Positions 1-64,000 of a DNA stretch of 64,000 nucleotides are shown here, one piece after another. The stretch comes from Minisyncoccota bacterium (GTDB taxonomy: Bacteria > Patescibacteriota > Minisyncoccia > Phycocordibacterales > JBAZVT01). Position numbers and translations under genes: made by a program. The DNA lies in NCBI GenBank assembly GCA_041660745.1, contig JBAZVT010000002.1, forward strand, positions 15,210 to 79,209. The letters are read 5' to 3'. The notes below the pieces were generated by a model. It saw only the letters and a list, made by a program, of their open reading frames with translations. It did not search any database and was not told where the DNA came from. Positions within the stretch are counted from its first letter, which is position 1; each line of letters starts with the position of its first letter.

Positions 1-228
1 TTCAAGTCTGAAGTATCAAGTCTCGTTCCTTCGTTTATTATTGCTTGTGATGCTGGAACCGGTGCTTCAACTCCAGTTGTTGCTTCAACAACAAATGTCG
101 CGGATATTGCCGCTACATCTTGTGCTGCTGACGGATCATTTGCTGTAGTTGCAACCTCAAAAAAGGTATCAACATGTACAGCAACACTTACAGCAACAGG
201 AACATTGTTTTCTACTGATTGTGAATAG
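1..228 (+). CDS. partial CDS (3' end): Cys-containing secreted/pilin-like protein C-terminus
   Basis: Open frame 1 from window edge to TAG at 226-228 (…ATSCAADGSFAVVATSKKVSTCTATLTATGTLFSTDCE*); Ser/Thr/Cys-rich like C-terminus of downstream pilin; followed by hairpin terminator. Confidence 0.4.
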   Translation, partial: FKSEVSSLVPSFIIACDAGTGASTPVVASTTNVADIAATSCAADGSFAVVATSKKVSTCTATLTATGTLFSTDCE

Positions 229-246
229 TTAATCCCGTTAACTAAT

Positions 247-284
247 GCAAACAAAAACTGCCTAAAAGGGCAGTTTTTGTTTGC
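247..284. terminator. Rho-independent terminator (perfect 16-bp inverted repeat gcaaacaaaaactgcc/ggcagtttttgtttgc)
   Basis: Palindrome read directly in sequence, T-run on both sides. Confidence 0.7.
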
Positions 285-396
285 ATATCCATCTTATGCG
301 TAGGTCTTTGGTTATCCCCAGCATGTTTTTTTTCTTTCTGGTATAATATGGGGTATTAGAATCCATTAGGATTTATTTATTAATATTTAAAAACAT

Positions 397-816
397 ATGA
401 ATAGAAACAAAGGTTTTACACTTATCGAACTTCTCGTCGTTATCGCAATTATTGGTATTTTGTCATCAGTTGTTTTGTCTTCTTTGAGTACTGCACGTAC
501 CAAGGCACAGCTTGCTGCTGCACAGTCAACCGTGGGAGGGCTTCTTCCAAGTTTAATAATCTGTCTGGATGAAACCACAGCTTTTACAGCCCCTGTTGCT
601 GCGACAGCCGACGGAAAAGGGACGGGAAATGCAACTGGTGTTGTGTGTGGTGCTGGAACTCCATATCCAAAATTACCTAACGGTTGGTTGTATAGAAGTG
701 CTACTATGGATAAGCCTACGGGTGTAATTAGTCTGGTGGTTTCGAATGGAACGACCGCTAATACTAGTGATAAAATAACTTGTGATCAGAATTCTTGTGT
801 AACCGGAAAATATTAA
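397..816 (+). CDS. type IV pilin-like protein (prepilin N-terminal methylation motif)
   Basis: N-terminus MNRNKGFTLIELLVVIAIIGIL = class III signal peptide (G|FTLIE); Cys-containing C-terminal D-region; TATAAT-like box at 334-341. Confidence 0.8.
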   Translation: MNRNKGFTLIELLVVIAIIGILSSVVLSSLSTARTKAQLAAAQSTVGGLLPSLIICLDETTAFTAPVAATADGKGTGNATGVVCGAGTPYPKLPNGWLYRSATMDKPTGVISLVVSNGTTANTSDKITCDQNSCVTGKY

Positions 817-846
817 TTAGTAAAAGTTAATATCTCTTCTATTTCT

Positions 847-882
847 TAAAAAACACCAAGCTAAAAGGCTTGGTGTTTTTTA
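847..882. terminator. Rho-independent terminator
   Basis: aaaaacaccaagc-taaaa-gcttggtgtttttt hairpin plus T-tract. Confidence 0.75.
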
Positions 883-986
883 ATTTCCACTCCTATTATT
901 AGAGGGATGTTGTTAATGGTATGTGTGCGGGACTTTATTAAAAAGGAGTTATTCCTAGTCATTTGGAAGAGGGGAATATATAATAT

Positions 987-1826
987 ATGCATATGGATAT
1001 TTCTTTTGGAATTTTCTTTTTCATATTAGGGATAGTTGTAGGCAGCTTTTTAAATGTTGTGGTTCTCCGTTACCGCTCTGGACTGAAGGCTACTCAGGGA
1101 AGGTCTATTTGTTTTACCTGTGGTAAAACACTTCACTGGTACGAGCTTATCCCCGTAGTCAGCTTTTTCATTCAAGGTGCACGCTGTCGTGGATGTAAGA
1201 GTCGTATTTCTTGGCAGTATCCTCTTGTTGAACTTCTTACTGGTGTTATTTTTACCCTTGTCTATTTCAAAGAGGGACTCACAATAATTCTTCCACTACA
1301 GCTCATCCTCTGGTGTGTGCTTATTGCAATACTTGTCTATGATATGAAGCATATGATTATCCCTGATGCCATGGTAATTATTTTTACCATTCTTGCATTT
1401 ATGATACTTGCACTCGAGGCTTCCACTATCGGTGGTGGAGTAGAAATGGTCGATGTGTTCGCAGGAGTGTTTCTCTTTATCCCATTTTATGCACTGTGGT
1501 TTTTCTCATATGGGAAATGGATTGGACTCGGTGATGGAAAACTCGCCATTGGTATCGGTACGCTGCTTGGTATTTCTGGAGGAGTATCGGCGGTAATGTT
1601 GGCGTTTTGGATTGGGGCAATAGTCAGCGTCTTTTTGCTTATTCTTGATCGAGTTTTGAAACATGGGCCGGTTCGAAGAATACTCAGTAGATTCTTCCCT
1701 AGGGGTTTGAATATAAAAAGCGAAATTCCTTTCGCGCCGTTTCTGATTGCAGGCACATTCCTTGCGTATTTCTATTCTATTACCTTCACCACATTGAGTG
1801 TTTCATTGTTTTCACTACATTTGTAA
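987..1826 (+). CDS. pilD: prepilin peptidase (A24 family, PilD-like)
   Basis: CFTCGKTLHWYELIPVVSF…CRGCKSRISWQYPLVELLTG tetracysteine zinc motif, DMKHMIIPD catalytic Asp box, multi-TM. Confidence 0.85.
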   Translation: MHMDISFGIFFFILGIVVGSFLNVVVLRYRSGLKATQGRSICFTCGKTLHWYELIPVVSFFIQGARCRGCKSRISWQYPLVELLTGVIFTLVYFKEGLTIILPLQLILWCVLIAILVYDMKHMIIPDAMVIIFTILAFMILALEASTIGGGVEMVDVFAGVFLFIPFYALWFFSYGKWIGLGDGKLAIGIGTLLGISGGVSAVMLAFWIGAIVSVFLLILDRVLKHGPVRRILSRFFPRGLNIKSEIPFAPFLIAGTFLAYFYSITFTTLSVSLFSLHL

Positions 1827-2002
1827 CATACATGTATATGGTTAAAATTTTTTCAAAAAAAAGGGGGTTACTTACAAAAGGGTTTACCCATGCACTAATT
1901 TTGGCATCGTGTTTATATTGCTTTCTCAAAAAAGTGATAAATAAAGTATTTTCTCTACATGATGTCTTGTGCATTAAATTTTTTAAAAAACACAAAGCAA
2001 TA

Positions 2003-2581
2003 ATGCCAAAGTTGGTGTCGGGGTTCACGCTTGTGGAGATGCTTATTGCGATCGGTATTATTACGGCATTAAGCGGGGTTGTTTTGTTTAACTACGGCTC
2101 TTTTAATTCTAGTCTGGCTCTTACAAACCTCGCATATGATATTGCGTTGACTGTCCGCCAGGCAGAGTATTATGGTATCGGCTCAAAGAGTTCTGAAGGA
2201 GATTTTACAACAGGGTATGGTGTTCATTTTGATACAGTACAGAATACAACATATAATATTTTCAGTGTCTTGAAAGAGGAGACGAGTTATGCATTTCTAG
2301 ATCCAAATCAAGTGGTTCAGATTTTTGACTTGAATAATGGAAATTATATTTCTAGTATACACAAAATTAATCCTTGTGAGCCGGTTTCTGGGAATGTGGA
2401 TGTTGTATTTTTCCGACCATTGCCGAAGGTTTATTTCTCGTATGGAGGTACGACAGAGCTTTCCAATGGTATAGTTGTCGAAATAAAATCTACGCGTGCA
2501 GATGATAAAAAAATGTATGTTAAGATATTATCATCAGGGCAGATCGGGGTGAGTAAGACGTCTGAATGTTACCCGTCATAA
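2003..2581 (+). CDS. pseudopilin / minor pilin (prepilin-type N-terminus)
   Basis: MPKLVSGFTLVEMLIAIGIITAL prepilin motif; longest ORF begins 1832 but motif-containing start at ATG 2003. Confidence 0.7.
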   Translation: MPKLVSGFTLVEMLIAIGIITALSGVVLFNYGSFNSSLALTNLAYDIALTVRQAEYYGIGSKSSEGDFTTGYGVHFDTVQNTTYNIFSVLKEETSYAFLDPNQVVQIFDLNNGNYISSIHKINPCEPVSGNVDVVFFRPLPKVYFSYGGTTELSNGIVVEIKSTRADDKKMYVKILSSGQIGVSKTSECYPS

Positions 2582-2586
2582 AAAAC

Positions 2587-3102
2587 ATGAATACTACTAA
2601 TACAAAAAAGGGCTTCACGTTGATAGAACTTATGGTTGCCGTATCTATTTTTGCTATGGTTATGACGTTGGCAACCGGAGCAACTCTTTCAATTATTTCT
2701 CAAAATAGGCATGCTCGCGCAATGCAAGCAGTGATGATGAATCTTAATTATGCTCTGGAAACCATGGCAAGAAATATACGATATGGTAGTGGCTATAACT
2801 TGATGCCTGACGGGTCCCTGTCTTTTATATCAAAGATGTCTGACGGCGAACCAACCGCATATCGTTTAGGAGATCCAGATCTAGGTGAAAATGATGAAGT
2901 TATTTATCTCGAAGTTAATGGGCTAGCGACAGAGCTCACATCTCCACAAGAGGTAATAATTGATGATTTCTCTTTTGACATTACGGGCGATACAAGAAAA
3001 TTTATTTCTATTTTTATAGGGGGCTCTGCGAAGATTGATGGCGGGAATACGGTCCCGTTTACTCTACAGACTGCGGTTTCCTCAAGATCAGTTGAATTAT
3101 GA
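2587..3102 (+). CDS. pseudopilin / minor pilin
   Basis: MNTTNTKKGFTLIELMVAVSIFAMV prepilin motif; start ATG 2587 just after upstream stop. Confidence 0.7.
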   Translation: MNTTNTKKGFTLIELMVAVSIFAMVMTLATGATLSIISQNRHARAMQAVMMNLNYALETMARNIRYGSGYNLMPDGSLSFISKMSDGEPTAYRLGDPDLGENDEVIYLEVNGLATELTSPQEVIIDDFSFDITGDTRKFISIFIGGSAKIDGGNTVPFTLQTAVSSRSVEL

Positions 3103-3680
3103 TTGCACTTATGAAAAAGATTTTGAAAAAAGAAAATTTAAAAAAGACGAAATCTGGATTTGCACTTATAGAGTCGCTGGTCGCCATTCTTATTTTGTCG
3201 ATCATAACCACATCCGCTTTTTCTGCAATTGCAAGCAGTATAGGATCCATTAATGATGTGCGTGACGAACTGGTTGCATACCAATTAGCAAATGAATCGT
3301 ATGAGATGCTTCATTTTGCGAAGGATACAGCTTATGACGATTGGTCACTAAGCCCCACTGAAAATCCTCCAGAATGGCCTTTGTCAGGATTTGGTGCTGG
3401 TGAATGTGATTCGGGAGGTGACAGGTGTATTGTTAGGATTGTTGGGTCTACTGTAGAAGTTATTACATCGATACCAAACGTTTCTTTATATAATACATCC
3501 GAGGGTAGATTTGTGGATTCAGGAGTAACTGTTCCTGGTGACAAGATATCAAAATTTTCTCGATGGATTACAATTGAGAATACGAGTGATTTATTCTCCA
3601 AAAATATTGCAGTACATGTTCGATGGGAGAGTAAGGGTAGAACAAGAAACGTTGCGATTAATGGTTTGTTGTATAAATAA
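3099..3680 (+). CDS. pseudopilin / minor pilin
   Basis: …KKTKSGFALIESLVAILILSII prepilin motif; ATGA overlap with upstream gene (alt start 3111). Confidence 0.7.
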   Translation: MIALMKKILKKENLKKTKSGFALIESLVAILILSIITTSAFSAIASSIGSINDVRDELVAYQLANESYEMLHFAKDTAYDDWSLSPTENPPEWPLSGFGAGECDSGGDRCIVRIVGSTVEVITSIPNVSLYNTSEGRFVDSGVTVPGDKISKFSRWITIENTSDLFSKNIAVHVRWESKGRTRNVAINGLLYK

Positions 3681-3684
3681 TTAT

Positions 3685-4233
3685 ATGAGAGAAAAGATTC
3701 ACCGCTCACAGGGGGTTACATTATTTATAGCAGTACTTGTTGTTTCCATGCTTTCTTTGGCATCGCTTTCAATATCAAACATTGCCTTGAAACAAGTACT
3801 TATTGGTGGTTCTGTAAAATCTTCCCAAAAAGCCTATGTTGCGGCAGATAGTGGGATGGAATGTGCGTTGTATTGGGATACTCATAACTATGACAATGAA
3901 GGAAGTCTGTTTAATCATACATATTCTCCCGAAACTTTTACTTGTGGCACTGGAGTAGTGAATGATTTGGGGCAAGTAGATGATGGGGGATATGATGGTG
4001 TTTTTGATTGTGTTAATAGTACTACCGGAGAGCCTTACGATGATGGTTTGCTAACTTCAGAATTTGAAGTTGATTACGATTTGCTTGCTTGTTCAATTGT
4101 TTCTATTAAGAAAACTTGTGATGGTGATAAAGTAAACACTGTAGTCAGTGCTCGTGGGTACAACGTTGGTTGTGCTTCTGAAAATTTTGATTCTAATCGC
4201 GTTGTGGAGCGTGCGATTCAGGCAGTGTACTAG
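3685..4233 (+). CDS. pilus-associated protein with N-terminal TM anchor (PilX-like?)
   Basis: MREKIHRSQGVTLFIAVLVVSMLSLASLSISNIAL hydrophobic N-term, Cys/Asp-rich C-term; follows pseudopilin genes in same operon. Confidence 0.5.
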   Translation: MREKIHRSQGVTLFIAVLVVSMLSLASLSISNIALKQVLIGGSVKSSQKAYVAADSGMECALYWDTHNYDNEGSLFNHTYSPETFTCGTGVVNDLGQVDDGGYDGVFDCVNSTTGEPYDDGLLTSEFEVDYDLLACSIVSIKKTCDGDKVNTVVSARGYNVGCASENFDSNRVVERAIQAVY

Positions 4234-4345
4234 GTTTTATAGTGATTCTTTTTGGCGGGGATTAGAAAAGTTATCAACACATGCTCTGGTATGAGTGTGG
4301 TATTATTATACTAACTTTAAAAGTCATATATTAACGATCTTTTTT

Positions 4346-5620
4346 ATGAGGCATTATAAAAATATACTCGGTATTGGTTTGGGAGTTATCAGTATCATTG
4401 GTATTTTATTGTTTGTTATAACATTCCAAACAATGACACTGAAATCAGTACCAGAAGCTCTTGCCGTGACTGGTCCTGGAAGGGCTCTAACAGGGACAAT
4501 TTGGTCTAGTAATGTCGGTTGGGTGAGTCTTAATTGTATTAGTGCAAATGGAGACGAAAGTGCTTGTAGTCCTACGCGGTACGGAGTTTTTTTTGATGAA
4601 GCAACCAAAACTTTTTCCGGTGCCGCATGGTCTAATAATGTTGGTTGGATAACTTTTAATGCTGCAAACGTTTTGAATTGTGCCAATCCAGATACTGCTA
4701 GTGTTGTTTCCACTTCTGGTCAAGCAGCGCAGATACGAGCTGATAACCGTCTTGTTGGCTGGGCAAGAGTTTATTCTGAGATTGGAAGAAGCGATGGTTG
4801 GAATGGTTGTATAGATCTTTCAGGTACTACAAAAGGTACCGCATCTTCGTATGTTCCCGCAACGGGTGTTATAAGTTCGGGGAGTGTGTGGGGTTCAGAG
4901 GTTTTTGGGTGGGGACAGCTTCAAAGTGTGAAAGTGAACAGTGCGGTAACGTTTTCCTGTACAGGTGCTAGACCTCTAAATACTCTCGTGTGCGCAAATG
5001 ATGAATCAGGTCTTACCGCAAACACCACCTGGACCTCACGATCGGGAAGTTCGGGATGCACCACTGCTCTAAAATGTGAATATTATCCAGATCCTAATTA
5101 TCACGATCCAGCCACGAAATGTACTCAAGGTGAATTTAATACTTTAGGATCTGATGCGGTGATGTGTGGTGCTGTTAATAGTACAAATCATTCGGGTAAT
5201 TGGTATAACTTAGGAGAATTTTCCTCTCCATCTGAACCAACTTCTTGTGGTGGCTGTGAATATTACACAAGGGACACTGGCGGGGGTGAGGGAGAAGAAG
5301 ATGAAGAAGTTTCTTGTTCTTTGACGGTTACAGGAACTATCGGGGGTGTTCCTGCTGCTCCGGTTGGTGCTCCTGTGACGTGGACTGTGACTGATAGTGA
5401 CGGCGCTATAATCACTGGAAAGACAGTTTATTCATCGGCATCGGCAACATCTGCATCGTGGGGAATTTCAAATAGTGCTGGGAAAATTATAAAACCATAT
5501 TCTACAGTGGGGTACAAAAAACTTTACATAGATGATATTACTGGTGATGGAGTGAGAAACCAGTGTGGAACAGATCAGGTTTTAATTACCAATAACCCAA
5601 GCGATATTCGTGAGAATTAA
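4346..5620 (+). CDS. large Cys-rich secreted/TM-anchored protein (pilus tip or surface adhesin candidate)
   Basis: N-terminal TM, repeated WSxNVGW(V/I)xxN motif, many Cys, acidic GGGEGEEDEE stretch; last gene of pilus operon. Confidence 0.5.
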   Translation: MRHYKNILGIGLGVISIIGILLFVITFQTMTLKSVPEALAVTGPGRALTGTIWSSNVGWVSLNCISANGDESACSPTRYGVFFDEATKTFSGAAWSNNVGWITFNAANVLNCANPDTASVVSTSGQAAQIRADNRLVGWARVYSEIGRSDGWNGCIDLSGTTKGTASSYVPATGVISSGSVWGSEVFGWGQLQSVKVNSAVTFSCTGARPLNTLVCANDESGLTANTTWTSRSGSSGCTTALKCEYYPDPNYHDPATKCTQGEFNTLGSDAVMCGAVNSTNHSGNWYNLGEFSSPSEPTSCGGCEYYTRDTGGGEGEEDEEVSCSLTVTGTIGGVPAAPVGAPVTWTVTDSDGAIITGKTVYSSASATSASWGISNSAGKIIKPYSTVGYKKLYIDDITGDGVRNQCGTDQVLITNNPSDIREN

Positions 5621-5638
5621 TAGCTAATTATCATAATC

Positions 5639-5974
5639 ATGGATCCATTACAACAACCTGAAGTAGATCTACAATTTAAGAACACTTCATCAAATTCAAG
5701 AAAATGGGCGTATGCGGCTGGTGTGATTGTTTTACTTATGCTTGCGGGGTTCTTCGCACAGAAATATTACTTTGCGTCATGGAGAAACGTACCTGCAGAA
5801 CCTGTACAAAAAAGATTACTAAGTGATGTAGAGCGTGCAGAGATTCAAAAACAACTCGCCCCAACAACCCAGCTATCGGTGGAAGAGCGAAATAAAATCC
5901 AGAAAGAACTTGCACCGACAGCAAGTTTGACGGATGCAGAACGAATAGAGATTCAAAACCAGCTCAAACCTTAA
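5639..5974 (+). CDS. small TM protein with tandem ~17-aa repeats
   Basis: One TM helix then 3 repeats (E)IQKQLAPT…L(S/T).(E/A)ER. Confidence 0.45.
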   Translation: MDPLQQPEVDLQFKNTSSNSRKWAYAAGVIVLLMLAGFFAQKYYFASWRNVPAEPVQKRLLSDVERAEIQKQLAPTTQLSVEERNKIQKELAPTASLTDAERIEIQNQLKP

Positions 5975-5992
5975 TAATTAAAAGTTTACTCG

Positions 5993-6841
5993 ATGAAACA
6001 AAAATTACTCGAAACTATAAAAATTCTCACCATTGCTATCCTTGCTCTCGCTGGCGTCGCCTATGCAGGCCCATGGACTGGACCAACACAATCATTTCCA
6101 AACGGTAATGTTGGTGCTCCCATAAATGTGGGCAGTAGTAGTCAAACAAAGACAGGTGCATTCTGGTCACAGGCATCTTTAGGGACCGATGGAAGTGGTT
6201 CTTTTAATGGTGGGGGTGTTTATATAAATCGAAATGCAGCAGATCCTTTTATTGTATTTAAGAGGAATGCTGCTAATGCTGGACAGATTCGGGGAGGTAG
6301 TGACGGTTTACTTGTAACAAATGCAGATGCATCGAAGACTTTGTTAAAGGTTAAGTATGCTGGAGATGAGGTTTCGACTAACGGTGATGTTCGGGTTAAT
6401 GGAGGTGACGTGTATATGGGTAACGGAAATAGTCATTACTATGGTGATGCGAATAATCTTGCTGCTCGCATGAGTGGATCCTTTCATGTCCAAGGTGCTG
6501 ATGGTACTGGGAGTAAAGATGTCTATGCGAACGATTACTATATTGGAAAGACGGGTAAGTGGGCAAGTGAGTCAGCAGGAGGAGGGCTTACGGTCGGGCA
6601 GAGTTATGGGGTTGCTTTGCATAGTGCGGATGATGCCGAAAAAATAGTTTCTATGGGAAGTAGTCATAAATTTTGTGCTCTTACATATACAAACACCTAT
6701 TCATATCAAGAGTCAAGGGGTGTGTGTGAGATATATAAAGAGGGGACTGAGTGGAAACTGAGAGCTATCTGGCAAACTACAAAAGCTACAAGCAATCCCA
6801 GTAATGGTGTGGTTGGTTGTACAGCGGCATGTTTGGATTAA
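5993..6841 (+). CDS. secreted protein, paralog family member 1 (signal peptide AYA|GPW)
   Basis: MKQKLLETIKILTIAILALAGVAYAGPWTGPTQSFPNGNVGAPINVGSSSQTK; conserved 4-Cys C-terminal domain. Confidence 0.6.
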   Translation: MKQKLLETIKILTIAILALAGVAYAGPWTGPTQSFPNGNVGAPINVGSSSQTKTGAFWSQASLGTDGSGSFNGGGVYINRNAADPFIVFKRNAANAGQIRGGSDGLLVTNADASKTLLKVKYAGDEVSTNGDVRVNGGDVYMGNGNSHYYGDANNLAARMSGSFHVQGADGTGSKDVYANDYYIGKTGKWASESAGGGLTVGQSYGVALHSADDAEKIVSMGSSHKFCALTYTNTYSYQESRGVCEIYKEGTEWKLRAIWQTTKATSNPSNGVVGCTAACLD

Positions 6842-6938
6842 GTTATTATTACTTTTTGAAAAGGTTAATGTGGAAGAAGGGACCTTTGAAGTGGTTTGGG
6901 TGTAGAATTACTGGTGTATGTAAAATTAATTTTATTAT

Positions 6939-7655
6939 ATGAAACAAAAATTACTCGAAACTATAAAAATTCTCACCATCGCCATTCTTGCTCTCGCTGG
7001 CGTCGCCTATGCAGGTCCATGGATTGGACCAGCACAAACATTTCCAAACGGTAATGTTGGTGCGCCCATAAATGTGGGTAGTAGTAGTCAAACAAAGACA
7101 GGTGCATTCTGGTCACAAACATCTCTTGGGTCTGATGGCGGAGCTTATTTTGGTGGAAGTAGCGTTAAATTACGCAGGGCTACAGCGGGTCCTGTAGAAT
7201 ACGTTCTATATAATGGAGGAGGGCAGGCGGAATGGAGCTTGCGTCAGTCTGCGGCAACGGATCCTACTTTCCGGCTTTCGCGTTTTATTTCGGGCACATA
7301 TACTGACGCGCTTACTGTTGATACAAGTGACACTGTGCGTGTGGTAAATAAATTACGAGCGAAGAAACTTCGTATTGATGGTGATGCCGATCCTGTTATA
7401 GGACAAGTTTTGACAGCGGTTGATGCAAATGGAAATGCTCAGTGGCGACCACAAACATTTGGCGGTCTTTATATGAAAGCTGGAGATTCAAATACATGCC
7501 GATATTCAAACCCTCTGACTGGGGCATGTAGCTGTCCTTCTGGTTATGCTGAATATCAATTTTGGGAATGGGTAAATGGGGTTGGGGATGCTTACGGTAG
7601 TCCTGCAGGGTTTAATAATAACGTCGTAATGTTTCAGTGTATTTGGAAGCCCTAA
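6939..7655 (+). CDS. secreted protein, paralog family member 2
   Basis: First ~185 nt ~93% identical to 5993 gene, divergent C-terminus. Confidence 0.6.
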   Translation: MKQKLLETIKILTIAILALAGVAYAGPWIGPAQTFPNGNVGAPINVGSSSQTKTGAFWSQTSLGSDGGAYFGGSSVKLRRATAGPVEYVLYNGGGQAEWSLRQSAATDPTFRLSRFISGTYTDALTVDTSDTVRVVNKLRAKKLRIDGDADPVIGQVLTAVDANGNAQWRPQTFGGLYMKAGDSNTCRYSNPLTGACSCPSGYAEYQFWEWVNGVGDAYGSPAGFNNNVVMFQCIWKP

Positions 7656-7720
7656 TTTTTCAAATATTCTTTTGAAGCAAAAGTAAATTTATTAGAATTC
7701 AAAATAAAATAAAGGTAACC

Positions 7721-8491
7721 ATGTTTAAGAATAAATTGAAAGATATGCTAAAAATTATTGTGGCGGTGATCCTTCTTTCTGCTGGCCTCGCTTATGCAGG
7801 CCCCTGGACTGGACCAACACAAACATTTCCAAATGGTAATGCTGATGCGCCCATAAATGTGGGCAGTAGTAATCAAACGAAACTTGGGGCAATTGGAGCG
7901 ACGAATTTTATTACTGCTAAGGCTAGTGTTAACAATGATGGTAGTGCATCATTTGCAGTGGGAAAGATAACTATTGGATCAGACGGTGCTTTGAGTATAA
8001 AAAACAGTTCAAATGTTCAAACAGCAAGAATCGGCCCCGCCGGAGTGGGTACTTTTTCTTCTCTTAAGGTTACAGGGGGTTCTCCTGTTGCGGGTCAGGT
8101 TCTTGGTGCGAAAGATGGAGAGGGTAATTTGGAGTGGAAAAATATCTCTTCCCCCACAACTTCTTCCGGAGTCTCAAAAATAATTGCGGGAACCAACGTT
8201 ACAATTAGTCCTACAAGTGGTGTTGGAAATGTAACTATAAATTCAAACGCATCTTCTCCATCTCCATCGGTGGTTAGATATGAGAATTTAAAACATGGTA
8301 GTCAAAAAGATATTGGCAATCATACCTTTTGCGCCTTAAGCGTAGCGCGTTCTATTGAGTACGAGACACGTATTGCATATGGTTTTTCTTGCGAGGTTTA
8401 TAAGAGTGGTAGTTCGTGGATTTTGAAAAATGAAACAACAGCTGGTGCTCAGGAGGGAGTAATGTGTGCCGCCTACTGTATGGATTTTTGA
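7721..8491 (+). CDS. secreted protein, paralog family member 3
   Basis: AYAGPWTGPTQTFPNGNADAPINVGSSNQTK conserved N-domain; C-terminal FCAL…CEVYK…C.AYCMDF domain shared with member 1. Confidence 0.6.
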   Translation: MFKNKLKDMLKIIVAVILLSAGLAYAGPWTGPTQTFPNGNADAPINVGSSNQTKLGAIGATNFITAKASVNNDGSASFAVGKITIGSDGALSIKNSSNVQTARIGPAGVGTFSSLKVTGGSPVAGQVLGAKDGEGNLEWKNISSPTTSSGVSKIIAGTNVTISPTSGVGNVTINSNASSPSPSVVRYENLKHGSQKDIGNHTFCALSVARSIEYETRIAYGFSCEVYKSGSSWILKNETTAGAQEGVMCAAYCMDF

Positions 8492-8495
8492 TTTA

Positions 8496-10573
<2,078 letters not shown>

Positions 10574-10592
10574 ATGCTAGTATAATCTTCAT

Positions 10593-10880
10593 ATGATAGA
10601 TATCAAAGATATTGAAAAGCTTGCAGAATTAAGTCGTATAAAGCTTACTGATGAAGAAAAACAGAAATTCGGCACAGAAATCGAATCTATTTTGGCGTAT
10701 GTTAATCAGATTCAAGAGGTGGCAGGTGCTACAGCTTCAGAACAACCTGTTGTGGGAGAGGTGAGAAACGTAATGCGCCCCGATACTAATTCAAACGAAA
10801 GTGGTGCTAATACAGAAATGATTCTTGCAGAAGCTCCAGCTCGGGAAGGTGATTTGCTTAAGGTTAAGAAAATACTTTAA
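10593..10880 (+). CDS. gatC: Asp-tRNA(Asn)/Glu-tRNA(Gln) amidotransferase subunit C
   Basis: MIDIKDIEKLAELSRIKLTDEEKQKF…; immediately upstream of gatA. Confidence 0.8.
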   Translation: MIDIKDIEKLAELSRIKLTDEEKQKFGTEIESILAYVNQIQEVAGATASEQPVVGEVRNVMRPDTNSNESGANTEMILAEAPAREGDLLKVKKIL

Positions 10881-10889
10881 TTAGCTTCT

Positions 10890-12317
10890 ATGATTGATAT
10901 AAAAAATCTGACAATTAAGAAGGCACATGAATCACTATTGAAGGGTGATTTTACCGTACGAGAACTTACAGAAACGTATCTTGCAGAAATACAGAAAAAG
11001 AATCCAGAAATTAATGCATATTTAGAAGTGTATACAGATGCTCTTGAACAAGCTGACGAGGCTGATAAAAGAATAAAGGCGGGGAAGGCAGATATTCTTA
11101 CGGGTATTCCTTTTGCAATAAAAGATAACCTTTTGATTAAGGGTAGAATTGCAAGTGCTTCGTCAAAGATGCTGGAGAAATATTGTGCAACATATACAGC
11201 TACTGCTGTACAGAGATTAGTTGAACAAGGTGCGGTTTTGCTTGGCCGAGCAAACATGGACGAATTTGCTATGGGTGGTTCCACAGAAAATTCTGCATAT
11301 GGTGTTACAAAAAATCCTCACGATATGAGCCGTGTTTCTGGGGGATCTTCGGGTGGTTCAGCGGCTGCGGTAGCTATGGATGGAGCTCTTGCTGCGCTCG
11401 GTACCGATACTGGCGGTTCTATTCGTCAGCCTTCAAGTTTTTGTGGAACAGTGGGTCTCAAACCGACATACGGATCTGTTTCTCGATACGGAGCTATTGC
11501 CATGGGTTCTTCTCTTGATCAGATTGGTCCAATAACAAAGACTGTTGAAGACGCAGAAATTATTTTTAATGTAATTAAGGGTGCAGATGGTTTTGACAGC
11601 ACTACAATTTCAGATACTACTTTTGCAAAAGAACCATATAAAGGAAAAAAGCCTGTTATTGGTATACCGACTGCGTTTTTGAATCAGGGTGGTATTGATG
11701 AGGCTGTCCTTGCAAACTTCAATGAGTCTGTAGAGAAATTCAAGAATCTTGGGTTTGAGGTCAAAGAAATTTCTTTGCCAAACATTGGATATTCTCTTGC
11801 AGTGTATTACGTGCTTATGCCTGCAGAAGTATCTGCAAACATGGCTCGTTTTGATGGTGTGAAATATGGCTTGCATAAAGATGGTGTAAACATGGTTGAT
11901 GATTACTTTGTTTCTCGCCGTGAAGGATTGGGTAGAGAAGTTCGTCGCCGTATCATGCTCGGCACGTACGTGCTTTCCACAGGTTACTACGATGCCTATT
12001 ACAACAAGGCAAACATCGTGCGTAATTTATTGCGAGAAGATTTCAAGAAAGCGTTTGAGACAGTGGATGTTATTTTAACACCTACAGCCCCGACACCAGC
12101 GTTTAAGATTGGCTCTAAGACAGAGGATCCTATTCAGATGTATCTTGAAGATATTTTTACGGTTACCGCAAACCTTGTCGGTGTTCCAGCACTCGCTGTG
12201 CCTTCAGGATTTGTGGAGCGAGAAGGAAAACAATTACCGCTTGGTATTCAGATTACAGCTGCTCATGGTAGGGAGGATACATTGTTTATGGTTGGAAAAG
12301 AATTTCGTAGTGAATAG
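10890..12317 (+). CDS. gatA: Asp-tRNA(Asn)/Glu-tRNA(Gln) amidotransferase subunit A (amidase)
   Basis: Amidase signature GGSSGGSAAAVA, 475 aa. Confidence 0.9.
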   Translation: MIDIKNLTIKKAHESLLKGDFTVRELTETYLAEIQKKNPEINAYLEVYTDALEQADEADKRIKAGKADILTGIPFAIKDNLLIKGRIASASSKMLEKYCATYTATAVQRLVEQGAVLLGRANMDEFAMGGSTENSAYGVTKNPHDMSRVSGGSSGGSAAAVAMDGALAALGTDTGGSIRQPSSFCGTVGLKPTYGSVSRYGAIAMGSSLDQIGPITKTVEDAEIIFNVIKGADGFDSTTISDTTFAKEPYKGKKPVIGIPTAFLNQGGIDEAVLANFNESVEKFKNLGFEVKEISLPNIGYSLAVYYVLMPAEVSANMARFDGVKYGLHKDGVNMVDDYFVSRREGLGREVRRRIMLGTYVLSTGYYDAYYNKANIVRNLLREDFKKAFETVDVILTPTAPTPAFKIGSKTEDPIQMYLEDIFTVTANLVGVPALAVPSGFVEREGKQLPLGIQITAAHGREDTLFMVGKEFRSE

Positions 12318-12379
12318 GAATCTATTTTTTGTGAGGGGTGTGGACAGTCACGATAAGAAAAAGTGATATAATAAAAAGC

Positions 12380-13105
12380 ATGGCTGATGATAAAAAACCA
12401 AAGGGGGGTGATAAGGGAAAGAAGCCAGCTGAAGCTGTTGCGCCAACTGGTTTTGGAGGTACTTCATTAACTCTTGAGGAGGCGATTTTGTTCGCTATTG
12501 TTATTGTTGTAATTTTTGTTGCAGTTGGTGGAACAATGTTTTTCAAAAGCTTTTCGATTTCTCCGCATTTTTTCTCAAACCTTTTTTATGGATTTTTGAA
12601 TTATTCTGTCGCATTCGGGCTAAGTGTCTTAGATTGGTTTAGCATTGTTTCTTTTGGACTTACATTTTCACTCTCAGTATTGATAGCTATTGTTTTCTTT
12701 AAAACTGATAAAATCGGACATGCTGAACATGAAAAATATTATCCTACCGACTCGAATAATTCTTTGATTGAAATGACTTCCAAGACCGTTAAAAATCAAA
12801 AATGGGAAAATATACTTTTGCATGTTTCTTCTGACAAACAGAATGACTGGAAGATTGCAATTCTTGAAGCTGATATTATGCTTGGTGATATGTTGGAGCG
12901 TATGGGGTACCGCGGAGAGGGTATTGGTGACATGTTGAAGTCTATTGAAAAAAGTGATTTCACTACTTTGGATAGCGCGTGGGAGGCCCACAAGATTCGA
13001 AATATGATTGCTCACGAAGGACAGGATTTCATTCTCACAGAACGAGAGGCACGCAGAGTTATTGAATTATATAAGGCCGTCTTTAATGAGTTTAAGTTAA
13101 TTTAG
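12380..13105 (+). CDS. membrane-anchored protein with C-terminal HEPN-like (Rx4H) domain
   Basis: Basic N-term, 2-3 TM helices, C-terminal …AHKIRNMIAHEGQDF… matches HEPN R-x4-6-H signature (DUF4145-like). Confidence 0.45.
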   Translation: MADDKKPKGGDKGKKPAEAVAPTGFGGTSLTLEEAILFAIVIVVIFVAVGGTMFFKSFSISPHFFSNLFYGFLNYSVAFGLSVLDWFSIVSFGLTFSLSVLIAIVFFKTDKIGHAEHEKYYPTDSNNSLIEMTSKTVKNQKWENILLHVSSDKQNDWKIAILEADIMLGDMLERMGYRGEGIGDMLKSIEKSDFTTLDSAWEAHKIRNMIAHEGQDFILTEREARRVIELYKAVFNEFKLI

Positions 13106-13149
13106 AATTCCTGGATAATTTTAAGTGAAAGTAGTATGAGGCCGACCCC

Positions 13150-13178
13150 TTGCGGTTTTTTGTATTATTTTGTATAAT
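13150..13178 (+). promoter_or_regulatory. sigma70-type promoter with extended -10 (TTGCGG-17-TGtTATAAT) upstream of initiator-like tRNA
   Basis: tgtataat at 13171-13178, TTG-containing -35 17 bp upstream. Confidence 0.45.
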
Positions 13179-13193
13179 AGTTCGACTGTTAAT

Positions 13194-13264
13194 CGCGGAG
13201 TAGAGAAGTAGTATCTCGGGAGGCTCATAACCTCCAGGCCTTGGTGCAATTCCAAGCTCCGCAA
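13194..13264 (+). tRNA. initiator-like tRNA-fMet (CAT) with degenerate D/T loops
   Basis: CGCGGAG…CTCCGCA-A acceptor with C1xA72 mismatch, A11:U24, anticodon loop CTCATAA, GC-rich anticodon stem, A73; strong similarity to E. coli tRNAfMet ends; D-loop AGTAGTA lacks GG and T-loop TGCAATT has G55. Confidence 0.5.
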
Positions 13265-13315
13265 CACATAACAAAAGAATCCCGAACTGGGGTTCTTTTG
13301 TTATGTGTTGCGGAG
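13257..13315. terminator. long perfect hairpin (23-bp stem, 13-nt loop) overlapping tRNA 3' end
   Basis: ctccgcaacacataacaaaagaa[tcccgaactgggg]ttcttttgttatgtgttgcggag. Confidence 0.5.
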
Positions 13316-13453
13316 AGAATACAAATAGTTTTGTATTCGTCAGGAATTGCAGGCCGGAGATATGTCGTGAGTCTTCGAGACGACATCGAGGCGGGGTTGA
13401 GAGTACTTTGGCTTTTGAAGGCTTTTGCGACAAAAGACTTAGTAACTCGTGAC

Positions 13454-13473
13454 CAATTCCAAGCTCCGCAACA
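13454..13473 (+). repeat. direct copy of initiator-like tRNA 3' terminal 20 nt (tRNA-linked repeat)
   Basis: caattccaagctccgcaaca identical to 13247-13266. Confidence 0.7.
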
Positions 13474-13475
13474 AT

Positions 13476-13512
13476 AAAGAAAAACACCTTCGTTCCGAAG
13501 GTGTTTTTCTTT
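13476..13512. terminator. bidirectional Rho-independent terminator between convergent tRNA units
   Basis: aaagaaaaacaccttcg-ttcc-gaaggtgtttttcttt. Confidence 0.75.
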
Positions 13513-13541
13513 ATGCGCGGCTGAGCGGGTTAAGACTTGAA
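13513..13541 (-). repeat. degenerate copy of tRNA-Asp 3' end (T-arm 3' half + acceptor 3' strand)
   Basis: minus strand reads ttcaagtc(ttaac)ccgctcagccgcgcat vs tRNA ggttcaagtccgctcagccgcgca. Confidence 0.6.
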
Positions 13542-13623
13542 TCTTACAGATTCAGTACAGGTTTCCCAAAATTAAAAATAAGAATTTTTGATTTTATGGG
13601 AGAACCTCTTCAAGTCCGCTACG

Positions 13624-13643
13624 GAAGCAAAGCAGTTTGCTTC
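13624..13643 (-). repeat. conserved hairpin motif gcaaactgctttgc (tRNA-spacer module)
   Basis: minus strand gaagcaaactgctttgcttc; same core recurs at 14108 and 14359 with compensatory outer-stem changes. Confidence 0.6.
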
Positions 13644-13684
13644 CTCAGCCGCAAAAAAACAGCCCTAAAGCTGTTTTTTCAATG

Positions 13685-13758
13685 CGCGGCTGAGCGGACT
13701 TGAACCGCCGACCCCTCGCGTGACAGGCGAGTGCTCTAACCAGCTGAGCTACAACCGC
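13685..13758 (-). tRNA. tRNA-Asp (GTC)
   Basis: rc: GCGGTTGTAGCTCAGCTGGTTAGAGCACTCGCCTGTCACGCGAGGGGTCGGCGGTTCAAGTCCGCTCAGCCGCG, anticodon loop CTGTCAC, discriminator G; followed by hairpin terminator. Confidence 0.85.
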
Positions 13759-13819
13759 ATAGGTTAACCATAAGAGGATATCAGATTAAACGTTTTTATT
13801 CAACCCTGAAGATCTCTTG

Positions 13820-13893
13820 TGTCGGCGGATGGGATCGAACCATCTACCTTGGGCTTATGAGTCCCACGCTCTAACCAATTGAGCTACGCCGAC
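13820..13893 (-). tRNA. tRNA-Met (CAT), elongator-type (G1-C72 paired)
   Basis: rc: GTCGGCGTAGCTCAATTGGTTAGAGCGTGGGACTCATAAGCCCAAGGTAGATGGTTCGATCCCATCCGCCGACA. Confidence 0.8.
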
Positions 13894-14007
13894 ATTCTCT
13901 TATATTATCCACAAAAAACGACTTTTCGCAATATGGGGTTTGAAAATTTGATTGAAAAAACTGAGTATCTATAGTATGCTCTTCGTATACATTTTTTAAT
14001 TGTATAA

Positions 14008-14080
14008 GCCGTTGTAGCTCAGTCGGTAGAGCACGTCATTGGTAATGACGAGGTCACCAGTTCAATCCTGGTCAACGGCT
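14008..14080 (+). tRNA. tRNA-Thr (GGT)
   Basis: GCCGTTGTAGCTCAGTCGGTAGAGCACGTCATTGGTAATGACGAGGTCACCAGTTCAATCCTGGTCAACGGCT. Confidence 0.85.
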
Positions 14081-14107
14081 CAAGCGCAAAGCGATTGGGC
14101 TGTTGAA

Positions 14108-14129
14108 GCACGCAAACTGCTTTGCGTGC
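14108..14129 (+). repeat. conserved hairpin motif gcaaactgctttgc + inverted T-loop fragment (14132-14143 ccaggattgaac)
   Basis: gcacgcaaactgctttgcgtgc; followed by reverse complement of tRNA T-loop/stem. Confidence 0.6.
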
Positions 14130-14225
14130 GCCCAGGATTGAACGGCGGAACTATATTTTTCAGTAGAAAAATAAGTGAGCTGGTGCCTAGGCAAAACTTT
14201 TTGACGAAAAAGTTTTAGTCGCGGG

Positions 14226-14244
14226 CAATCCCGCTCAACGGCTC
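14226..14244 (+). repeat. degenerate copy of tRNA-Thr(GGT) 3' end
   Basis: caatcccgctcaacggctc vs tRNA caatcctggtcaacggctc (17/19), forms own mini T-arm hairpin gcggg-caat-cccgc. Confidence 0.6.
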
Positions 14245-14261
14245 TATTTTAAAAAACGCAA

Positions 14262-14334
14262 GCCACCTTAGCTCAGTTGGTAGAGCACTACTTTCGTAAA
14301 GTAGGGGTCCGCAGTTCGATCCTGCGAGGTGGCT
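14262..14334 (+). tRNA. tRNA-Thr (CGT)
   Basis: GCCACCTTAGCTCAGTTGGTAGAGCACTACTTTCGTAAAGTAGGGGTCCGCAGTTCGATCCTGCGAGGTGGCT. Confidence 0.85.
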
Positions 14335-14358
14335 CTGAATCCGTGAAGAGACAACACA

Positions 14359-14380
14359 GTAAGCAAACTGCTTTGCTTAC
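14359..14380 (+). repeat. conserved hairpin motif gcaaactgctttgc + inverted T-loop fragment (14383-14393 gcaggatcgaa)
   Basis: gtaagcaaactgctttgcttac then rc of ttcgatcctgc. Confidence 0.6.
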
Positions 14381-14444
14381 GGCAGGATCGAAAGGGTTTT
14401 CCTTATCGAGTCTTTGAGATGGAAAACCACCTGGCTACGTGGTA

Positions 14445-14478
14445 GTCGATCCTGCGAGGTGGCTCCGAATCTGTGAAG
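14445..14478 (+). repeat. direct copy of tRNA-Thr(CGT) 3' end plus 15 nt of 3' flank
   Basis: gtcgatcctgcgaggtggctccgaatctgtgaag vs gttcgatcctgcgaggtggctctgaatccgtgaag. Confidence 0.7.
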
Positions 14479-14528
14479 GGGAATAGATTAAGCTTTATTT
14501 TTGAAGCTATTTTTCCTCTTGACTTTTT

Positions 14529-14556
14529 ATAACCTATAACCTAGGATATAGGTTAT
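14529..14556. promoter_or_regulatory. candidate CsoR operator: perfect 10-bp inverted repeat ATAACCTATA-N8-TATAGGTTAT
   Basis: Palindrome ~30 bp upstream of csoR start, overlapping likely promoter. Confidence 0.45.
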
Positions 14557-14586
14557 ATTACTTTTAACAAATTCACGAAAAACACT

Positions 14587-14859
14587 ATGCAAGAGCATAT
14601 ACTTACAACCAACAAACAAAAAGCTCAGAAATTGAGTAGGCAGGCGGCAGGCATTATGAAGAAGGTTTTGGATATGGTAGATCAGGACTCCTATTGCCCA
14701 GAAGTTATTCAACAGGTGGATGCCGTCGTCGGTTTGCTTACAAGTGCGAAGAAAGAATTGCTTAAAGGGCACCTCGGACATTGCTTGGAGCACAGAATGC
14801 ATGAGAATAAAAAACAGACTGTAGACGAGCTTTTGAAGATTTATAATCTTTCACGCTAA
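14587..14859 (+). CDS. csoR: CsoR/RcnR-family metal-sensing transcriptional repressor
   Basis: YCPEVIQQVDAV…HLGHCL (C-H-C metal ligands), 90 aa, immediately upstream of copA. Confidence 0.8.
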   Translation: MQEHILTTNKQKAQKLSRQAAGIMKKVLDMVDQDSYCPEVIQQVDAVVGLLTSAKKELLKGHLGHCLEHRMHENKKQTVDELLKIYNLSR

Positions 14860-14871
14860 ATTAAAATTAAT

Positions 14872-17172
14872 ATGGCAGTTTTCAAAATAAAAGGTATACA
14901 TTGCGCAAGCTGTGCGGCGATCATTAGTAAAAGCATTACAAAGCTCGGTGGGATAAAGAGTGTTGATGTTAATTTTGCAACTGAAAAAGCTAAAATTGAT
15001 TTTGACCAAGATCTAGTATCTTTGGATGACATGAATAATGCAATCGATAAACTCGGATATACTCTCTACCAAGATGTGCATGCAGGTAATGGTGGTCATG
15101 TTATGTCTAATGGCGATCGCATGTCTGGAATGGATCATTCTGAGCACTCGGGTATTGGTGTTTCAAAAGATGATAAGTTAAAAGAACTTCACGTACACAA
15201 AGTGAAAATCAGATTTGCGTTACCAGTATCGCTGGTGGTGTTTGCGATTATGATGTGGGATATTGTTTCTCGAACGTTTACGGGTATTCCTAAAATACCG
15301 GTATCAATGGAAATTTTTAATACTGTCTTTATGATTGTAGCTACGGTGGTTATGTTCTGGATTGGAAAACCGTTTCTTGAGGGCGTGATTAGATTCATAA
15401 AATACCGTGTCGCGAATATGGATACGCTTATTGGTATTGGTACTCTCGTCGCATATCTCTACAGTGTTTTTGTGACGCTGTTTCCCGTTGCCCGTGAGGC
15501 GCTTGGACTTCCGGAGTTCACGTATTTTGATGTAACAATTGTTGTTATAGGCTTTGTTGCTTTTGGAAAATATCTTGAAGCGCGATCAAAACTTAAGACT
15601 GGAGAAGCAATTGAAAAATTGTTGGGATTGCAGGCAAAAATAGCTCTTGTGGTGCGGGATGGAAAAGAAATAGAAATACCCGTAAGTGATGTTGTCATTG
15701 GCGATATTATAATCGTTAAGCCTGGGACAAAAATTCCTGTTGATGGAGAAATAATAGAAGGTGCGTCTAGTATAGATGAATCCATGGTTACAGGTGAGTC
15801 AATTCCTTCTGATAAGAAAGTGGGAGATCTAGTTGTAGGTTCGACCATTAACAAGCAGGGGCATTTTAAATTCAAAGCGACGCGTGTTGGTTCTGATACG
15901 CTTCTTGCTCAGATTGTAAAAATGGTTGAAGAAGCACAGGGGTCCAAAGCGCCCATTCAAGAATTGGCCGACAAAATTTCAGGAATTTTTACTCCTATTG
16001 TTCTTGGCATTGCAATTCTCACGCTGGTATTGTGGCTCACTGTTGGTACAGCGGCATTAGGTTTCACCGCAGCGTTATCGTATGGAATATTGTGTTTTGT
16101 TGGAATCTTAGTTATTGCATGTCCATGTGCTCTTGGACTCGCAACACCAACTGCAATTATTGTCGGTGTTGGTAAGGGTGCTGAAAATGGGATCTTGGTT
16201 AAAGATGCAGAAAGTTTACAGAAATTAAGTACAGTGGATACAGTTGTGATGGATAAGACCGGCACGATCACAAAAGGAAAACCAGAAGTTACTAATATTG
16301 TCGTTATTGATAAAACTCTCACGGAAACAGACGTGTTAAGATTTGCAGGAAGCATAGAGAAAATGTCAGAACACCCTCTTGCCCAAGCTATCGTTGATAG
16401 TGCACAAAGTAAAAATATTACTTTTGTTGACATAGAAGGTTTTACAGCTCTAGAAGGGGTGGGGGTTAAGGGTATGGTTGCGGGTCAGATATTGTCGGTA
16501 TGTAAACCTTCGAGCGGTGACACAAAATATACTGAGGTTAAGGAATTGCAGGGGCAGGGAAAAACTGTGGTCATTGTTGAAATGGGCGGTAAGAATATAG
16601 GCCTGATTGCTCTTAGTGACACACTGAAAAATGAGGCAAAACAGGCCATAGAGGCACTCCATAAGAAAGGGGTGCGCGTTGTTATGCTTACAGGTGACAA
16701 TACCCTTGCTGCGCATTATATAGCTAATCAAGCGGGTATAGACGAAGTAATAGCTGAAGTATTGCCTCAGGAAAAGGCTCTTAAAATAAAGGAATTGCAG
16801 GCGCAGGGAAGAGTGGTTGCTATGGCGGGAGATGGGGTCAACGATGCACCCGCCCTTGTTCAGGCTGATGTGGGAATTGCTATGGCGACAGGTGCGGATA
16901 TTGCGATTGAGTCTGCGGGAATTACACTTCTTCATGGTGATATAGGAAAATTAGTGAAGGCGATTGTGTTGTCGAAATCAACAATGCGTACTGTTAAACA
17001 AAATTTGTTTTGGGCATTTATTTATAATGTAATTGGAATACCGATTGCAGCAGGTCTCTTGTTCCCATTTTTCGGCATTGTATTAAATCCAGTGTTTGCC
17101 GGAGCGGCAATGGCATTCTCGAGTGTTTCGGTGGTAACAAACTCCCTTAGACTTAAGCTCAGATCTTTATAA
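14872..17172 (+). CDS. copA: copper-translocating P1B-type ATPase
   Basis: N-terminal HMA ([10 protein letters not shown]), CPC motif ([11 protein letters not shown]), [15 protein letters not shown]. Confidence 0.9.
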
Positions 17173-17202
17173 TAATCTAAACGTTAAATATGAATCAAAA
17201 AG

Positions 17203-17335
17203 TAACTTGTCTGTACAAACTTCAAAATTTCGGCTGCAAACTACTCATCGCTCGTCAAGAGAGTTGTCTATCTTTCCTTACGCTTTGCAGTTTTCGCTCG
17301 AAATTTTTAAGTTTGTTTCAGACATTAGATTATTA
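17203..17335. repeat. dispersed intergenic repeat, copy R1 (imperfect long hairpin)
   Basis: ~70% identical to 62731-62862; shared blocks aacttg…tctg, aaatttYggctgcaaa, ttttcgctcRaaat, agacattagatt; internal 17-nt IR caaacttcaaaatttcg/cgaaatttttaagtttg. Confidence 0.6.
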
Positions 17336-17359
17336 TAAAGCTCTTTAAAATTATAATTT

Positions 17360-18382
17360 ATGAAAACATACACATTTCATGTTCATGGTATGCACTGCGC
17401 TTCTTGTACGGTCCTTATCGAAGGAGAGTTGAAGAAGCATTCTTCGGTGCGAGATGTAAATGCGAGTCTCTCTGGGAAAACAGTAACAATTAATGGCAAT
17501 TTTGATATAACCGAACCCCAGGCACTTGTCGCTGCTCTTGGAGAAGTTATTAAACCTTTCGGGTATACACTGTCTCTTGAGCGGGAAGAAAAAAAGAAAA
17601 TCCTGTGGAAAGAATTTTACATTGCAGTTCCGATTGCACTCGCATTCATTACTCTCTTCATTGTTTTGCAAAAGACAGGAATAGTTGATATTAATCCATC
17701 ACAAATGGGGTTAGGAGCAGTGTTTGCTATTGGTTTAGTTGCCTCAGTCTCTTCGTGTATGGCAGTTGTTGGAGGATTGTTACTTTCACTTTCTGCAACA
17801 TTTGCAAAGGAAAGTAGTCGTGTTTCTTCTCATGTTCTTTTTCATGCTGGGAGAATCGTCGGGTTCTTTGCTTTAGGCGGTGTGCTTGGTGCTCTTGGTT
17901 CTGTACTACAAATAAGTTTCTGGGTTCAGGCGATAATTGGAATTGTTATTGGTGTGCTTATGGTAATACTCGGTATTAACTTGATGGAAGTATTCCCTTG
18001 GATGAAAAAATTACAACCAACATTACCAAAAGGTATTTCAAAAAAAATGTTGGGGAGTGCTAATATGATTACAGGGATTGCTCCCGTGTTAGTAGGTATA
18101 GCTACATTTTTCTTGCCTTGTGGGTTCACTCAGTCTATGCAGCTTTATGCGCTTTCAACGGGTAGTTTTTGGTCTGGGGCAATGACGATGTTTGTATTTA
18201 CGCTCGGTACATTACCGGTCCTTGCTCTGATTAGTTTTGGAGCGTTCGCTTTAGGTAAAAAACGTGCGTATTCAGGAGTATTTTTCAAGGCAATTGGTAT
18301 AATAGTAATTTCATTTGCGTTGTTTAATATAGCGAACAGCTTCGCAGTGCTAGGTGTTATTCCTTCACTATTTAGTTTTTAA
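17360..18382 (+). CDS. HMA-domain-fused polytopic membrane protein (DsbD_2/TauE-like permease family)
   Basis: N-terminal MKTYTFHVHGMHCASCTVLIEG heavy-metal-associated domain, then ~8 TM helices with LPCG motif. Confidence 0.55.
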   Translation: MKTYTFHVHGMHCASCTVLIEGELKKHSSVRDVNASLSGKTVTINGNFDITEPQALVAALGEVIKPFGYTLSLEREEKKKILWKEFYIAVPIALAFITLFIVLQKTGIVDINPSQMGLGAVFAIGLVASVSSCMAVVGGLLLSLSATFAKESSRVSSHVLFHAGRIVGFFALGGVLGALGSVLQISFWVQAIIGIVIGVLMVILGINLMEVFPWMKKLQPTLPKGISKKMLGSANMITGIAPVLVGIATFFLPCGFTQSMQLYALSTGSFWSGAMTMFVFTLGTLPVLALISFGAFALGKKRAYSGVFFKAIGIIVISFALFNIANSFAVLGVIPSLFSF

Positions 18383-18398
18383 CTTTTAAAAAATTATA

Positions 18399-18827
18399 AT
18401 GAAAACATCAATTATACTATCGGTTCTGTTAGCGGGTGGAATGATATATGGAGCATACTACCTTACGAGCACTGCACCATCAGGCTCTGCTCAAATAATC
18501 AACAATTCTGGTCCTGGTGGAAATATCGATGCTTCAAAGGCTGTCGTTGTGGATGAGAATGGTACTCAGATTATTACTATTACTGCAGGACGAGGGTATT
18601 TCCCACAATCTGTTACAGCAAAGGCGGATCTACCATCGGTAATTAGAATGGTAAGTACAAACTCTTACAGTTGCGCAGCGTTTCTAGTAATTCCTTCTCT
18701 TAAATTCCAGGGAAATTTGTCAGCGTCTGCACCAACTGATATTCCAGTTCCTGCACAGAAAGCGGGGGAAGTCATTCGTGGTACGTGTGCAATGGGAATG
18801 TATAGCTTTGCAATAAAGTTTGAATAG
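18399..18827 (+). CDS. exported hypothetical protein (possible metal-binding, copper cluster)
   Basis: Signal/TM N-term, C-terminal GTCAMGMY; co-oriented after HMA-permease. Confidence 0.4.
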   Translation: MKTSIILSVLLAGGMIYGAYYLTSTAPSGSAQIINNSGPGGNIDASKAVVVDENGTQIITITAGRGYFPQSVTAKADLPSVIRMVSTNSYSCAAFLVIPSLKFQGNLSASAPTDIPVPAQKAGEVIRGTCAMGMYSFAIKFE

Positions 18828-18852
18828 TTTCGAAAATAGTTTAAAAAGAAAA

Positions 18853-18880
18853 GCCTCGGCCGTTGTGGCCGGGGCTTTTT
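18853..18880. terminator. bidirectional Rho-independent terminator
   Basis: gcctcggcc-gttgt-ggccggggc + TTTTT. Confidence 0.8.
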
Positions 18881-18888
18881 GCAATATT

Positions 18889-19107
18889 TTATACCGGGTG
18901 ATAGGATGAACCCGGTTCTGCGCGAAGTAGCTTCGCGTAAAGTTCGCTCGAGTTATGCGGGTCCTCGGCAAACACCCACGCGATCTCTTTGGGTGTTTCG
19001 GCGCCAACGTGAGGCTTCGCCGACACTTGCCCGATAAGGACTTGTACCACTGCCGCATCGTATCCATCTCCTAAGGATGGGGACTCGAGCGGCTTTTTTA
19101 TACCCAT
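18889..19107 (-). CDS. small hypothetical protein (73 aa) in locally GC-rich segment
   Basis: MGIKKPLESPSLGDGYDAAVVQVLIGQVSAKPHVGAETPKEIAWVFAEDPHNSSELYAKLLRAEPGSSYHPV; AAGGAAAA SD-like 8 nt upstream; GC visibly ~55% vs ~38% surroundings. Confidence 0.5.
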   Translation of the reverse strand: MGIKKPLESPSLGDGYDAAVVQVLIGQVSAKPHVGAETPKEIAWVFAEDPHNSSELYAKLLRAEPGSSYHPV

Positions 19108-19174
19108 TTTCCTTTTGTGTTCATGAAGCTTGTTTTGGGCTATAATTAACATATTATAAATTTGTAAACTAACA

Positions 19175-19396
19175 ATGTCTGAAACAATCAAGAACGGCGC
19201 AGCTGCAATTTTTATCACCTCTACGGTGGTTCTTACGTTTGTATCAATTTTGGGTGTGTGGGAAGTGCTTGGTAGTGATGTTATTGGCAAATCACTCGCA
19301 ACAGGAGGGATTGTATTGTTCTCATGTATTGCATCGATAATCGCATCAAGTATCGTGGAACAAAAAGCACAAGAAACCGCTACTAATATTCAATAA
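19175..19396 (+). CDS. small membrane protein (2 TM)
   Basis: Paralogous to next gene (VWEVLGSDVIGKSL vs IWGAFDRDVVGKSF). Confidence 0.5.
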   Translation: MSETIKNGAAAIFITSTVVLTFVSILGVWEVLGSDVIGKSLATGGIVLFSCIASIIASSIVEQKAQETATNIQ

Positions 19397-19401
19397 TATC
19401 T

Positions 19402-19740
19402 ATGAAACCTGAAACATACCATTCTCTCAAAAAATCAGCTGTAATTATTTTTATTGCGTGTATAGTTATATTTGCAATCGTTACTATTGTTGCAATTTGG
19501 GGTGCATTTGATCGTGATGTTGTCGGAAAATCATTCTATTCTCTCCTCGTCATTTCAGCAGGACTTTTCTTTGTTGTGGGTGCGGGGTACGTGCGTATTG
19601 CTCTTGATGTAAAACCGGTCCTTTCTATTGCCGGTAAAACAACTGGTATGCCTACGAGTTTGAAAGTAATTTTGTGGATAGTGGGGATTATATTTCTCGT
19701 GCCAATGTTTTTCCAGATTCTTGGTAGGATGATGTATTAA
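19402..19740 (+). CDS. small membrane protein, paralog of 19175-19396
   Basis: 3-4 TM helices, shared motif. Confidence 0.5.
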   Translation: MKPETYHSLKKSAVIIFIACIVIFAIVTIVAIWGAFDRDVVGKSFYSLLVISAGLFFVVGAGYVRIALDVKPVLSIAGKTTGMPTSLKVILWIVGIIFLVPMFFQILGRMMY

Positions 19741-19759
19741 TTATTTTATGTGGAAGAAG

Positions 19760-19789
19760 AAAAAATCCCCCTTATCCGGGGGATTTTTT
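19760..19789. terminator. Rho-independent terminator
   Basis: aaaaaatccccc-ttatcc-gggggatttttt. Confidence 0.8.
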
Positions 19790-20125
19790 CTTGACTAAAT
19801 TTTTGATGTAAGTAGACTGTGCATAGATTGCATGAAATAGACGACCACACTACGTGCATGCTTACTGATTGTGGTCCGTTCGCTGTCATAATGCCAATAT
19901 GAAAAAGCGGGCGATTTGAACCGATTCACAAAATGGTTTACAGATTCCGGATTTGTAGACAGGTAACACCACCACATCATCGGTTCTTTCATATCACGGG
20001 CTGTTAGTTGCTGAAGAGAATGAGGTATGGATAGGGCAGATAATGATCAACTGCTTCTGTCTACATACTGAAAACAAAGCGACTGGCAGCTTTTTTTATA
20101 CCTAAATTTCTGCTATTCTAACAAT

Positions 20126-21013
20126 ATGGATAAACTAGAAGAAGCACGACATAAAATACAGGCGATTGAGGACAGAATGGCAGATCCTTCTTTTTGGACC
20201 AGTAGGGATGTCGCTCAGGCAACAATTAAAGAGCTTGGGGAACTGAAGGCTTTTGTTGCTGGTGGTGGTAGGGGGAAATATGATGGTGGTAATGCAATCG
20301 TTACTATTTTTTCTGGTGCCGGTGGCGACGACGCAGAAGATTTTTCTCGCATTTTACTTGAGATGTATATGAAGTATGTTGATCATAAAAAGTGGTCAAT
20401 GAATTTTATCCACCAGAATGAAAATGATCACGGTGGGTATCGCAATGTTACCTTTGAAATAAAAGGTGCTGGTGCATATGGGATGCTAAAAAATGAATCC
20501 GGCGTGCATCGTCTCGTCCGCATTTCTCCATTTAACGCCAAGAAACTCCGCCACACATCTTTTTCTCTTGTGGAGGTTATCCCAGAATTTGAAAAAACAA
20601 CTGATTTAGAAATTCCCGATAAAGATTTGAAAGTTGAATTCTCTCGATCAGGTGGCCCGGGTGGGCAAAATGTGAACAAACGAGAAACCGCAGTTCGTAT
20701 TGTGCATATTCCGACCAATCTTTCTGCACACGCAACATCAGAACGTTCTCAGGCTCAGAACAAGGATAAAGCTCTTGCTATTCTGAAAGGTAAAATTTAT
20801 AAACGCTTGGAAGAGGAGCGTGTGGCGAAAGAGAAAGGGTCTTTTATTAGTAAGACAACTGATATTGAATGGGGAAGTCAGATTCGCTCATATGTTTTTC
20901 ATCCATACAAAATGGTGAAAGACCACAGAACAGATGTTGAAACTGCAAACGTTGAGGCTGTTTTAAACGGCGAAATCGAGGAATTTATTGCAGCAGAACA
21001 AAATTTAAATTAA
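20126..21013 (+). CDS. prfB: peptide chain release factor 2 (short N-terminus, no +1 frameshift site)
   Basis: SPF motif (RISPFNAKKLRHTSF), GGQ (GGPGGQNVNK); 295 aa; no CTT TGA C frameshift motif upstream. Confidence 0.8.
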   Translation: MDKLEEARHKIQAIEDRMADPSFWTSRDVAQATIKELGELKAFVAGGGRGKYDGGNAIVTIFSGAGGDDAEDFSRILLEMYMKYVDHKKWSMNFIHQNENDHGGYRNVTFEIKGAGAYGMLKNESGVHRLVRISPFNAKKLRHTSFSLVEVIPEFEKTTDLEIPDKDLKVEFSRSGGPGGQNVNKRETAVRIVHIPTNLSAHATSERSQAQNKDKALAILKGKIYKRLEEERVAKEKGSFISKTTDIEWGSQIRSYVFHPYKMVKDHRTDVETANVEAVLNGEIEEFIAAEQNLN

Positions 21014-21071
21014 CTATCGCACAGGAGTGCGCCGTGATATAATATTCATACAGTTTTCAGGTTGACCTTCA

Positions 21072-21791
21072 TTGTCGTATGTAATACTAACAGTTAACAC
21101 TCCCATGCCCATGATATATTTTGATAAAGTAACAAAAATTTATCCTGATAATTCCGTCGCTTTGGAAGAAGTGACTTTTGCGATTGAGCCAAAAGAGTTT
21201 CTTACAGTTGTGGGGCATTCTGGCGCAGGGAAAACTACACTCATAAAGATGCTTCTTGCAGAAGAAAAGCCAACTAAAGGCGCTGTATTTTTCGAATCAA
21301 AAAATATCCACAAGTTGAAGAAAAAGGAAATTAACATGGTCCGTCGTCAGATTGGCGCTGTGTTTCAGGATTTTCGACTTTTGCCAAATAAAACTGTTTT
21401 TGAAAATATTGCTTTTGCGATGGAAGCGGCTGGCAGGACCGATGAAGAAATACAATCAGATGTTCCACATGTCTTGGAACTTGTAGATTTGGGTAATAAG
21501 ATTTGGAATTTCCCACATCAGTTATCTGGGGGTGAGAAACAAAGAGTGGCTATTGCACGTGCGATTGTCAATCAACCAGATATTTTGATTGCCGATGAAC
21601 CAACGGGAAATCTTGACCCAATTAATACCTTTGATATTGTTCAGATTTTTAAAAAAATAAACGAACTTGGTACGACAGTAATCCTCACTACACACAACAA
21701 AGGCGTCGTGGATTCTGTGGGGGGTAGGGTTATTACAATGGAAAATGGCAAAATAATACGTGACGATAAGAGCGGTAACTATGTTTTATAA
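21072..21791 (+). CDS. ftsE: cell division ABC ATPase FtsE
   Basis: Walker A GHSGAGKTT, LSGGEKQR signature, DEPTGNLD; alternative starts 21105/21111. Confidence 0.85.
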   Translation: MSYVILTVNTPMPMIYFDKVTKIYPDNSVALEEVTFAIEPKEFLTVVGHSGAGKTTLIKMLLAEEKPTKGAVFFESKNIHKLKKKEINMVRRQIGAVFQDFRLLPNKTVFENIAFAMEAAGRTDEEIQSDVPHVLELVDLGNKIWNFPHQLSGGEKQRVAIARAIVNQPDILIADEPTGNLDPINTFDIVQIFKKINELGTTVILTTHNKGVVDSVGGRVITMENGKIIRDDKSGNYVL

Positions 21792-21800
21792 TCAATCACT

Positions 21801-22727
21801 ATGTTAATCACAAAAATCAAACGAGTTGTACGGTCGGGATTTAATAGTTTTTGGAGAAATGGCTTTGTGTCTTTTGTTTCGGTTTTTGTGATGGTGGTTA
21901 CTCTTTTTGTAATTGCAGGCGTTGTCTTTTCTGGAGCGCTATTAAATTCCTCACTAGAACAGATTAGAAATAAAGTGGATATTAATGTGTATTTTGTTAC
22001 GAGTGCGGAAGAAGAAGACATTCTTGCATTCAAGAAGACTATAGATGTACTACCCCAGGTTCAGAGTTCAGAATATGTGGCAAAGGATAAGGCATTGGAT
22101 ATTTTTAAAGAAAGACATGGCAGTGATCAATCGATTCTTCAGGCGCTTGAAGAGCTTGGTGAAAATCCACTTCGTGCTCTTCTCACCATTAAAGCAAAGG
22201 ATCCTTCTCAATATGACAGCATTGCAAAATTTCTTCAAAGCGATGCTACTTTGTCACAGTCTGGTAGCAATATAGTAGACACAACAAACTATCCTGAAAA
22301 TCAGGTTGCTATCGAGAGACTTGCGAAGATAGTCAGTGCTGCGGACAAGCTTGGTTTTGCGCTCACACTTATTTTTGTAATATTATCTATTCTTGTCACG
22401 TTTAGCACTATCCAGCTTGTTATCCATTCAGCCAAGGACGAGATTGCTGTTATGCGGCTTATGGGGGCAAGTTCTAAGTATATTCGTGGTCCGTTTGTTG
22501 TTGGGGGAATTATGTATGGTTTAATCGCCGGAATTCTTACGCTCGGTCTGTTGTATCCAATAACATTATACGTTGGACCGTTCACAGAAGACTTCTTTGT
22601 CGGTATTAATTTGTTTACATACTTTATGGCTAACTTTTGGCAGCTTTGTCTCATTGTTCTGGGTTCGGGTGTAATTATCGGTTCAATATCAAGTTACATG
22701 GCGGTAAGAAAACATTTGAAAGTGTAA
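21801..22727 (+). CDS. ftsX: cell division permease FtsX
   Basis: Typical FtsX N-term (RSGFNSFWRNGFVSFVSV), 4 TM, follows ftsE. Confidence 0.85.
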   Translation: MLITKIKRVVRSGFNSFWRNGFVSFVSVFVMVVTLFVIAGVVFSGALLNSSLEQIRNKVDINVYFVTSAEEEDILAFKKTIDVLPQVQSSEYVAKDKALDIFKERHGSDQSILQALEELGENPLRALLTIKAKDPSQYDSIAKFLQSDATLSQSGSNIVDTTNYPENQVAIERLAKIVSAADKLGFALTLIFVILSILVTFSTIQLVIHSAKDEIAVMRLMGASSKYIRGPFVVGGIMYGLIAGILTLGLLYPITLYVGPFTEDFFVGINLFTYFMANFWQLCLIVLGSGVIIGSISSYMAVRKHLKV

Positions 22728-22751
22728 GAATTTAATAAAAAGTAGCATGTC

Positions 22752-22801
22752 AAAGAAAGAAAAGAAGCTCTGCCTGTAGGCGGGGCTTCTTTTCTTTCTT
22801 T
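22752..22801. terminator. Rho-independent terminator (long stem)
   Basis: aaagaaagaaaagaagc…gcttcttttctttcttt. Confidence 0.75.
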
Positions 22802-22901
22802 GTGTCCTGTGTTCGGATGAGTTTTTCATGTGGACACTCATGTAAAAGGGTATATAATTTGTTAGTACAAGTTAGCAACTTATTAGTTCGCTCTAAAAAT
22901 A

Positions 22902-24551
22902 ATGGTCAAGAAAAATCACAAGTATATTTTCGTGGTTGGTGGTGTTATGTCTGGTGTTGGCAAGGGTATAGCTTCTTCTTCTATTGGAGCCATTTTGAAA
23001 GCTCGTGGTTTTGTGGTCACAGCCATTAAAATTGATCCATACATCAACGTGGATGCGGGTACAATGAACCCTACAGAACATGGTGAAGTGTTTGTGTTGG
23101 CTGATGGTGATGAATGCGATCAGGATATGGGAAATTACGAGCGTTTCCTCAATATCACGCTCTCAAGGTCAAATTACATGACCACCGGACGTGTGTATCA
23201 GGAGGTGATTCGTCAGGAGAGAAATCTAGAGTTTAAAGGCAAGAATGTGGAGGTTGTTCCCGATATTCCTCTAGAAGTTATTCGTCGTATCAAAAAAGCT
23301 TCTGATGAAGCGCAGTCAGATATTACAATTATAGAAATTGGTGGAACTATTGGAGAATATCAAAACATCATTTTTCTTGAAGCCGCTCGTATGTTGAGGA
23401 TAGAAAACCCAGACGATGTTGCAATTGTGATGGTGAGTTATCTTCCTATACCATCGAAGATTGGAGAAATGAAAACCAAGCCGACACAGTATGCCGCTCG
23501 TACACTGAACGGTGTTGGACTTCAGGCTGATGTTATTATTGCACGTAGTCAGGTACCACTTGATCAGAAGCGAAAAGATAAGATTGCTATGTTCTGTAAT
23601 ATAAAGGCAGATCATGTTATCTCTGCACCGGACGCAGAAAGTATTTATGATATCCCTGTTAATTTTGAGCGTGATCACCTCGGTTCTATATTGTCTAACA
23701 TTTTGAAATTACCGAATGGTTTTCCAACAGATTTTTCTAAATGGAAAGCTTTTATTAGAAAGTCTAAGAACACAAAGAAAGAAGTTAAAATCGGTGTTGT
23801 GGGAAAATATTTTGACTCAGGGGACTTTGTCCTTTCGGATGTATACATATCTGTTCTTGAGGCATTAAAAATATCTGCTTATTCTGTCGGTGCAAAACCA
23901 AAAATATCGTGTATTAGTTCAAAAAAGTTTGAGGGTGCTGCCGGGAAAAAGAAGCTTGCGGAACTTGCTGGGTATGATGGTATTATCGTCCCTGGCGGTT
24001 TTGGTTCAACGGGTATAGAAGGTATTATCAATACCATACAATATTGTCGAGAGAAGAAGATTCCGTATTTTGGTCTTTGTTATGGTATGCAGCTTGCCGT
24101 TATAGAATATTCACGAAATGTTGTGGGTTGGAAAGATGCTCATACTGCCGAGATTAATCCCGCATCAAAACATGTGGTGATTGATATTATGCCAGAACAG
24201 AAAAAGATTATTGCAGAAGGCAATTACGGAGCCACAATGCGTCTCGGAGAATATCCAGCTGTTTTAAAGAAAGGATCAATTGCAGAAAAAGCATACAAAG
24301 CAACTGAGATTTCAGAACGACACCGTCATCGTTATGAAGTGAACCCTGTCTTTATCCCAGAAATAGAGAAGGCGGGTTTAGTATTTTCTGGTAGATCGCC
24401 AAGCGGTGTTCTTATGGAGGTTGCAGAACTTCCACGAGACATACATCCATTCTTTCTTGGTACCCAGTATCATCCGGAATTCAAAGCTCATCCGCTCAAC
24501 CCACATCCATTGTTTACGGAGTTCATAAAAGCAAGTTTAAAGAATAAATAA
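22902..24551 (+). CDS. pyrG: CTP synthase
   Basis: MVKKNHKYIFVVGGVMSGVGKGIASSS…; C-terminal glutamine amidotransferase (GLCYGMQ). Confidence 0.9.
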   Translation: MVKKNHKYIFVVGGVMSGVGKGIASSSIGAILKARGFVVTAIKIDPYINVDAGTMNPTEHGEVFVLADGDECDQDMGNYERFLNITLSRSNYMTTGRVYQEVIRQERNLEFKGKNVEVVPDIPLEVIRRIKKASDEAQSDITIIEIGGTIGEYQNIIFLEAARMLRIENPDDVAIVMVSYLPIPSKIGEMKTKPTQYAARTLNGVGLQADVIIARSQVPLDQKRKDKIAMFCNIKADHVISAPDAESIYDIPVNFERDHLGSILSNILKLPNGFPTDFSKWKAFIRKSKNTKKEVKIGVVGKYFDSGDFVLSDVYISVLEALKISAYSVGAKPKISCISSKKFEGAAGKKKLAELAGYDGIIVPGGFGSTGIEGIINTIQYCREKKIPYFGLCYGMQLAVIEYSRNVVGWKDAHTAEINPASKHVVIDIMPEQKKIIAEGNYGATMRLGEYPAVLKKGSIAEKAYKATEISERHRHRYEVNPVFIPEIEKAGLVFSGRSPSGVLMEVAELPRDIHPFFLGTQYHPEFKAHPLNPHPLFTEFIKASLKNK

Positions 24552-24632
24552 TTAAAAAATTCAGAAGACACCTCAGGAATGGGGTGTTTTTTGTATCTTA
24601 TTAGTCTTAGATTAGATATACTTACACATAGT

Positions 24633-25502
24633 ATGGAAGGAATATTATTGGCATTTGGAGCGATGTTGTGTTGGGGGATGGGAGATTTTTTCATTCAACG
24701 AACCACACGAAAACTTGGCGACTGGGAGGCGCTTTTCTTTATTTCAATCATTGGATTTTTTGTCGTGCTTCCGTTTGTGGTAAATGATATGCGTAGTATA
24801 GTTTCTGAGATTTCTGTGCGGGATCTGCCTGTTCTTGCTATTGCATGTGTGGCAATACTCATTGCTGCTATTTTTAATTTTGAGACCCTTAAGAAGGGGA
24901 AACTTGCAATTGTAGAACCTATTCAGTCTCTTGAAATTCCTACAGCGGGCATTCTTGCCTTTTTCTTTTTGCAAGAAACAATTTCTTTTCCGCAGTTTAC
25001 TTTTGTTGCTTTGCTCATGGTTGGGTTGATACTTGTTTCTTTTAAGGGTGGAACATTTTCTAAGAAATTGCTACTTGAAAAAGGCGTGCGCATCGGTATT
25101 ATATCGGCGATTATTATGGGAGCCGCAAATTTCTTTATTGGATGGGGAGCTCGCATTTCAAATCCATTAATTATCAATTTAATTACAGATGCTTTTATGG
25201 TTATCGGTTCTGGGATCTATCTAATATTTTCAGGTAAAGTTTCCTCTTTAGCACAAGATTTCCGAAATAATTTTAGTTTGCTCATTGCTATGGGTCTCGC
25301 AGATAAAATGGCATGGGTGGCTTTTGCCTTTGCGATGGTTCTATCACCTATGGCTGTTGCTGGTGCAATTTCTGAAAGTTATATATTGATTGCTATTGTC
25401 TTGGGTGTGGTTATTAACAAAGAAAAAATACGCCCCCATCAGGCGATTGGACTTGTCTGTGCTGTGGCAGCTGCAATAATTCTAGCGGCTACTATTGCAT
25501 AA
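24633..25502 (+). CDS. EamA/DMT-family transporter
   Basis: ~10 TM helices, two EamA-like halves; start at ATG 24633. Confidence 0.6.
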   Translation: MEGILLAFGAMLCWGMGDFFIQRTTRKLGDWEALFFISIIGFFVVLPFVVNDMRSIVSEISVRDLPVLAIACVAILIAAIFNFETLKKGKLAIVEPIQSLEIPTAGILAFFFLQETISFPQFTFVALLMVGLILVSFKGGTFSKKLLLEKGVRIGIISAIIMGAANFFIGWGARISNPLIINLITDAFMVIGSGIYLIFSGKVSSLAQDFRNNFSLLIAMGLADKMAWVAFAFAMVLSPMAVAGAISESYILIAIVLGVVINKEKIRPHQAIGLVCAVAAAIILAATIA

Positions 25503-25543
25503 GTTTGTGGTCTGCGGAGATAGAAATAGGGAATTTTTTATAA

Positions 25544-25951
25544 TTATTTTTTCTTTTTTTCCTCAAACTCCAAGCATGTAGAATTTACACAATATCTTTT
25601 TCCACCCAGTGTTGGTCCGTCATTAAAAATATGTCCTAGATGTGATCCACAAAACGCGCAGGATACTTCTATTCGTTCCATACCATTTGAAGCATCCCTT
25701 GTGTATCTCACAGCTCCTTGGATTGCTTGGCTGAAGCTTGGCCAACCAGTGCCAGAATCAAATTTTACATCAGAAGTAAAAAGGGGACTACCACACGCAC
25801 TACAGGCATACATCCCATCTCGTTTTTCGGTAAGGAGTTTACCGGTAAAAGGTTTTTCAGTACCTTTTTCACGCATGATGGCATACTGTTCTGGTGTCAG
25901 TACATGTTTCCATCCACGTTCTCTTTTGGGTATATCATTATGTTTTTTCAT
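25544..25951 (-). CDS. msrB: peptide-methionine (R)-S-oxide reductase
   Basis: Two CxxC pairs (YACSACGS…, SCAFCGSHLGHIFNDGP). Confidence 0.85.
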   Translation of the reverse strand: MKKHNDIPKRERGWKHVLTPEQYAIMREKGTEKPFTGKLLTEKRDGMYACSACGSPLFTSDVKFDSGTGWPSFSQAIQGAVRYTRDASNGMERIEVSCAFCGSHLGHIFNDGPTLGGKRYCVNSTCLEFEEKKKK

Positions 25952-26481
25952 TGTAATAATTTTGCAAATTTTTTCTGTATTTTTTCAAGTTTTGGATTTA
26001 TCACAATCTGACAATATGCTGATTCGGGATGTTTAAGAAAATATTCTTTATGTTCTGCTTCTGCTTCGTAAAACATTGTTAACGGTTTGATTTCGGTAAT
26101 TATCTTGTCCAAATTTGGGGTTTCTTTTTGAAGTTTGTGTGTGTATTTTTCAGCCTCCTTCCTTTGCTGGTCCAACGTATAATAAATAACAGAACGATAC
26201 TGAGTTCCCACGTCATTGCCTTGACGGTTAAGAGTTGTCGGATCGTGTGATGCAAAAAATACTGTCAGTAGATTACGAAAAGATATTTTCTGTGGATCGT
26301 ATTCTACCCGAACAACTTCTGCATGACCTGTATTTCCAGTGCAGACGTTTTCATAAACTGGAAAGGCTGTGGTGCCTCCGGCATATCCAGGTGTGATAGA
26401 TATAACACCTGGAACAATTTTGAAAACTGCTTCAATGCACCAGAAGCAACCTCCTCCTAAAATAACTGTTTCTGTTTTCAT
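25948..26481 (-). CDS. msrA: peptide-methionine (S)-S-oxide reductase
   Basis: GGGCFWCIEAVF active-site motif; ATGA overlap with msrB. Confidence 0.85.
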   Translation of the reverse strand: MKTETVILGGGCFWCIEAVFKIVPGVISITPGYAGGTTAFPVYENVCTGNTGHAEVVRVEYDPQKISFRNLLTVFFASHDPTTLNRQGNDVGTQYRSVIYYTLDQQRKEAEKYTHKLQKETPNLDKIITEIKPLTMFYEAEAEHKEYFLKHPESAYCQIVINPKLEKIQKKFAKLLQ

Positions 26482-26635
26482 GAACATAATATTGTGCTTT
26501 GCATATGAAACTTTGATGTGAGGGTTGAACAGGAAAAGCATTTTGACATTAAGAAATGCTAAATGTCATCTATCTGTGTTACACTGACTTTGGATTCAAA
26601 CACAACAAAAATAACCCCCTGAAAGGAGGGATACC

Positions 26636-27745
26636 GTGAGTACATTGCCAAGATTGAAGATTAAGAATTTCGAGATTGAGATACCTGTTTTTCAAGGTGG
26701 AATGGGTGTTGGAGTTTCTCTTGATCCACTTGCGGGGGCGGTTTCCTGGCGGGGTGGATTGGGAATAATTTCAAGTGCCGGTTTGCGGCATATTGTTTCC
26801 GCTCGTTGTGGAAAGGAATACGACACCTATAATGCTACGCGCGCCATGATACATTGGACCCAAATACTTGCAGGAGGCAAGCCCGTTGGTATCAATGTGA
26901 TGTGTGCTGTTGTTCGGGATTACGAGGACACCATCCGCGCTGCGATTGATGCTGGCGTAGATGCCATTATCTCTGGTGCGGGTGTGCCAATGAGCCTTCC
27001 TGAAATACAGAATCCTGGGAAGACTGCTCTTATCCCGATTGTTTCCTCGGCACGGTGTCTTGAACTTATCTGTCGCCGTTGGGCGAGGGTGGGATATCGT
27101 CCAGACGCAGTGGTACTGGAGGGTCCTCTTGCGGGAGGGCACTTGGGATTCAAATACGGTGAAATCGGGAAACTGGAACATCAGCTTGAACAGTTACTTC
27201 CTCAAGTTTTGGAGGCAGCTTCTCGGTACGGTGGGTTTCCTGTCATTGTGGCGGGTGGAATCTATACACATGAAGACATTGTCTCGTTCCTTTCACAAGG
27301 AGCGGCGGGTGTTCAAATGGGGACAAGATTCCTTGCGACTGAGGAGAGTTCTGCAACAATGGCATTCAAACAAGCTGTCGTTGCATCAACCAAGGCGGAC
27401 ATCAAGGTTCTTGCCCATCCACAAAATAGTCCGGCTTCTCCATGTGGTATGCCGTTTCGAGTTCTTACTACTTCGCCGGGGTTGCAAAAACTTCGTGCAG
27501 CTAAGTGCGATCTTGGTTTCTTGCTTAGACGTGATGCAGGTGGTCATCTCACTGCATGCCAGGCAAAGCCTGGGAATCCGCAGTCTGGTGAGTACTTGTG
27601 CATCTGCAATGCCCTTATGTCTGCGGCTGGGTATGTCCCGACCCAATTACCTGTGTATACAGTCGGCAGCAATGCTTGGCGTGTGAACAAGATTCTTTCG
27701 GTTAAGGATCTCATGGCAAGGTTGTGTGGAGATGTTCCTGAGTGA
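26636..27745 (+). CDS. nitronate monooxygenase / FabK-like FMN oxidoreductase (NMO family)
   Basis: IPVFQGGMGVGVS…VAGGIYTHEDI; GTG start with strong AAAGGAGGG SD; GC-rich relative to genome. Confidence 0.7.
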   Translation: MSTLPRLKIKNFEIEIPVFQGGMGVGVSLDPLAGAVSWRGGLGIISSAGLRHIVSARCGKEYDTYNATRAMIHWTQILAGGKPVGINVMCAVVRDYEDTIRAAIDAGVDAIISGAGVPMSLPEIQNPGKTALIPIVSSARCLELICRRWARVGYRPDAVVLEGPLAGGHLGFKYGEIGKLEHQLEQLLPQVLEAASRYGGFPVIVAGGIYTHEDIVSFLSQGAAGVQMGTRFLATEESSATMAFKQAVVASTKADIKVLAHPQNSPASPCGMPFRVLTTSPGLQKLRAAKCDLGFLLRRDAGGHLTACQAKPGNPQSGEYLCICNALMSAAGYVPTQLPVYTVGSNAWRVNKILSVKDLMARLCGDVPE

Positions 27746-27758
27746 TAGTGAAGCGAAA

Positions 27759-27796
27759 GCGACGGGTCTGCAGTAGCAGACCCGTCGCTATTTTTG
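27759..27796. terminator. Rho-independent terminator
   Basis: gcgacgggtctg-cagtag-cagacccgtcgc + TTTTT. Confidence 0.8.
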
Positions 27797-27800
27797 TATC

Positions 27801-27897
27801 TTGTCATCCTCGCGACAGCAGTAGTCGATACCACTCCCGGGTATCAGGTGCTCTAGCCACCCGCGAGCGGTGGACGACCCATTCGCGGGAATGACAG
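27801..27897. repeat. IR-flanked GC-rich element, copy A (MITE/REP-like)
   Basis: Termini ttgtcatcctcgcga … tcgcgggaatgacaga (imperfect TIR) shared with copy B at 40053-40220. Confidence 0.5.
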
Positions 27898-27932
27898 ACC
27901 TTTAGGGGCTACAAGGCTAAACCTCTGTATTT

Positions 27933-28679
27933 CTATAACTCAATCTTTGAGAATTGATACATGCCGACAAGTACCATGACGATGAGTACTCCGACAAGAA
28001 CACTAAAATTTGTTAATGATGAAAAATGTTGTACTCCTGATAGCGCACCCCGTAGTCCATCCACGCCATATGTGAGTGGGTTGGCGCGTGTAATGGCTGT
28101 TAGGAAGCCCGGAATGCCTGTGATAGGAAATAATGCCCCTGAGAGGTAGAAGAGGGGTTGAATCACAAAGTTGATGATGAGCGGGAATCCTTGCATGTCA
28201 TCCAGTCTCGCTGCGATTGCTACACCTACGGAAGAAAATATGAGTGCCATGAGAACCAAGAAAACAAATGCAAGTGGTAGGGTGTATATATTGTACACCC
28301 GGTATCCGACGAGGAAGGTGATAAAAAATACCAGTACTCCCTGGATAATTGCTACAGTTGCTCCCGCGAATATTTTGCCGATTAATATTTCAAAACGGGA
28401 GACGGGGGCAACAAAAGTTTCTTTTAAAAAACCAAATTGTTTGTCCCAAATAATTTCCACGCCAGTGAATATTGAAGTAAATAAAACTGTCATGGCAATG
28501 ATGCCTGGTGAAAGGAATTGTATGTAGTTGCCCTGTCCCGCACGTGCAAAAATGGGACTCAGTCCTAATCCAAACGCCACTAGGAAAATAAGGGGTTGAC
28601 CCAACGCGCCCACCAGACTCGCTTTTTTGCGGATAAATCTTTTGAGTTGTCTAAGCCATAAAATATAGATAGTTCTCAT
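27933..28679 (-). CDS. ABC-2 type transporter permease
   Basis: 6 TM, ABC-2 family N-term (WLRQLKRFIRKKASL). Confidence 0.75.
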   Translation of the reverse strand: MRTIYILWLRQLKRFIRKKASLVGALGQPLIFLVAFGLGLSPIFARAGQGNYIQFLSPGIIAMTVLFTSIFTGVEIIWDKQFGFLKETFVAPVSRFEILIGKIFAGATVAIIQGVLVFFITFLVGYRVYNIYTLPLAFVFLVLMALIFSSVGVAIAARLDDMQGFPLIINFVIQPLFYLSGALFPITGIPGFLTAITRANPLTYGVDGLRGALSGVQHFSSLTNFSVLVGVLIVMVLVGMYQFSKIEL

Positions 28680-28689
28680 GAGGTTTTTG

Positions 28690-29472
28690 TTACATTAGTT
28701 TACTGCTCGTCCTCATTAAATTCTTGCTGACGTTGCCAGCTTCATCTCTAATTTCGTGTCCTGTAAGTGATATGAAGGCATCCTCAAGATTTTTAGCCCC
28801 AGCTTTTGCGCGAATTTCTTCTGGGGTCCCTTGTTCAATAATTTTTCCATGATCAATAATGGCGATTCTGTCTGCATAGCGCTCCACCTCTTCCATGTGG
28901 TGGGTGGTGAAAAATACAGTGACCTTTTCTTTTTTATTCAGGTCGCGAATGTAGTTCCAAATATGATTTCTCGTCTGTGGGTCCAGTCCGATTGTGGGTT
29001 CGTCTAAAAACAATACTTTCGGTAAATGAAGTAGTCCGCGAGCTATTTCTAAACGGCGTTTCATTCCTCCGGAAAAATTTTTTACAAAAGCATCCTTTCT
29101 ATCAGTCAGTTCAACAAGTGCCAAAAGGGTATTGATACGCTCTTTGTAAGAACCTTTCGGTAATCCATAGAGAATTGCATGTAATTGCATGTTCTCAAAT
29201 GCTGTTAGTTCGTTGTCGAGGCTTGGATCTTGGAAAACAATACCAAACGATTTTCGGGTTTTGTGTGGGTCTTCAGTTACATTGTGTCCATCCAAACAAA
29301 TCTCTCCAGAGGTTGGATGTGAGAGCGTGGTGAGCATTTTTATTGTTGTGGTTTTACCTGCACCGTTGGGTCCGAGGAACGCGAAAATTTCTCCTTGTTT
29401 AACGCGAAGGGAAATATTATCAACGGCGGTAAAATTTCCAAATTTTTTTGTAACGTTTTTTATCTCAATCAT
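28690..29472 (-). CDS. ABC transporter ATP-binding protein
   Basis: Walker A GPNGAGKTT, FSGGMKRRLEIA signature, LDEPT; start at internal ATG (MIEIKNVTKKF). Confidence 0.8.
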   Translation of the reverse strand: MIEIKNVTKKFGNFTAVDNISLRVKQGEIFAFLGPNGAGKTTTIKMLTTLSHPTSGEICLDGHNVTEDPHKTRKSFGIVFQDPSLDNELTAFENMQLHAILYGLPKGSYKERINTLLALVELTDRKDAFVKNFSGGMKRRLEIARGLLHLPKVLFLDEPTIGLDPQTRNHIWNYIRDLNKKEKVTVFFTTHHMEEVERYADRIAIIDHGKIIEQGTPEEIRAKAGAKNLEDAFISLTGHEIRDEAGNVSKNLMRTSSKLM

Positions 29473-29581
29473 GAAAAGAATTATATCAACGAGGGTATGT
29501 GATAAATATGAACGATTTGTATTCCGAGGACCACCTTCGGTATTTAGCCGAAGGCAGTCCTCGAAACACAATATTTTTTGA

Positions 29582-29630
29582 ATCCCTGGGTTAAACCTCA
29601 GGCAACTTGCCTGAGGTTTAACCTAGGGAT
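29582..29630. promoter_or_regulatory. 49-bp near-perfect palindrome (24-bp arms) between ABC operon start and lexA end
   Basis: atccctgggttaaacctcaggcaa-c-ttgcctgaggtttaacctagggat. Confidence 0.4.
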
Positions 29631-29637
29631 ACTTTTA

Positions 29638-30207
29638 TTAATACTTCCTGATCACTCCCTTAACAATCGCTGCGATTTTGAGTTCTTCAGTAGGGTAAAT
29701 TGGTTTGTAGTTTTTGTTGGCAGGTTGTAGGTATACGAGTGTGCCTTTCTTGCGGTAATATTTCATTGTCCAACCCCCGTCTACTTCTGCGATAACAATA
29801 TCCATGTCCTTGGGTTCACCTTTGTTGCGCTCTACGATGACCAAATCACCCTCCTTTATACCTTCTTCTATCATTGAGTCGCCTTTGACTTCTAGGAGGT
29901 ATGACGAGTCCTTGTGCTTCACGAGGTAGTCATCAATACTGAGTGTGTCCGTAAGTTCTTCTTCTGTTGCAGAGGGGATTCCAGCTTCCACAAGTCCGAG
30001 AAGGGGAATTTCATCCAGTCGGTCTGCGGGGATGAGTTTACCTTTTGCATCCTTGGTTACCACACCCATCTCCACGAGTTTGTTCACGAGTTTGTACGCA
30101 GCGTTCTTTGACTTGAAACCGACGAGGTTCATGATCTCTTGATACCCGGGCATGCGCTTGTGTGTGCGGTAAAAAGAAATAATTTTATTTTTGTAGGAAT
30201 CGAACAT
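29638..30207 (-). CDS. lexA: LexA repressor (S24 peptidase)
   Basis: N-terminal wHTH, C-terminal KGDSM…K catalytic dyad, AG cleavage region (VEAG). Confidence 0.85.
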   Translation of the reverse strand: MFDSYKNKIISFYRTHKRMPGYQEIMNLVGFKSKNAAYKLVNKLVEMGVVTKDAKGKLIPADRLDEIPLLGLVEAGIPSATEEELTDTLSIDDYLVKHKDSSYLLEVKGDSMIEEGIKEGDLVIVERNKGEPKDMDIVIAEVDGGWTMKYYRKKGTLVYLQPANKNYKPIYPTEELKIAAIVKGVIRKY

Positions 30208-30215
30208 TGTATTTT

Positions 30216-30425
30216 TTATAGTATAAAGGAGGAAACCGTACTAAATGTTTTCAAGAACCAGTGTGATTGGGCTCGGGTGGGGAGCTCACTCAAACGAGAG
30301 CGGAGAAACTTGTGTCGACGGGCTTCTTTTTCATACGAGAGACCCTTGATGATTTTCATATCAATAAGGTCATTCAATTTCTGCAATTCGCACGATATTG
30401 TTTTGTGTAATGTTTGGCTGCTCAT
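30216..30425 (-). CDS. small ORF upstream of and co-directional with lexA (69 aa)
   Basis: Stop 9 nt before lexA ATG (possible translational coupling; lexA lacks SD). Confidence 0.35.
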   Translation of the reverse strand: MSSQTLHKTISCELQKLNDLIDMKIIKGLSYEKEARRHKFLRSRLSELPTRAQSHWFLKTFSTVSSFIL

Positions 30426-30473
30426 ATGTGTTAATAATTATTCTTGCACTAAAATTTATATACACATAGTATA

Positions 30474-30491
30474 GGTGAACAAGTGTTCACC
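30474..30491. promoter_or_regulatory. LexA (Cheo-type) box GGTGAAC-AAGT-GTTCACC
   Basis: GAAC-N4-GTTC core with 7-bp perfect arms, ~50 bp upstream of small-ORF/lexA unit. Confidence 0.6.
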
Positions 30492-30673
30492 AGTCAACAG
30501 TGGATAACCCACTGCAACACAGGGGAGATGAAATCGCAATCCTATAGGCAAAAATATATTGGAAAAACATAGTTTTTTAGGATGAAATTGATTCACAGAA
30601 CTCTCACGGGGATATTGATAATTTTGGCATAAAAAGTAGTTGATAAAACTATTGTTAATTAATAAAAAATAAT

Positions 30674-30919
30674 ATGCCCAAATATGGTAAAAAAGTTGCA
30701 GAAAAAGTTAAAAAAGTTTTGCACGAATATAAACGCGGAAAATTAAAAATGGGAAAAAGTAACAAGATGGTGAAAAGTAGGAAGCAGGCTGTTGCTATAG
30801 GACTTTCCGAGGCTCGCAAAGAAGGCGCAAAAATGCCTCCACAGAAGTCTGGAGGCTTTTCTTTGCAACAAGTAATGTTAAAACAAAAACTCCCCATAAG
30901 GGAGTTTTTGTTTACTTAG
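30674..30919 (+). CDS. small basic hypothetical protein (81 aa)
   Basis: MPKYGKKVAEKVKKVLHEYKRGKLKMGK…; ORF runs through terminator hairpin. Confidence 0.45.
   Translation: MPKYGKKVAEKVKKVLHEYKRGKLKMGKSNKMVKSRKQAVAIGLSEARKEGAKMPPQKSGGFSLQQVMLKQKLPIREFLFT
30880..30915. terminator. bidirectional Rho-independent terminator
   Basis: aaaacaaaaactcccc-ataa-gggagtttttgtttac. Confidence 0.75.
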
Positions 30920-31511
30920 GAGTATTTTTGCTGGCGGTCAAATAGATTAATGCTGTAATTACTGCACCAGACACATCCATGAACATATCTTTTTGCGCAT
31001 CCCAGATATCACCCTGTGAACCAAGAAAGGCTGCACCCGCACTTCCTCCGAAGAATTCTGCATACCACCATTCAATCCATTCGTAACAAACTGCAACAAA
31101 AGAAATTGCAAAAATCGCATATGTTGCCGCAATCCATTTTTTCGCAATGAGTCCTTTGCCGACAAGGAATTCAATAATAGGTAAAGCGTAGAAACCTACA
31201 GTGAAGTGACCAACTCGATCGAACATATTTCTTTGGAAACCAAAAAAGTTATTGAACCAGTCAAAAGGAACTAGTTCGAAGGTGTAGTGTCCTCCAATGG
31301 TGTGCCAGAATGGCAAAATAAACATGAGTAAATAGGCTGTGTTTGAAAAGCGAACTTTTCTCACATAGAGAAAAACAATAATGGCGACAAGTATTACAAT
31401 GGGCCCGTTTTCTGCATACCAAACATCACGAGAGAATGGATGTATTCCGGCAATAATAAACTCAACAATATAAACGAGTAATAATAGATGCGGAAAGTAT
31501 TTTTTTAACAT
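30912..31511 (-). CDS. DUF2238/YjdF-like membrane protein
   Basis: ~5 TM, Trp-rich; family-level resemblance only. Confidence 0.5.
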   Translation of the reverse strand: MLKKYFPHLLLLVYIVEFIIAGIHPFSRDVWYAENGPIVILVAIIVFLYVRKVRFSNTAYLLMFILPFWHTIGGHYTFELVPFDWFNNFFGFQRNMFDRVGHFTVGFYALPIIEFLVGKGLIAKKWIAATYAIFAISFVAVCYEWIEWWYAEFFGGSAGAAFLGSQGDIWDAQKDMFMDVSGAVITALIYLTASKNTPK

Positions 31512-31575
31512 ACACCTATTGTACCCTCATCTTAGTGAGTTGTTAACTGGTTACTTTTTAACTGTCCGTGCAGGT

Positions 31576-32148
31576 TTAGACTTTTAGTCTGCTACGAAAG
31601 CCTCTGCTGCCATAATATGATTCCGCACCATTGTGGTATACGAATACGTGGTCATAGCGACGATCGCAGAATAGTGCGCCTCCCAGTTTTCTAATTTCGG
31701 GAGGGGTTTTTACCCAGCTTGATGTTTTTGTATCAAAATCCTCAAATTTCTGCAGTTCTCGGTAGTCCTCTTCTGTTAAAAGCTCAACGCCCATGTCCTT
31801 CGCCATATCAACAGCATTATTTTTCGGCTTATTCTCTTTTCGTGATTGTAGAGCTGTATGATCGTAACAGGTATTTCTGCGTTCCGTAGGACTTTCCGCT
31901 GAAGAGTCTACGAAAATATATTCGCCCGTTTTTTTGATAAATCCAAAAACATCTGGTTCACCGCCAGTTCTCTCCATTTCGCTGAGTGACCACAGTTTTT
32001 CGGTATGAGCTAGAAGTCTATCTTGCACCTTTGTCCATGCGAGGTTTTTGTGACGATTCATGTTTTTCTCAAAACGAATTTTCAATACTGCGAGTATTTT
32101 TTCTCGTTGTTCCAAGGGTAACTTCTTTTTGTTGTTAGCATTTTTCAT
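31576..32148 (-). CDS. conserved hypothetical protein (190 aa)
   Basis: No TM; long ORF with good coding character. Confidence 0.5.
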   Translation of the reverse strand: MKNANNKKKLPLEQREKILAVLKIRFEKNMNRHKNLAWTKVQDRLLAHTEKLWSLSEMERTGGEPDVFGFIKKTGEYIFVDSSAESPTERRNTCYDHTALQSRKENKPKNNAVDMAKDMGVELLTEEDYRELQKFEDFDTKTSSWVKTPPEIRKLGGALFCDRRYDHVFVYHNGAESYYGSRGFRSRLKV

Positions 32149-32233
32149 GCGGTTATTGTATTTCGGTTGGAAAACTTACATACTATTTTTTTGATTTTTA
32201 AAGTGAGAATTCAGATTTCAGCATTAGATGATA

Positions 32234-32977
32234 TTACTCTTTCTTAAAACCTGTAAAAGCTTTCACGATTTCAAGGGGGAGAGTAAAGATGACTGTATTT
32301 GATTGGTCGGATGAAATATCGTTAATTGCCTGAAGTGTACGTAGATGTAATGCGCCATCTGATGCTGCAAGAATTTTGGCAGCTTGAGCCATGTTTTGTG
32401 CTGCGGCAAGTTCTCCCTCAGAGGTGATAATAACCGCCCGTTTTTCTCGTTCTGCTTCTGCCTGCTTCGCAATAGTGCGTTCCATATTTTCAGGAAGTTT
32501 AATATCTTTAAGCTCAACATTGTTAACTTTTAAACCCCATGCATCAGTTTCTTTATCTACAATTTCTCGTATTCTATCTGCTATTTTTTCGCGACCTGCG
32601 AGAAGCTCGTCCAAGGTTACTTCACCGACCATATTTCTCATTGTGGTCTGAGCATATTGAGAGACGGCATAATAAAAATTCTCAACTTCTATTATTGCCT
32701 TTTCGGCAGAAGAAACTTTGTAATAAATAACTGCATTTACAGCAACCGAAACGTTGTCACGAGTAATTGCATTTTGATCTGGCACGTCGACAGCTTTTAC
32801 GCGCATATCGACTTTTTGATACGTCTGAAAAATTGGGATGATTAGTCTCCAGCCAGGTTCCATAATTCCGACAAATTTACCAATGGTAAATTTTACACCT
32901 CGTTCATATTGATTAATCTGCTTTATACTTAGGAGAAGTATAATAATAACTATCACGGCAATAATTAATGTTGGCAT
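32234..32977 (-). CDS. SPFH/band-7 (stomatin/HflC-like) membrane protein
   Basis: N-terminal TM then SPFH domain (YERGVKFTIGKF…). Confidence 0.8.
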   Translation of the reverse strand: MPTLIIAVIVIIILLLSIKQINQYERGVKFTIGKFVGIMEPGWRLIIPIFQTYQKVDMRVKAVDVPDQNAITRDNVSVAVNAVIYYKVSSAEKAIIEVENFYYAVSQYAQTTMRNMVGEVTLDELLAGREKIADRIREIVDKETDAWGLKVNNVELKDIKLPENMERTIAKQAEAEREKRAVIITSEGELAAAQNMAQAAKILAASDGALHLRTLQAINDISSDQSNTVIFTLPLEIVKAFTGFKKE

Positions 32978-33332
32978 AGGATTAGTTAATTAATACAAAA
33001 CTAAACATATACCCCGTGTGTGAATAAATTAAGAAGAGAAAAGAGGTGGTTTTGCAGCCTTTCCTAAGTTTGATGCGAGGCTTGTATTGTGAGTATTTTT
33101 CTATAGGGTTAAATTAAAAATAGCTTCCGCTCTAGAGGAGAAGGGAAGTTTTGAAATTGTTGTTAAAAATCATGACGGACCTTATTGCCGACGTAGAGCG
33201 AATGAAGTGAAAAAATTCTGACTTTTTCACTTCTGAGCCGAGGAAGGCATCAAAGGGTAAATACCCCGCTCCTTGGAGCGGTAAAGGGTGAGCAAAGCGA
33301 ACACTTTATGTGTCCAGAGCTTGCTCTGGAGT

Positions 33333-34004
33333 TTAATACCCTTTATTCGTAACTCCCATTAATCGCACGATGTATATGGTTTGGGAATAATCAACAGTTA
33401 AACTCCTAAGCTGTTCTAGGGCAATTTTTATACCCTCGATTTTTGATCCACAAATATTAACCTTTTTCATTTTTGCCTGAGAAAAGTCGGTGTTGGTCAT
33501 GTCTGAATCAAAAAATATCACATTTTCCAATTCTGCTCCTACGAAATCAGTATCAGTTAAAATACAACTTTCAAAATAGACGTTTTTTAATTTTGAAAAT
33601 CTGAAAAGTGATAAATCTACTTTGCAATTTTTAAAGGTGATATCTCTCAGTCGGGCACCGCTCATGTGCAGTCCTGTTAAACGTGAATTCGTGATTGAGG
33701 TCCTGTCCAGGTTAGACTCTTCCAGGTTGGCGTTCGCCAGGTTCAATTTTTCTGCAACGATGTCATTTAGTTTGAAACCTTTGAGGAGGGAATTGGAGAG
33801 ATCTATATTTTTTATCAACGAAGAATAAAAAGATACATCAGTAGCTTTTGATCCTTGTAAATCAGTATCTTTTAAATACACACCTTCGCACGAAAAATCG
33901 TTTTCTAACTTTTGTATCTCAATAACTTTCAGTTCGCTGGTTTTTGGCAAAATCGGGTTTTCTGGATATTTTTCTTTTTCGTTTGTGGTTACGACGCGGG
34001 GCAT
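33333..34004 (-). CDS. pentapeptide-repeat protein
   Basis: Tandem A(D/N)LxxA-type pentapeptide repeats throughout. Confidence 0.75.
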   Translation of the reverse strand: MPRVVTTNEKEKYPENPILPKTSELKVIEIQKLENDFSCEGVYLKDTDLQGSKATDVSFYSSLIKNIDLSNSLLKGFKLNDIVAEKLNLANANLEESNLDRTSITNSRLTGLHMSGARLRDITFKNCKVDLSLFRFSKLKNVYFESCILTDTDFVGAELENVIFFDSDMTNTDFSQAKMKKVNICGSKIEGIKIALEQLRSLTVDYSQTIYIVRLMGVTNKGY

Positions 34005-34401
34005 AAAATAAATTTTGATTATAAAAAGTTGTTTATAGAAAAATAAGACAAAAACTCCCACCCCGTTCCGCCACTTTCGCAGTTTTCTTAGGGGTGAGAG
34101 TTTTTGTGCCAGCGTACCCCCTTGAGTTCTCTACTGTTATCACCAACCATTGGTGTTGCTAAGAGCCTTCTTCTCTTCAGGGTATCTTTTCTATTATACT
34201 CAGATAAACGAATCGCTTCGTACTTTCGCAGTCGTTAGACCAGCTAACTTTACTTCGGGGTTGCTCAAAGGAGTCAACCTATCTGTTTGATATGATACCG
34301 TAATGTTTTTTAAATAACAGGTTGCGTGAGTAGAAAAAGTGTGTTTTATTATAAAAAGAGACCGCGGTCAAGTTAGTTGACGTGATTTTATAAAATGTTT
34401 T

Positions 34402-34833
34402 TTATTTCTTTGTGGTTTTGTGATCAATTTTTATCTCAGCTCCTGAAGGTATTAATTCATTGATTATATTGTCAACAGTAATGTTTCTAGGTCTCTTATA
34501 TAGAGAACATATTAGCCATACGAAACTAATTACCGCAGTAATAAGAAAAACTGCTTGCCATACAAATTTTGAAAAAAGTGCATCTTTAAACTCGGTTGTT
34601 GGGAAAATTACACATATAGTTAGAAAGATTCCAAACGGAACTTGCCATGCGCGCCTGTCTTCTAGTTTGTTTAAACTTTTCATCAAACAAATTCTGATTT
34701 TACTTTCATAAAGATAAACCACACGCTCACTTAAATTTGAATGCGTAGACAAATTCTCAACAATTTTTCCTTGAAGTTCTTTTGTTACTGGACTTATTGT
34801 CACCGCTTGTTGTTGGCGTTTACGCTTGCTCAT
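34402..34833 (-). CDS. hypothetical membrane protein
   Basis: Basic N-term, 2 TM. Confidence 0.5.
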   Translation of the reverse strand: MSKRKRQQQAVTISPVTKELQGKIVENLSTHSNLSERVVYLYESKIRICLMKSLNKLEDRRAWQVPFGIFLTICVIFPTTEFKDALFSKFVWQAVFLITAVISFVWLICSLYKRPRNITVDNIINELIPSGAEIKIDHKTTKK

Positions 34834-35095
34834 TGTTTGGTTGAGATTGTTCTGGCAGTATTCCTAATACCCCAACAGCATGATGACTTAAAAAGCCACA
34901 GCGATTACATACAACTGCAATAGACGGAATCGACGGCCCTCCTATAATCACATTATTGCTTATTTGAGGCTGAAAGGAGTGATTAAAGTAACCATCAATC
35001 AAAGAAAAGTTACTATTTCCACATCTAGGACATGGGAGTCTTGCCTCTCTACTTTCTAAAGCTTGAATAATTCGGGTACGTTCCTGGGGGTTCAT
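34820..35095 (-). CDS. zinc-ribbon hypothetical protein (CPRCG…CNRCG)
   Basis: Two CxxC pairs; start at internal ATG 35093-35095. Confidence 0.45.
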   Translation of the reverse strand: MNPQERTRIIQALESREARLPCPRCGNSNFSLIDGYFNHSFQPQISNNVIIGGPSIPSIAVVCNRCGFLSHHAVGVLGILPEQSQPNNEQA

Positions 35096-35169
35096 GTTGG
35101 TTATTATTTTATAATAAAAACGTTTCAAGTATAGCTCTCTGGCCTAACCCGACAACATGCTAACTCGTG

Positions 35170-35240
35170 CTGCGGGGCTTGGACTCGAACCAAGATACCA
35201 TGCTCCAGAGGCATGTGTCCTACCATTAGACGATCCCGCA
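35170..35240 (-). tRNA. tRNA-Gln (CTG)
   Basis: rc: TGCGGGATCGTCTAATGGTAGGACACATGCCTCTGGAGCATGGTATCTTGGTTCGAGTCCAAGCCCCGCAG; U1-A72, short D-arm typical of Gln. Confidence 0.75.
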
Positions 35241-35328
35241 ATTGATGTTTCTACACAATACTAGAAAAACCCGCTTTTTTCAAGTGTGTGAGGTCGGTTG
35301 GGGAGAGTGATCGTCGATTTGTGAAGAA

Positions 35329-38300
35329 ATGGCGAAAGGCGTACAATATCTAAATACTATGCAAGAATACCTCAAAAATATTGCAGTTAAATTTTCTGAC
35401 CCACAAACAAGTGAAATGGGTTATCGAACTGATCTTGAGAATCTTTTGGTAAAGATTTTTCCAAAAGATAAAAAATATCAGATACATCATGATGCGAAAG
35501 CTGTTGGAGGAAATAAGCCCGATTTTGTTATTTTGAAAGATGGTGTGCCTCTGTTATATATAGAAGCGAAAGATATTGGTGTCAGTTTAGATAAAGTAGA
35601 AAAGAGTGATCAAATGGATCGTTATTTTGGTTATAATAATCTTGTGCTGACAGATTACGTTGAATTTCGTTTTTATCGAAACGGTGAAAGATATGGTGAG
35701 CCTGTTGCTATCTCTACATTTGATAAGACATATCGGACAATAGTAGAACTTAGTCATAATTTTTCTTTACTTTCAAAAACCATTGTGGATTTTGCTGCTT
35801 CCCACAAGGAGCCCATAAAACGTGGAAAACACTTAGCACAGATTATGGGAGGTAAAGCTCAGCGTATTCGGGATAATGTGAAGGAAATGCTCGTTGTGAC
35901 TTCAGATGCGTATGCCGACCTTCTTAAAATGCGTGATGTGGTCAAGGAACATCTCGTCTCAAGTCTTGACGATGAGTCGTTTGCCGATATGTATGCGCAG
36001 ACTCTGGTGTATGGACTTTTTGCCGCTCGGTACAATGATAAGACCGCAGATAATTTTTCACGTGCTGAGGCTCGAGAGCTTGTGCCTAAAACAAACCCAT
36101 TTCTTCGATCATTTTTTGATCATATAGCCGGAGAATCTTTTCCGGACAGACTTGGATTTATTGTTGATGAGTTATGTGAAGTTTTTACCCATGCAGATGT
36201 GCATAGATTAATGCATGAATATTTTACACAGGGAAAAATCTCTGGCGGGGTACATACGAGTCCTGATCCAGTCATCCATTTCTATGAAGATTTTCTGCGT
36301 GAGTATGATACAAAAAAGAAGATGGAAATGGGTGTTTTCTATACACCGCGCCCAGTCGTGCAGTTTATTGTGCGGGCAGTAGATAGTATTCTTAAAAGTG
36401 AATTTGGACTTGAAAAAGGTTTAACCGACACAACAAAAATTTCTGTTGAGAAAAAAGAAACGAACGAAAAAGGTAAAGAGGTAAAAGTTCAAAAAGAATA
36501 TCACAAAGTTCAAGTACTTGATGTAGCGACTGGTACGGGCACTTTTTTGAATGAAGTAATTACTCATATTTATAGTAGCTTTAAAGGTCAAGAAGGTGGG
36601 TGGCCTGCGTATGTTGAAAATGACCTTCTGCCACGACTACACGGCTTTGAGTTGATGATGGCTTCATATACTATTGCTCATTTGAAATTGGGTATGACAC
36701 TTCATGATACTGGCGCTGGGGGAATTAATAAAAGATTGGGTGTTTATTTAACAAATACACTTGAAGAGGCAAAAAATTCCATATGGGGTAATAATAGCTT
36801 ATTTGTGGGTGTGCAAGAAAGTATCACCAAAGAGGCAATTGAGGCTTCGCGCGTTAAGTCAGATTATCCGATAATGTGTGTAATTGGAAACCCGCCATAT
36901 TCCGGCATTTCTATGAACAGGCATTATACAGATAATAATGTGTATAAAGTGGAACCGGGAGGCTTGCAGAAGCTTCAAGAGAAGAAAAATTGGCTTGATG
37001 ATGATTATGTAAAATTTATTAGATTTGCAGAAAGTTTGGTTGAGAAGAATGGTGAGGGGGTCGTGGGAATGATTACTGCACATGGATATATTGATAATCC
37101 TACGTTTCGTGGGATGCGTTGGCATTTAAGGAAAACCTTTGACAAGATTTATGTTATTGATTTGCATGGAAATAGTAACAAAAAAGAAACTGCTCCCGAT
37201 GGCGGAAAAGATGAAAATGTTTTTGATATTAAAACGGGAGTTTCAATGATCTTGGCAATAAAAAATTCTCCCGATGTAAAAAGTAAGAAACTCGGGCAAG
37301 TTTATCAAACTGATTTTTATGGATTGCGAGAAAGTAAATATGAACGCTTGGATGTAGAAAGTATTGAGTCAATTAAATGGAACGAATTACCTGAAAATAC
37401 GGAAGTCTGGCGTGTTGAAGGTAAAGGAAAAAGTGAATACCAGAAAGGCTTTTCTGTTGCAGAATTGTTTCCTAAAAATACCACAGGGATAGTCACTATG
37501 GGGGATAGTTTTATCGTTGACAAAGACAAAGAAATTCTTACAAAGAGAGTTCGGGAATTTTTGTATAACAACGTTTTAGAAAATGAATTAAAGTTTAAAT
37601 ATAATCTTGGTAAAAACTATGCAAAGTGGGTTATTGATAATAAGAAAAAAATTCAAGATGATCCAAGTAAAATAGCTTCACTTTTGTATCGTCCTTTTGA
37701 TAGTAGATATACTTATTTTGATAAAAATTTAGTATGGAGAACACGCGATCAGGTTATGATTCAACTAGTTAATAGGGAAAATATTGCTTTCATTGCCTCT
37801 CGGATAAACAGGCAGGCTAGTCTTGGATACTTCTTTGTAACGAAGACTCTTACAGATTTTCATGTTTTAGACAATGCTCAAGATTCAACTTCAGTTTTTC
37901 CTCTTTATCTTTACGACGAACGAGGAGAAAAGATTCCAAACATTAATAAGGCAATTTGGCAAAAAATAAATGAACTAGTGGGAGAGACTATTCCTGAAAA
38001 TATTTTGGACTATGTTTACGCGTACTTACATTCACCGAATTATCGCGATAAGTATAAAGAGTTTCTAAAGATAGATTTTCCTCGTGTTCCATTCCCTAAA
38101 AATAAGGAAGAGTTCTGGAATCTTGTCCCGCTCGGTACAAAACTTCGTGAGCTGCATTTAATGACTTCGTCAGAGTGCAATAAGCTTATAACCACATATC
38201 CTGTAACTGGGGGCGATGTCGTAGAAAAAATAAAATACGAGAAAGAGAAAGTATATATTAATAATACGCAGTATTTTGGGAATGTCCCTAAAGTCGCTTG

Positions 38301-38463
38301 GGATTTCTATATTGGGGGTTATCAACCTGCTCAGAAATGGCTTAAAGATCGTAAGGATAAAAAACTTTCAAATGAAGATATCGAACACTATCAAAAAATG
38401 ATTGTGGTATTGGTGGAAACCGATAGAATCATGAAAGAAATCGATAAAACTTTTGAAAATTAA
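35329..38463 (+). CDS. Type IIG/IIL restriction-modification enzyme (fused PD-ExK endonuclease + gamma-class N6-adenine MTase; MmeI/Eco57I-like)
   Basis: N-terminal PD…EAK (GGNKPDFVILKDGVPLLYIEAKD), MTase motif IV NPPY (VIGNPPYSG), motif I-like DVATGTGTFL; 1044 aa. Confidence 0.8.
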   Translation: MAKGVQYLNTMQEYLKNIAVKFSDPQTSEMGYRTDLENLLVKIFPKDKKYQIHHDAKAVGGNKPDFVILKDGVPLLYIEAKDIGVSLDKVEKSDQMDRYFGYNNLVLTDYVEFRFYRNGERYGEPVAISTFDKTYRTIVELSHNFSLLSKTIVDFAASHKEPIKRGKHLAQIMGGKAQRIRDNVKEMLVVTSDAYADLLKMRDVVKEHLVSSLDDESFADMYAQTLVYGLFAARYNDKTADNFSRAEARELVPKTNPFLRSFFDHIAGESFPDRLGFIVDELCEVFTHADVHRLMHEYFTQGKISGGVHTSPDPVIHFYEDFLREYDTKKKMEMGVFYTPRPVVQFIVRAVDSILKSEFGLEKGLTDTTKISVEKKETNEKGKEVKVQKEYHKVQVLDVATGTGTFLNEVITHIYSSFKGQEGGWPAYVENDLLPRLHGFELMMASYTIAHLKLGMTLHDTGAGGINKRLGVYLTNTLEEAKNSIWGNNSLFVGVQESITKEAIEASRVKSDYPIMCVIGNPPYSGISMNRHYTDNNVYKVEPGGLQKLQEKKNWLDDDYVKFIRFAESLVEKNGEGVVGMITAHGYIDNPTFRGMRWHLRKTFDKIYVIDLHGNSNKKETAPDGGKDENVFDIKTGVSMILAIKNSPDVKSKKLGQVYQTDFYGLRESKYERLDVESIESIKWNELPENTEVWRVEGKGKSEYQKGFSVAELFPKNTTGIVTMGDSFIVDKDKEILTKRVREFLYNNVLENELKFKYNLGKNYAKWVIDNKKKIQDDPSKIASLLYRPFDSRYTYFDKNLVWRTRDQVMIQLVNRENIAFIASRINRQASLGYFFVTKTLTDFHVLDNAQDSTSVFPLYLYDERGEKIPNINKAIWQKINELVGETIPENILDYVYAYLHSPNYRDKYKEFLKIDFPRVPFPKNKEEFWNLVPLGTKLRELHLMTSSECNKLITTYPVTGGDVVEKIKYEKEKVYINNTQYFGNVPKVAWDFYIGGYQPAQKWLKDRKDKKLSNEDIEHYQKMIVVLVETDRIMKEIDKTFEN

Positions 38464-38479
38464 TTATTAGTTATCCACA

Positions 38480-38507
38480 GATGTTTTGCCGATATCGGCA
38501 AAACATC
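38480..38507. promoter_or_regulatory. perfect 28-bp palindrome gatgttttgccgat|atcggcaaaacatc between RM gene and dinD
   Basis: No flanking T-run on either strand, so operator-like rather than terminator. Confidence 0.4.
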
Positions 38508-38523
38508 AAAAAATAATAAAAAT

Positions 38524-39378
38524 ATGAAACTAGAGGTGATTCAACAATACTTGGGAAAGTTTGATCAATATGTGCATAAGGCTGGTGACGCTGAGTTCTG
38601 TTTTGCCAGAGATTTGCAGGGTTTGTTGGGATATACAAAATGGGATAACTTTTTAAATGTTATAGAAAAAGCAAAGATTGCCTGTAAGAATTCCGGTGGT
38701 AGTATTGATGAAAATTTTGCGTTTACCACGAGGCTTGTAGAGATGCCTAATGGTGGAACAAAGGATGCAGAGGATTATTTTCTTTCTAGATACGCATGTT
38801 ATCTTGTTGCACAAAATGGTGACTCGTCAAAAGAGCCGGTTGCTTTTGCAATGAGCTACTTTGCTGTTCAAACGCGAAAACAAGAAATTCTTGAAAAGAA
38901 GATTGAGGAAATTGAAAGGTTGCAGGCAAGAAATAAATTAAGTTTGTCAGAAAAGGAGTTATCTGGCGTTGTATATGAAAGAGGGGTTGATGGTCAAGGT
39001 TTTGCTGTGATTAGAAGTAAGGGAGACCAGGCACTTTTTGGTGGAAAAACTACCGCTGAAATGAAGAATAAGTATAAGGTCTCAAATTCTAGAGCGCTGG
39101 CAGATTTTTTACCTACCATTACAATAAAGGCGAAAGATTTTGCTAATGAAATTACCATTTTTAATGTTAAAAAGAATTCTGGTTTAAGAGGGGTAAATAG
39201 CATTACGAATGAACATGTCAAAAATAATAAAGATGTCCGAGACTTGTTGAAGAAAAGAGATATAATTCCCGAAAATCTCCCTCCTGAAGAAGATATTCAG
39301 AAATTAAGAAGAAGAATTGATTCTCAGGGTAAAAATATTTTAAAAGAAGTGGGTGGTAAAAGAAATGATCGGGGATAA
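38524..39378 (+). CDS. dinD: DNA-damage-inducible protein D (DinD family)
   Basis: LSRYACYLVAQNGDS…FAVQTRKQE closely parallels E. coli DinD LSRYACYLVVQNGDP…FAIQTRRQE. Confidence 0.85.
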   Translation: MKLEVIQQYLGKFDQYVHKAGDAEFCFARDLQGLLGYTKWDNFLNVIEKAKIACKNSGGSIDENFAFTTRLVEMPNGGTKDAEDYFLSRYACYLVAQNGDSSKEPVAFAMSYFAVQTRKQEILEKKIEEIERLQARNKLSLSEKELSGVVYERGVDGQGFAVIRSKGDQALFGGKTTAEMKNKYKVSNSRALADFLPTITIKAKDFANEITIFNVKKNSGLRGVNSITNEHVKNNKDVRDLLKKRDIIPENLPPEEDIQKLRRRIDSQGKNILKEVGGKRNDRG

Positions 39379-39434
39379 AAAAGTGTAATTCATGCTATAA
39401 TTCTTTCATAAGTTTAATAAATAATTCACACACA

Positions 39435-39497
39435 ATGGCAAAAGGAAATAATTCTCAGAAGAAGGACAAGAAGAAGCCAAAGCAAAACAAAAAATAG
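39435..39497 (+). CDS. Lys-rich micro-ORF (20 aa, MAKGNNSQKKDKKKPKQNKK)
   Basis: ATG…TAG immediately followed by strong terminator; no SD. Confidence 0.25.
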   Translation: MAKGNNSQKKDKKKPKQNKK

Positions 39498-39502
39498 TTT
39501 TT

Positions 39503-39530
39503 AAAATCCCCTCTGTGAAGAGGGGATTTT
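39503..39530. terminator. Rho-independent terminator
   Basis: aaaatcccctc-tgtgaag-aggggatttt. Confidence 0.75.
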
Positions 39531-39602
39531 AAATGTGGAGATGTTCATATCTGCCACACATAAATTTTGATAGAATAGATGGTATACATAACTAACAAAA
39601 CC

Positions 39603-39998
39603 ATGAACTCATACAATTGGTATTCGCAGCTTATTAAGCCGACATGGGCGCCACCGAGTTGGATATTTGGTCCAGTGTGGTCTTTCTTGTATATCGTAAT
39701 TGCAGTGTCGTTTGGAAAAGTATTTTTCATGGCGTGGCAAAAACAAGTGACACTACTTGTCCTGTTGCCATTTGTTTTGAATTTAATTTTTAATTTTGCG
39801 TTTACACCGATACAGTTTGGGCTCAAAAATAATATGCTTGCAGCTGTCGACATCGTGCTGGTGCTTGGCACTCTCATCTGGGCGATGATTGCAATATATC
39901 CACACGCACGTTGGATTACGTATGTTCAGATTCCTTATTTGTTGTGGGTTACTTTTGCAACCATTTTGCAATTTACTGTTACGTATTTAAATCGGTAG
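39603..39998 (+). CDS. tspO: TspO/MBR tryptophan-rich sensory protein
   Basis: WYSQLIKPTWAPPSWIFGPVWSFLY signature, 5 TM. Confidence 0.85.
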   Translation: MNSYNWYSQLIKPTWAPPSWIFGPVWSFLYIVIAVSFGKVFFMAWQKQVTLLVLLPFVLNLIFNFAFTPIQFGLKNNMLAAVDIVLVLGTLIWAMIAIYPHARWITYVQIPYLLWVTFATILQFTVTYLNR

Positions 39999-40015
39999 AG
40001 ATAAATTTTAGACAC

Positions 40016-40043
40016 AAAACCACTCGCCTAAGCGAGTGGTTTT
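40016..40043. terminator. Rho-independent terminator
   Basis: aaaaccactcgc-ctaa-gcgagtggtttt. Confidence 0.8.
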
Positions 40044-40052
40044 AGTGGTTGA

Positions 40053-40220
40053 TTGTCATCCTCGCGTATGCGCGTGATTCCGAATACTTGAAGGAATTAC
40101 GAACCGGACTGAACGAAGGTGAAGGAGGTGTGCCCAGAGAATCCGCTAGTATGCGGATATCTGTGGGGATCCAGGGCAAATTAAGTGGGTCTGGATTCCC
40201 ATTTTCATGGGAATGACAGA
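40053..40220. repeat. IR-flanked structured element, copy B (MITE/REP-like)
   Basis: Termini ttgtcatcctcgcg … catgggaatgacaga; multiple internal hairpins; GC-rich. Confidence 0.5.
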
Positions 40221-40236
40221 TGGCAAAGTTTTGTAT

Positions 40237-40920
40237 TTAGAGTCCGAGATTTTTGAGGAACTCTTCGAGTTCCGCGTCTTTGATTACTCTGTGAGAATTT
40301 GGTGCAAGTTTTCCGAGTTTGATATTTATGATTCTCGTACATTCTATATCTTTTACTTCAGCAAAGAGAAGCGAACAAATTTGGCGAATCGGATTCTTGC
40401 TGTCAGTCATAATTATATTAAAAGAAGATTCTTTGAGATTTGTGATTTTACTTCCGGTTACCGATTCTCCATTTTCTAAATTCATACCAGCTTCAACTTT
40501 TTCTTTGAAATTTGGGCGAAGTATACCGTTTACTTTTACGGAGTATTCTTTTTCGTGAGAATGTTTAGGATTGACCATTCTATCAATCGTGCGTCTGTCG
40601 TTTGTAAGGACTACGAGGCCATGGGAATTTTTCTCAAGACCAATGACAGGGAAAACGCCTTTCAGTGATGAGGTACTCAAGATGTCGTTTTCACCTTTGA
40701 GAGTAGGGTCGCTGTTTATGCCGAAGGGTTTGTTGTATGCATAGTAGACAAAGGCTGCGGGTTTTTTGTATGAGCGAACTTCCACAACGTCGGTTTCGTT
40801 GACTTTGTCTCCAAGCACGGCAAATTTCCCGTTTATCGTAACGAGTTTTTTGGAGATGAGTTCATCCGCACCTCTACGAGTGGCGTAATTTTTCAATGCG
40901 AGATATTTGTTGATTCGCAT
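40237..40920 (-). CDS. RsuA/RluB-family pseudouridine synthase with S4 domain
   Basis: S4 motif (MRINKYLALKNYATRRGADELI…VTINGK), LEKNSHGLVVLTNDRR catalytic region. Confidence 0.75.
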   Translation of the reverse strand: MRINKYLALKNYATRRGADELISKKLVTINGKFAVLGDKVNETDVVEVRSYKKPAAFVYYAYNKPFGINSDPTLKGENDILSTSSLKGVFPVIGLEKNSHGLVVLTNDRRTIDRMVNPKHSHEKEYSVKVNGILRPNFKEKVEAGMNLENGESVTGSKITNLKESSFNIIMTDSKNPIRQICSLLFAEVKDIECTRIINIKLGKLAPNSHRVIKDAELEEFLKNLGL

Positions 40921-41056
40921 TGGGAATTCATTTGTTGGAGTTGTGTGGGGGTTGAACTTTTTGATAGTGTTAATAGTATAGCACAAAATTTACAAAAACG
41001 CTAGGGTGTTAATAGAAAACACGATAAACTCATTCTGGTGGTGGTATTATGAATAC

Positions 41057-41581
41057 ATGAAAAAAACACTTATAGTAGCTCTGTCGCTCGTTATTGTTGC
41101 CATACTTGTCGGTTTTATTGTTGTTAGGAATGGTTCTAATGAAAAATTGGAGGGGGTGGTAAATACTGGAGTGAACAACACCTTAAACACTGTAACAAAT
41201 ACCAGCACCGTCCTTAACCTTAGTGGGCAGGGACTTACTAAAGTTCCTGAGTATGTTTTTAGTAGAACGGATTTAGTGGAGTTAAATCTTTCAAACAACT
41301 TGTTGATAGATGCTTTGCCTTCACAGATTGGTAATTTAAAAAAATTAAAAGTGCTAAATTTGAGTAATAACAAGTTTATTGGCGTGCCAGCAGAGGTGGG
41401 ACAGTTGAAAAATTTGGAAGTACTTAATCTTTCAAATAATCAACTCACAGGACTTCCGTTTGAAATTGGAAATTTGTTAAATCTTAAATTATTAGATGTG
41501 TCAGGTAATCAATATTCAGAATCTGACTTTTTAACTATTCAGAAAAATTTACCTCCAACAACAATAATAAAGATTAAGTAA
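41057..41581 (+). CDS. leucine-rich-repeat (LRR) protein with N-terminal TM anchor
   Basis: Five 23-aa LxxLxLSNNxLxxxPxxIGxLKN repeats. Confidence 0.75.
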   Translation: MKKTLIVALSLVIVAILVGFIVVRNGSNEKLEGVVNTGVNNTLNTVTNTSTVLNLSGQGLTKVPEYVFSRTDLVELNLSNNLLIDALPSQIGNLKKLKVLNLSNNKFIGVPAEVGQLKNLEVLNLSNNQLTGLPFEIGNLLNLKLLDVSGNQYSESDFLTIQKNLPPTTIIKIK

Positions 41582-41720
41582 CGGTAGAGATATTATTAAT
41601 TCGTAATTAAAATATTTTTTAAATTTTGGTTGTTCGAACATGTGATTAATGGTTAATTCATTCTGTTTGAATAAAGTCTTAGTGAGTTCGTTGCAATTCT
41701 TATTAGTAACATAAAAATAT

Positions 41721-42083
41721 ATGTCAAAATATGTTGATGGTTTTCTTATTCCAATTTTAGCAAAAAATGTTTCCGCGTATCGTCAAATGGCAAAGGATGC
41801 CGGTAAAGTATGGAAAAAATATGGAGCTCTGGACTTCAAAGAGTGTATCGGAGAGGATTTGAGCCCTAAAGGGGTGTCCTTTACTTTTGCGAAAGCTGTG
41901 AAGTTGAAAAAAGGTGAAAAAATAGTTTTTTCATACATATTGTACAAGTCACGTGCTCATAGAGATCGTGTGAATGCAAAGGTTATGAAAGATAATTCCA
42001 TGAATCAATATGAGGGCAAAGAAATGCCTTTTGATATGAAGCGTATGGTATATGCTGGCTTCGATGTTATTGTGGATGCCTAG
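41721..42083 (+). CDS. DUF1428 family protein
   Basis: MSKYVDGFLIPI…AGKVWKKYGALDFKECIGEDL…YKSRAHRDRVNAKVMKD. Confidence 0.7.
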   Translation: MSKYVDGFLIPILAKNVSAYRQMAKDAGKVWKKYGALDFKECIGEDLSPKGVSFTFAKAVKLKKGEKIVFSYILYKSRAHRDRVNAKVMKDNSMNQYEGKEMPFDMKRMVYAGFDVIVDA

Positions 42084-42169
42084 CTTTACGTGTTTATTGT
42101 AATAAGGGGCAAGATTGATATCTGATATATAGAAATATTTAATTAAAAAAGCGGTATAATATATTCACT

Positions 42170-42733
42170 ATGAATTTTCAATCAAAACATGTAATAATCT
42201 TCGGGGTAATTGTGATGCTTATTATTATCGTCGGCGTGGGTTTCGTGATTTCGTCACGTCCTGAAACACCGAAGACACCAATCCTTTCTTTTGAAGATTG
42301 TGCTCGCGCGTATCCTGTTATGGAAAGTTATCCACGACAATGTAGGACTCCAGATGGAAGGCTGTTTGCCGAGGAGTTACCAGAAAGAATTACGTACACA
42401 AACGCCACTGCGGATATGATTACAGTAGAGTTACCGTTTCCTGGAGCGGTAGTAGGGAAAGAGTTTAGTGTTATTGGAAAAGCACGCGGGACATGGTTTT
42501 TTGAGGCGTCTTTCCCAGTGGAAGTGATAGACGGGGGCGGAAAAACACTTGCTGTAGGTATTGCCCAGGCGCAGGGCGACTGGATGACAGTAAATTTTGT
42601 TCCTTTTAGTGTAAATGTGAAAGTTCCAGAATCCTATATCGGTCCAGCAACGATTATTTTGAAAAAGGATAATCCTTCTGGGCTGTCAGAGTACGATGCT
42701 TCTATTTCATTTCCAATTACTATAGAATACTAA
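42170..42733 (+). CDS. Gmad2 immunoglobulin-like domain protein (TM-anchored)
   Basis: GKARGTWFFEASFPVEVIDGGGKTLAVGIAQAQGDWMT. Confidence 0.6.
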   Translation: MNFQSKHVIIFGVIVMLIIIVGVGFVISSRPETPKTPILSFEDCARAYPVMESYPRQCRTPDGRLFAEELPERITYTNATADMITVELPFPGAVVGKEFSVIGKARGTWFFEASFPVEVIDGGGKTLAVGIAQAQGDWMTVNFVPFSVNVKVPESYIGPATIILKKDNPSGLSEYDASISFPITIEY

Positions 42734-42808
42734 GAAGGAGCTATTGGCACACTATTTACGCCCTAGGCTCTCTTGTTTTTTTGTGGGGGTTGAATGATTT
42801 GAGATTGT

Positions 42809-43312
42809 ATGTCCAGAAGAAAAAAATTCATTATTATTGTGGTATTCTTAACCTGTATTGTTGGATATGGGTCTCTTCATGTTAGAGATAATTTACTTTC
42901 TCCTACAAACAACACAGTGCCGGTAGTCCCTGTATACAACGGCCCACTGGTGCAAGTGGGTATGGTTGAGATACCGGTAGAGGTGGCTTCAAGTTCAGAC
43001 GCGATTATTAAGGGTTTATCAAATCGTGATTTTCTTAAGCCGCAGAAAGGGATGTTCTTTACTTTTTCTCAACCAGCCCGTTACAGGTTTTGGATGAAAG
43101 ATATGAATTTTCCCCTCGATATTTTGTGGATTCGGGAAGGAAGAGTTGTTGATATGCACAAGATGATCCCGGCAGATTTTGACCCACTGAAACCGGTTTT
43201 TTACTCCCCAGATTTCCCAGCTCAATTTGTGCTTGAGGTTAATGCTGGCTTTATTGATACTAACGGAATTAAGGTGGGTGATCCTGTTTTCACTAAGAAT
43301 TTGGATAAATAG
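42809..43312 (+). CDS. DUF192 family protein
   Basis: FPLDILWIREGRVVDMHKMIP…FVLEVNAGF…GDPV. Confidence 0.7.
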   Translation: MSRRKKFIIIVVFLTCIVGYGSLHVRDNLLSPTNNTVPVVPVYNGPLVQVGMVEIPVEVASSSDAIIKGLSNRDFLKPQKGMFFTFSQPARYRFWMKDMNFPLDILWIREGRVVDMHKMIPADFDPLKPVFYSPDFPAQFVLEVNAGFIDTNGIKVGDPVFTKNLDK

Positions 43313-43314
43313 AC

Positions 43315-45495
43315 ATGGAAATACTGAAAGCAAAACATAAGGATAAGGCATGGTGGAATAGATTTGTAAGGGAGAACTATCCGCCCATAGGAGCTTTCAT
43401 GCAGACGTGGGAGTGGGGTAATTTTAAAAAAGGGGAAGGAAGGAAGGTGGAGAGGTTTTATGTCAGAGATCAATCAAAAATAGTCGCTGTTTTTACTCTT
43501 GTTGAATACAAACTTCCGCTCGGGTTTTTATACGGATACGCTCCTCGAGGGCCTGTAGTCGAAAAAAATTATGCGACGGATGGCTTTGTGGCGGTTCTGG
43601 CAAGAGAAATTAGTGTATGGGCAAGAAAGGCTTTTCCAAAACTTTTATTTATAAGACTAGAGCCCCCGTATTCTCACCTAGGATCCGAGCAACGTGGACA
43701 GCACTTTCATATCCCAGACTTTTATATACAACCTCGTCACAACCACGCCGTTCTACTTGATAAACCAGAGGTGGAAATTATTGCCGGTTTTCACTCGTCG
43801 ACACGTTCAAACATACACAGAGCAGAGAACCGCGGAGTGAGAGTCGTTGTTAAAAATCACGGGAAGGAAGACTGCTACAGTCCTTTTCGGAAGATTGGAG
43901 GTGACACCATACAAAGAAATGATGGCAAGAATTTGTATCCATCCGTCAGTTACTTCGAGTCTTTTTTCAAAACTTTTTTACCATTTGAAACGAAACATAA
44001 TCCCGATACTTTAACGGTCGTGACATTTTTTGGATACCAACATGATGATTTGGCTGCGGTGCATTTTGTTCTGTTTTTTGCTGATACCGCCACATATCTA
44101 TATGGCGCATCAAGCACTGCCCATCTACAGTCGAAGGTGACTACGTATCTTCACTGGTCAGCGATGCAAGAGGCAAAAAAACATGGAATGAAGTACTATG
44201 ATCTCGGAGGAATCGATGAAAAACTGTGGCCTTCGCTTACGAAATTTAAGCGGCAATTTAAGGGTGAAGAATTTAATTACATTGGAAATATTGATTTACC
44301 ACTTAGGCCATTCTTGTATAGCATATTTAACAGTATGCAGTGGGCGAGAAAAACATTTCACCACGTACGAGAGACCCAGAATTTACAATCAAAAAAAGTA
44401 TTTGTTGCGGTATTTGTTGTGGTGCTTTTGACGGGTACAACTTTTCTCTCTCATTATTTTTGGGGCGACGATTCTCGAGATCGGCGCGTAGAGACCAGGT
44501 GTCTGGCATATCCTGCTGCATGCTCGATTGCAGCCGCTGCAATTCCTGAAGAGAAAATTTTATCTACGGACTATCATGTTTTTCAAACATTTAATAATTG
44601 TGCTCCCGCAGCCCTATCAATGGCACTCTCATATTATGGAATTCTAGACAGTCAGGAAAAAATTGCTCAGGATCTACGTCCGCATAATAATTCAACCGGT
44701 GACAATGATGATAAATCTACGCCGCCACAGGAATTGGCAGATTATGTAAAACAATACGGGCTCATTCCGTATTTTCGTCCGCATGGTAATGTTGATGTCT
44801 TAAAACAATTTCTTGCAAAAGATATCCCCGTTGTTGTGCGTACGTTGCTCTATGAAGATAAAGATTATGCACACTATCGTGTGATTAAGGGGTATGATGA
44901 CGTTAAACAGGAGTTTATTCAGGATGACTCGCTTGAAGGTAAAAATCTAGCATATTCATACGAGGATTTCCTGTTGCTGTGGAAGCCATTTAACTATGCA
45001 TATCTCGTTTTTGCTACCGCAGAGAACCAAAAAGAAATAGAAGAAATTCTGGGTGAAGATGTTCAGATTTCGACAGCATGGATGAATGCCCGTTTTGATG
45101 CGGAAAAAACATTGAGCTTATCGCCCAGCGATGTGCAGGCACGTTTTAATCTCGCTGTTGCGCTTTATTATCTTGGTGATCATGCTGCCTCGGCTATAGA
45201 GTTTGAGAAGGTAGAACAAAGGCTTTCTGCACATATGTTGTGGTATCAAATAGAGCCTATTGAAAATTATTTTATGCTAAAGAATTACGAAAAAGTATTT
45301 TCTTTGTCCGATTCCATTCTAAATAATAACAACCGTGCATTTTCGGAGCTCTATATATTACGTGGTAAGAGTTATTTGAACTTAGGGAGAAAGGATATGG
45401 CAAAAGGTGAGTTTAAGAAAGCCGTCTACTTTAATACTAATTCGGAGGCTGCTCGAGACGCACTAAACTCTGTTAGTGATGTGAGTGCTAGGTAA
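43315..45495 (+). CDS. FemAB-family peptidyltransferase fused to TM segment, C39-like cysteine peptidase domain and TPR repeats
   Basis: N-terminal FemAB-like ~350 aa; TM ~aa 360; FNNCAPAALSMALSYYG Cys-peptidase motif; C-terminal TPR-like helices. Confidence 0.6.
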   Translation: MEILKAKHKDKAWWNRFVRENYPPIGAFMQTWEWGNFKKGEGRKVERFYVRDQSKIVAVFTLVEYKLPLGFLYGYAPRGPVVEKNYATDGFVAVLAREISVWARKAFPKLLFIRLEPPYSHLGSEQRGQHFHIPDFYIQPRHNHAVLLDKPEVEIIAGFHSSTRSNIHRAENRGVRVVVKNHGKEDCYSPFRKIGGDTIQRNDGKNLYPSVSYFESFFKTFLPFETKHNPDTLTVVTFFGYQHDDLAAVHFVLFFADTATYLYGASSTAHLQSKVTTYLHWSAMQEAKKHGMKYYDLGGIDEKLWPSLTKFKRQFKGEEFNYIGNIDLPLRPFLYSIFNSMQWARKTFHHVRETQNLQSKKVFVAVFVVVLLTGTTFLSHYFWGDDSRDRRVETRCLAYPAACSIAAAAIPEEKILSTDYHVFQTFNNCAPAALSMALSYYGILDSQEKIAQDLRPHNNSTGDNDDKSTPPQELADYVKQYGLIPYFRPHGNVDVLKQFLAKDIPVVVRTLLYEDKDYAHYRVIKGYDDVKQEFIQDDSLEGKNLAYSYEDFLLLWKPFNYAYLVFATAENQKEIEEILGEDVQISTAWMNARFDAEKTLSLSPSDVQARFNLAVALYYLGDHAASAIEFEKVEQRLSAHMLWYQIEPIENYFMLKNYEKVFSLSDSILNNNNRAFSELYILRGKSYLNLGRKDMAKGEFKKAVYFNTNSEAARDALNSVSDVSAR

Positions 45496-45591
45496 TCTAG
45501 TAAGCTTTTTTTCTGTATATCAACCCGAAATCTTCATTTCTGAAATGATAGAATTTTTTGTATTAGTATTTAATAGGTAACATAATTTATC

Positions 45592-46011
45592 ATGAATAAA
45601 ATAATTCATTTTGAAATTCACGCAAAGGATCAAGATAGAATACAAAAGTTTTACGAAGATGCCTTTGGTTGGAAAATAAAAGACTTGGGGCCAGAAATGG
45701 GTCAGTATCGACTAATCGATACTGGGCCAGTGGTGGATACGGGAACAGAGACAATGGGGATAAATGGAGGTATGAGTTTAGTGCCGAGCCATGAACCTGT
45801 AGATGGTCAGTCGGTTAATGCGTTTGTGTGTATTGTCGGTGTGAACGATATTCTGGAGTCTGTTGAAAAAGTTAAAAATGCGGGTGGAATAATAACTGAA
45901 GACGTGATGGACATGCCTACTATCGGCAAACTCGCATACTGCAAAGACCCTGAAGGAAATCTTTTTGGAATAATAGAGCCTGTACCAATGACAGAACAAA
46001 AACAGCCCTAG
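45592..46011 (+). CDS. VOC/glyoxalase-family protein
   Basis: MNKIIHFEIHAKDQDRIQKFYEDAFGW…. Confidence 0.7.
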   Translation: MNKIIHFEIHAKDQDRIQKFYEDAFGWKIKDLGPEMGQYRLIDTGPVVDTGTETMGINGGMSLVPSHEPVDGQSVNAFVCIVGVNDILESVEKVKNAGGIITEDVMDMPTIGKLAYCKDPEGNLFGIIEPVPMTEQKQP

Positions 46012-46027
46012 GGCTGTTTTTGTTCTG

Positions 46028-46510
46028 TCATTTTAAAGCCTCGGCGAGTTTATCAAATGATTCGTTCCAGCCTTGTTTTGTTAAGTCACTCATCTGACCT
46101 TTTGGAACTCCAGCGTGTCGCAAAGACATTTTGGTTTTGTTTCCCTCGATTTCTTCAAAAGTAATAGTTGCTAGTAATTCTAAGGGAAATTTATTCATGC
46201 CATAATAGGATCCTGGGACGACATTACCTTTTTCATCAGCAAAACTATCCGTTACTATGATTTTGCTTGGCGGAACAATTTTTTTATATGTGCCTGTGCT
46301 CCAGTATTCTTTACCATCTGGTCCACGCATACAATATAGGGATTTCCCTCCTATTTTAAAATCATTTTTTATGTGTGGCGCAGTAAAATTTTTTGGTCCA
46401 TGCCATTTTTTGATTATTTCCGGATCTGACCATGCTTTCCATACAACTTCGCGTGGTGCATCAAATTCTCGTGTAATAAAAATTTCGTTTTCGGGTGTTG
46501 TTTTTGGCAT
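46028..46510 (-). CDS. SRPBCC (AHSA1-like) family protein
   Basis: ITREFDAPREVVWKAWSDPE…. Confidence 0.7.
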   Translation of the reverse strand: MPKTTPENEIFITREFDAPREVVWKAWSDPEIIKKWHGPKNFTAPHIKNDFKIGGKSLYCMRGPDGKEYWSTGTYKKIVPPSKIIVTDSFADEKGNVVPGSYYGMNKFPLELLATITFEEIEGNKTKMSLRHAGVPKGQMSDLTKQGWNESFDKLAEALK

Positions 46511-46704
46511 ATGTATAGTTATTAAAAATGCATTGGTAAAGACATCTTCAATTATATGTATGCTAATGAAAAAATGATGGGGTATACTTTCAAAACATTT
46601 TTTTCAAGCATCTTCTCCATGAAGAAAATACGAGCTCTTTCTTGCTATTTTGTCAATAAAAGCATAGACTTCAGTGGAATTAGATAATAACCAATAATAT
46701 ATAC

Positions 46705-47319
46705 ATGGGAAATTTCAATCGCGGAGGTGGAGGAGGTGGTGGATTCGGTGGAAACAGAGGCGGTGGCGGATTTAGTGGTGGACGACCAAGTTTCCAAAAG
46801 AAACCATGGGGTGGAAATGGAGGTGGTGGATTTGATAAACCGATGTTTAAGGCTGTTTGTGGCGAGTGTGATAAGCCTTGTGAGGTTCCTTTCCGTCCAA
46901 CCGGTGAACGCCCAGTGTATTGCAGAGAATGTTTTGCAGCAAATGGAGGTCCAACTGCAGGCAGAACAGACAGTGCTCCACAGAGAAGTTTTCACGGAGC
47001 TCCAGCAAAGCCAAGTTTCGATAATTCTAACAGAGGATCTGGTGAGGTAAAAAGTGGTTCCGATGTGTCCAGGATGATAGAGGCTCTTTCTTCAAAGATT
47101 GATAAGCTTGTACAAGCAGTTGAAGCACTTTCACCAAAGAAACCAACTCAAGAGAAGGTTGTTGCTGTGGAAGTAAAGAAGGCTCCAGTTGCAGAAACAA
47201 AAAAAGAAGATGCTCCTAAAAAGGAACATGCAAAAGGTTTTCTCAAGAAAGAAATTGCAGCAGCGGTTTCTCCAAAGAAAGTCTTAAAGAAAAAGGTTGT
47301 AGCAAAGAAGGGTAAATAA
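46705..47319 (+). CDS. Gly-rich protein with CxxC-x17-CxxC zinc ribbon and Lys-rich tail
   Basis: CGECDKPCEVPFRPTGERPVYCRECF; poly-Gly N-terminus. Confidence 0.6.
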   Translation: MGNFNRGGGGGGGFGGNRGGGGFSGGRPSFQKKPWGGNGGGGFDKPMFKAVCGECDKPCEVPFRPTGERPVYCRECFAANGGPTAGRTDSAPQRSFHGAPAKPSFDNSNRGSGEVKSGSDVSRMIEALSSKIDKLVQAVEALSPKKPTQEKVVAVEVKKAPVAETKKEDAPKKEHAKGFLKKEIAAAVSPKKVLKKKVVAKKGK

Positions 47320-47344
47320 TTTTGTTTTAATATAAAATTTACAA

Positions 47345-47375
47345 AAAACACGGCGGGAGTGCCGTGTTTTTTTGT
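47345..47375. terminator. Rho-independent terminator
   Basis: aaaaacacggc-gggagt-gccgtgttttt. Confidence 0.8.
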
Positions 47376-47424
47376 TGGTTGTTGCTCGATTCTAATTTTG
47401 CTGTTTTTGGTGTAGACTTAAATT

Positions 47425-48051
47425 ATGGATAAAATTACTGATTTAATAAACCTGTTGCAGATTACTCGCAATCAACCTCAGTATGGCTATGCTGTGGCCG
47501 GTAGTAATATAAGACTTAGTAATTTAGCTGAACATCATTATCTCGTGACTATGCTCGGATGGCAGCTTTCTGAATTGGTAAATGGGAAGGGTGCAAAAAT
47601 TGATGTATTCAAAGTGGTAAAATTTTGCCTTCTCCACGATATTGGGGAGTTGTTTGGTGGTGATATTGGCATGTATTATGCAAAAGCAAATCCTCAGGCT
47701 CGTGTGTATGCAAGGCAGTTTGAAGAGGAAAATCAAAAGTTTCTTTCAAAGTATTTCAGCAATTCTGACGAGGTCCAAACATTGGCAAAAGAAATTCTTG
47801 AATCAGAATCAGACGAGGCTCATATTTCTAAAGTTGCTGATTATCTTGAAGTAACTCACTACAAGCTTTTTAATGGTCAACTTAAGAAAAAAGATATTGA
47901 ACTTATCGCCCCGAAACTTGCCGAGAAAATAGAAAAAATACAGGATGTAATTGCTAGAGAGGAATTATTGAAGTTTGTAGACTCTTGGAAAGAAAAGATG
48001 GTGAAGTACGATTCTTTCCTTGATGCATCAACTGACGCTCTTAAGGTCTAA
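47425..48051 (+). CDS. HD-domain phosphohydrolase (YfbR-like)
   Basis: H…HD…E…GD motif (LLHDIGELFGGD). Confidence 0.65.
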   Translation: MDKITDLINLLQITRNQPQYGYAVAGSNIRLSNLAEHHYLVTMLGWQLSELVNGKGAKIDVFKVVKFCLLHDIGELFGGDIGMYYAKANPQARVYARQFEEENQKFLSKYFSNSDEVQTLAKEILESESDEAHISKVADYLEVTHYKLFNGQLKKKDIELIAPKLAEKIEKIQDVIAREELLKFVDSWKEKMVKYDSFLDASTDALKV

Positions 48052-48060
48052 TTATAAAAT

Positions 48061-48492
48061 ATGGAACTGATAATTCAAAAGCAATTTACAGCAGTTCGCG
48101 CAGTTATTGTGAATGAAGGAAAGTTTCTCGTTATCAGAGAATCAGCTACGTATGACGGTGGAGCTAATCATAAAAAATACGGTTTTCCAGGTGGGAAAAT
48201 AAAAATTGGAGAATCTGTTGCGCAGGCTATTGTGCGAGAAATAAGAGAAGAGGTTGGGATAGATGTTAAAATAGGTAAACCATTTTTTGTTGATGAGTGG
48301 AGACCTGTTGTGAAAGGGGAACAGATTCAAATAATCGGTATTTTTTACATGTGTGAGCCGGTGAGTCTAGAGGTCATGTTGAGTGCAGACCACGATGATT
48401 ATGCATGGGTATCTCTTTCCGAGTATTCATCTCTCTCATTGACCGATGCAACAAGAAATGCTTTTGAGATATTAAAAGATGATGCTGTTTAG
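48061..48492 (+). CDS. NUDIX hydrolase
   Basis: Nudix box GGKIKIGESVAQAIVREIREEVGI. Confidence 0.8.
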   Translation: MELIIQKQFTAVRAVIVNEGKFLVIRESATYDGGANHKKYGFPGGKIKIGESVAQAIVREIREEVGIDVKIGKPFFVDEWRPVVKGEQIQIIGIFYMCEPVSLEVMLSADHDDYAWVSLSEYSSLSLTDATRNAFEILKDDAV

Positions 48493-48530
48493 GTTTTATA
48501 ATAAATATTGCTAATTATCAAATTATTATA

Positions 48531-48854
48531 ATGAAAACACTTAAATTTAGACCAGAGCTAGCTTCGCTTATATTGTTAGGAGAAAAGACCAGTACCTGGC
48601 GACTTTTCGATGATAAAAATTTAACACTTGGCGATGAGATTATTCTTATTAATAAAAGTACTGGGGAGGAATTTGGTAAGGCTGTAATTATAGAATTAAG
48701 AGAAAAGAAACTAGGGGAGATCATAGATACGGATTTTTACGGACATGAAAAGTTTGAAAGTGTTGAAAAAATGTATGAAGCATATAGAAAATATTATGGT
48801 GATAAGGTAACCCCTGAGTCTATTGTTAAAATAATTAAATTTAGGTTGGTGTAA
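48531..48854 (+). CDS. ASCH-domain protein
   Basis: ~107 aa, LKFRPELASLILLGEKTSTWR N-terminal ASCH signature. Confidence 0.6.
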   Translation: MKTLKFRPELASLILLGEKTSTWRLFDDKNLTLGDEIILINKSTGEEFGKAVIIELREKKLGEIIDTDFYGHEKFESVEKMYEAYRKYYGDKVTPESIVKIIKFRLV

Positions 48855-49131
48855 GCTCGGCTACTGACCATAGGTAATCGCGGAAGTCGGGTCTTATAGA
48901 TTTTTGACAAAAAATAGGCAATATGCTACTATATAGAAGTAAGTTTTCTCTAGGAGATATGGTAAGGCACACAAGCTTCTCTGTATCTTAAAGTCCTTTA
49001 AATGGGACTTTTACGAGACTTGTAGTCACCTTACGTATATTTATCCAGACTACCAGCGCTTTCGATGCGCTTTTTATCGGGCAGATTACAAAACTGCCAT
49101 CACAACCCTTTTTAAAGGATTGTTCTAGTTT

Positions 49132-50763
49132 ATGTTTACAAAAAAAAGTTTCAGTAGTAGTTCACCTCGTCCAAGTACAGGTGTGCGCAAGCCTCGTGCA
49201 GTTTCTGCAAGCGGAGCTCATCGTAGTTCAGCTCGTTTCGGCGTGTCTGCTCCTGTGGGAAATATTAATCGTAATACCAGCCAAACTCGTTTTGGTTCAG
49301 CAAGCCCTCGTCCAGGATATGGAAGTGGTTCTTCAAGGTCTGCATCTTTTTCTTCAGGTGCAAGTAGTTTTAAAGGCTCATACACATCTACACCAACACA
49401 TTCAAGCCATGCTAGTCATGGAATATCTGTGCCTCGCGTAGGAAATAGTGCACCAGCACGTTTCAGTCCTCGCACCTCAAGTGGAAGCAGTTTTAGTTCT
49501 AGTTCATCACGCCCAGCGTTCCACGGTGGAAGCGCTCGACCAGCTATGCGATACGGTTCTGGCAGTTCTGCACGCAGTGGTGGATATGAAAGACGCACAG
49601 GTAGAGGAGGTGGTTCATATGGATCTTCAGGACGCGGAGGAAAGGGAAGAGGATTCGGCGGTCAGAGTATTCCCGTATCTCGTTATATCAACAAAGCAGA
49701 AATCACAGAGGTGATGGAAAAATTTGTTCCAGAGCATGCGTTTTCAGATTTTGCTGTTGAAGCACGTTTGAAAGCAAACATTGCGGCTCGTGGGTATGTT
49801 ACACCAACTCCAATTCAGGATAAAATTATTCCACACATCTTGCGTGGATCTGATGTGGTGGGTATTGCAAACACTGGTACAGGTAAAACTGCAGCGTTTC
49901 TTATTCCTCTCATCAACAAAGTTCTTCTTAATCCAAAAGAAAATATTTTGATTGTTGCTCCAACACGCGAGCTTGCAATTCAGATTGAGAGTGAATTAAA
50001 GATATTTACTCCAACATTAAAAATGTTTTCAACATGCTGCGTTGGTGGTGCGCCAATCGGCAGACAAATGTCACAACTTCGTTATCCAAATAATTTTATT
50101 ATTGGTACACCAGGAAGAATAAAAGACTTGATGGAACGCCGATGTATTAATTTGTCCACATTCAATACTATTGTGTTGGATGAAGCAGATAGAATGCTTG
50201 ATATGGGATTTGTCGCAGACATGAAATACATGATGGCGAAAATGCCAGAGAAGCGTCACACACTGTTCTTCTCAGCAACCTTGTCAAAAGAAATTGAAGC
50301 CCTTATTTCTAGCTTCTTGAAAGATCCCGTTCGCATTTCTGTGAAGACACAGGATGTGTCTAAGAACGTTGATCAGGATATTGTGAAAACTCAAGGTAAG
50401 TCAAAAGTAGATGTATTGTTTGATTTACTTAAACAAACAGATTTCAAAAAAGTGCTTATTTTTGGCCGTACAAAACATGGTGTTCAGCGTCTCTCAGAGT
50501 TGCTTGAACAAAATGGCTTTAGTGCTGAATCTATTCACGGTGACAAGCCACACAATCGTCGCCAGAAGGCGCTCGGTCTCTTTAAAGAGAATCGTGTCCA
50601 GGTGCTCGTTGCAACAGACGTTGCTGCTCGTGGATTGGATATTGATGGTATTAGTCACGTGATCAACTATGATTTGCCTGCGACCTTTGATGATTATGTT
50701 CACCGTATCGGACGAACCGGACGTGGAGATAAGAAAGGGAAAGCTTTAACTTTTATAGACTAG
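49132..50763 (+). CDS. DEAD-box ATP-dependent RNA helicase with N-terminal Ser/Arg/Gly-rich low-complexity extension
   Basis: Q-motif/PTPIQ, GTGKT, DEAD (VLDEADRM), SAT, HRIGRTGR; first ~180 aa low complexity. Confidence 0.85.
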   Translation: MFTKKSFSSSSPRPSTGVRKPRAVSASGAHRSSARFGVSAPVGNINRNTSQTRFGSASPRPGYGSGSSRSASFSSGASSFKGSYTSTPTHSSHASHGISVPRVGNSAPARFSPRTSSGSSFSSSSSRPAFHGGSARPAMRYGSGSSARSGGYERRTGRGGGSYGSSGRGGKGRGFGGQSIPVSRYINKAEITEVMEKFVPEHAFSDFAVEARLKANIAARGYVTPTPIQDKIIPHILRGSDVVGIANTGTGKTAAFLIPLINKVLLNPKENILIVAPTRELAIQIESELKIFTPTLKMFSTCCVGGAPIGRQMSQLRYPNNFIIGTPGRIKDLMERRCINLSTFNTIVLDEADRMLDMGFVADMKYMMAKMPEKRHTLFFSATLSKEIEALISSFLKDPVRISVKTQDVSKNVDQDIVKTQGKSKVDVLFDLLKQTDFKKVLIFGRTKHGVQRLSELLEQNGFSAESIHGDKPHNRRQKALGLFKENRVQVLVATDVAARGLDIDGISHVINYDLPATFDDYVHRIGRTGRGDKKGKALTFID

Positions 50764-50784
50764 GAAAAAATATAAATTTATAAA

Positions 50785-50822
50785 ATAAAAAACACCGTAA
50801 CAAAATGTCGCGGTGTTTTTTA
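50785..50822. terminator. Rho-independent terminator
   Basis: aaaaacaccg…cggtgttttt. Confidence 0.7.
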
Positions 50823-50990
50823 TTGTAAAAAATGTTTTCAACATTTTTTACAAAAGTATTTTTTGAATTTTTCGTGAACTTTTAAAAGTTATCAACAGTT
50901 TTTTAAAAAATACTATTGTGTTGTGCAACGCTTGTTGTACAATTAATGAGGAGCTCGTAACTCCTATTATTAGTTTAGCATCCATATCTC

Positions 50991-51089
50991 ATGGCAAAGA
51001 AAATAGTAAAGAAGACAGTCAAGAAGGCGGTGAAGAAAGCGAAGAAGACCGTCAAGAAAGTTGCTCGCAAGAGTAGTAAGAAGAGATAG
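50991..51089 (+). CDS. Lys-rich micro-ORF (32 aa, MAKKIVKKTVKKAVKKAKKTVKKVARKSSKKR)
   Basis: Isolated in 380-bp intergenic region, followed by strong terminator; KKxVKK periodicity. Confidence 0.3.
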   Translation: MAKKIVKKTVKKAVKKAKKTVKKVARKSSKKR

Positions 51090-51103
51090 TATCTCTCTTA
51101 AAC

Positions 51104-51129
51104 AAAAAACCACCTTCGGGTGGTTTTTT
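51104..51129. terminator. Rho-independent terminator
   Basis: aaaaaaccacc-ttcg-ggtggtttttt. Confidence 0.8.
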
Positions 51130-51145
51130 GTTGTGCTTTGTTTTT

Positions 51146-51841
51146 CTAGAGAGGATCTTTTGTGGGAATGCCTGTTGTGCGGGGATATAGATTTTCTGTT
51201 TCAAAAACTTTTTCTATGATAACCAGTTCATGACTTTCTAGTCCTGGAATTGTGATGGGAATTATTTCTTTAATTTTTCCACCCAAGATATTGATGGCGT
51301 GTCGCGCATCATTAACTTCTGACTCACTGTGGGTTTTCTGTGCGATACAAATACCTCCAACTTTTACAAGTGGAAGCATGTATTCTGCGAGGACAGGAAG
51401 GTATGCAACCGCACGTGCCGTAACAACATCAAATTTTTCGCGGAGTTTCTTGTTGTGTCCTGCTTCTTCCGCACGTATTTTAATTGTTTCCGCGTAGGGA
51501 AGTTTGAGAGTTGCAATAATATGATCTAAAAATGTTACTTTTTTCCCAGTTGATTCTAGAAGAGTTATTTTCATGTCGGGTCGGGCAATTTTGATTGCAA
51601 GCCCAGGAAAGCCGGCACCGCTTCCCACATCAACAATAGTATGGGATTCTTCGGGGATGTGGGGAATAATAGTAAGAGAATCGACAAAATGCTTGAGGGT
51701 TATCTCATCGGGCGTTTTGATTGCGGTGAGGTTGAATTTTTCATTCCACTCCATAAGTTCTTTTTGATATATGCCAAAAGCGCTTATTTGTTCGGGAGTT
51801 AGATTTATTCCTAATGTTTTTGTGTATTCCTGTATTGTCAT
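51146..51841 (-). CDS. rsmG: 16S rRNA (guanine527-N7)-methyltransferase
   Basis: VDVGSGAGFPGLAIKIARPDMKITLLES motif. Confidence 0.85.
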   Translation of the reverse strand: MTIQEYTKTLGINLTPEQISAFGIYQKELMEWNEKFNLTAIKTPDEITLKHFVDSLTIIPHIPEESHTIVDVGSGAGFPGLAIKIARPDMKITLLESTGKKVTFLDHIIATLKLPYAETIKIRAEEAGHNKKLREKFDVVTARAVAYLPVLAEYMLPLVKVGGICIAQKTHSESEVNDARHAINILGGKIKEIIPITIPGLESHELVIIEKVFETENLYPRTTGIPTKDPL

Positions 51842-51962
51842 GGAAGGGAGTATACCATGAAAATTGTTTTACACTAGGTTGAGCAGCTTTTTGAAAAAGG
51901 TTGCTTCATTCCTATTCATATCATGTTATAATATATGCATTATTAATTTTTAGAAAAAGATT

Positions 51963-52208
51963 ATGACTCTAGTTTACGTAGCTGTCGGGGTTGTTGCAGT
52001 TCTCCTTGGTGTATTGATTGCAACGAAAATGAAAAAAGGAAGTAATGGTGTTGTTGCAAGTATGGACGGTTCAACGTGCTGTGCTGAAGAAAAAGCACCA
52101 GAGGTTGTAGGCTCTGTCTCGGAAAGTTCATGCGTGTGCGCAGCATGTCCTCAAGACTGTACGAATTGTGAGGAATGCAAAGTTGATGCTCCACAGACAA
52201 ACGCCTAA
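51963..52208 (+). CDS. small TM-anchored Cys-rich protein
   Basis: 1 TM then CC…C.C..C…C.C..C. Confidence 0.45.
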   Translation: MTLVYVAVGVVAVLLGVLIATKMKKGSNGVVASMDGSTCCAEEKAPEVVGSVSESSCVCAACPQDCTNCEECKVDAPQTNA

Positions 52209-52226
52209 AATCTATAGGAAAGTTAC

Positions 52227-52266
52227 AAAAGTCCGACCTTTTTGCAACAAAAAGGTCGGACTTTTT
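52227..52266. terminator. Rho-independent terminator
   Basis: aaaagtccgacctttttg-caac-aaaaaggtcggactttt. Confidence 0.8.
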
Positions 52267-52323
52267 GTGAATGTTTTTTTAAACAGGAAAGACGAAGAAT
52301 GCTGTTTATGTTACCATAATCCC

Positions 52324-52947
52324 ATGTCACGAATCATTTTTTGGTTTTTAGCCGCTGTTTCTATTCTAGGAGCTTTTGTTGTGGTTATTAATGTTACTAT
52401 TTTTGGTGATACTGTTGGTTATATTCATACTTCTATCTCAAGAGTTCCTGAAGTTCCCGTTGCTCTCGTTTTAGGTTCAAGTGTAACCAATAGTAAGCTT
52501 ATGCCTGTTGCCTTAGATCGCGCCAATACAGCAATTGAATTATATGATGCTGGAAAAGTGAAATTGATTCTTGTGAGTGGAGACAATGGCACACGGTCTT
52601 ATAATGAAGTTATTCCTGTGAAAAAATATCTCGTGAGTCAGGGTGTACCCGAAGAAAAAATATTTCTGGATTATGCGGGGTTTGATACCTACGATAGTTT
52701 ATATAGAGCAAAAGAAATTTTTGGGGTAACAAATCTTGTTATTGTAACGCAGGCATTTCATCTTCCTCGTGCTGTGTATATTGCGCGATCTCTCGGACTT
52801 ACTGCTTTTGGGATGTCGGCCGACAAGAGAGAATATTTGTTAAAAAATTCTGTGCGAGAGTGGTTTGCTAATATAAAAGCCCTGTATCAGATTGATACAG
52901 GTGCACAAGCAACTGTATTAGGAGAAAGGATACAACTACCTCTGTAA
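52324..52947 (+). CDS. SanA/YdcF (DUF218) family protein
   Basis: TM then LILVSGDNGTRSYNEV…FDTYDS…HLPRA. Confidence 0.75.
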   Translation: MSRIIFWFLAAVSILGAFVVVINVTIFGDTVGYIHTSISRVPEVPVALVLGSSVTNSKLMPVALDRANTAIELYDAGKVKLILVSGDNGTRSYNEVIPVKKYLVSQGVPEEKIFLDYAGFDTYDSLYRAKEIFGVTNLVIVTQAFHLPRAVYIARSLGLTAFGMSADKREYLLKNSVREWFANIKALYQIDTGAQATVLGERIQLPL

Positions 52948-53004
52948 TTATTTTTTAAGACCAAGTTTACAATCGAACTGTAACTGTAACATAATAACCT
53001 CTAT

Positions 53005-53037
53005 TCACTATGAATAGAGGTTATTATTCGTGTCTAC
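53005..53037. terminator. bidirectional Rho-independent terminator
   Basis: aataacctctattca-cta-tgaatagaggttatt. Confidence 0.75.
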
Positions 53038-53062
53038 CGCTCTTCGGTGAGTGCTATGGTAT

Positions 53063-53266
53063 TTATCGAGCGATTTTCGGCATGATGGTCAAAATATAGA
53101 TGGCACTAATGCCAACAATTGCATAGACAACTCGGCTGAGAGCACTCATGTCACCAAAGATAGCGGCAACGAGATTAAAGCCAAATACTCCGACAAGTCC
53201 CCAGTTGAGTCCTCCAATTACGAGGAGAACAAGCGCAATCCAGTCCAGTACATTTAGTTTCATCAT
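53063..53266 (-). CDS. DUF378 family small membrane protein
   Basis: GGLNWGLVGVFGFNLVA motif, 2 TM, 67 aa. Confidence 0.7.
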   Translation of the reverse strand: MMKLNVLDWIALVLLVIGGLNWGLVGVFGFNLVAAIFGDMSALSRVVYAIVGISAIYILTIMPKIAR

Positions 53267-53361
53267 ACTATTAGTAATTATTGATAAAATGGTCTGTTTT
53301 AGTATGAACCTGTGTAGTGAAGAAAGAGTTAAGTTTTTTGGTCTAGCTTCTTTGTGTTATC

Positions 53362-53859
53362 ATGGGCTGTATGATTCTCGTTACTCATGCTGTTGTCGGT
53401 GCTACTGTTGCTAGTTTTGTTCCTGCTCATCCGGTGGAGGGTTTTGTTCTTGGTTTTCTCAGTCACTTTATCCTTGATTCAATTCCTCACTGGGATTACA
53501 ACATTAAAAGTGGTTTTATTGACCCAGATCGCAATTCACGGTTTTCTTTTTCAAAAGATATTATAGTTGATGCTATGAAGATTATTGCGGATATTCTTGC
53601 GGGTTTTGTTTTGGCATACATTCTTTTTCACAATCAGTTCAGTGGTGTTGCTGTGTACGCTGGGGTAATGGGGGCTCTCATGCCGGATATTTTGCAATTT
53701 GTGCAAGCGAAGATCCCTTGGAAACCACTTGTTCAACTCCGTCGTTTTCACGCATGGATACAGTCCGATAAACGTTTTAAATATAGGCCACTCGTGGGGG
53801 CTGGAATGCAGGTTGTTCTTATTATTGTTGTATCGGCGACTATTCTCTTGCTCCGTTAG
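53362..53859 (+). CDS. hypothetical membrane protein (possibly YdjM-like metal-dependent hydrolase)
   Basis: 4 TM, His/Asp residues (HFILDSIPHWD). Confidence 0.4.
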   Translation: MGCMILVTHAVVGATVASFVPAHPVEGFVLGFLSHFILDSIPHWDYNIKSGFIDPDRNSRFSFSKDIIVDAMKIIADILAGFVLAYILFHNQFSGVAVYAGVMGALMPDILQFVQAKIPWKPLVQLRRFHAWIQSDKRFKYRPLVGAGMQVVLIIVVSATILLLR

Positions 53860-53924
53860 GTGTATACTTAATATAGTCCATTTTTATTCTAGTTGTTATA
53901 TAAAATATAAATAGACTCTTATCT

Positions 53925-54575
53925 ATGAAAAATATTGCGTCATATAAAATTAAAGTTTTTATTGAATTCGTCACCGTGCTTGTTGCGTTTATCCTTGGGC
54001 TTGTAACGTATGAATTTATCCCTGATATGGTTGCTTCGCATTGGAATATTTACGGAATGGCTAATGGATATATGCCGAAACCGTGGGGTGTATTTTTGTT
54101 GCCAATTATTATGGCGGGGATATTTGTACTCATGCAAACCGTTCCACTACTTGATGCCCGCAAAATGTTTCGTGAACAGCTTGGCCGTAGATTTCATCGT
54201 TTTGTTGTATTGCTGTTTCTGTTTTTCTTATATCTCTATACTTTGATTTTGGCGTGGAACTTGGGGGTACAGTTTAATTTTTCTTTGTATCTTCTACCCG
54301 CTTTCTCTGTTTTGTTTTATGCAATAGGGAATCTTATTGAACATGTAGAGCCAAATATGTTTATCGGTGTTAGAACCCCATGGACGCTTTCTCATCCTGT
54401 CGTATGGGAAAAGGTGCATTCTCTAGGCGGTAGATTGTTTAAAGATTGTGCCGTGATTGCTATGTTTGGATTACTGTTTCCTCCGCTTGCCTTTGTTTTT
54501 GCGATAATTCCTGTTGTTGCCGTTGGTTTGTTTCTTATTGTATATTCATATGTAGAGTGGAGAAGGCTGGCGTAA
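53925..54575 (+). CDS. SdpI/YhfL-family membrane protein
   Basis: FIGVRTPWTLS signature, 6 TM. Confidence 0.7.
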   Translation: MKNIASYKIKVFIEFVTVLVAFILGLVTYEFIPDMVASHWNIYGMANGYMPKPWGVFLLPIIMAGIFVLMQTVPLLDARKMFREQLGRRFHRFVVLLFLFFLYLYTLILAWNLGVQFNFSLYLLPAFSVLFYAIGNLIEHVEPNMFIGVRTPWTLSHPVVWEKVHSLGGRLFKDCAVIAMFGLLFPPLAFVFAIIPVVAVGLFLIVYSYVEWRRLA

Positions 54576-54607
54576 AAAGGTCTTGTGTGTTGTCGGGATA
54601 CAATTTT

Positions 54608-55657
54608 ATGTCTCTAGGAAAGTTTACATCTATTTTTGCTATTCTTGTGGCTCTTGTCAGCATATTTTCTTTTTCTGGTGCGAGGAAGAATACACAGATA
54701 ACTGCTTCGGTCAGTGTTCCTCTTATTGTTCAGCATGTAGAACCTGTTGTTTCGTCATCTACGCGCATACTTTTTGTGGGAGATATGATGCTTGGTAGAT
54801 ATGTAGAAAAACTCCTCGCACAGAATGGTGAGTCATATTTATTTTCTGGCACACGAGAAGTATTTAGAAGCGCAAATGCTGTGGTGGGTAACCTCGAAGG
54901 TCCGATTGTGTACAATCATATACCAACGCTTTCTGGCGGTATGCAATTTTCTTTTGCTTCAGGAACTGCAAATCTTCTAGCGAGAAATGGTGTAACTATT
55001 GTTTCTCGTGCCAATAACCACGGTCTCGATCGCGGAGTACTTGGTTGGGCTGATACTTCACAGTTGCTTCAGCGTTCACATGTACAGTATTTTGGTAGTC
55101 CAACACAAACCAAACCGTCCGTGTCGGTAGCAACAACAACTATTAATAATGAACAAATTGCTTTTGTTGGTATGAATACTACATTTCCAACTTTTGTTGC
55201 TTCGGTAGGAGAAAATCTTGTGCGTGAAGTTGCGTCAACTACAGGTGCTTTTGTTGTTATTTCTATCCATTGGGGTAATGAATACGAGCTTGAGCCAAAT
55301 ATATTTCAGAAAGAGTATGCAAGGAAACTGATTCTTGCTGGGGCAGATTTGATTATAGGCCATCATCCTCATGTGGTGCAAAGTGTTGATGAATATCAGG
55401 GGGTGCCCATTTTCTATTCTCTCGGTAATTTTCTATTTGATCAGTATTTTTCGAAGGATACTCAAGAAGGGTTGGCTGTCATGTTGGAGTTTGCGGACGG
55501 TGTCGTCACATATAAACTCCTACCCCTTGAAAGTGTAAGAAGTAGTGTGTCGCTTATGTCTGGAGTGTTAAAGAGTCAATGGCTTTCAACTCTTGCAGAA
55601 AGAAGTCCTGCTGTGGCAATGGGTGTGGAAAAAGGGGAACTTGTGATTGTGAGATAG
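54608..55657 (+). CDS. CapA/PgsA-family metallophosphoesterase
   Basis: TM, ILFVGDMMLGR, IGHHPHVVQ, LGNFLFDQ motifs. Confidence 0.75.
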   Translation: MSLGKFTSIFAILVALVSIFSFSGARKNTQITASVSVPLIVQHVEPVVSSSTRILFVGDMMLGRYVEKLLAQNGESYLFSGTREVFRSANAVVGNLEGPIVYNHIPTLSGGMQFSFASGTANLLARNGVTIVSRANNHGLDRGVLGWADTSQLLQRSHVQYFGSPTQTKPSVSVATTTINNEQIAFVGMNTTFPTFVASVGENLVREVASTTGAFVVISIHWGNEYELEPNIFQKEYARKLILAGADLIIGHHPHVVQSVDEYQGVPIFYSLGNFLFDQYFSKDTQEGLAVMLEFADGVVTYKLLPLESVRSSVSLMSGVLKSQWLSTLAERSPAVAMGVEKGELVIVR

Positions 55658-55671
55658 TGTATACTATATAT

Positions 55672-55980
55672 ATGAATTCATTAATACATGCAGATATTTT
55701 TTTCTTCATTACAACTATTGCACTGATAGCGTTTAGTATTATTGGTGTTGTTGCTCTCATATATATAATTAAAATACTTGTAGATGCGCGGTTTATTGTG
55801 CGTGCATTTCGTGGTGAGGTAGAGGGGATTATTGTTGATATTAAGGATTTTAGAAGTAAGGTAAAAGAAGGTGGTGCAAAATTTCGTTTGTTTGCAGATC
55901 TTTTTAAAAAAATTATTACAAAAACTAGAAAAACACGAACTACTACTCGTAACAGAAAAGAACATGGTACAACAGAATAA
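55672..55980 (+). CDS. small TM-anchored hypothetical protein
   Basis: N-terminal TM, basic C-terminus. Confidence 0.4.
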   Translation: MNSLIHADIFFFITTIALIAFSIIGVVALIYIIKILVDARFIVRAFRGEVEGIIVDIKDFRSKVKEGGAKFRLFADLFKKIITKTRKTRTTTRNRKEHGTTE

Positions 55981-56353
55981 TAAAGCTAAAAAAAATATAT
56001 CTGACATGACAAAGATTGGTATCGGTGCATCAGTGGCAGCGGTTGTTGCTGTTGGTGCATTGGGTGCATATATGTTGTATGGCCCAGAAAACAAGAAACG
56101 TCGTCAGCATGTAAAAAGCTGGATGCTTAAAATGAAAGCAGAAGTTTTAGAAAAATTGGAAAAAGCAAAAGAAGTAAATGAGGATTCATATAAAACTATT
56201 GTTGATGGTATTGCAAAAAAATATCAGGAATTAAAAGATGTTGACCCTGTTGAATTGGCGGGAGTGATTGCGGAGCTTGCGGATTCGTTCCGTGAAATGA
56301 AAAAGGAGGGATCCGGGGGAAAGAAAAAAGCAAAAGTAGTAAGTAAAAAGTAA
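55964..56353 (+). CDS. YtxH-like membrane-anchored coiled-coil protein
   Basis: IGIGASVAAVVAVGALGAYMLYGPENKKRRQ…; 17-nt overlap with upstream gene. Confidence 0.45.
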   Translation: MVQQNNKAKKNISDMTKIGIGASVAAVVAVGALGAYMLYGPENKKRRQHVKSWMLKMKAEVLEKLEKAKEVNEDSYKTIVDGIAKKYQELKDVDPVELAGVIAELADSFREMKKEGSGGKKKAKVVSKK

Positions 56354-56360
56354 TATGTAA

Positions 56361-56399
56361 AAAATGCCGCACCCCGAAGGGGTGCGGCATTTTGTTTTT
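56361..56399. terminator. Rho-independent terminator
   Basis: aaaatgccgcacccc-gaa-ggggtgcggcatttt + T-run. Confidence 0.85.
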
Positions 56400-56584
56400 A
56401 GAAGTAAGGGAAATTTTTGGGTAAAAAAAGAGGTGGTGTGGCCCTCTCGGCATGCCACACCACCCAGGGAAGGAGGCTCAAAAATATTGAATCAAAAGAC
56501 AGTTTGAGCCTACTTCGGGAAAGAACAACGATATTTGATTACCTTACTAGTATAGCATGGTATGCAAAATTATGCAACATAAAC

Positions 56585-56613
56585 TTGCAAAAAACAAGTT
56601 TTAGGCCTATAAT
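56585..56613 (+). promoter_or_regulatory. near-consensus sigma70 promoter TTGCAA-17-TATAAT abutting ORF start (leaderless transcript likely)
   Basis: ttgcaa 56585-56590, 17-nt spacer, tataat 56608-56613, ATGs at 56614 and 56623. Confidence 0.55.
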
Positions 56614-57384
56614 ATGCCATATATGGCAAAGAATCCAACATCATGGGGTCCAGTAGCGCCTTGGTATAAAAAGCATCTTGAAGAACCTGATACATATCAT
56701 TCTCAGGTTGTTTTGCCGAATCTAACACGAATGATGGAAGTTAAAAAGGGTGAACAAGTCTTTGATTTGGCCTGTGGCGAGGGCTTTTTCTCGCGCGCTT
56801 TCGCTAGTCTCGGGGCTGTCGTTTCTGGAGCAGATATTGCACCAGAGCTTGTTCTACTTGCAAAGAAAAGTATCCCAATGGGAACTTTTACGACAACCCC
56901 ATCTCACAATCTTTCTGGATTCAAAAGTAATTCTTTCTCAAAAATCGCGTGTGTGCTGGCTTTGCAAAATATAGAAAAGGTGAGAGAGACACTTGCGGAA
57001 TGTAATCGCATTTTAGTTTCAGGTGGGACAATGTATATTGTGATTAATCACCCGGCATTTAGAATTCCAAAAAGTTCTAGTTGGGGATTTGATGAGATGA
57101 GCAGAGTGCAGTACAGACGAATGGATTCATACATGAAAGAAACCAAGGAAAAGATTGTGATGCATCCTGGAGAAAAAGAAAGTGCACAAACTGTTTCATT
57201 TCATCGACCACTCCAATATTATTTTAAAGCATTTTCCGGTGCAGGTTTTGCTGTAACACGCCTAGAAGAATGGATTTCTCACAGGGAAAGCGAGGAAGGT
57301 CCACGAAAGGCTGCAGAAGATGTGGCGCGTAAGGAATTTCCGTTGTTTATGGCGATTGAGTTAGTAAAGTTAAAAAGTTTGTAA
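56614..57384 (+). CDS. class I SAM-dependent methyltransferase
   Basis: VFDLACGEGFFSRAFASLGAVVSGADI motif I; true start probably ATG 56623 (leaderless). Confidence 0.75.
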   Translation: MPYMAKNPTSWGPVAPWYKKHLEEPDTYHSQVVLPNLTRMMEVKKGEQVFDLACGEGFFSRAFASLGAVVSGADIAPELVLLAKKSIPMGTFTTTPSHNLSGFKSNSFSKIACVLALQNIEKVRETLAECNRILVSGGTMYIVINHPAFRIPKSSSWGFDEMSRVQYRRMDSYMKETKEKIVMHPGEKESAQTVSFHRPLQYYFKAFSGAGFAVTRLEEWISHRESEEGPRKAAEDVARKEFPLFMAIELVKLKSL

Positions 57385-57524
57385 AGTTCATAAAGTAAGA
57401 AAATGCCGGCACCCTGGGCGACTTTGTTTTCTTATGAATTCTTATTCATTAGAAAACAAGAAGTACTCCTGTGGTGCGCCGGCATTTTCTTTTTGTGCTT
57501 TTAACTTTATAAACTTGTAACTAG

Positions 57525-58721
57525 TTATAGCGTATCTCTAATATGTAGTGCAAAGTATACTGCACCAATCATACAGGCGCCCAGGACGAGGAATCCATGT
57601 CCCAGATTTGTGACGAGGAGTGTAGTGGAAACAATGATGGGGGTGATAATATATGAAACAGGCCTCATCATACGGAAGAGACTGATTTTGTTACTTTCTT
57701 CGGGTTTAATTTTTTTGAAGAAATAGCTTTCGGTACATATCTCCACAATACTTGCTCCTGTGCGTGTTAGGAATAAAAGTATCGCCCAGACAGCAACTCC
57801 TGTCGTTGTGGGAAACGCCAGGGCCATTGAAGAGAATGCAATGATAATGAACCCGACAATAAGCATTTCTTTTTCTCCAAGCACATTATCTGCGAGCCAT
57901 CCAACAGGCAATTCAAAAATAAGAAATGGAATAAGCATGATTGAAAATACAATGCCGATTGCTGCCCAACTCATACCTATGTGCTCATGCAAATAGACTG
58001 GAGTGTAGATGACCATCCACGCATAAAAGAATTGTAAGAAAAAGTTTGCAATGGTGATGTTTCGGAGATCCTTGGTTTTCCAGGTAGAGCGGATTGTTTC
58101 AATGAGTCGGATGTCGTTGTAAGGCAGATCTTTGAAAGTTTTGAACTCAACCCTGAGTAGTAAAAGCATGGGGATGAGCGCAACACCGGCAAGAGCAAAT
58201 ATCTTCCAATAGTCACTGTCAGTAGTAATTAGTAATCCAGATATAAATGGGGTGCAAATCAATGCAAAATTTCCCATTGTAAAATATAGCGCATGGATTT
58301 TACCCATGTTTGGATTTTCGGTAGAGGTTTTGGATTGGGAGTACTTTTCTAAGAATTCATCCAAGTTAAGAAACAGAACCGATAGAATTGCTTGTTGAGC
58401 AATGAAAGCAACTGCGATTGTTGCGAAGGAATTTCCAAATATAAGTCCTGTAACGCAGAGTGCTTCTCCAAATATTGCAAAAAGCATTGTTTTATAGTTT
58501 CCCAATGAGCGTATGATCTTTGGGAAATAAATATAAAAGAAAATACTGAGTATTGATCCAGCGGTATAGAGAAAACCAATAGTCCTGTCCGAAGCAAATT
58601 TATTGAGAAATGATGAGTTTATAAATAACGGAAGGTAGCTGTGAAGTGACAAAAAGAGCATGAGGAGATATACCATCTCAAGCATTTTATTGCGTTTAAC
58701 CGCGCGAAGTATTGTGTGCAT
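57525..58721 (-). CDS. MFS transporter
   Basis: 12 predicted TM helices; alternative start 58769. Confidence 0.7.
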   Translation of the reverse strand: MHTILRAVKRNKMLEMVYLLMLFLSLHSYLPLFINSSFLNKFASDRTIGFLYTAGSILSIFFYIYFPKIIRSLGNYKTMLFAIFGEALCVTGLIFGNSFATIAVAFIAQQAILSVLFLNLDEFLEKYSQSKTSTENPNMGKIHALYFTMGNFALICTPFISGLLITTDSDYWKIFALAGVALIPMLLLLRVEFKTFKDLPYNDIRLIETIRSTWKTKDLRNITIANFFLQFFYAWMVIYTPVYLHEHIGMSWAAIGIVFSIMLIPFLIFELPVGWLADNVLGEKEMLIVGFIIIAFSSMALAFPTTTGVAVWAILLFLTRTGASIVEICTESYFFKKIKPEESNKISLFRMMRPVSYIITPIIVSTTLLVTNLGHGFLVLGACMIGAVYFALHIRDTL

Positions 58722-58820
58722 AGGCAATATTATAGCAGGAAAGCTTACAAAGCTGAAAGCTGTACACATATAAGAAACGGCGCCCTCTGGACGCCGTTTC
58801 TTTCCTTTTGTCTATATTAT

Positions 58821-60806
58821 TTACACTCCCAACACGACTGGTATAACAATAGGTTTCTTGGCTGTTTGCTGGAAGAGGAAACGGCTGATAGCTTCAGTGA
58901 TTGCCTCTTTTACAAAATCAAAGTTGATTGGATTCATTCCTGCGGTCTCGTCTTCGATTGTTTTCTTGATGATGAGACGAGCTTGTTGTAAGAGATCTTG
59001 AGATTCGCGTAGATAGACGAAACCTCGGGAAATGATATCTGGAGACTTGCGAAGCTTGCCAGTCTTTAGGTTGATTGTTGCAATGATGACAAACATGCCT
59101 TCTTCTGCAAGCATTTTTCTATCACGAATAACAACCTCCTGGATGTCGCCAATAGAGAAACCGTCAACCATCATAGGTGACGATGAGGCTTTTTGTTTTA
59201 ATCGAACAATGCGTTCGCCATTGTTTTGGATTTCTATGATTGTGCCGTCGTCAGGAACGATGATATTTTTCTCTGGGAATCCGAGGTTCTGTATTGCTTC
59301 GGCGTGAAGTCTTAGCATGTAGTGTGTACCATGGATAGGTACAAAGAATTTCGGATTGATTTTCTTGAACATCCATTCAAGTTCTCCACGATTTCCGTGA
59401 CCTGATGAGTGAATGAATACTTCTGATGTTCTATAGTGAATAATACGTGCTCCTTGGCGCGCAAGGTTGTCTTTAAGTTTCTGAACAGTTTTCTCGTTAC
59501 CAGGAATTATGGATGAGGAGAGAAGAACGGTATCACCTTTGCGAAGCTTAAAATATTTGTGGGATTTCGTGGCAATACGCATTAATGCTGCAAACTCTTC
59601 TCCTTGGGCACCGGTGGTAAGGGCAATGATGCGATCAGCGGGGTAGTTCTCAACTTCCTCTGCAGCGATAATAGTATCTTTTTTAATATTGAGCATGCCA
59701 ATATGAAGAGCAACCTCGATGTTGTTTTTCATACTGCGTCCTTCTACGATAACTTTCTTACCATACTTTTCTGCAATTTCAATAATCTTGATGACGCGTT
59801 CAAGTTGTGATGCGAAGGTACCTATGATCAAACGTCCTTTGATGTTTTTTATAATCTCATCAAGGTTTTCGTGAACGATACGTTCTGGTGTTGAAAATCC
59901 AGGGTTCTCCACATTGGTGGAATCATTCATCATAAGTAACACATTCATATCCTTGAAACGTGCGTATTCTTTTTCTTCTGCTTCTGTAGGGATACCATCG
60001 TAGTGATCGAGCTTTGGATCTCCTGGTTCCACGATTGCACCTAATGGGGTATGAACAACAACGCCCATAGAATCAGGAATGGTGTGACTGACAGAAAAGA
60101 AACTCACTTTCATTGTGTCGCTAATTCGAACGGTATCTTCTTTTTCTACAACATGGATATTGAGTGCTGCAACGTGAGGAAATTCTTCCTGACGTTTCTT
60201 TATCATGATTGTGGTGAGTGCGCGGGAATAGATTGGTGGATTACCAATACGATCCATGATGTAAGGGATGGCGCCAATATGGTCTAAGTGACCGTGTGTA
60301 ATGAATATTGCACGAACCTTGTCTTTTCGTTCTTCTAAATATTTCGTGTTTGGTAAAATATAATCAATACCAGGCGTATCGTCTTCTTTGAACTGGAAGC
60401 CCATATCGATTACGACAATGTCGTTCTTGTATTCAATGGCATACATGTTACGTCCAATCTCTTCTACTCCTCCAAGTGGAATAACACGAATTGTGTCGGT
60501 GGCCATGGGGGGGATCTTTTCATCTTCTTTCTTGTCTGGAGAAACATGCATTTTGTCAGTAGGCTGCCATGTTAAGTTTTGGCGTGAACCATTGCCTCCG
60601 TGTGAGGAAGGCCTGTTGCCCCGAGGACTCATACCAGTGGAGTGCGTTTTTCCTGGCGTAAATTTACGATCATGTGAAAATTTACGGAAGGGAGGATTAC
60701 CCGCTGGTTTTTGACTGGGGGTTTTTTGTGAATTGTTATGAGAAGAGTCAGCGGGATCTTTTTGGATAGCACTGAAACTTATCGGTCCTTTGTTTTTGTT
60801 ATACAT
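58821..60806 (-). CDS. rnj: ribonuclease J (beta-CASP metallo-beta-lactamase) with ~100-aa low-complexity N-terminal extension
   Basis: HxHxDH (ITHGHLDHIGA), beta-CASP motifs, 661 aa. Confidence 0.9.
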   Translation of the reverse strand: MYNKNKGPISFSAIQKDPADSSHNNSQKTPSQKPAGNPPFRKFSHDRKFTPGKTHSTGMSPRGNRPSSHGGNGSRQNLTWQPTDKMHVSPDKKEDEKIPPMATDTIRVIPLGGVEEIGRNMYAIEYKNDIVVIDMGFQFKEDDTPGIDYILPNTKYLEERKDKVRAIFITHGHLDHIGAIPYIMDRIGNPPIYSRALTTIMIKKRQEEFPHVAALNIHVVEKEDTVRISDTMKVSFFSVSHTIPDSMGVVVHTPLGAIVEPGDPKLDHYDGIPTEAEEKEYARFKDMNVLLMMNDSTNVENPGFSTPERIVHENLDEIIKNIKGRLIIGTFASQLERVIKIIEIAEKYGKKVIVEGRSMKNNIEVALHIGMLNIKKDTIIAAEEVENYPADRIIALTTGAQGEEFAALMRIATKSHKYFKLRKGDTVLLSSSIIPGNEKTVQKLKDNLARQGARIIHYRTSEVFIHSSGHGNRGELEWMFKKINPKFFVPIHGTHYMLRLHAEAIQNLGFPEKNIIVPDDGTIIEIQNNGERIVRLKQKASSSPMMVDGFSIGDIQEVVIRDRKMLAEEGMFVIIATINLKTGKLRKSPDIISRGFVYLRESQDLLQQARLIIKKTIEDETAGMNPINFDFVKEAITEAISRFLFQQTAKKPIVIPVVLGV

Positions 60807-60857
60807 AATAATAGTTTGTTAATAATTTACTTAGAGTCTATAAAATTTCACTGACCC

Positions 60858-62642
60858 TTATTTTTGTCCAATAATTTTTTCTTTATCTGCAAATATTTTC
60901 CACACAGTATCGGTTTGTATAAACCAGTCTGAAATGGATGCAAATCGTTCTGAAGGAAGAGTAATTTTGCCAATATTTGAGCCTTGTATTTTCTTCGGCA
61001 TTATATATATAAAGTCGGGAGAATATATGAACACAGCTGGGTTATCTTTTGCAATTTCCTTTTCAAACTTCTTATAAATAGCAATTAATTCTTCCGAATC
61101 ACTCGTCTGTCTTGCTTGCTCAAGAAGTTTGTCGGCTGCTAAGTTCACATACATGGCAACATTGAGTCCGGGACTATTGCGTTGAGACGAATGCCAGAAT
61201 GCATAGAGATCTAAATCACGCCCCACAACTTCTCCAAACAATAACGCGTCATATTTTCGTGGAGTAATGATATCTTGTTGAAGATTGCCAATTTCATAGA
61301 CGGTCACATTAACCTTTGCGCCAACTTTTTCCCACGTCTCTTTTATTATTCCAGCAACTTTTTTTAAATCTGGGATGTCGGGAGTAGTGATGTCGAGCTG
61401 TAAAGCAATCTGTTTTTTATTGACGGTTTTTTTCATGAGACCATCGGTAGTATCAACTTTCCATCCTGCATCAGCAAGGATTTTTTTTGCATCAGCAATT
61501 CTGTCTGTTGTGGAGGCGCTCGTTTCAGCAATATCTATATCTATAAGTCCTGGAGGAATTGGACCGTCAGCACTTTCTCCATATCCAAGCAAGACATCTT
61601 GCACGATTTTTTCTCTATCAAGACTTACCTCAAATGCTTGGCGAACTTCTTTGTTTGCAAGAACTGGGGATTTGTTTTGGTTGAAAAAGACTCCGAAGAT
61701 TCGGGGGAGAGGTGTGACATTAATATTTCCGTTGTATTTTTTTAACTCCTCAGCTTTGGCTGGGGAAATACCACCTAAACTATCGATGTCTCCATTCTTG
61801 TATGCTGAAACAGCATCCTCCTCGTTTTGATAAAAGTATATTTCAAGCGTACTGATATGTGCTGTATCGTGAACATATTTTGCAAATGGTTTCAGTGTAT
61901 ATGATGTCGGTACGTCCTTTTCTCTGGCGATACTCTTGATCATATATGGTCCTGAACCAATAGGTGAAATGTTGTAACTCGAGAGAGGAAATGCATCAAT
62001 AGAAACATCTTTCCAAATATGTTTTGGGAGAATACCTAGTGTGAGGTTTGTGAGAAAGGGCGCATATGGTAATTTTTCTGGTGTAGTGAATTGAATCTCT
62101 TTTTCACTAACTATATTTACGATAACCTTGTCCCAGTTTGCACGTCGAGGACTTTTTACTGCGCTATCTTGAATCTTGTGGATTGTGAATTCAATATCGT
62201 CGGTAGTCAGGGGTGTACCATCATGGAAGGTGAGGTTGTCCTTCAAAATAAAAGTATATGTTTTGCCGTCTGTTGAAACGGAGTAGCTCGCTGCTAGGTC
62301 GGTTGTAAGTCCACCTTTAGGATCTGGTTTTAGGAGACCAGAATATATAAGTGCAGAAAGATCTCTGTCTGCTTCGGTAATTGTAAAAATAGGGTTAATG
62401 AAATGTGCGGGTGCACTGATAATGCCTTCTCGCAGTGTTCCGCCATGCGTAGGAATGGTTACCATGTAGTTGCGACTCATAAAAAAAGTAAGTAGAAGGG
62501 CACTTAGGCAGAGGAGGGTGGCAAAGGTGTAAAAAGCAAACTTTTCGGTGATTGAAAATGAGCCGATTGTTTTTATTATTTTTTGAGAACCGGGAAAATT
62601 GAAATGCGTCCCAAGTATAGAGAGAATTTTATTTTTATTCAC
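60858..62642 (-). CDS. ABC transporter substrate-binding protein family 5 (OppA/DppA-like), TM-anchored
   Basis: N-terminal TM, SBP_bac_5 architecture. Confidence 0.75.
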   Translation of the reverse strand: MNKNKILSILGTHFNFPGSQKIIKTIGSFSITEKFAFYTFATLLCLSALLLTFFMSRNYMVTIPTHGGTLREGIISAPAHFINPIFTITEADRDLSALIYSGLLKPDPKGGLTTDLAASYSVSTDGKTYTFILKDNLTFHDGTPLTTDDIEFTIHKIQDSAVKSPRRANWDKVIVNIVSEKEIQFTTPEKLPYAPFLTNLTLGILPKHIWKDVSIDAFPLSSYNISPIGSGPYMIKSIAREKDVPTSYTLKPFAKYVHDTAHISTLEIYFYQNEEDAVSAYKNGDIDSLGGISPAKAEELKKYNGNINVTPLPRIFGVFFNQNKSPVLANKEVRQAFEVSLDREKIVQDVLLGYGESADGPIPPGLIDIDIAETSASTTDRIADAKKILADAGWKVDTTDGLMKKTVNKKQIALQLDITTPDIPDLKKVAGIIKETWEKVGAKVNVTVYEIGNLQQDIITPRKYDALLFGEVVGRDLDLYAFWHSSQRNSPGLNVAMYVNLAADKLLEQARQTSDSEELIAIYKKFEKEIAKDNPAVFIYSPDFIYIMPKKIQGSNIGKITLPSERFASISDWFIQTDTVWKIFADKEKIIGQK

Positions 62643-62730
62643 GGGGAGTTGGAGATATCAGTGTATTGAAATGACACTGATATTGAAATTAAGAGTCTGC
62701 TTATAATCTAATCGCAAAATATATTATGGA

Positions 62731-62862
62731 AACTTGCTTGTCTGCTCACTCTTCTAAATTTTGGCTGCAAATCACTCACTCCTCCTCAACAGACTTATGT
62801 ATGCTTCGTTGGATTTCGTGATTTTCGCTCAAAATCTAGAAGACTGAACTAGACATTAGATT
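62731..62862. repeat. dispersed intergenic repeat, copy R2
   Basis: Homologous to 17203-17335 (same orientation on + strand). Confidence 0.6.
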
Positions 62863-62896
62863 CTTCGCAGCCTCTAAAACGAATAATAACGCGGGG

Positions 62897-63130
62897 TTAT
62901 CTCGTGATTATAGATACAAGAGATGCTGCCGCAAACAAGATTGCGATAATGATTGTTGCAATGAAAATGACTTTGTCAAAACCACGACGGGTGCGGAAAC
63001 CTGCAGAAGAGCCGTCTGATCCAAATGAAGAACCGAGCCCTGCCTCAGATGTCTGTATCAAAACAGCCACCACGAGAAGTGCTGATAGAACGAGCTGTAT
63101 ATATGGCAATAAGTTCAGGATCGATGTCAT
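62897..63130 (-). CDS. secG: preprotein translocase subunit SecG
   Basis: 2 TM, LIQTSEAGLGSSFG motif, 77 aa. Confidence 0.7.
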   Translation of the reverse strand: MTSILNLLPYIQLVLSALLVVAVLIQTSEAGLGSSFGSDGSSAGFRTRRGFDKVIFIATIIIAILFAAASLVSIITR

Positions 63131-63263
63131 TTGAAGTATATGCTAGCACAGGATACTGAGTCGGGCAAGTAGGTGTTGTGTGTGGGTGTTGATAGTAAAA
63201 AACAGGAAATGAAAATCAAATGCGCTTTTTGAGTGCTGTTTTGTATGGTATAGTCTTTCTATT

Positions 63264-63336
63264 GTCCCCGTAGTTAAATGGATTATAACAGTCCCGTCCT
63301 AAGGGATAGTTGTCAGTTCGATTCTGGCCGGGGACA
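63264..63336 (+). tRNA. tRNA-Arg (CCT)
   Basis: GTCCCCGTAGTTAAATGGATTATAACAGTCCCGTCCTAAGGGATAGTTGTCAGTTCGATTCTGGCCGGGGACA. Confidence 0.75.
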
Positions 63337-63522
63337 CATGAGCGCAGTGAATGTGCTCCGAGAAAAGCTCCGGGGGAGCTTTGTGCCAGAATCGAAGCCT
63401 GCTTGAGATTTTCTTGAGTGACTACAGTGGGTGGTGCCGTTCTCAGGCACCATTTACTATAGTTACCCGCGAGCGGTATCTGCACGAAAAAGAAAATCCA
63501 AGTAGGGTACTGAAACTGTAAG

Positions 63523-63544
63523 TTTCGATTCTGGCCGGGGACAC
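63523..63544 (+). repeat. direct copy of tRNA-Arg 3' terminal 22 nt (tRNA-linked repeat)
   Basis: gtttcgattctggccggggacac vs tRNA gttcgattctggccggggacac; spacer also has inverted T-loop fragment ccagaatcgaa at 63385-63395. Confidence 0.7.
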
Positions 63545-63564
63545 CCGTGATATAATAATTACCT

Positions 63565-64000
63565 ATGAATCCAAAAATTCTCATCGCACAACCAGAAGCA
63601 GAGTATGAACTTCTTGATTCTGGAGAAAATGAAAAACTTGAACGATATGGTTCGGTAGTTTTGTCTCGCCCGGATCCACAGGCTTTGTGGAGGCGGTCTC
63701 TACCTCATGCAGAATGGATAAAGGCATCTGCAAAGTTTGAGCGTGGTTCACGAGATGGTTATGGTGCGTGGAAGCTTGGGGCAGAAACTCCTAAGCGTTG
63801 GAATATTTCATATGGAGGATTGAAATTTGTAGTAAAGCCGAGCGCTTTCAAACACACAGGTATTTTTCCAGAGCATGCTCCAAACTGGCAATGGATTCGT
63901 GAAAAAATATCTGAGGCCGGTAGAGAAGTGTCCGTGTTGAATTTATTTGGGTACACAGGAGGCGCATCACTCGCGGCTGCACAGGCGGGGGCAAAGGTGT
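63565..64000 (+). CDS. partial CDS (5' part): RlmI/RlmK-like SAM-dependent rRNA methyltransferase
   Basis: MNPKILIAQPEAEYELLDSGENEKLERYGSVVLSRPDPQALW…LNLFGYTGGASLAAAQAGAKV; runs off window end; TATAAT at 63551-63556. Confidence 0.55.
   Translation, partial: MNPKILIAQPEAEYELLDSGENEKLERYGSVVLSRPDPQALWRRSLPHAEWIKASAKFERGSRDGYGAWKLGAETPKRWNISYGGLKFVVKPSAFKHTGIFPEHAPNWQWIREKISEAGREVSVLNLFGYTGGASLAAAQAGAKV

Follow-up and report, generated by a model that had tools for sequence, protein, structure and literature searches.

A probable initiator tRNA of CPR bacteria with a covarying A18-G55 pair at its elbow, and the structured element that follows it

The tRNA gene described here lies in a window of 64 kb, by which is meant the whole stretch of DNA that was analysed, and is very probably a functional initiator (tRNA-fMet type) of a CPR bacterium, belonging to a widespread class of initiators with A at position 18 and G at position 55. 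As judged from related sequences, one tertiary pair of its elbow, 18:55, is swapped for a covarying A18-G55 and the elbow is not lost; by the same comparison the gene is under purifying selection and is not a pseudogene. Initiators with A18-G55 form a variant class that is conserved and apparently undescribed, is the majority state in this CPR clade and is common in phages. The features of the locus are collected in Table 1.

Table 1. Features in and around the initiator-type tRNA gene, in window coordinates.
Feature	Position	Strand	Basis
Terminator-like hairpin and T-run, closing the upstream P0001-family gene (12338-13105)	13138-13159	+	sequence scan
TATAAT -10-like box, 15 nt 5' of the tRNA; TTG before it; no properly spaced -35	13173-13178	+	sequence
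Initiator-type tRNA-Met(CAU), 71 nt to discriminator A73	13194-13264	+	ARAGORN; Rfam; covariation in 69 distinct CPR homologues
D-loop AGUAGUA = A14 G15 U16 A18 (13210) G19 (13211) U20 A21	13207-13213	+	frame from canonical relatives with GG at the same two positions
T-loop UGCAAUU = U54 G55 (13246) C56 A57 A58 U59 U60	13245-13251	+	sequence
27-bp hairpin, arms 13257-13283 / 13289-13315, 96% complementary	13257-13315	+	repeat search, folding
Structured element 'E', type 1	13307-13472	+	model R1, 111.7 bits; covariation; repeat
Element part: anti-acceptor	13307-13315	+	
Element part: hairpin P2	13317-13338	+	
Element part: anti-T GGAAUUGCA, complementary to tRNA 54-62	13343-13351	+	
Element part: core, conserved GCC-GGA / GA-GGC internal loop and second stem		+	
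Element part: direct copy of tRNA 56-74	13454-13472	+	repeat D3
Perfect 19-bp bidirectional terminator hairpin	13474-13514	both	inverted repeat, folding
Second CAT tRNA, elongator or Ile2 type, canonical GG and UUCGA	13819-13893	-	ARAGORN, Rfam

The sequence of the tRNA had been quoted exactly in a first-pass annotation of this DNA, which proposed a check with ARAGORN; the program calls a tRNA-Met(cat) at 13194-13265, and Rfam is also positive, with an RF00005 score of 56.2 bits against a gathering score of 29 (E = 1.9e-9) and with 1:72 as the sole non-standard pair flagged. The acceptor stem is CGCGGAG/CUCCGCA with C1xA72, the D-stem GAGA/UCUC includes A11:U24, the anticodon stem GGAGG/CCUCC (A29:U41, G30:C40, G31:C39) carries the loop CUCAUAA, and a 4-nt variable loop precedes the T-stem CUUGG/CCAAG; CCA is not encoded. 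The 7-nt D-loop without GG and the T-loop with G at 55, both remarked upon earlier, are read in the sequence, so that in place of the canonical elbow (G18G19 with U54-U55-C56) the tRNA has A18 G19 and U54 G55 C56. The core tertiary pairs U8:A14 and G15:C48 are retained, as is G26, and in the alignment of CPR homologues (A1) G53, U54, G55, C56, A58, U60 and C61 are invariant. MFE folding of the bare sequence does not recover the cloverleaf, as is common among tRNAs.

The marks of an initiator that had been listed at first sight (C1xA72, A11:U24, CUCAUAA and A73) can all be read directly, and G2:C71, C3:G70 and G30G31/C39C40 are to be added to them. All of these are found in E. coli tRNA-fMet, with which the window tRNA has in common, as had been claimed, the ends CGCGG...CCGCAA, and furthermore U8, A14, G15:C48, G19:C56 and U54:A58. 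It differs from the E. coli tRNA in having A18 and not G18, G55 and not U(Psi)55, a D-loop of 7 and not 9 nt, A29:U41 and not G29:C41, a 4-nt variable loop and no encoded CCA. The anticodon stem was also described as GC-rich, which holds for G30:C40 and G31:C39 and fails at the third pair, A29:U41, so the three consecutive G:C pairs at 29-31:39-41 are reduced to two. As far as is known, the au/GC/GC initiators of alpha-proteobacteria and some mycoplasmas keep the canonical G18G19 and T-Psi-C elbow. Their anticodon stem is a known natural variant that keeps the R:Y pairs, the first of the three G:C pairs being A:U in alpha-proteobacterial and some mycoplasmal initiators just as it is in the window tRNA (PMC5389676).

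These marks are held in common by the 69 distinct CPR homologues: 1:72 is unpaired in 55 of them, with U1:A72 in most of the others, A11:U24 is present in 65, G2:C71 in 69, C3:G70 in 67 and G30G31:C39C40 in 69, and the pair 29:41 is A:U in 59. The 60 other CAT tRNAs of the CPR loci are all elongator or Ile2-like, and those of the elongator or Ile2 type in the same clusters have a paired 1:72, Y11:R24 (C:G or U:A) and no GG/CC. Within the 64-kb window no further initiator-type CAT tRNA is found, and the only other CAT tRNA has G1-C72, as stated in the first-pass annotation. Since C1xA72, G2:C71, C3:G70, A73 and A11:U24, which are determinants in E. coli, are all present, the tRNA would be expected to be charged by MetRS and formylated.

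To look for relatives one genome per species (185,579 species) was scanned for GGCTCATAACC followed after 11-12 nt by GTGCRANNC, a pattern that constrains the anticodon arm and G55 and leaves the D-loop free. At least 120 matches were obtained, at least 101 of which are ARAGORN tRNA-Met(CAT) genes, and about 83 of those 101 are in CPR lineages; the CPR matches listed include Paceibacterota/Parcubacteria groups, Saccharibacteria-labelled MAGs, Gracilibacteria, Berkelbacteria and unlabelled MAGs with the same tRNA cluster. GG is absent from the D-loop in 99 of the 101 tRNA(CAT) genes among the matches listed, and the consensus is A-R-N-A-G-U-A for the D-loop and U-G-C-R-A-N-U for the T-loop, a design shared by well over 100 CPR tRNAs of the initiator type. 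When the 69 distinct CPR homologues are read on the cloverleaf, 96% of the cells pair as against 77% in shuffled alignments, both sides have changed in 16 of 21 stem pairs, and the covariation score of 0.51 (0.12 in shuffles) is reached by none of 500 shuffles, whilst slid registers all collapse. In a relative with 85% amino acid identity in the neighbouring gene (L002-L006) the tRNA is identical at 72 of 72 positions. The word "degenerate", which had been applied to this tRNA, is thus not upheld: a cloverleaf without conservation in relatives had been named as what would speak for a pseudogene, and on comparison the cloverleaf is conserved, with compensatory changes in its stems.

Because the genome scan had selected for G55, further samples were assembled by way of the neighbouring protein and not of the tRNA. 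Of six homologues that were looked up, five have an initiator directly behind the gene, four being A18/G55 and one (L252) fully canonical with AGCCCGGUA, UUCAAAU and CCA. A metagenome scan for the neighbour-protein family gave 80 loci, 53 of them with an initiator-type tRNA, and these 53 divide into 34 with G55 and A18, 19 with U55 and G18 and none that is mixed (Fisher p = 8.4e-15); A18/G55 therefore makes up 64% of initiators in the protein-anchored sample, and about one third of related lineages have the canonical form at the same locus. In the pooled data A18 accompanies G55 in 119 of 119 cases and G18 accompanies U55 in 18 of 18. The rule extends to the other tRNAs of the fetched loci, which are non-CAT and were not selected, where U55 is found with GG 209 times and with AG only twice, and G55 with AG 31 times and with GG twice; most apparent cases of "G55 plus GG" read AGGUAGU, with GG at 15-16 and A-G still at 18-19.

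Both states share a D-loop of 7 nt, AACGGUA with UUC and AACAGUA with UGC, and it is therefore position 18 that has changed, leaving G19 opposite the invariant C56. In this frame, which is taken from the canonical relatives, the earlier remark that the D-loop lacks G18G19 is right in that there is no GG and no G18, and wrong in that G19 is kept. Nor are the G18-Psi55 and G19-C56 contacts both eliminated, as had been supposed, since G19:C56, U54:A58 and R57 are intact and only 18:55 is exchanged. The two states are found on nearly identical backbones, with one other difference in 71 nt besides 18/55 in the pair L312/L089 and three other differences each in L277/L098 and L297/L100. On an NJ tree built from 104 aa of the neighbour protein there are 12 state changes compared with 15.7 for shuffled tips, the tree being too weak for a count of events. 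In structural terms the N6 of A18 would donate to the O6 of G55, in place of G18 donating to the O4 of Psi55, and a tRNA with A18/G55 would adopt the normal L-shape.

The window is part of a CPR chromosome (Candidatus Paceibacterota), because the 241-aa neighbour protein, which has no Pfam domains, is 100% identical to an NCBI protein of a "Candidatus Paceibacterota bacterium" and its homologues, of which there are at least 488, are all from Patescibacteria/CPR. The window is about 40% GC. The genes upstream of the tRNA are ligA, gatC and gatA, a housekeeping context, and the gene for this 241-aa protein, those downstream encode a CsoR-type repressor and copA, and no integrase, transposase, reverse transcriptase or phage genes are found among the window ORFs surveyed. 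A HEPN identity for the neighbouring protein was considered for its R-x4-H motif and set aside, being without Pfam support (best match CTD11, E = 0.11). As for expression, the tRNA had been credited with an extended -10 promoter of its own; the hexamer is there, and a TATAAT is found at equal distance before the tRNA of the relative L002, but a TG that abuts the hexamer does not make the textbook TGnTATAAT, and a consensus promoter scan called no promoter on the tRNA strand. Transcription would probably start from this box.

It would be barely conceivable, given the above, that the gene is a degenerating initiator-tRNA pseudogene that has lost its elbow contacts and its function. Its D- and T-loops are non-canonical, and fragments of tRNA genes do litter the locus in relatives, such as a 5' pseudo-copy at 5440-5525 of L002; a pseudogene would nevertheless not be expected to be identical in a relative as distant as this one, to share its design with more than 100 species that have compensatory stem changes, to obey a strict 18/55 covariation with no intermediates, or to retain the other tertiary-pair positions and a score of 56 bits in Rfam. 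That it is an elongator tRNA-Met or a lysidine-bearing tRNA-Ile2 with an unusual elbow is also highly improbable. A few elongator-type Met, Thr and Gln tRNAs of CPR do have A18/G55, about 20% of the class has a U1:A72 that is able to pair, and only two of the three anticodon-stem G:C pairs are present, but C1xA72, A11:U24, G2:C71/C3:G70, A73 and the invariant G30G31:C39C40 are hallmarks of initiators, the elongator and Ile2 CAT tRNAs of the same clusters differ at 1:72, at 11:24 and in having no GG/CC, and there is no other initiator candidate in these loci.

The distribution of A18/G55 beyond the CPR initiator bears on a further possibility, that the tRNA was acquired horizontally from a phage or mobile element and that A18/G55 represents a phage lineage which repeatedly replaces the resident gene. 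In CPR loci G55 is nearly limited to the initiator: tRNA-Asp has U55 in 50 of 50 cases, as do nearly all Thr and other tRNAs, with a few G55 among elongator Met, Thr and Gln. The non-CPR genome matches listed are single genes or, often, lie within large tRNA arrays in which most tRNAs, whatever their specificity, are A18/G55, for example 12 of the 13 parsed tRNAs (15 called) in the Verrucomicrobia locus L007, further such arrays being those of L020, L042 and L066. On IMG/VR viral contigs the same pattern gives, among the matches listed, 88 A18/G55 genes out of 91 parsed, mostly initiator-like and about 70% with a 1:72 mismatch, and the remaining tRNAs of those viral loci are mostly canonical (469 versus 42). 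When the window tRNA was compared by BLAST with deposited phages, the matches were all canonical tRNA-Met genes (Serratia phage BF, Gordonia phage GodonK and Pseudanabaena phage Pan5). The abundance of the viral genes and the tRNA arrays would suit a phage origin, as would the interleaving of the two states on the neighbour-protein tree and the rearrangement of tRNA modules between the window and L002. Against it stand the conserved position of the gene in a ligA-gatCA-P0001-tRNA cluster in many CPR lineages, the near-isogenic backbones differing at 18/55, which argue for substitution in place, and the lack of phage, integrase or transposase genes among the surveyed ORFs, and we regard it as very unlikely. 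The preferred reading is that of a resident CPR initiator of a class in which 18 and 55 change together. In the searchable full-text literature, whose silence is no proof of novelty, neither an A18/G55 elbow nor a CPR-specific initiator is described.

The 3' end of the tRNA had been said to be locked in a 23-bp hairpin. There is indeed a hairpin, of 27 bp, whose 5' arm opens with the acceptor 3' strand of the tRNA (66-73) and which dominates the fold of 13194-13320 (-62.4 kcal/mol, z = -8.6), but it is not a simple lock. Its inner part, AAAAGAAUCCC-GAACU-GGGGUUCUUUU, resembles an intrinsic terminator, with the inner stem GAAUCCC/GGGGUUC followed by UUUUGUU, and the last 9 nt of its 3' arm (13307-13315, GUUGCGGAG) are the "anti-acceptor" with which the downstream element begins. 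It therefore looks like a terminator-type hairpin whose stem runs on into the 5' end of a conserved element distinct from the tRNA. A consensus terminator scan did not call it, because the stem runs on to 27 bp and the tail beyond is not U-rich. Most transcripts would probably stop at the inner terminator, before the anti-acceptor is made, and read-through would proceed into a separate, tRNA-linked structured RNA. In such read-through RNA the hairpin would pull the tRNA 3' strand off the acceptor stem, an outcome which termination at the inner U-run would avoid.

The last 19 nt of the initiator recur downstream of it, at the end of this element of about 165 nt, and likewise 3'-end copies are found for the tRNA-Asp of the window, both of its tRNA-Thr genes and its tRNA-Arg(cct). 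A copy of the 3' end lies 108-220 nt downstream of 18 out of 228 CPR tRNAs, compared with 2 out of 206 non-CPR tRNAs. The segments between tRNA and copy follow one plan. First comes a spacer or a terminator hairpin, then a stretch complementary to the 3' strand of the acceptor stem. A small hairpin, in many cases with the loop CUGC, separates this from a second antisense stretch, against the T-loop and the 3' strand of the T-stem. After it come a two-stem core with a conserved GGA/GA internal loop and, lastly, the direct copy of the tRNA 3' end and a terminator. In the window this last terminator ends both the element on the + strand and a convergent element on the - strand that follows tRNA-Asp.

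Within 20 CPR genome loci a covariance model, R1, that was built from nine members of the element has 28 matches with E < 1e-5; a further 18 with E < 1e-4 come from the metagenome loci chosen through the neighbour protein, and neither the non-CPR loci nor 100 viral loci contain any. Nearly all of these matches begin 3-60 nt 3' of a tRNA that is encoded on their own strand. The initiator is the commonest of these tRNAs, which also include Asp, Thr and elongator Met and are of both elbow types. In the 28-member alignment, which was itself made by fitting to R1, pairing is seen in 93% of cells and two-sided change in 22 of 25 pairs, with a covariation score of 0.65 as compared with 0.21 in shuffles; a conserved G-U pair argues that the RNA of the element is read on the strand of the tRNA. 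An element matches its own tRNA in antisense over a median of 11 exact nt, as against 5.4 on average and 9 at most when elements and tRNAs are mispaired. In diverged members this antisense is preserved longer than the direct copy, and L125 still has 19 nt of perfect antisense to 54-72. The core is common to different tRNAs of one genome (69% identity between the Thr and Asp elements of L002) and to the same tRNA in different genomes, and element content differs between the window and L002, so that the element must be considered dynamic.

Searches of Rfam 15 gave only far-sub-threshold chance matches to the element, and it is not described in the literature that was searched. A number of known entities were considered and rejected. 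Relics of att sites might have explained the duplicated 3' ends, but the inter-copy segments are a conserved structured family with antisense, and there is no integrase nearby; a retroviral-type primer-binding site is not supported since the antisense stops short of CCA; and tmRNA or permuted tmRNA is negative in ARAGORN. H/ACA-like or C/D-like guides and the K-turn were dismissed by reasoning only, the GGA/GA loop and the geometry of the antisense being a poor fit, and RNPs of the H/ACA or C/D type are not known from bacteria. Group I introns have been reported at position 35/36 in Asn and Asp tRNAs of Patescibacteria (preprint 10.1101/2025.07.03.662931); in the window tRNA, which is intact, Rfam finds none.

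In its architecture the element, which is closed by a stack of an acceptor-like and a T-stem-like helix and ends in a tRNA 3' sequence with a discriminator, is like the tRNA-like domains of tmRNA, viral 3' TLSs and mascRNA-type RNase P substrates. It is unlike them in having no T-loop hairpin, whose place is taken by a core of about 100 nt, in being present in multiple copies per genome and in having ends that duplicate the neighbouring tRNA or are antisense to it. The element may be an RNA that is processed like a tRNA, it may regulate the tRNA to which it belongs, or it may be a small mobile element for whose ends the target serves as template.

The 27-bp stem might alternatively be a switch, in which the stem (on read-through) or the antisense of the element (in trans) sequesters the tRNA from the T-loop to the 3' end and so controls maturation or decay of the initiator. 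The full-length fold does pair the tRNA 3' strand with the anti-acceptor and the T-loop with the anti-T, and the excess of own-tRNA antisense over the controls, together with its better preservation than the direct copy in diverged members, is what a switch would lead one to expect. The same complementarity would be expected, however, if the element merely closes on its own 3' copy or if template switching extends palindromes around a terminator, and as the neighbours are convergent there is no downstream gene to regulate; the idea is thus a possible one that we consider doubtful. A terminator-type hairpin joined to the start of the element remains the description that we prefer.

Departures from the standard elbow are known elsewhere. 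tRNA-Pyl is functional without G18G19 and T54-Psi55-C56, and its D. hafniense form has U54 G55 (PMC1851642). Unlike the window tRNA, in which all but 18:55 is canonical, tRNA-Pyl has lost C56 and has a 5-nt D-loop, a 3-nt variable loop and a 6-bp anticodon stem. The eukaryotic cytoplasmic initiator has A54 and A60 in its T-loop (PMC7912444), and there too it is by its T-loop that the initiator differs from the elongators of its cell. The parallel is one of logic only, as the positions are 54/60 and not 18/55, the domain of life is another and there is no homology of the change. An A54...U58 sub-variant occurs in L261, L324 and L325 and is superficially closer to the eukaryotic initiator.

A bolder interpretation, and in our opinion a rather unlikely one, is that A18-G55 is an unrecognised elbow class which cells and phages use deliberately, that it marks the initiator alone in CPR, that phages supply an initiator which escapes attack by the host or by competitors, and that the linked RNA, with its antisense to the final third of its own tRNA, is a new tRNA-specific regulator or an RNA-guided mobile element. 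If this were true the initiator would be told from elongators by factors that read the elbow, such as RNase P, modification enzymes, the ribosomal P/E-site contacts and tRNA-targeting nucleases.

G18 and Psi55 are treated as near-universal residues of tRNA, on which the conserved enzymes TrmH and TruB act. With A at 18 and G at 55, the initiator of this class would carry neither Psi55 nor Gm18, and its elbow would differ chemically from that of its genome's elongators, in which GG and UUC are kept; the prediction is thus of an initiator without two standard modifications. A natural and strictly covarying A18-G55, the majority state of initiators across much of the CPR, offers a ready-made isosteric test case for the architecture of the tRNA elbow and prompts one to ask whether bacteria can mark their initiator through the T-loop as eukaryotes do. 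For annotation it implies that such genes may score low or be labelled as pseudogenes. Non-functional DNA is scarce in reduced genomes, and the locus exposes in such genomes a covariation-supported and unannotated RNA family that is tied to the 3' ends of tRNAs.

Many CPR tRNAs are followed on their 3' side by an unannotated structured element of ~130-210 nt in which a stretch antisense to the 3' strands of the tRNA acceptor and T-arm leads into a core, then a direct copy of the tRNA 3' end and finally a terminator. The core, of which there are at least two types, is conserved as a GGA/GA loop and two stems, and the structure is backed by strong covariation. No match to the element was found in Rfam, nor was it found in the phage loci searched. 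At tRNA-Thr(cgt) a direct repeat of 33 nt (window 14316-14348 versus 14446-14478, 94% identical) runs 13 nt past the tRNA 3' end and into the trailer, and therefore the duplication is not confined to tRNA sequence.

Features in the window and loci (L-numbers, fetched loci) carrying related features
Feature	Location	Strand	Remark
CPR-specific protein family member	12338-13105	+	called start 12380
Element	13307-13472	+
Element	13515-13655	-
Element	14097-14244	+
Element	~14336-14465	+
Element	~63338-63545	+
tRNA-Gln(ctg)	35169-35240	-
Type ISP restriction-modification enzyme and BRO-N domain protein	35329-39378	+	enzyme 1044 aa
Element, further loci	L002, L018, L023, L030, L032, L044, L055, L057, L058, L065, L083, L088, L090, L097, L101, L102, L109, L114, L125		also 14 metagenome loci
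C55 tRNA-Thr(ggt)	L022, L026, L034, L114
C55 elongator-type tRNA-Met	L029, L036, L060, L096, L100, L119
tRNA arrays, A18/G55	L007, L020, L042, L066		Verrucomicrobia and Steroidobacteraceae MAGs

When window 13194-14480 was compared with positions 5140-6540 of L002, the relative with 85% amino acid identity in the protein next to the tRNA, each of three tRNA modules (initiator; Asp and elongator Met; Thr and Thr) was found to be inverted in place. An additional 5' pseudo-fragment, derived from the initiator, lies in L002 at ~5440-5525, where tRNA-Asp is also followed by a tandem pair of elements. In L247 the 5' part of the elongator tRNA-Met is tandemly repeated three times downstream of the initiator. 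Elsewhere in the window, the Type ISP and BRO-N genes that follow tRNA-Gln(ctg) lie in a stretch of lower GC (~36%) and are possibly a small island inserted beside this tRNA.

The gene directly adjoining the initiator belongs to a conserved CPR-specific family of ~200-240 aa that has no Pfam domain, and it follows ligA-gatC-gatA; homologues adjoin the initiator in L002, L023, L061, L247-L252 and 53 metagenome loci. A Pfam profile search with this protein gave nothing significant (best CTD11, E = 0.11). The C-terminal motif of the family, AWEAHK(I/V)RNxxAHE, is invariant, and the R-x4-H signature within it is, as sequence, reminiscent of HEPN RNases.

The A18/G55 elbow, in place of G18/U55, occurs on most tRNAs, of many specificities, in arrays from four MAG loci, and initiator-like A18/G55 tRNA(CAT) genes are abundant on IMG/VR contigs (viral loci L127-L246), some of which are 200-400 kb. 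A third initiator sub-variant, from metagenome loci L261, L324 and L325, has the D-loop AAAAGUA and the T-loop AGCGUUA, so that intraloop U54:A58 becomes A54...U58 with G55 and C56 retained. Some CPR elongator tRNAs carry C55 (T-loop UCCGAUU) with G18G19 retained, which is another departure from U55.

Follow-up and report, generated by a model that had tools for sequence, protein, structure and literature searches.

The window, that is, the whole 64-kb stretch of DNA that was analysed, comes from a bacterium of the candidate phyla radiation (CPR). It contains seven tRNA genes, and five of them are followed by a short module. The order within a module is one or more hairpins, an inverted T-loop fragment (at +42 to +78 from the tRNA) and then, at +111 to +189, the tRNA 3' end repeated in direct orientation. 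None of the five modules contains an ORF of useful size. The tRNA-Met (13819-13893) and tRNA-Gln genes have no module. An earlier note on this DNA had placed five such units here and had listed these two genes as module-free; the coordinates and copies were recovered, and we agree on the two genes. The features are given below. CM R1 is a covariance model of the type-B, tRNA-trailing core built from 77 metagenome sequences only, and L091 is a relative at 85% identity.

13194-13265, + strand: initiator-like tRNA-Met (Met-i), host of unit 1 (ARAGORN; Rfam tRNA, 56.2 bits)
13266-13306, + strand: unit 1, terminator-like hairpin abutting tRNA-Met-i (inverted repeat, fold)
13307-13315, + strand: unit 1, GTTGCGGAG at +42, reverse complement of the acceptor 3' strand (P1 5' strand)
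13317-13338, + strand: unit 1, P2 hairpin GAATACAAATAGTTTTGTATTC (fold, comparison with L091)
13339-13466, + strand: unit 1, type-B core (CM R1, 49.9 bits, E 2e-14; compensatory changes against L091)
13343-13351, + strand: unit 1, inverted T-loop fragment GGAATTGCA within the core, at +78
13454-13473, + strand: unit 1, direct copy of the Met-i 3' end, CAATTCCAAGCTCCGCAACA, 19 nt, at +189 (direct repeat)
13474-13514: unit 1, bidirectional terminator after the direct copy (inverted repeat)
13684-13758, - strand: tRNA-Asp, host of unit 2 (ARAGORN, Rfam)
13515-13683, - strand: unit 2 (type A), whole (repeats, fold)
13653-13680, - strand: unit 2, terminator-like hairpin
13644-13652, - strand: unit 2, reverse complement of the acceptor strand, GCGGCTGAG, at +32
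13623-13644, - strand: unit 2, P2 hairpin
13609-13620, - strand: unit 2, inverted T fragment AGCGGACTTGAA at +64
13543-13558, - strand: unit 2, core hairpin, GTAC-N-stem-TGTAA-stem
13515-13541, - strand: unit 2, direct 3' copy at +156, with a 6-nt insertion
14008-14081, + strand: tRNA-Thr(GGT), host of unit 3 (ARAGORN, Rfam)
14097-14244, + strand: unit 3 (type-B-like variant), whole (repeats, fold)
14097-14106, + strand: unit 3, reverse complement of the acceptor strand, GGGCTGTTGA, two G.U
14108-14129, + strand: unit 3, P2
14132-14143, + strand: unit 3, inverted T fragment CCAGGATTGAAC at +51
14226-14244, + strand: unit 3, direct copy, 89% identity over 19 nt
14262-14335, + strand: tRNA-Thr(CGT), host of unit 4 (ARAGORN, Rfam)
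14359-14478, + strand: unit 4 (short, type-A-like), whole (repeats, fold)
14359-14380, + strand: unit 4, P2
14382-14392, + strand: unit 4, inverted T fragment GCAGGATCGAA at +47
14393-14445, + strand: unit 4, core
14446-14478, + strand: unit 4, direct copy, 33 nt, 94% identity, 13 nt of trailer included
63264-63337, + strand: tRNA-Arg(CCT), host of unit 5 (ARAGORN, Rfam)
63364-63544, + strand: unit 5 (type A), whole (repeats, fold)
63364-63382, + strand: unit 5, hairpin
63385-63396, + strand: unit 5, inverted T fragment GCCAGAATCGAA at +48
63507-63522, + strand: unit 5, core hairpin GTACTGAAACTGTAAG
63524-63544, + strand: unit 5, direct copy, 21 nt, perfect

The reverse complement of the acceptor 3' strand opens three of the window units (1, 2 and 3). 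In unit 1 the hairpin at 13266-13306 and the segment that follows it form a palindrome with 27-nt arms, the acceptor 3' strand included. After GGAATTGCA the core of this unit consists of GCCGGA, hairpin 1, CGAGGCGGGG, P4/hairpin 2 and GTGACC, and its right junction is CGTGACC|AATTCCAAGCTCCGCAAC, where the tRNA copy begins in the T-loop, with GGAATTGCA upstream. The P2 loop of the L091 ortholog is CAAACTGCTTTG. The core of unit 3 comprises two A/T-rich hairpins, and pairing of the Thr-GGT copy is maintained by two G.U wobbles. The interval of about 100 nt between inverted fragment and direct copy is occupied by a conserved multi-helix core, of which there are at least two types. A conserved hairpin core with compensatory changes in the outer stems had been noted in three units, which is borne out, as the 64 kb contains exactly three occurrences of gcaaactgctttgc, each inside a module, with the outer stems cacg/cgtg, taag/ctta and gaag/cttc. 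The hairpin of unit 2 covaries with that of the orthologous module in L091 and of a type-A module in L001.

The occurrence of the modules is beyond chance. In a set of 77 tRNAs from the window and related Paceibacterota loci, 11 strict modules were found, against 0.6 expected when each flank was tested with the 3' end of another tRNA, and none were found in upstream flanks. A pattern for one core type (type B), blind to tRNAs, gave at least 120 matches in metagenomes, of which 81 were examined; Hainich samples were the source of many matches. In 60 of these a tRNA on the same strand ends 31-117 nt upstream of the core, with 33 anticodons and 16 amino acids represented, and two further cores lie behind tmRNA genes. 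One core was found after a protein-gene terminator, and others upstream of a tRNA, beside a 5' partial copy. The cassettes are gene-less, 110-250 bp long and situated directly 3' of the tRNA on its strand. The direct repeat covers the final 18 or 20 nt of the tRNA, and in 31 of 40 modules it ends no more than 2 nt away from the tRNA end. In the pattern-matched cores the right junction is constant within the T-loop, between nt 55 and 56: tgtgacc is followed by the tRNA copy from nt 56. The left end of the type-B core is preceded by the T-loop complement, both in the pattern-matched family and in the Met-i unit of the window. The rule for the junction is precise, with the copied segment running from T-loop nt 55|56 as far as the 3' end of the tRNA; the published work on tRNA introns in Patescibacteria concerns position 35/36.

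Duplicated tRNA 3' ends could also be decayed scars of kilobase-sized islands or prophages that inserted at tRNA genes and were later deleted, with attL/attR and arm fragments left behind, and IMG/VR provirus ends do often bear such modules. On the provirus contigs, however, the modules are placed beyond the prophage attR in the host flank, outside the prophage. More than 100 independent copies share one core of 90-130 nt, with covariation and an identical junction; there are no gene remnants, and the inverted fragments are left unaccounted for. This origin is very improbable and close to refuted. The statement of the earlier note that these are not ordinary integrase att scars agrees with the more than 100 gene-less copies, the conserved core and the single constant junction.

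Each insert is a structured, RNA-like module in which, according to the folds, the antisense segments and the distal 3'-end copy are predicted to close a three-way junction. In the 77 metagenome sequences 89.9% of the cells in the alignment are paired, compared with 71% when shuffled and 36-41% when slid, and cells with a double change number 474 versus 162. In the pattern-anchored set about 74-80% of the P3 cells are paired, with changes on both sides at all seven pairs. A conserved structure with compensatory changes had been proposed for the window, and both this covariation and the comparison with L091 are in line with it. Of 27 modules, 20 fold more stably in the sense than in the antisense orientation; among the CPR modules 10 of 11 do so. 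The type-B alignment contains two invariant or nearly invariant G.U pairs, 77-134 (77/77 sequences) and 79-132 (65/77). An asymmetry of G.U over A.C in the variable helices was looked for and rejected, the two being equally frequent, and the argument for RNA rather than DNA therefore rests on the invariant P4 G.U and the fold energies.

The antisense fragments form 350 Watson-Crick pairs with the proximal tRNA and 346 with the distal copy, out of 470. The pairing of the inverted fragment with the T-arm of the tRNA in a precursor, as suggested earlier, is thus not favoured, since the distal copy is complemented equally well. At positions where tRNA and distal copy differ, the antisense fragment agrees with the proximal sequence in 10 cases, with the distal in 6 and with neither in 8. 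A few loci (the window Thr-GGT unit versus L091) had suggested that the antisense tracks the proximal tRNA and that the distal copy is a decaying ancestral end, but this is not general. An apparent rule that the fragments are always perfect complements (403 WC : 2 GU) was an artefact of exact 7-mer seeding.

The closest known likeness is to RtT (RF00391), known from the 178-bp repeats in the tyrT-tyrV operon of E. coli. Like all five window units, these come immediately after a tRNA gene and share its strand. An antisense fragment, GGGGAAGGAT, is found about 55-60 nt after the tRNA; next come a core of about 90 nt, which contains two hairpins, and a direct copy of the last 19 nt of the tRNA. 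The units are likewise in tandem. As annotated, RtT RNA begins just behind tyrV and ends with the CCA of the copy. In the Rfam consensus the closing helix pairs GgGaaGG, which is antisense to the T-stem/acceptor of tRNA-Tyr, with CCuuCcC of the duplicated 3' end, and the same helix, with its tRNA-like 3' tail, is present in the window folds. The analogy to the tyrT repeats made in the earlier note thus holds down to the closing by antisense-copy pairing. The two differ in the junction (nt 58|59 in E. coli RtT, 54-56 in the CPR modules) and in core sequence. The CPR modules have in addition the antisense acceptor strand and the P2 hairpin, and are found at dozens of tRNA species and at tmRNA, whereas RtT is confined to one operon. 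The RtT covariance model (gathering threshold 45 bits) had no match at E<=10 in window positions 13100-14600 and 63200-63600, and gave 133-137 bits on the E. coli control. CM R1 in turn had no match to the four other window units, to E. coli RtT or to the Firmicute-like modules. Common descent of all RtT-like modules does not follow from these results, and the common architecture, which is also found in bacteria unrelated to CPR, could be convergent or a by-product of a shared insertion mechanism. No mechanism for RtT is given in the RtT literature, and to our knowledge the tyrT repeats and RtT RNA have been without explanation for more than four decades, viewed as an enterobacterial curiosity. 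Since CPR bacteria show the same type of architecture, with different, strongly covarying cores, after tmRNA and dozens of tRNA species, and unrelated bacteria show it too, this curiosity becomes a general phenomenon open to comparative study.

The inserts belong to no existing Rfam family. Among 4227 models, run on the window and six other loci, only tRNA reached the gathering threshold, the remaining hits being below threshold and mostly hairpin-like; in E-value mode no ribozyme, riboswitch or other family scored near gathering. The modules are therefore a candidate new family of structured RNA. Resemblances of the junctions to hammerhead, twister and K-turn, seen by eye, had no model support and are not claimed. 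tmRNA and bacterial Y-RNA-like tRNA mimics recall the modules in that their 5' and 3' segments pair in an acceptor-like manner, they keep the T-stem 3' strand, and some of the tRNA body has given way to a large insertion. In the modules, however, it is the T-loop that gives way to the insertion, a T-loop elbow is absent, and in many cases pairing of the acceptor extends through the discriminator. Neither ARAGORN nor Rfam called a module as tmRNA or tRNA.

We take the units to be RtT-like, tRNA-trailing RNA modules that are co-transcribed with the tRNA and spread as cassettes by gain and loss, with a probability of about 0.6. A cassette consists of up to five parts: in many cases a terminator-like hairpin, then the antisense of the acceptor 3' strand, the P2 hairpin, the antisense T-stem/T-loop and the conserved three-way-junction core. 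After it the tRNA sequence from T-loop to 3' end appears a second time, in sense orientation. In the transcript the antisense segments would pair with the distal copy to give a rod or a three-way junction. Such a closure would keep the antisense pieces off the real tRNA and supply the module with a tRNA-type 3' terminus. By analogy with E. coli RtT, the module may be read through from the tRNA promoter and excised by the enzymes that process tRNA ends. Co-transcription is weakly suggested by the lack of any promoter-like site within a module in the orientation of the tRNA; for the A/T-rich hairpins, simple scans for promoters and terminators were uninformative. A run of at least five T is present at the terminator-like hairpin between tRNA and module in 26 of 62 units, and as this hairpin is strong in many units, read-through may be low. 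At the DNA level the cassettes behave as elements that are gained and lost. Their occurrence behind any tRNA, in tandem arrays and with a patchy distribution, suggests that they probably spread by recombination within the segment from T-loop to 3' end.

The patchiness is evident at several levels. The 11 strict modules in the 77-tRNA set are concentrated in a few genomes, many relatives with syntenic tRNA clusters are module-free (for example the compact cluster of L010), and within one genome a module can be present at some tRNAs and missing at others. Tandem arrays were found in L018, L026, L087, L099, L140, L156 and L164. At the orthologous loci of L091 the modules of Met-i and Asp are retained despite heavy divergence between genes, that of Thr-GGT is diverged and that of Thr-CGT is missing. 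The Asp gene of L091 has gained a second module in tandem, proximal to the old one, and each unit has kept its terminator. Relative to the window, L091 has its tRNA blocks inverted in place.

The retention at Asp and Met-i, the conserved and covarying structure, the invariable position directly downstream on the tRNA strand and the match of the antisense segments to the cognate tRNA would also suit a cis-acting host element of the tRNA operon. The antisense would then pair with the T-arm/acceptor and control folding, 3' processing or termination, with the distal copy as an anti-antisense switch. This is distinctly unlikely, given that most syntenic relatives have no module, that tRNAs of one genome differ in this respect, that the antisense is as good a match to the distal copy as to the tRNA, and that cores also occur behind a protein-gene terminator and upstream of tRNAs beside a 5' partial copy. 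A processing or termination role had been favoured in the earlier note; the absence of modules from many relatives, and of one from L091 at 85% identity, argues against an indispensable role. The tmRNA genes and the protein-gene terminator that bear the same core were likewise counted against it. Of that interpretation as a whole the RtT analogy, the conserved structure and the distinction from att scars stand, while the processing/termination role is not supported and the T-arm pairing is not favoured.

Elements that integrate into tRNA and tmRNA genes with duplication of the att site have been described (Williams 2002, as given in PMC9897764). The modules resemble them in the duplicated tRNA 3' segment that flanks the insert and starts inside the T-loop, the use of tmRNA genes, the tandem arrays and a presence that varies between strains. 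They are unlike them in size (110-250 bp, not kilobases), in the inverted target copy inside the insert, in the use of at least 33 tRNAs by one family and in the lack of an integrase or any other gene. No tyrosine or serine recombinase was found in the inserts or, by Pfam, in the 20 window ORFs scanned, nor a transposase or reverse transcriptase in these ORFs, which have housekeeping, transporter and Bro-N domains only.

It is unlikely that the modules are non-autonomous integrative mini-elements, inserted at the T-loop by a recombinase acting in trans. In that case the att site would be a hairpin in which the tRNA 3' segment is joined to its complement and the terminator hairpin forms the tip, the core would be a protein-binding or single-stranded-DNA structure, and the RNA would be incidental. 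Integration targeted to tRNA genes is classically recognised by a direct repeat of the tRNA 3' end (PMC9897764), and tmRNA targets, the constant T-loop junction, the differences between close relatives and the tRNA-proximal position of the newer unit in L091 Asp, with a terminator per unit, all fit. So do the in-place inversion of tRNA blocks and the long palindromes at Met-i of L053 and L008, which comprise tRNA 3' end, terminator and complement without any core. Against this stand the lack of a recombinase in the scanned window ORFs and in the modules and a junction that is constant on the element side while the tRNA-side arm varies over 33 anticodons, unlike the core sites of tyrosine recombinases. 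In addition, the invariant P4 G.U pairs would be A.C mismatches on the opposite strand, and a circular intermediate of about 150 bp is improbable.

The recombination sites CTXphi attP(+) and integron attC, which fold into hairpins, also have two inverted target-like copies with a short hairpin spacer beside one junction of the inserted DNA, but for the modules no Xer/IntI dependence and no single-stranded replicon are known, and the G|TT crossover position is not found. A MITE was rejected as well: in place of a short target-site duplication of fixed length there is a direct repeat of 18-33 nt whose end coincides with that of the tRNA, and the inverted flanks vary with the tRNA, so that they are derived from the target and are not element-specific terminal inverted repeats. 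An RNA-templated origin from mature tRNA was rejected because CCA is not enriched after the distal copy where the gene lacks CCA (1/23, p = 0.3).

Besides the RtT-like modules proposed above, we tentatively consider a broader, less likely reading, in which these are a new class of protein-less mobile RNA-gene cassettes for which one structural position, the T-loop, serves as insertion site in practically every tRNA or tmRNA gene. The target 3' end would be carried or regenerated in both orientations, and the transcript would close on itself and end like a tRNA. E. coli RtT would then be the single member that chanced to come to notice in 1978-1991. In a variant of this, the released RNA may be a tRNA-end mimic, for example in stress/stringent signalling or as a decoy.

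The genomes of CPR bacteria are reduced (PMC13011429), and the cassettes may offer non-coding DNA a new way of spreading through streamlined genomes. They also bear on annotation, where their partial tRNA copies and inverted fragments can be taken in error for pseudo-tRNAs or island boundaries. No gene-carrying, 'autonomous' version of the module was seen among the IMG/VR matches without a nearby direct copy; these matches were mostly adjacent phage tRNAs whose own T-arm fits the pattern.

Five of the seven tRNAs identified in the window with ARAGORN and Rfam (Met-i, Asp, Thr-GGT, Thr-CGT and Arg-CCT) share one downstream architecture, which bears out the earlier note for all five. On the strand of the tRNA, an inverted copy of the T-loop region is found at +42 to +78, and the tRNA 3' end recurs as a direct copy at +111 to +189. 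The hairpin core GCAAACTGCTTTGC, described in the same note as shared by three units, does occur three times in the 64 kb, only within module units and with differing outer stems; the type-specific core motifs are also restricted to module units within the window. Under a strict definition, an inverted fragment followed by a direct copy, modules were found at 11 of 77 tRNAs from the window and related loci. The expected number, with each flank matched to some other tRNA, is 0.6, and the upstream flanks of these tRNAs contain no module. The modules are therefore not due to chance.

The tRNA is followed by, often, an A/T-flanked terminator-like hairpin, then an antisense acceptor segment (5' strand of helix P1), hairpin P2, an antisense T-stem/T-loop segment (5' strand of P3), the core, and a sense copy from the T-loop to the 3' end. 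A complement of the acceptor 3' strand opens the Met-i, Asp and Thr-GGT units of the window, pairing in Thr-GGT being maintained via two G.U wobbles. The antisense segments pair with the distal copy in the minimum-free-energy folds of all units, giving a predicted closed multi-helix structure. Perfect antisense complementarity was a seeding artefact and was dropped; an origin from CCA-tailed mature tRNA, and the idea that the antisense fragment is inherited together with the proximal end of the tRNA, were tested and dropped too. The apical P2 motif CAA(A)CUGCUU(U)G is found, at different tRNAs, in the P2 hairpins of the window and in unrelated metagenome contigs (L105, L140, L164, L170 and L175), and is thus conserved, not the product of a recent duplication inside the window.

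Core types and their members (L numbers are comparison loci from relatives, metagenomes and IMG/VR)
Type A: window Asp (minus strand) and window Arg (63264-63544); L001 Asp; L013 Thr-CGT; L041; L091 Asp-2
Type B: window Met-i (from 13194); L091 Met-i, Thr-GGT and Asp-1; L095 Met; L008 Asp

The type A core is a long hairpin, (U)GUAC-N and a 5-6-bp hairpin that abuts the T-loop copy. The stem of the latter varies (GAATC/GATTC, GATCC/GGATC, GAAAC/GTTTC, GCTCC/GGAGC, GCTTG/CAAGC) and its loop is UGUAA, replaced in L091 by a C-G-extended stem. The type B core consists of GAAAGCCGGA, hairpin 1, GAGGCGGGG(UCGCG), hairpin 2 and UGUGACC. The window Thr-GGT and Thr-CGT cores are variants of these types. 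Long palindromes at L053:1119-1200 and L008:16750-16824, made up of a tRNA 3' end, a terminator hairpin and a perfect complement of that tRNA 3' end with no core or direct copy behind them, may represent the module in a solo or empty state.

In line with the compensatory changes that the note describes, RNAalifold and explicit pair counting on 77 distinct type-B sequences supported a conserved structure. The supported helices are hairpin 1, a long P4 (hairpin 2) whose 3' strand continues directly into P3, P3 itself (antisense T segment with direct copy) and P5, three pairs (GCC:GGC) adjoined by a G.A/A.G juxtaposition that by eye reads as a tandem G.A pair. Paired cells made up 89.9%, against 71% on shuffling and 36-41% with slid partners; cells changed on both sides numbered 474 against 162, and the covariation score was 0.499 against 0.155, reached by none of 500 shuffles. 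Each pair right outside the pattern-fixed bases occurs in three Watson-Crick types (for example AU 38, GC 31, CG 5). A sense-strand RNA is favoured because two P4 G.U pairs, A.C mismatches on the opposite strand, are invariant or nearly so (77/77 and 65/77) and because fold energy is lower for the sense strand in 20 of 27 modules (Wilcoxon p = 0.001). Since G.U and A.C are equally frequent in the variable helices, this is a good argument that falls short of proof.

A covariance model of the type-B core, R1, built from metagenome sequences only, gives the window Met-i module 49.9 bits (E 2e-14) and also detects three modules of L091 as well as those of L095 and L008. The remaining four modules of the window are not matched, nor are E. 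coli RtT and the Firmicute-like ones; there are therefore several core families with one common architecture.

The proposed analogy with the E. coli tyrT repeats holds for architecture and fails for family. In MG1655 each tRNA-Tyr of tyrT-tyrV is followed after ~58 nt by GGGGAAGGAT, the complement of ATCCTTCCCC, then by a ~90-nt core and AATCCTTCCCCCACCACCA. The rttR RNA is annotated from 7 nt past tyrV through the CCA of the copy, and the closing helix of the Rfam consensus pairs exactly these two, the antisense segment and the duplicated 3' end. RtT has covariation support and a tandem G.A motif from CaCoFold; the RtT literature examined gives no mechanism. RF00391 gave no match to window 13100-14600 or 63200-63600, even with the limit set at E<=10, and the modules are matched by no other family in Rfam. 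The inserts are structured modules, most likely at the RNA level, of an RtT-like kind without Rfam coverage. The module would be co-transcribed with its tRNA and its RNA released by tRNA-end processing; we infer these steps, as we do the mode of module spread. No recombinase was found among 20 window ORFs scanned in Pfam, and no gene-bearing version of the module was found.

IMG/VR was scanned twice with 'T-loop ... antisense T-loop' patterns, which yielded 17 different modules that possess a direct copy. They belong to unrelated bacteria whose tRNA genes encode the CCA (fMet, Pro, Tyr, Ser and others). Where contigs were inspected, the modules sit in the host flank past a prophage junction; some form tandem arrays. 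Most of the pattern matches that lacked a direct copy were not modules but neighbouring phage tRNAs. A probe containing no tRNA sequence, AAGCCGGA-N15-45-GAGGCGGGG-N25-55-TGTGACC, matched at least 120 stretches of the metagenome collection. Of 81 matches that were read, 60 lie 31-117 nt behind the end of a same-strand tRNA (33 anticodons, 16 amino acids), roughly ten others are truncated where the contig stops, and two lie behind tmRNA genes with the layout unchanged. In every tRNA-linked match read, TGTGACC is followed by the upstream tRNA from T-loop nt 56 on. The direct repeat comprises the final 18 or 20 nt of the tRNA, and in 31 of 40 modules it ends no more than 2 nt from the tRNA end; where identity extends further, the units are in tandem. 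One core is found behind the terminator hairpin of a protein gene and retains the S-loop-S'-core-S logic. Modules of this kind occur widely at tRNA and tmRNA genes, joined at a precise point in the T-loop, and behave as gain/loss cassettes. Behind the tmRNA genes at L115:3400-3940 and L157:450-940 come, in order, a terminator hairpin, 12-21 nt antisense to the tmRNA 3' end, a core of type B and a direct copy that is degenerate; the module does not differ from that found at tRNAs.

The window genome belongs to Paceibacterota (Patescibacteria/CPR). The best relatives of its 255-aa ORF (12338-13105) are in Paceibacterota and Zambryskibacteria MAGs, where the order ligase, GatC, GatA, 255-aa ORF and the Met-i/Met/Asp/Thr-GGT/Thr-CGT tRNA cluster is conserved. 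Modules are present at 5/7 tRNAs in the window, at 3/5 in L091, a relative with 85% identity in the flanking protein, and at several in L013 and L095; many syntenic relatives have none, including L010 with its tightly packed tRNA cluster. The Met-i module of L091 is orthologous to that of the window, with compensatory changes in hairpin 1 and P4. The L091 tRNA-Asp carries two tandem modules, a proximal type B and then the window-orthologous type A, each with its own terminator-like hairpin and with the shared 'native' terminator behind the last copy. Its Thr-GGT module has a diverged type-B core, and its Thr-CGT has no module. Between window 13194-14478 and L091:5150-6540 three tRNA blocks are each inverted in place, the flanking genes keeping their orientation:
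Met-i and its module
Asp and Met
Thr-GGT and Thr-CGT
Across these loci the pattern is one of cassette gain and loss at tRNA 3' ends and not that of a fixed housekeeping signal.

Some tRNAs are preceded, ~75-130 nt upstream, by partial direct copies of their own 5' end (14-22 nt, or the 5' half up to the anticodon loop), which look like a 5'-side counterpart of the 3' modules:
L001:16040-16150
L007:14680-14781
L014:3640-3717
L015:10500-10580
L091:5413-5560
L124:1100-1460, a type-B core between the upstream 5' partial copy and a full downstream tRNA-Leu
The L124 core belongs to a sub-variant with left flank GCAAGGCCGG, found in several contigs. In the Paceibacterota loci L003, L004, L007, L014 and L015 several tRNA genes begin right after a TATAT motif (for example GGTATAT|agcgggg), which suggests very short or absent 5' leaders.

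The module-free tRNA-Gln (35169-35240, minus strand) adjoins a low-GC stretch (0.355-0.36; region 35169-39378) with a 1044-aa ORF (35329-38463) and a Bro-N domain protein (38524-39378), which may be foreign or phage-derived DNA. GC rises to 0.46 at 26001-28000, against ~0.40 elsewhere, in genes for methionine sulfoxide reductase and a nitronate monooxygenase-like protein. A 15+15-nt palindrome, TATAACCTATAACCT/AGGATATAGGTTATA, at 14528-14557 lies just 5' of a 90-aa ORF (14587-14859); the syntenic ORF of L096 encodes a CsoR-type metal repressor (PF02583), a copper P-type ATPase comes after it, and the palindrome is probably the operator of such a repressor.

Follow-up and report, generated by a model that had tools for sequence, protein, structure and literature searches.

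The window, by which is meant the whole 64,000-nt stretch of DNA analysed here, carries two copies of a dispersed repeat, R1 and R2. R1 lies between the genes for a copA-type ATPase and an HMA-DsbD_2 protein on the plus strand, and R2 lies between the genes for SecG and an SBP_bac_5 protein (SBP) on the minus strand, as stated in the original prediction, which had described the repeat as two similar segments of about 130 bp. The likeness of these segments is confirmed, with 92 of 133 bases matching over the predicted span at an ungapped offset of 45531, and BLASTN aligns the two copies at 69.7% identity over 165 nt (E 1e-14). Exactly two occurrences without mismatches are found in the window for each of the shared blocks AAATTTYGGCTGCAAA, TTTTCGCTCRAAAT and AGACATTAGATT. 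The predicted spans were too short, since both similarity and pairing extend beyond them, as far as ATAATCTAA on the left side and up to the ends of the element. The full units comprise 182 nt each (R1 at 17162-17343 and R2 at 62693-62874) and lie on the same strand. No third copy is found in the window by the covariance model of the family, which recovers R1 and R2 only, and there are no further terminal repeats in the window beyond those of R1 and R2. The features of the two copies are as follows.

17159-17161 (TCA, left) and 17344-17346 (TTT, right), no strand: flanks of R1 (sequence, comparison with a relative)
17162-17343, minus strand: R1, complete element of 182 nt (sequence, inverted-repeat match, folds, absence from the relative L128)
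17162-17177, no strand: R1 left terminal inverted repeat, GATCTTTATAATAATC (sequence, comparison with a relative)
17181-17206, minus strand: R1 variable A/U-rich insert, 3' side of the favoured strand (folds, type B consensus)
17218-17313, minus strand: R1 conserved core rod (covariance model, core alignment)
17232-17237 and 17294-17299, plus-strand coordinates: R1 GAGCGA/GCAGCC internal loop, within the core rod
17328-17343, no strand: R1 right terminal inverted repeat, GATTATTATAAAGCTC (sequence, repeat match)
62690-62692, no strand: R2 target-site duplication TAA, left (sequence; the excised window aligns to the relative here)
62693-62874, minus strand: R2, complete element of 182 nt (sequence, folds, absence from L122 and L124)
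62693-62713, no strand: R2 left terminal inverted repeat, GAGTCTGCTTATAATCTAATC (repeat match)
62749-62844, minus strand: R2 conserved core rod (covariance model)
62763-62768 and 62825-62830, plus-strand coordinates: R2 GAGCGA/GCAGCC loop, within the core rod
62854-62874, no strand: R2 right terminal inverted repeat, with GAGGCTGCGAAGAATCTAATG as its reverse complement (repeat match)
62875-62877, no strand: R2 target-site duplication TAA, right (sequence, excised alignment)

The variable A/U-rich insert of R1 is the hallmark of a subtype named type B here, and the G.A motifs in the R1 core are partly degenerate. The target duplication of R1 has decayed, its ancestral site being probably the TTA within CTTAAAAAACTGTAA. 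The hairpin with 17-nt arms that had been predicted for R1 is present, but it is only the closing stem of a unit that folds in its entirety as one rod. The fold energy of R1 is -48.7 kcal/mol on the plus strand and -56.6 kcal/mol on the minus strand (z about -7), and that of R2 is -42.2 kcal/mol (z -3.9) and -65.7 kcal/mol (z -8.8), respectively. Both rods are thus far stabler than shuffled sequence, with the minus strand as the better folder in each case. The covariance model likewise scores both copies at 86.9 bits on the minus strand, as against 28.3 bits (R1) and 28.5 bits (R2) on the plus strand.

Several other repeated features are found in the window. Three tandem open reading frames (ORFs; 5993-6841, 6939-7655 and 7721-8491) have a 266-nt block in common within 5982-7978, at 83% and 61% identity, and look like a tandem paralogue array. 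A tRNA cluster at 13194-14480 has repeated flanks, in which 13247-13276 matches 13454-13483, and 14316-14348 is 94% identical to 14446-14478 as if a tRNA 3' end had been copied. The hairpin motif CGGAAGCAAAGCAGTTTGCTTCC occurs at 13622-13645, 14107-14130 and 14358-14381, and these repeats of the tRNA cluster are probably the family that the original prediction had counted as its first. At 45987-46032 there is a perfect palindrome of 46 nt, whose 23-nt arms adjoin directly.

Species-representative genomes were searched for the family with the two-block pattern GGCTGCAAA-N35-65-TTTTCGCTCRAAA. At least 120 loci were found, where about 4 would be expected by chance as estimated for uniform base composition, so that the repeat is not confined to two unconserved copies in one genome. 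Complete copies could be extracted from 119 loci, and 118 of them were kept in an alignment of one family; the remaining sequence (L086) is probably a chance match and was left out. Among the matches listed, the majority are from Patescibacteria, including Saccharibacteria, Moranbacteria, Gracili-, Peregrini-, Doudna-, Kerfeld-, Berkel-, Falkow- and Uhrbacteria and others, and several genomes gave two or three loci. Separate subtypes are present in Bacteroidota and in Alphaproteobacteria (Hyphomicrobiales and Rickettsiales, the latter in genomes L035, L038 and L070). This taxonomic spread is a sample, drawn from the at least 120 matches listed, and some labels of metagenome-assembled genomes, e.g. 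Bdellovibrionales, may be unreliable. A covariance model of the core detected approximately 18 additional copies in approximately 0.93 Mb of flanking sequence, and the density of copies derived from these matches is roughly 15-30 per Mb. No copies were found in viral contigs, and a comparison of one alphaproteobacterial copy with plasmids gave nothing relevant. In Rfam 15 no family matches at its gathering score, including the 6S, SRP, Y RNA and omega/HEARO RNA families, and at E values up to 10 only microRNA-precursor models and one snoRNA model appear, far under their gathering scores. No published description of the family was found in the literature on CPR bacteria, MITEs or structured RNA. 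Patescibacteria go unmentioned in a 2024 review and in a MITE survey of 183,232 genomes.

The whole element is a rod-like hairpin, with compensatory changes in 25 of 34 pairs of the core alignment. Paired cells amount to 88.6%, compared with 65.1% in shuffles and 30-50% in controls with slid partners, and the covariation score is 0.597 as against 0.178 in shuffles. The rod is asymmetric between its strands. One and the same strand gives the better fold in 112 of 119 copies under RNA parameters and in 115 of 118 under DNA parameters, and G.U pairs outnumber A.C pairs by 219 to 77 (p = 6e-17). The internal loops GAGCGA/GCAGCC, UGAA/UGAA and GA-S-GA/GA-S-GA consist of conserved purines on one strand only, and purines that lie outside the search pattern are 59-93% conserved. 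Within GA-S-GA opposite GA-S'-GA, the central pair switches between G-C (63 copies) and C-G (30 copies); the UGAA and GA-S-GA loops may be read as tandem G.A pairs stacked on one another. It is the search pattern that makes GAGCGAAAA and UUUGCAGCC invariant in the main alignment, but model-based matches keep GAGCGA/GCAGCC where the adjacent AAA/UUU became GGA/UCC. Homogenisation from arm to arm of a DNA palindrome could mimic covariation; however, it cannot explain the strand preference, the excess of G.U pairs and the purine loops on one strand. Covarying stems together with purine loops on one strand argue for selection on a single-stranded form of what is the minus strand of the window. Because the asymmetry also holds under DNA parameters, the strand preference does not by itself prove that this form is RNA.

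The ends of the element carry terminal inverted repeats of 12-24 nt of the GAGCCTGTT type, typically GAGCCTGTTyAAAA. The length of the element is about 160-205 nt, with a median of 163 nt from an automatic boundary search. Near-identical copies (94-100%) are embedded in unrelated flanks, and their likeness stops at the element ends, spanning 164-204 nt. Insertion takes place at A/T-rich trinucleotides, mostly TAA or TTA, which become duplicated. Thus one pair of sister copies is flanked by TAA/TAA (L082) and TTA/TTA (L114), and another by TTA/TTA (L073) and TAA/TAA (L076). With element boundaries set independently of the flanks, the middle base is common to both sides in 21 of the 24 copies that have T[AT]A on both (p = 1.4e-4). 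In a separate metagenome sample, read by eye, TAA/TAA or TTA/TTA flanks 6 of about 15 complete copies. Overall, the duplication is perfect in only about one quarter to one half of all copies. Elements are scattered between housekeeping genes and into gene ends in either orientation, with median gaps to the neighbouring ORFs of 8 and 23 nt, and among classifiable copies the orientation relative to the neighbouring genes is unbiased (-- in 21, ++ in 19, +- in 12 and -+ in 9).

A number of individual copies show further features. L037 (3665-3856) and L082 (5645-5836) are the same element with the apical core inverted relative to the basal domain, which suggests recombination across the hairpin arms. 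L050 contains a 542-nt tandem duplication (280-1040) with a gene and a diverged family member, in which GGCCACAAA and TTTCTGGCTC replace the usual blocks and which has ATT flanks. In L056 (approximately 4343-4362) and L119 (approximately 6090-6130), short GC-rich hairpins are nested in the elements in the manner of a second inserted palindrome. Copies in L100, L112 and L121 appear to adjoin tRNA genes, as their flanks are tRNA-like in sequence.

Comparison with relatives locates the insertions in the window. In the nearest relative (84% protein identity for SBP and 78% for HMA-DsbD_2), the gene order is the same at both loci. The secG-SBP spacer of this 84%-identity relative is without the element (L122, L124), and the window from which R2 and one copy of its target-site duplication (TSD) have been removed aligns across the relative's junction; beside the junction approximately 50 nt have diverged, and farther out the identity is approximately 90% on either side. 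At the other locus, only 2 nt (CTGTAATTATG) separate the copA stop from the next ATG in the nearest relative (L128), compared with 187 nt in the window. This spacing indicates that R1 was inserted in the last codons of copA. R1 has in fact swapped the last three of them (window 17160-17172; L128 3480-3505), such that copA ends in R-S-L-stop from the left repeat of R1 in the window (stop at 17170-17172) and in K-K-L-stop in L128. More distant relatives have spacers of 58 and 91 nt, too short for the element. Both sites of the window are empty in the nearest relative. R2 shares 78.6% identity with L039, and R1 shares 76.5% with L108. As each is closer to a copy from another species than to its partner, R1 and R2 represent two diverged lineages that inserted since the split from the nearest relative.

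The neighbourhood of the SBP gene was also compared more widely. The synteny of secG, SBP and RNase J (window 60858-62874) is kept in closer relatives, and the linkage of SBP with RNase J recurs in L054, L006 and L121. In several genomes (L054, L007, L121, L006 and the window), the vicinity of the SBP gene contains elements of differing subtypes, which suggests repeated independent insertions at the secG-SBP spacer.

No conserved open reading frame is present in the element, and any single frame is free of stops in at most 23 of 118 copies. Clustering of 549 neighbouring ORFs returned housekeeping families only, with no recurrent neighbour protein, and consensus scans of the copies for a promoter or terminator detected no such signal linked to the element. 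The search for a transposase, or for an autonomous partner bearing these terminal repeats, covered the window and approximately 1.1 Mb of flanks, read in stretches of up to approximately 14 kb per genome, and was negative. Long units bounded by the repeats were sought in these flanks and none was found, and the IS5-like signature YxxRxxxE gave no find in 1787 ORFs.

Small non-coding size, terminal repeats, target duplication, dispersed near-identical copies and empty sites are all characteristic of MITEs, and the element is likely to be a family of such non-autonomous DNA transposons with a structured core on one strand. The suggestion of a mobile or REP-like element thus stands as to mobility, in view of the inverted repeats, the duplication and the empty sites, whereas the elements resemble MITEs rather than REP sequences. 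Such a MITE would depend for its movement on a transposase whose gene lies elsewhere. To judge from the 3-bp TWA duplication and the G-rich repeat ends, this may be a DDE enzyme of the IS5 or PIF/Harbinger kind. A passive repeat is insufficient as a description, since conservation of non-canonical loops on one strand across phyla is not expected of a passive MITE. As orientation bias and a promoter of its own are both absent, the structure would serve the element or a protein partner and not cis-regulation in the host. Random orientation, together with conserved features that travel across phyla, suggests that the single-stranded rod may serve the element's own propagation or its recognition by a protein partner.

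The same strand-specific core can be accommodated by independently transcribed genes for trans-acting sRNAs that spread by duplication, the inverted ends being the closing stem of the RNA. Strong covariation of the structure, the favoured strand, purine-rich internal loops resembling protein- or ligand-binding motifs and the presence of several diverged lineages within one genome would all be in keeping with such genes. However, promoter and terminator scans found no signal tied to the element, the median gaps to adjacent ORFs are 8 and 23 nt, R1 overlaps the copA stop codon, and the 3-bp duplications and empty sites are marks of insertion events. The ends moreover keep the sequence type GAGCCTGTT, beyond what mere pairing would require. 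As a property of the element, the sRNA alternative of the original prediction keeps some probability through the structural selection on one strand, but the scans show neither promoter nor terminator, and we consider independent sRNA genes unlikely. Single-stranded DNA offers a different account of the fold, in which the hairpin is mobilised by an HUH/Y1 enzyme in the style of REPIN-RAYT or of an IS200/IS605 derivative. This would account for the strand-specific fold, and it fits the preference for the same strand under DNA parameters (115 of 118 copies), the extension of the hairpin over the entire element and the lack of a DDE transposase in the window and flanks. The flanking triplet is, however, duplicated and covaries between the two sides, whereas peel-and-paste elements make no duplication. 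RAYT or TnpA genes do not recur in the neighbourhood of the element, its orientation shows no bias with respect to gene direction (a weak proxy for the direction of replication), and the size and terminal repeats are unlike those of 20-40-nt REP units. Mobilisation of this type is accordingly rated as quite improbable.

A role in cis, as a leader, attenuator or terminator for the flanking genes (the copA operon and secG-SBP), could be suspected from the position of both copies in short spacers within strings of genes and from the recurrence of elements beside the SBP gene in several genomes. The nearest relative lacks the element at both sites, however, the two copies in the window are oppositely oriented with respect to their flanking genes, and no orientation is favoured across the family. 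Unrelated genes adjoin the element across approximately 120 loci, and a terminator-like tail was looked for in the element and not found. The original prediction had argued against a cis leader, and the empty sites and unbiased orientation bear this out; we regard such a role as having scarcely any probability.

Several known types of element and RNA were compared with the family and rejected. 6S RNA is an already known family in Alphaproteobacteria. The rod has no two-sided central bubble as in 6S RNA, and the family is multi-copy and mobile and also occurs in Alphaproteobacteria. For retron msr/msd, IS110 bridge RNA and TnpB/IscB guide RNAs, no reverse transcriptase, recombinase or nuclease recurs nearby, and the conserved loops do not covary with the variable ends of the element. 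The differences between R1 and R2 are not limited to adenines, as they would be for the template and variable repeats of a DGR. Integron attC sites have RYYYAAC ... GTTRRRY boxes and form arrays with an integrase, whereas the ends here are GAGCC...GGCTC and the copies are solitary among housekeeping genes. A type I toxin or small peptide is rejected for lack of a conserved ORF, a REP/REPIN-RAYT system on account of the duplication, the different unit size and the lack of a recurrent neighbour gene, and a Rickettsia palindromic element because no frame is kept open through the element.

Within the MITE reading, the nature of the core allows a further proposal, which is held tentatively. The element might serve as a mobile vehicle for a functional nucleic-acid module that has not been described before, i.e. 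a new class of structured RNA or ssDNA. The module would be a rod with the GAGCGA/GCAGCC loop and stacked tandem G.A motifs on one strand, found in at least three phyla. It could act as a cofactor or recognition structure for mobilisation, as in hairpin- or RNA-dependent transposition, or it could bind a conserved protein.

The genomes of CPR bacteria are tiny and tightly packed, and few mobile elements are believed to occur in them. Roughly 15-30 copies of the present family per Mb appear to be present in CPR genomes. The family remodels genes, as R1 rewrote the end of copA and split a pair of genes spaced by 2 nt in the nearest relative. The conservation of a one-strand interior across phyla suggests that a single-stranded structure matters for the spread of the element or for its reading by a protein, and the possibility that the core is a new functional RNA or ssDNA module is a serious one. 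Two testable questions are opened, namely what mobilises MITEs that lack a known transposase and whether functional RNA modules can be delivered in this way. With the covariance model, annotation becomes possible for a repeat that thousands of metagenome-assembled genomes contain without any annotation at present and that can lead gene callers astray at the ends of genes.

Among known systems, REP/REPIN elements are not known to make a target duplication and depend on a RAYT gene. The present family resembles them as a set of dispersed intergenic hairpins thought to act single-stranded, but it has a duplication and no RAYT gene recurs nearby. REP units are also short, with 20-40 nt and GTAG or CGTC heads (PMC3733652). 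Rickettsia palindromic elements are mobile palindromic repeats in reduced genomes that can land in coding sequence (PMC10969869). The replacement of the last three copA codons by R1 and the presence of the family in Rickettsiales are reminiscent of these elements; they are noted for in-frame insertion, whereas here no frame is without stops in more than 23 of 118 copies.

Terminal inverted repeats and a 3-bp TAA/TTA duplication are features that the family has in common with Tourist and PIF/Harbinger elements. G-rich repeat ends of the ...CTGTT type are a further resemblance. The 3-bp TAA/TTA duplication also matches IS5-family subgroups, which make duplications of 2-4 bp and are related to Harbinger. 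Target duplications of 3 bp are described for PIF/Harbinger and Tourist elements (PMC2213677) and for mPing (PMC4561436). Tourist elements are eukaryotic, and no such transposase was found near any copy of the present family in the fetched flanks. We know of no counterpart to the conserved strand-specific core among Tourist and IS5-type elements.

ERIC (IRU) elements insert at TA sites. They are small non-coding imperfect palindromes with MITE properties, mostly intergenic with some within genes, and they are conserved across genera of Enterobacteriaceae and Vibrionaceae with copy numbers that vary by lineage (PMC10969869). When transcribed, the ERIC hairpin alters mRNA decay via RNase E (PMC10969869). 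The present family is likewise small, structured and non-coding, lies mostly between genes and has MITE properties. It differs in that no sequence relationship to ERIC is seen, in its greater length (160-205 nt), in its 3-bp TAA/TTA duplication, in its occurrence in other phyla and in the conserved G.A-type internal loops on one strand.

Correia elements (CREE/NEMIS) are not known outside Neisseria, duplicate TA, and carry promoters and an IHF site; to our knowledge, no transposase has been identified for them. Nothing like these promoters or the IHF site was detected in consensus scans of the present family. Correia elements are short MITEs with terminal repeats that can invert, and their transcripts are cleaved by RNase III at the paired repeats (PMC10969869). 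Inversion is also observed here, for the apical part of the element relative to its base in L037 and L082. ERIC and Correia elements, as structured and transcribed MITEs with RNase-dependent effects, are thus the nearest analogues of the present family, which is set apart from both by its sequence, its target duplication, its taxonomic range and its non-canonical core.

Follow-up and report, generated by a model that had tools for sequence, protein, structure and literature searches.

CGTC-tagged REPs were defined by Di Nocera, De Gregorio and Rocco in 2013, with the tag often reading TGTC (PMC3733652). In the CGTC-1 family, which includes dRS3 of Neisseria and RPE-6 of Rickettsia (R. conorii), an 8-bp stem opening with A-T and T-A carries a 4-nt loop and is followed by a CCA tail, and the units mostly form HH dimers, in which the tags are on the outside, with spacers of 20–100 bp (PMC3733652). 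The family is found between convergent or co-directional ORFs, near their 3′ ends, and many tagged REPs have been argued to be transcribed on the basis of this placement and of the presence of G.T pairs (Di Nocera et al., PMC3733652). As of 2013, CGTC-tagged REPs were without a dedicated transposase; they were reported in five phyla, mostly in Alphaproteobacteria, with Patescibacteria being unmentioned in the text of the survey (PMC3733652).

Two systems described in Neisseria are built from closely similar units. The NIMEs of Bentley et al. (2007) have the structure dRS3 - RS - dRS3, in which inverted 20-bp ATTCCC-N8-GGGAAT repeats surround a variable segment of 50–150 bp, and are usually arrayed (PMC1797815). 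More recently, Chenal et al. (2025) described the NTS, CGTCATTCCCGCGMAVGCGGGAATCYRG (consensus defined with at most 1 mismatch), a longer, oriented motif; the small GIY-YIG nuclease SsnA binds and cleaves it exclusively in single-stranded form, and on one of the two strands only (PMC11893778). The C directly after the palindrome is critical for Ssn binding and the tag region is critical for cutting; Ssn-related motifs (SRMs) and ssn genes are widespread, and the NTS-ssnA-NTS layout has been described as IS-like (PMC11893778).

Here, we compare these systems with 2 short elements, copy 1 and copy 2, located in a 64-kb window (the whole stretch of DNA that was analysed, 64,000 nucleotides) from a Paceibacterota genome. 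In all probability, both are degenerate HH dimers of CGTC-1-type TGTC/CGTC-tagged REPs in a Paceibacterota host, most likely persisting as inert relics.

Two GC-rich elements with common inverted ends

The elements, as we read them, and the hairpins that precede them are as follows:

27801–27898, no strand assigned: copy 1, TGTC-tagged REP units in a decayed dimer with the tags outward (HH), forming a single long imperfect palindrome, 60% GC
40053–40220, no strand assigned: copy 2, an HH dimer or small mosaic, intact in its right unit and decayed in its left one, whose interior hairpins have ATTCC/GGAAT-like stems, 49% GC
27758–27789, plus strand: terminator-like hairpin of the NMO gene, called by a terminator scan; copy 1 begins 11 nt further on
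40020–40039, plus strand: hairpin and TTTT 3′ of tspO, CCACTCGC-CTAA-GCGAGTGG, recognised by eye and uncalled by the scan; copy 2 begins 13 nt further on

The sequence-only reading had reported 2 GC-rich elements with shared, imperfectly inverted ends. This is confirmed: the two copies agree exactly over 14 nt at the 5′ end, TTGTCATCCTCGCG, and over 12 nt at the 3′ end, GGGAATGACAGA. The length proposed for copy 2 (168 nt) agrees with direct reading of the sequence, whereas copy 1 is 98 nt rather than 97 bp long, the proposed end having fallen one base short. The ends of each element form an imperfect inverted repeat (TGTCATCCTCGCG versus CGCGGGAATGACA), the exceptions to regular pairing being a single C/A mismatch and a single T.G. 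In the window, TTGTCATCCTCGCG occurs exactly twice, both times on the plus strand, against 0.18 occurrences expected even with 2 mismatches, and GGGAATGACAGA occurs exactly twice, on the plus strand, at the matching 3′ ends. Coincidence as the source of the shared termini is excluded, because other genomes yielded the identical pair of termini at more than 200 loci. By contrast, the proposal that the 2 elements are copies of one and the same element has to be abandoned: pairwise alignment shows their interiors to be unrelated, with no alignment extending past the termini, so that only the unit-derived ends are common to them.

The GC content of copy 1 (0.60) and copy 2 (0.49) compares with 0.397 for the window. 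When folded as RNA, both elements reach z-scores of −3.8 to −4.9 relative to shuffles on either strand, and folding of copy 1 as DNA gives z-scores of −1.9 for the plus strand and −4.2 for the minus strand.

Both elements occupy gaps between convergent genes, copy 1 between those for NMO (plus strand) and an ABC2 permease (minus strand), and copy 2 between those for TspO (plus strand) and a pseudouridine synthase (minus strand), with 35 nt and 17 nt, respectively, separating the minus-strand stop codon from the element. The placement of the elements directly after the terminators of the NMO and tspO genes, pointed out in the initial reading, was borne out, at 11 and 13 nt beyond the respective hairpins. 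The hairpin 3′ of tspO has A-rich and T-rich flanks and could thus act bidirectionally. A T-run 3′ of the element is absent for both copies, and a promoter scan of the plus strand around the 2 elements called none. Intergenic placement between convergent ORFs, near their 3′ ends, which is characteristic of CGTC-1, was found for both.

Repeat units within the elements

The unit from which the family is built is a 28-nt oriented hairpin, TGTC-ATTCCCGC-GAAN-GCGGGAAT-CCAG, consisting of the tag, an 8-bp stem, a 4-nt loop and a CCA(G) tail. It is of the CGTC-1 type, to which dRS3/NTS, RPE-6 and the SRM all belong, and is the motif recognised by Ssn. Since relatives of the window elements have an architecture of 2 inverted 28-nt units, the apparent terminal inverted repeats in the window are the outer halves of 2 units. 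The assignment to a REP-type family, one of the options raised from the letters alone, thus proved well founded: the termini correspond to the tag and 5′ stem arm of a known REP unit, in inverted-dimer form. The following units and hairpins were distinguished:

27802–27814, plus strand: left half unit of copy 1, TGTC and the 5′ stem arm ATCCTCGCG, by comparison with the unit consensus
27860–27896, minus strand: right unit of copy 1, loop-expanded or decayed, TGTCATTCCCGCGAA[17 nt]GCGGG; weak match, 6.4 bits, local E 0.05
40054–40082, plus strand: left unit of copy 2, decayed, TGTCATCCTCGCGTATGCGcGtGATtCC; weak match, 5.0 bits, local E 0.18
40074–40100, no strand assigned: unit-like interior hairpin of copy 2, GTGATTCC-N11-GGAATTAC
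40139–40174, no strand assigned: interior hairpin of copy 2, GAATCCGC-TAGTAT-GCGGATATC, then GGGGATCCAG
40191–40218, minus strand: right unit of copy 2, the sole intact unit in the window, TGTC-ATTCCCAT-GAAA-ATGGGAAT-CCAG; 8-bp stem, 4-nt loop, CCA tail

The TGTC tag is outermost in all 4 termini (27802, 27896 on the minus strand, 40054, and 40218 on the minus strand). A covariance model of the unit yielded one significant match in the window, namely, the right unit of copy 2 (TGTCATTCCCATGAAAATGGGAATCCAG, 39.3 bits, E 5.5e-8 for the whole window), which carries 2 compensatory pair changes with respect to the unit consensus and, as single-stranded DNA, folds at −9.0 kcal/mol (z −4.0). Within this unit, positions 40195–40214 correspond to the dRS3 consensus ATTCCC-N8-GGGAAT, the sole exact instance found in the window. 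The stem, loop and tail of CGTC-1 are thus fully fitted by the unit at 40191–40218 (minus strand) and not by the remaining 3 of the 4 termini, which comprise only the tag and 5′ arm and score approximately 3–6 bits with the whole-unit model, each being non-significant alone.

The 3′ arm of the left unit of copy 1 is unrecognisable, with CGGGTATCAGG, approximately 23 nt further inward, being a possible candidate, and the right unit, which can also be written as CCCGCGAA[17]GCGGG, retains a stem of only CCCGCG/CGCGGG. In copy 2, positions 40053–40072 (TTGTCATCCTCGCGTATGCG), that is, the first 20 nt of the element, covering the first 19 nt of its left unit, are identical to intact units elsewhere, such as that of locus L256. 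The interior GGGGATCCAG of the same copy equals the 3′ arm and tail of a left-type unit and lies 16 nt from the facing CTGGATTCCC of the right unit. Most relatives keep recognisable units at both ends, and expanded loops are restricted to a minority of family members; the window copies represent the degenerate end of the family range.

Distribution of the family in genomes and metagenomes

When one genome per species was scanned for the two termini at a distance of 70–130 nt, at least 120 matches were returned, compared with approximately 8 expected by chance according to a rough estimate. The taxa among the matches listed include Gracilibacteria, Parcubacteria, Saccharibacteria, Liptonbacteria, Rickettsia, Tisiphia, Sphingomonadales, Nitrospirales, Planctomycetota, Bacteroidota, Vampirovibrionales, Zixibacteria and others, and nearly all of the listed matches have the form TGTCATTCCCGCGAAAGCGGGAATCCAG - variable spacer - CTGGATTCCCGC..GCGGGAATGACA. 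In the metagenome scan, the exact window termini were found in 83 loci, mostly of 35–50% GC and without the source contig among them, bringing the relatives with identical ends in the genome and metagenome sets to more than 200 in total. Median dimer lengths were 109 nt for the genome matches and 85.5 nt for the metagenome loci.

The alignment of 91 distinct units, which was drawn from loci selected by the termini pattern and hence over-represents the window-like subtype, has 97% of its stem cells paired and displays compensatory double changes in 4 of the 8 pairs, with an observed covariation score that no shuffle reached. An asymmetric subtype, recurrent across low-GC genomes, combines a left stem ATCCTCGC/GCGGGGAT with a right stem ATTCCCGC/GCGGGAAT and sometimes encloses a GIY-YIG gene.

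Searches of viral contigs with the 14-mer TTGTCATCCTCGCG yielded mostly chance matches in coding sequence; a few contigs, which provided the first lead to the unit, contain multi-copy solo hairpins, TTGTCATCCTCGCG(AAA/CAC)GCGGGGATCCATC. In viral contigs, the pattern CCCATT-N3-5-GGGAATGACAGA gave 4 chance matches only, and two-termini patterns with a spacing of 1–61 or 117–177 nt gave no match. One contig classed as viral (L080) carries at least 5 solo units TTGTCATCCTCGCG..GCGGGGATCCATC on one strand within 7 kb (5251–12210), each followed by CT-rich low-complexity sequence, in a tandem-like arrangement unlike that of the dimers. A dimer with the same termini and with nested look-alike hairpins is located at positions 5988–6101 of a GC-rich phage-like contig (L126), beyond the end of a 723-aa ORF and before an ORF that begins at 6127; thus, the family is also present in contigs classed as viral.

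In unrelated genomes, the right-hand REP unit repeatedly carries a second hairpin repeat, approximately GCCTGYCCYCG-N8-12-CGGGGG, within its loop (ATTCCCGATCAGGTCGGGAAT versus ATTCCCGATCAGAGCCTGCCCTCGACCAGATCGGGGGTCGGGAAT). It was observed at L262:1568–1689, L325:1016–1125, L327 (on the minus strand, within plus-strand positions 3351–3438), L148, L155 and L200. The loops of REP units seem to be a favoured site for nested insertions, and repeated insertion of nested hairpins into them would hint at an insertion mechanism.

Comparison with CGTC-1, NIME, NTS/SRM and REPIN repeats

Among the described systems, CGTC-1 shares with the window elements the TGTC variant of the tag, the HH dimers, the position in convergent-ORF gaps by the 3′ ends of genes and the G.T stem pairs; in the intact unit, the likeness extends to the 8-bp stem opening with A-T and T-A, the 4-nt loop and the CCA tail. 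The differences are that only 1 of the 4 units is complete, that the intact stem reads CCCAT/ATGGG rather than CCCGC/GCGGG, that copy 2, with approximately 110 nt between its outer half units, is longer than usual, and that the host belongs to Paceibacterota. With the NIMEs, the elements have in common the inverted repeats around a variable segment, the GC peaks at the repeats and the adjoining variable genes, copy 2 resembling a short multi-hairpin mosaic; unlike in NIMEs, the window units are single and isolated, do not form arrays, and include one exact dRS3 consensus (40195–40214).

The intact window unit further resembles the NTS and SRM motifs in its GTCAT tag, its ATTCCC...GGGAAT palindrome and the C directly after the palindrome, and a contig carrying the window subtype (L254) displays the corresponding unit-ssn-unit layout. 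Nevertheless, no window unit matched the NTS consensus CGTCATTCCCGCGMAVGCGGGAATCYRG with at most 1 mismatch, the best one, TGTCATTCCCATGAAAATGGGAATCCAG, having 5 mismatches, 4 of which constitute 2 compensatory pairs. The SRM pattern HGTCWYN(0-2)YYVSBRHN(0-5)WNVSBRGN(0-2)RNCYNB had no matches on either strand of the window; it recovered 224 units in 873 kb of related loci. Collectively, the window elements fall outside the strict NTS and SRM patterns but agree with CGTC-1 as defined, through a single unit as well as through their arrangement and placement.

REPINs, which are doublets of GTAG REPs associated with RAYT tyrosine transposases, provide a parallel in that 2 inverted hairpins form the replicating unit, no target duplication is produced, and a single domesticated enzyme gene is found between the same units. 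The GTAG tag and Y1 transposase that characterise them were not found here: the tag is TGTC/CGTC (TGTC in the window), the gene enclosed in related loci encodes a GIY-YIG nuclease, and mobilisation of the family considered here is only inferred.

Association with GIY-YIG genes

The clearest example of an ssn gene enclosed by repeats of the window subtype is locus L254, in which a unit (182–210), a gene for a 96-aa GIY-YIG protein (226–516) and an inverted unit (520–548) follow each other, with the tags pointing outward around the gene. In this metagenome contig of 39% GC (L254:1–760), 2 dimers and a half unit precede the unit - GIY-YIG - inverted unit arrangement, which is followed by more dimers. 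A near-identical copy, L269, was found in another sample, and GIY-YIG genes between or beside units are also present in L185, L215 and L283. The proteins from the unit-associated loci match PF01541 with 61–63 bits. The dimer-adjacent gene of L283 (5097–5360) contains an in-frame stop codon and is hence a decaying ssn copy. Identical ends are thus seen in related loci both with and without an enclosed ssn gene. No GIY-YIG gene was found in the 64-kb window by motif search and tblastn.

In Neisseria, Ssn binds the unit hairpin on one strand and nicks just 5′ of the tag (PMC11893778). In the other genomes seen here, unit-ssn-unit resembles a tiny insertion sequence, and the short dimers have the same ends minus the gene. 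By analogy with REPINs and RAYTs, we tentatively suggest that the dimers may be non-autonomous derivatives that are spread or maintained in trans by Ssn through single-stranded DNA, a possibility that we hold somewhat short of probable. Such Ssn-dependent spread through single-stranded DNA would explain why target duplications are lacking. As for the window elements themselves, they are most likely inert relics, given that the window holds no ssn gene and that the inner half has been lost in 3 of the 4 units. Their sole present effect is likely to be the formation of stable hairpins in the 3′ UTRs of the minus-strand genes for the ABC2 permease and the pseudouridine synthase, the transcripts of which would enter the elements before reaching the shared terminator.

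Variability of the two loci

A relative with 94% identity in CTP synthase (L331) is syntenic with window positions 12485–30530. It lacks the following segment:

26564–27929, plus strand: 1.37-kb segment, absent from L331, in which copy 1 is preceded by the NMO gene and the terminator of that gene; 50% GC against 40% in the window

At this place, L331 has 80 nt with a plain terminator, and no REP unit was found in its 21.6 kb. Copy 1 thus forms part of an indel that distinguishes close relatives; the only orthologous comparison obtained shows this 1.37-kb indel, rather than a clean insertion of copy 1. At the very start of the segment stands TGTCATC, in outward orientation, which equals the first 7 nt of the REP unit and is either left over from a unit or there by chance; TGTCATC is present in the window at the chance rate (8 observed against 8.3 expected). 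Most likely, copy 1 came in with an NMO cassette acquired horizontally, either on it or beside it. When co-transfer with the NMO gene was tested in homologues at 63% identity, no such element was found downstream; in these homologues, the next gene follows within approximately 40 nt, leaving no room for an element. The same comparison with L331 revealed a second small indel, 24541–25563, containing an EamA transporter gene (24579–25502), with no REP unit at its borders.

Homology to L331 stops at 35285, right after tRNA-Gln, and thus the block that ends with copy 2 is variable as well. Between 35169 and 39998, the tRNA-Gln gene is followed by genes for a type ISP restriction-modification enzyme, a Bro-N protein and TspO, with a GC content of 36%, and copy 2 is at the far end. 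The loss of homology right after the tRNA suggests that an island has integrated at the tRNA-Gln gene or beside it. A search for an orthologous empty site of copy 2 found none: the best relative by pseudouridine synthase (62% identity) is not syntenic.

Two other regions of the window displayed repeats of their own. Between 13190 and 14480, tRNA genes on both strands form a cluster of 5 (Met, Asp, Met, Thr, Thr), in an order rearranged with respect to L331; close by are near-exact duplicates of tRNA 3′ ends (13247–13276 and 13454–13483; 14316–14348 and 14446–14478), as left by integrating elements. Between 5982 and 7978, downstream of pilin-like (N_methyl) genes, a 266-nt repeat is present 3 times (83% and 61% identity) with spacings of 946 and 785 nt; these are probably paralogous genes or domains.

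Alternative interpretations

The sequence-only reading had also offered a MITE or a structured-RNA element. A classical MITE, that is, a deletion derivative of an IS with a DDE transposase, mobilised by a cut-and-paste mechanism acting on its terminal inverted repeats, would account for the 13-nt terminal inverted repeats, small size, intergenic position and variable interiors. However, target-site duplications are absent from both copy 1 and copy 2, and flanking direct repeats (k=2–8) of 216 distinct dimers of the family are no more frequent than in permuted controls; furthermore, the ends are themselves self-folding hairpin units, and the gene enclosed by such ends encodes a 96-aa GIY-YIG nuclease and no transposase. 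We thus regard a MITE as highly improbable. Equally remote is the interpretation of the elements as 2 small structured non-coding RNA genes with a common closing stem. Their folding z-scores (−3.8 to −4.9) are strong, and the T.G position of the closing stem would be a G.U wobble in plus-strand RNA, but the near-equal folding of both strands is what is expected of a DNA palindrome. The interiors are related neither to each other nor to the family, and each element comes after a terminator without a promoter-like site on the plus strand. At gathering thresholds, Rfam identified only tRNAs in the window, and local scans around both copies returned noise even at E≤10. The elements may nevertheless be transcribed as part of a neighbouring 3′ UTR. 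Other structured elements were considered and rejected: integron attC sites, for want of RYYYAAC/GTTRRRY cores; retron msr/msd, there being no reverse transcriptase nearby; and self-cleaving ribozymes, with no Rfam match.

Two further interpretations concern what the elements do or mark. As exapted 3′ UTR RNA elements of the minus-strand genes, they would be putative stabilisers of mRNA 3′ ends or helpers of termination, a role compatible with REP origin. Each element lies between the minus-strand stop codon and the hairpin shared with the convergent gene, and the same placement and G.T pairs were used by Di Nocera et al. to argue for transcription of tagged REPs (PMC3733652). The closest relative, on the other hand, has a plain terminator in place of copy 1, and neither element is followed by a T-run; we consider such a role unlikely, if less so than the other alternatives weighed here. 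Less likely still is that the elements are border scars of cassette exchange, with REP units having served as recombination or nuclease sites for insertion of the NMO and RM-Bro-TspO cassettes. The idea parallels proposals for NTS-gene-NTS and NIME arrays of Neisseria, and draws on the absence from L331 of exactly the GC-richer segment that holds the NMO gene and copy 1 and starts with TGTCATC, and on copy 2 closing the post-tRNA-Gln block that has no counterpart in L331. Against it, there are only 2 cases, TGTCATC is no more frequent than expected by chance and was spotted at the junction only post hoc, the right junction lies 31 nt past the dimer of copy 1, and the element is missing downstream of the NMO homologues mentioned above. 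The broader claim that tagged-REP dimers mark the seams of recently acquired cassettes in this Paceibacterota lineage is, if anything, slightly more doubtful. If true, Ssn and REPs would constitute a device for cassette capture and exchange in ultra-small CPR bacteria, extending the NTS-gene-NTS idea from Neisseria to a distant phylum. The reading that we favour for both elements remains that of degenerate HH dimers of the CGTC-1 type.

Implications

Taken alone, the result for the window adds little: it places 2 degenerate instances of a described and very widespread repeat family in Paceibacterota. For annotation, both stretches should be masked as REP-type repeats and not treated as small RNA genes or spurious ORFs. 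At the level of the family, TGTC/CGTC-tagged dimers occur in many phyla, including several groups of Patescibacteria, beyond the five phyla of Di Nocera et al. (PMC3733652), and the asymmetric subtype, which is sometimes arranged around a GIY-YIG gene, provides context for how Ssn-associated repeats spread.
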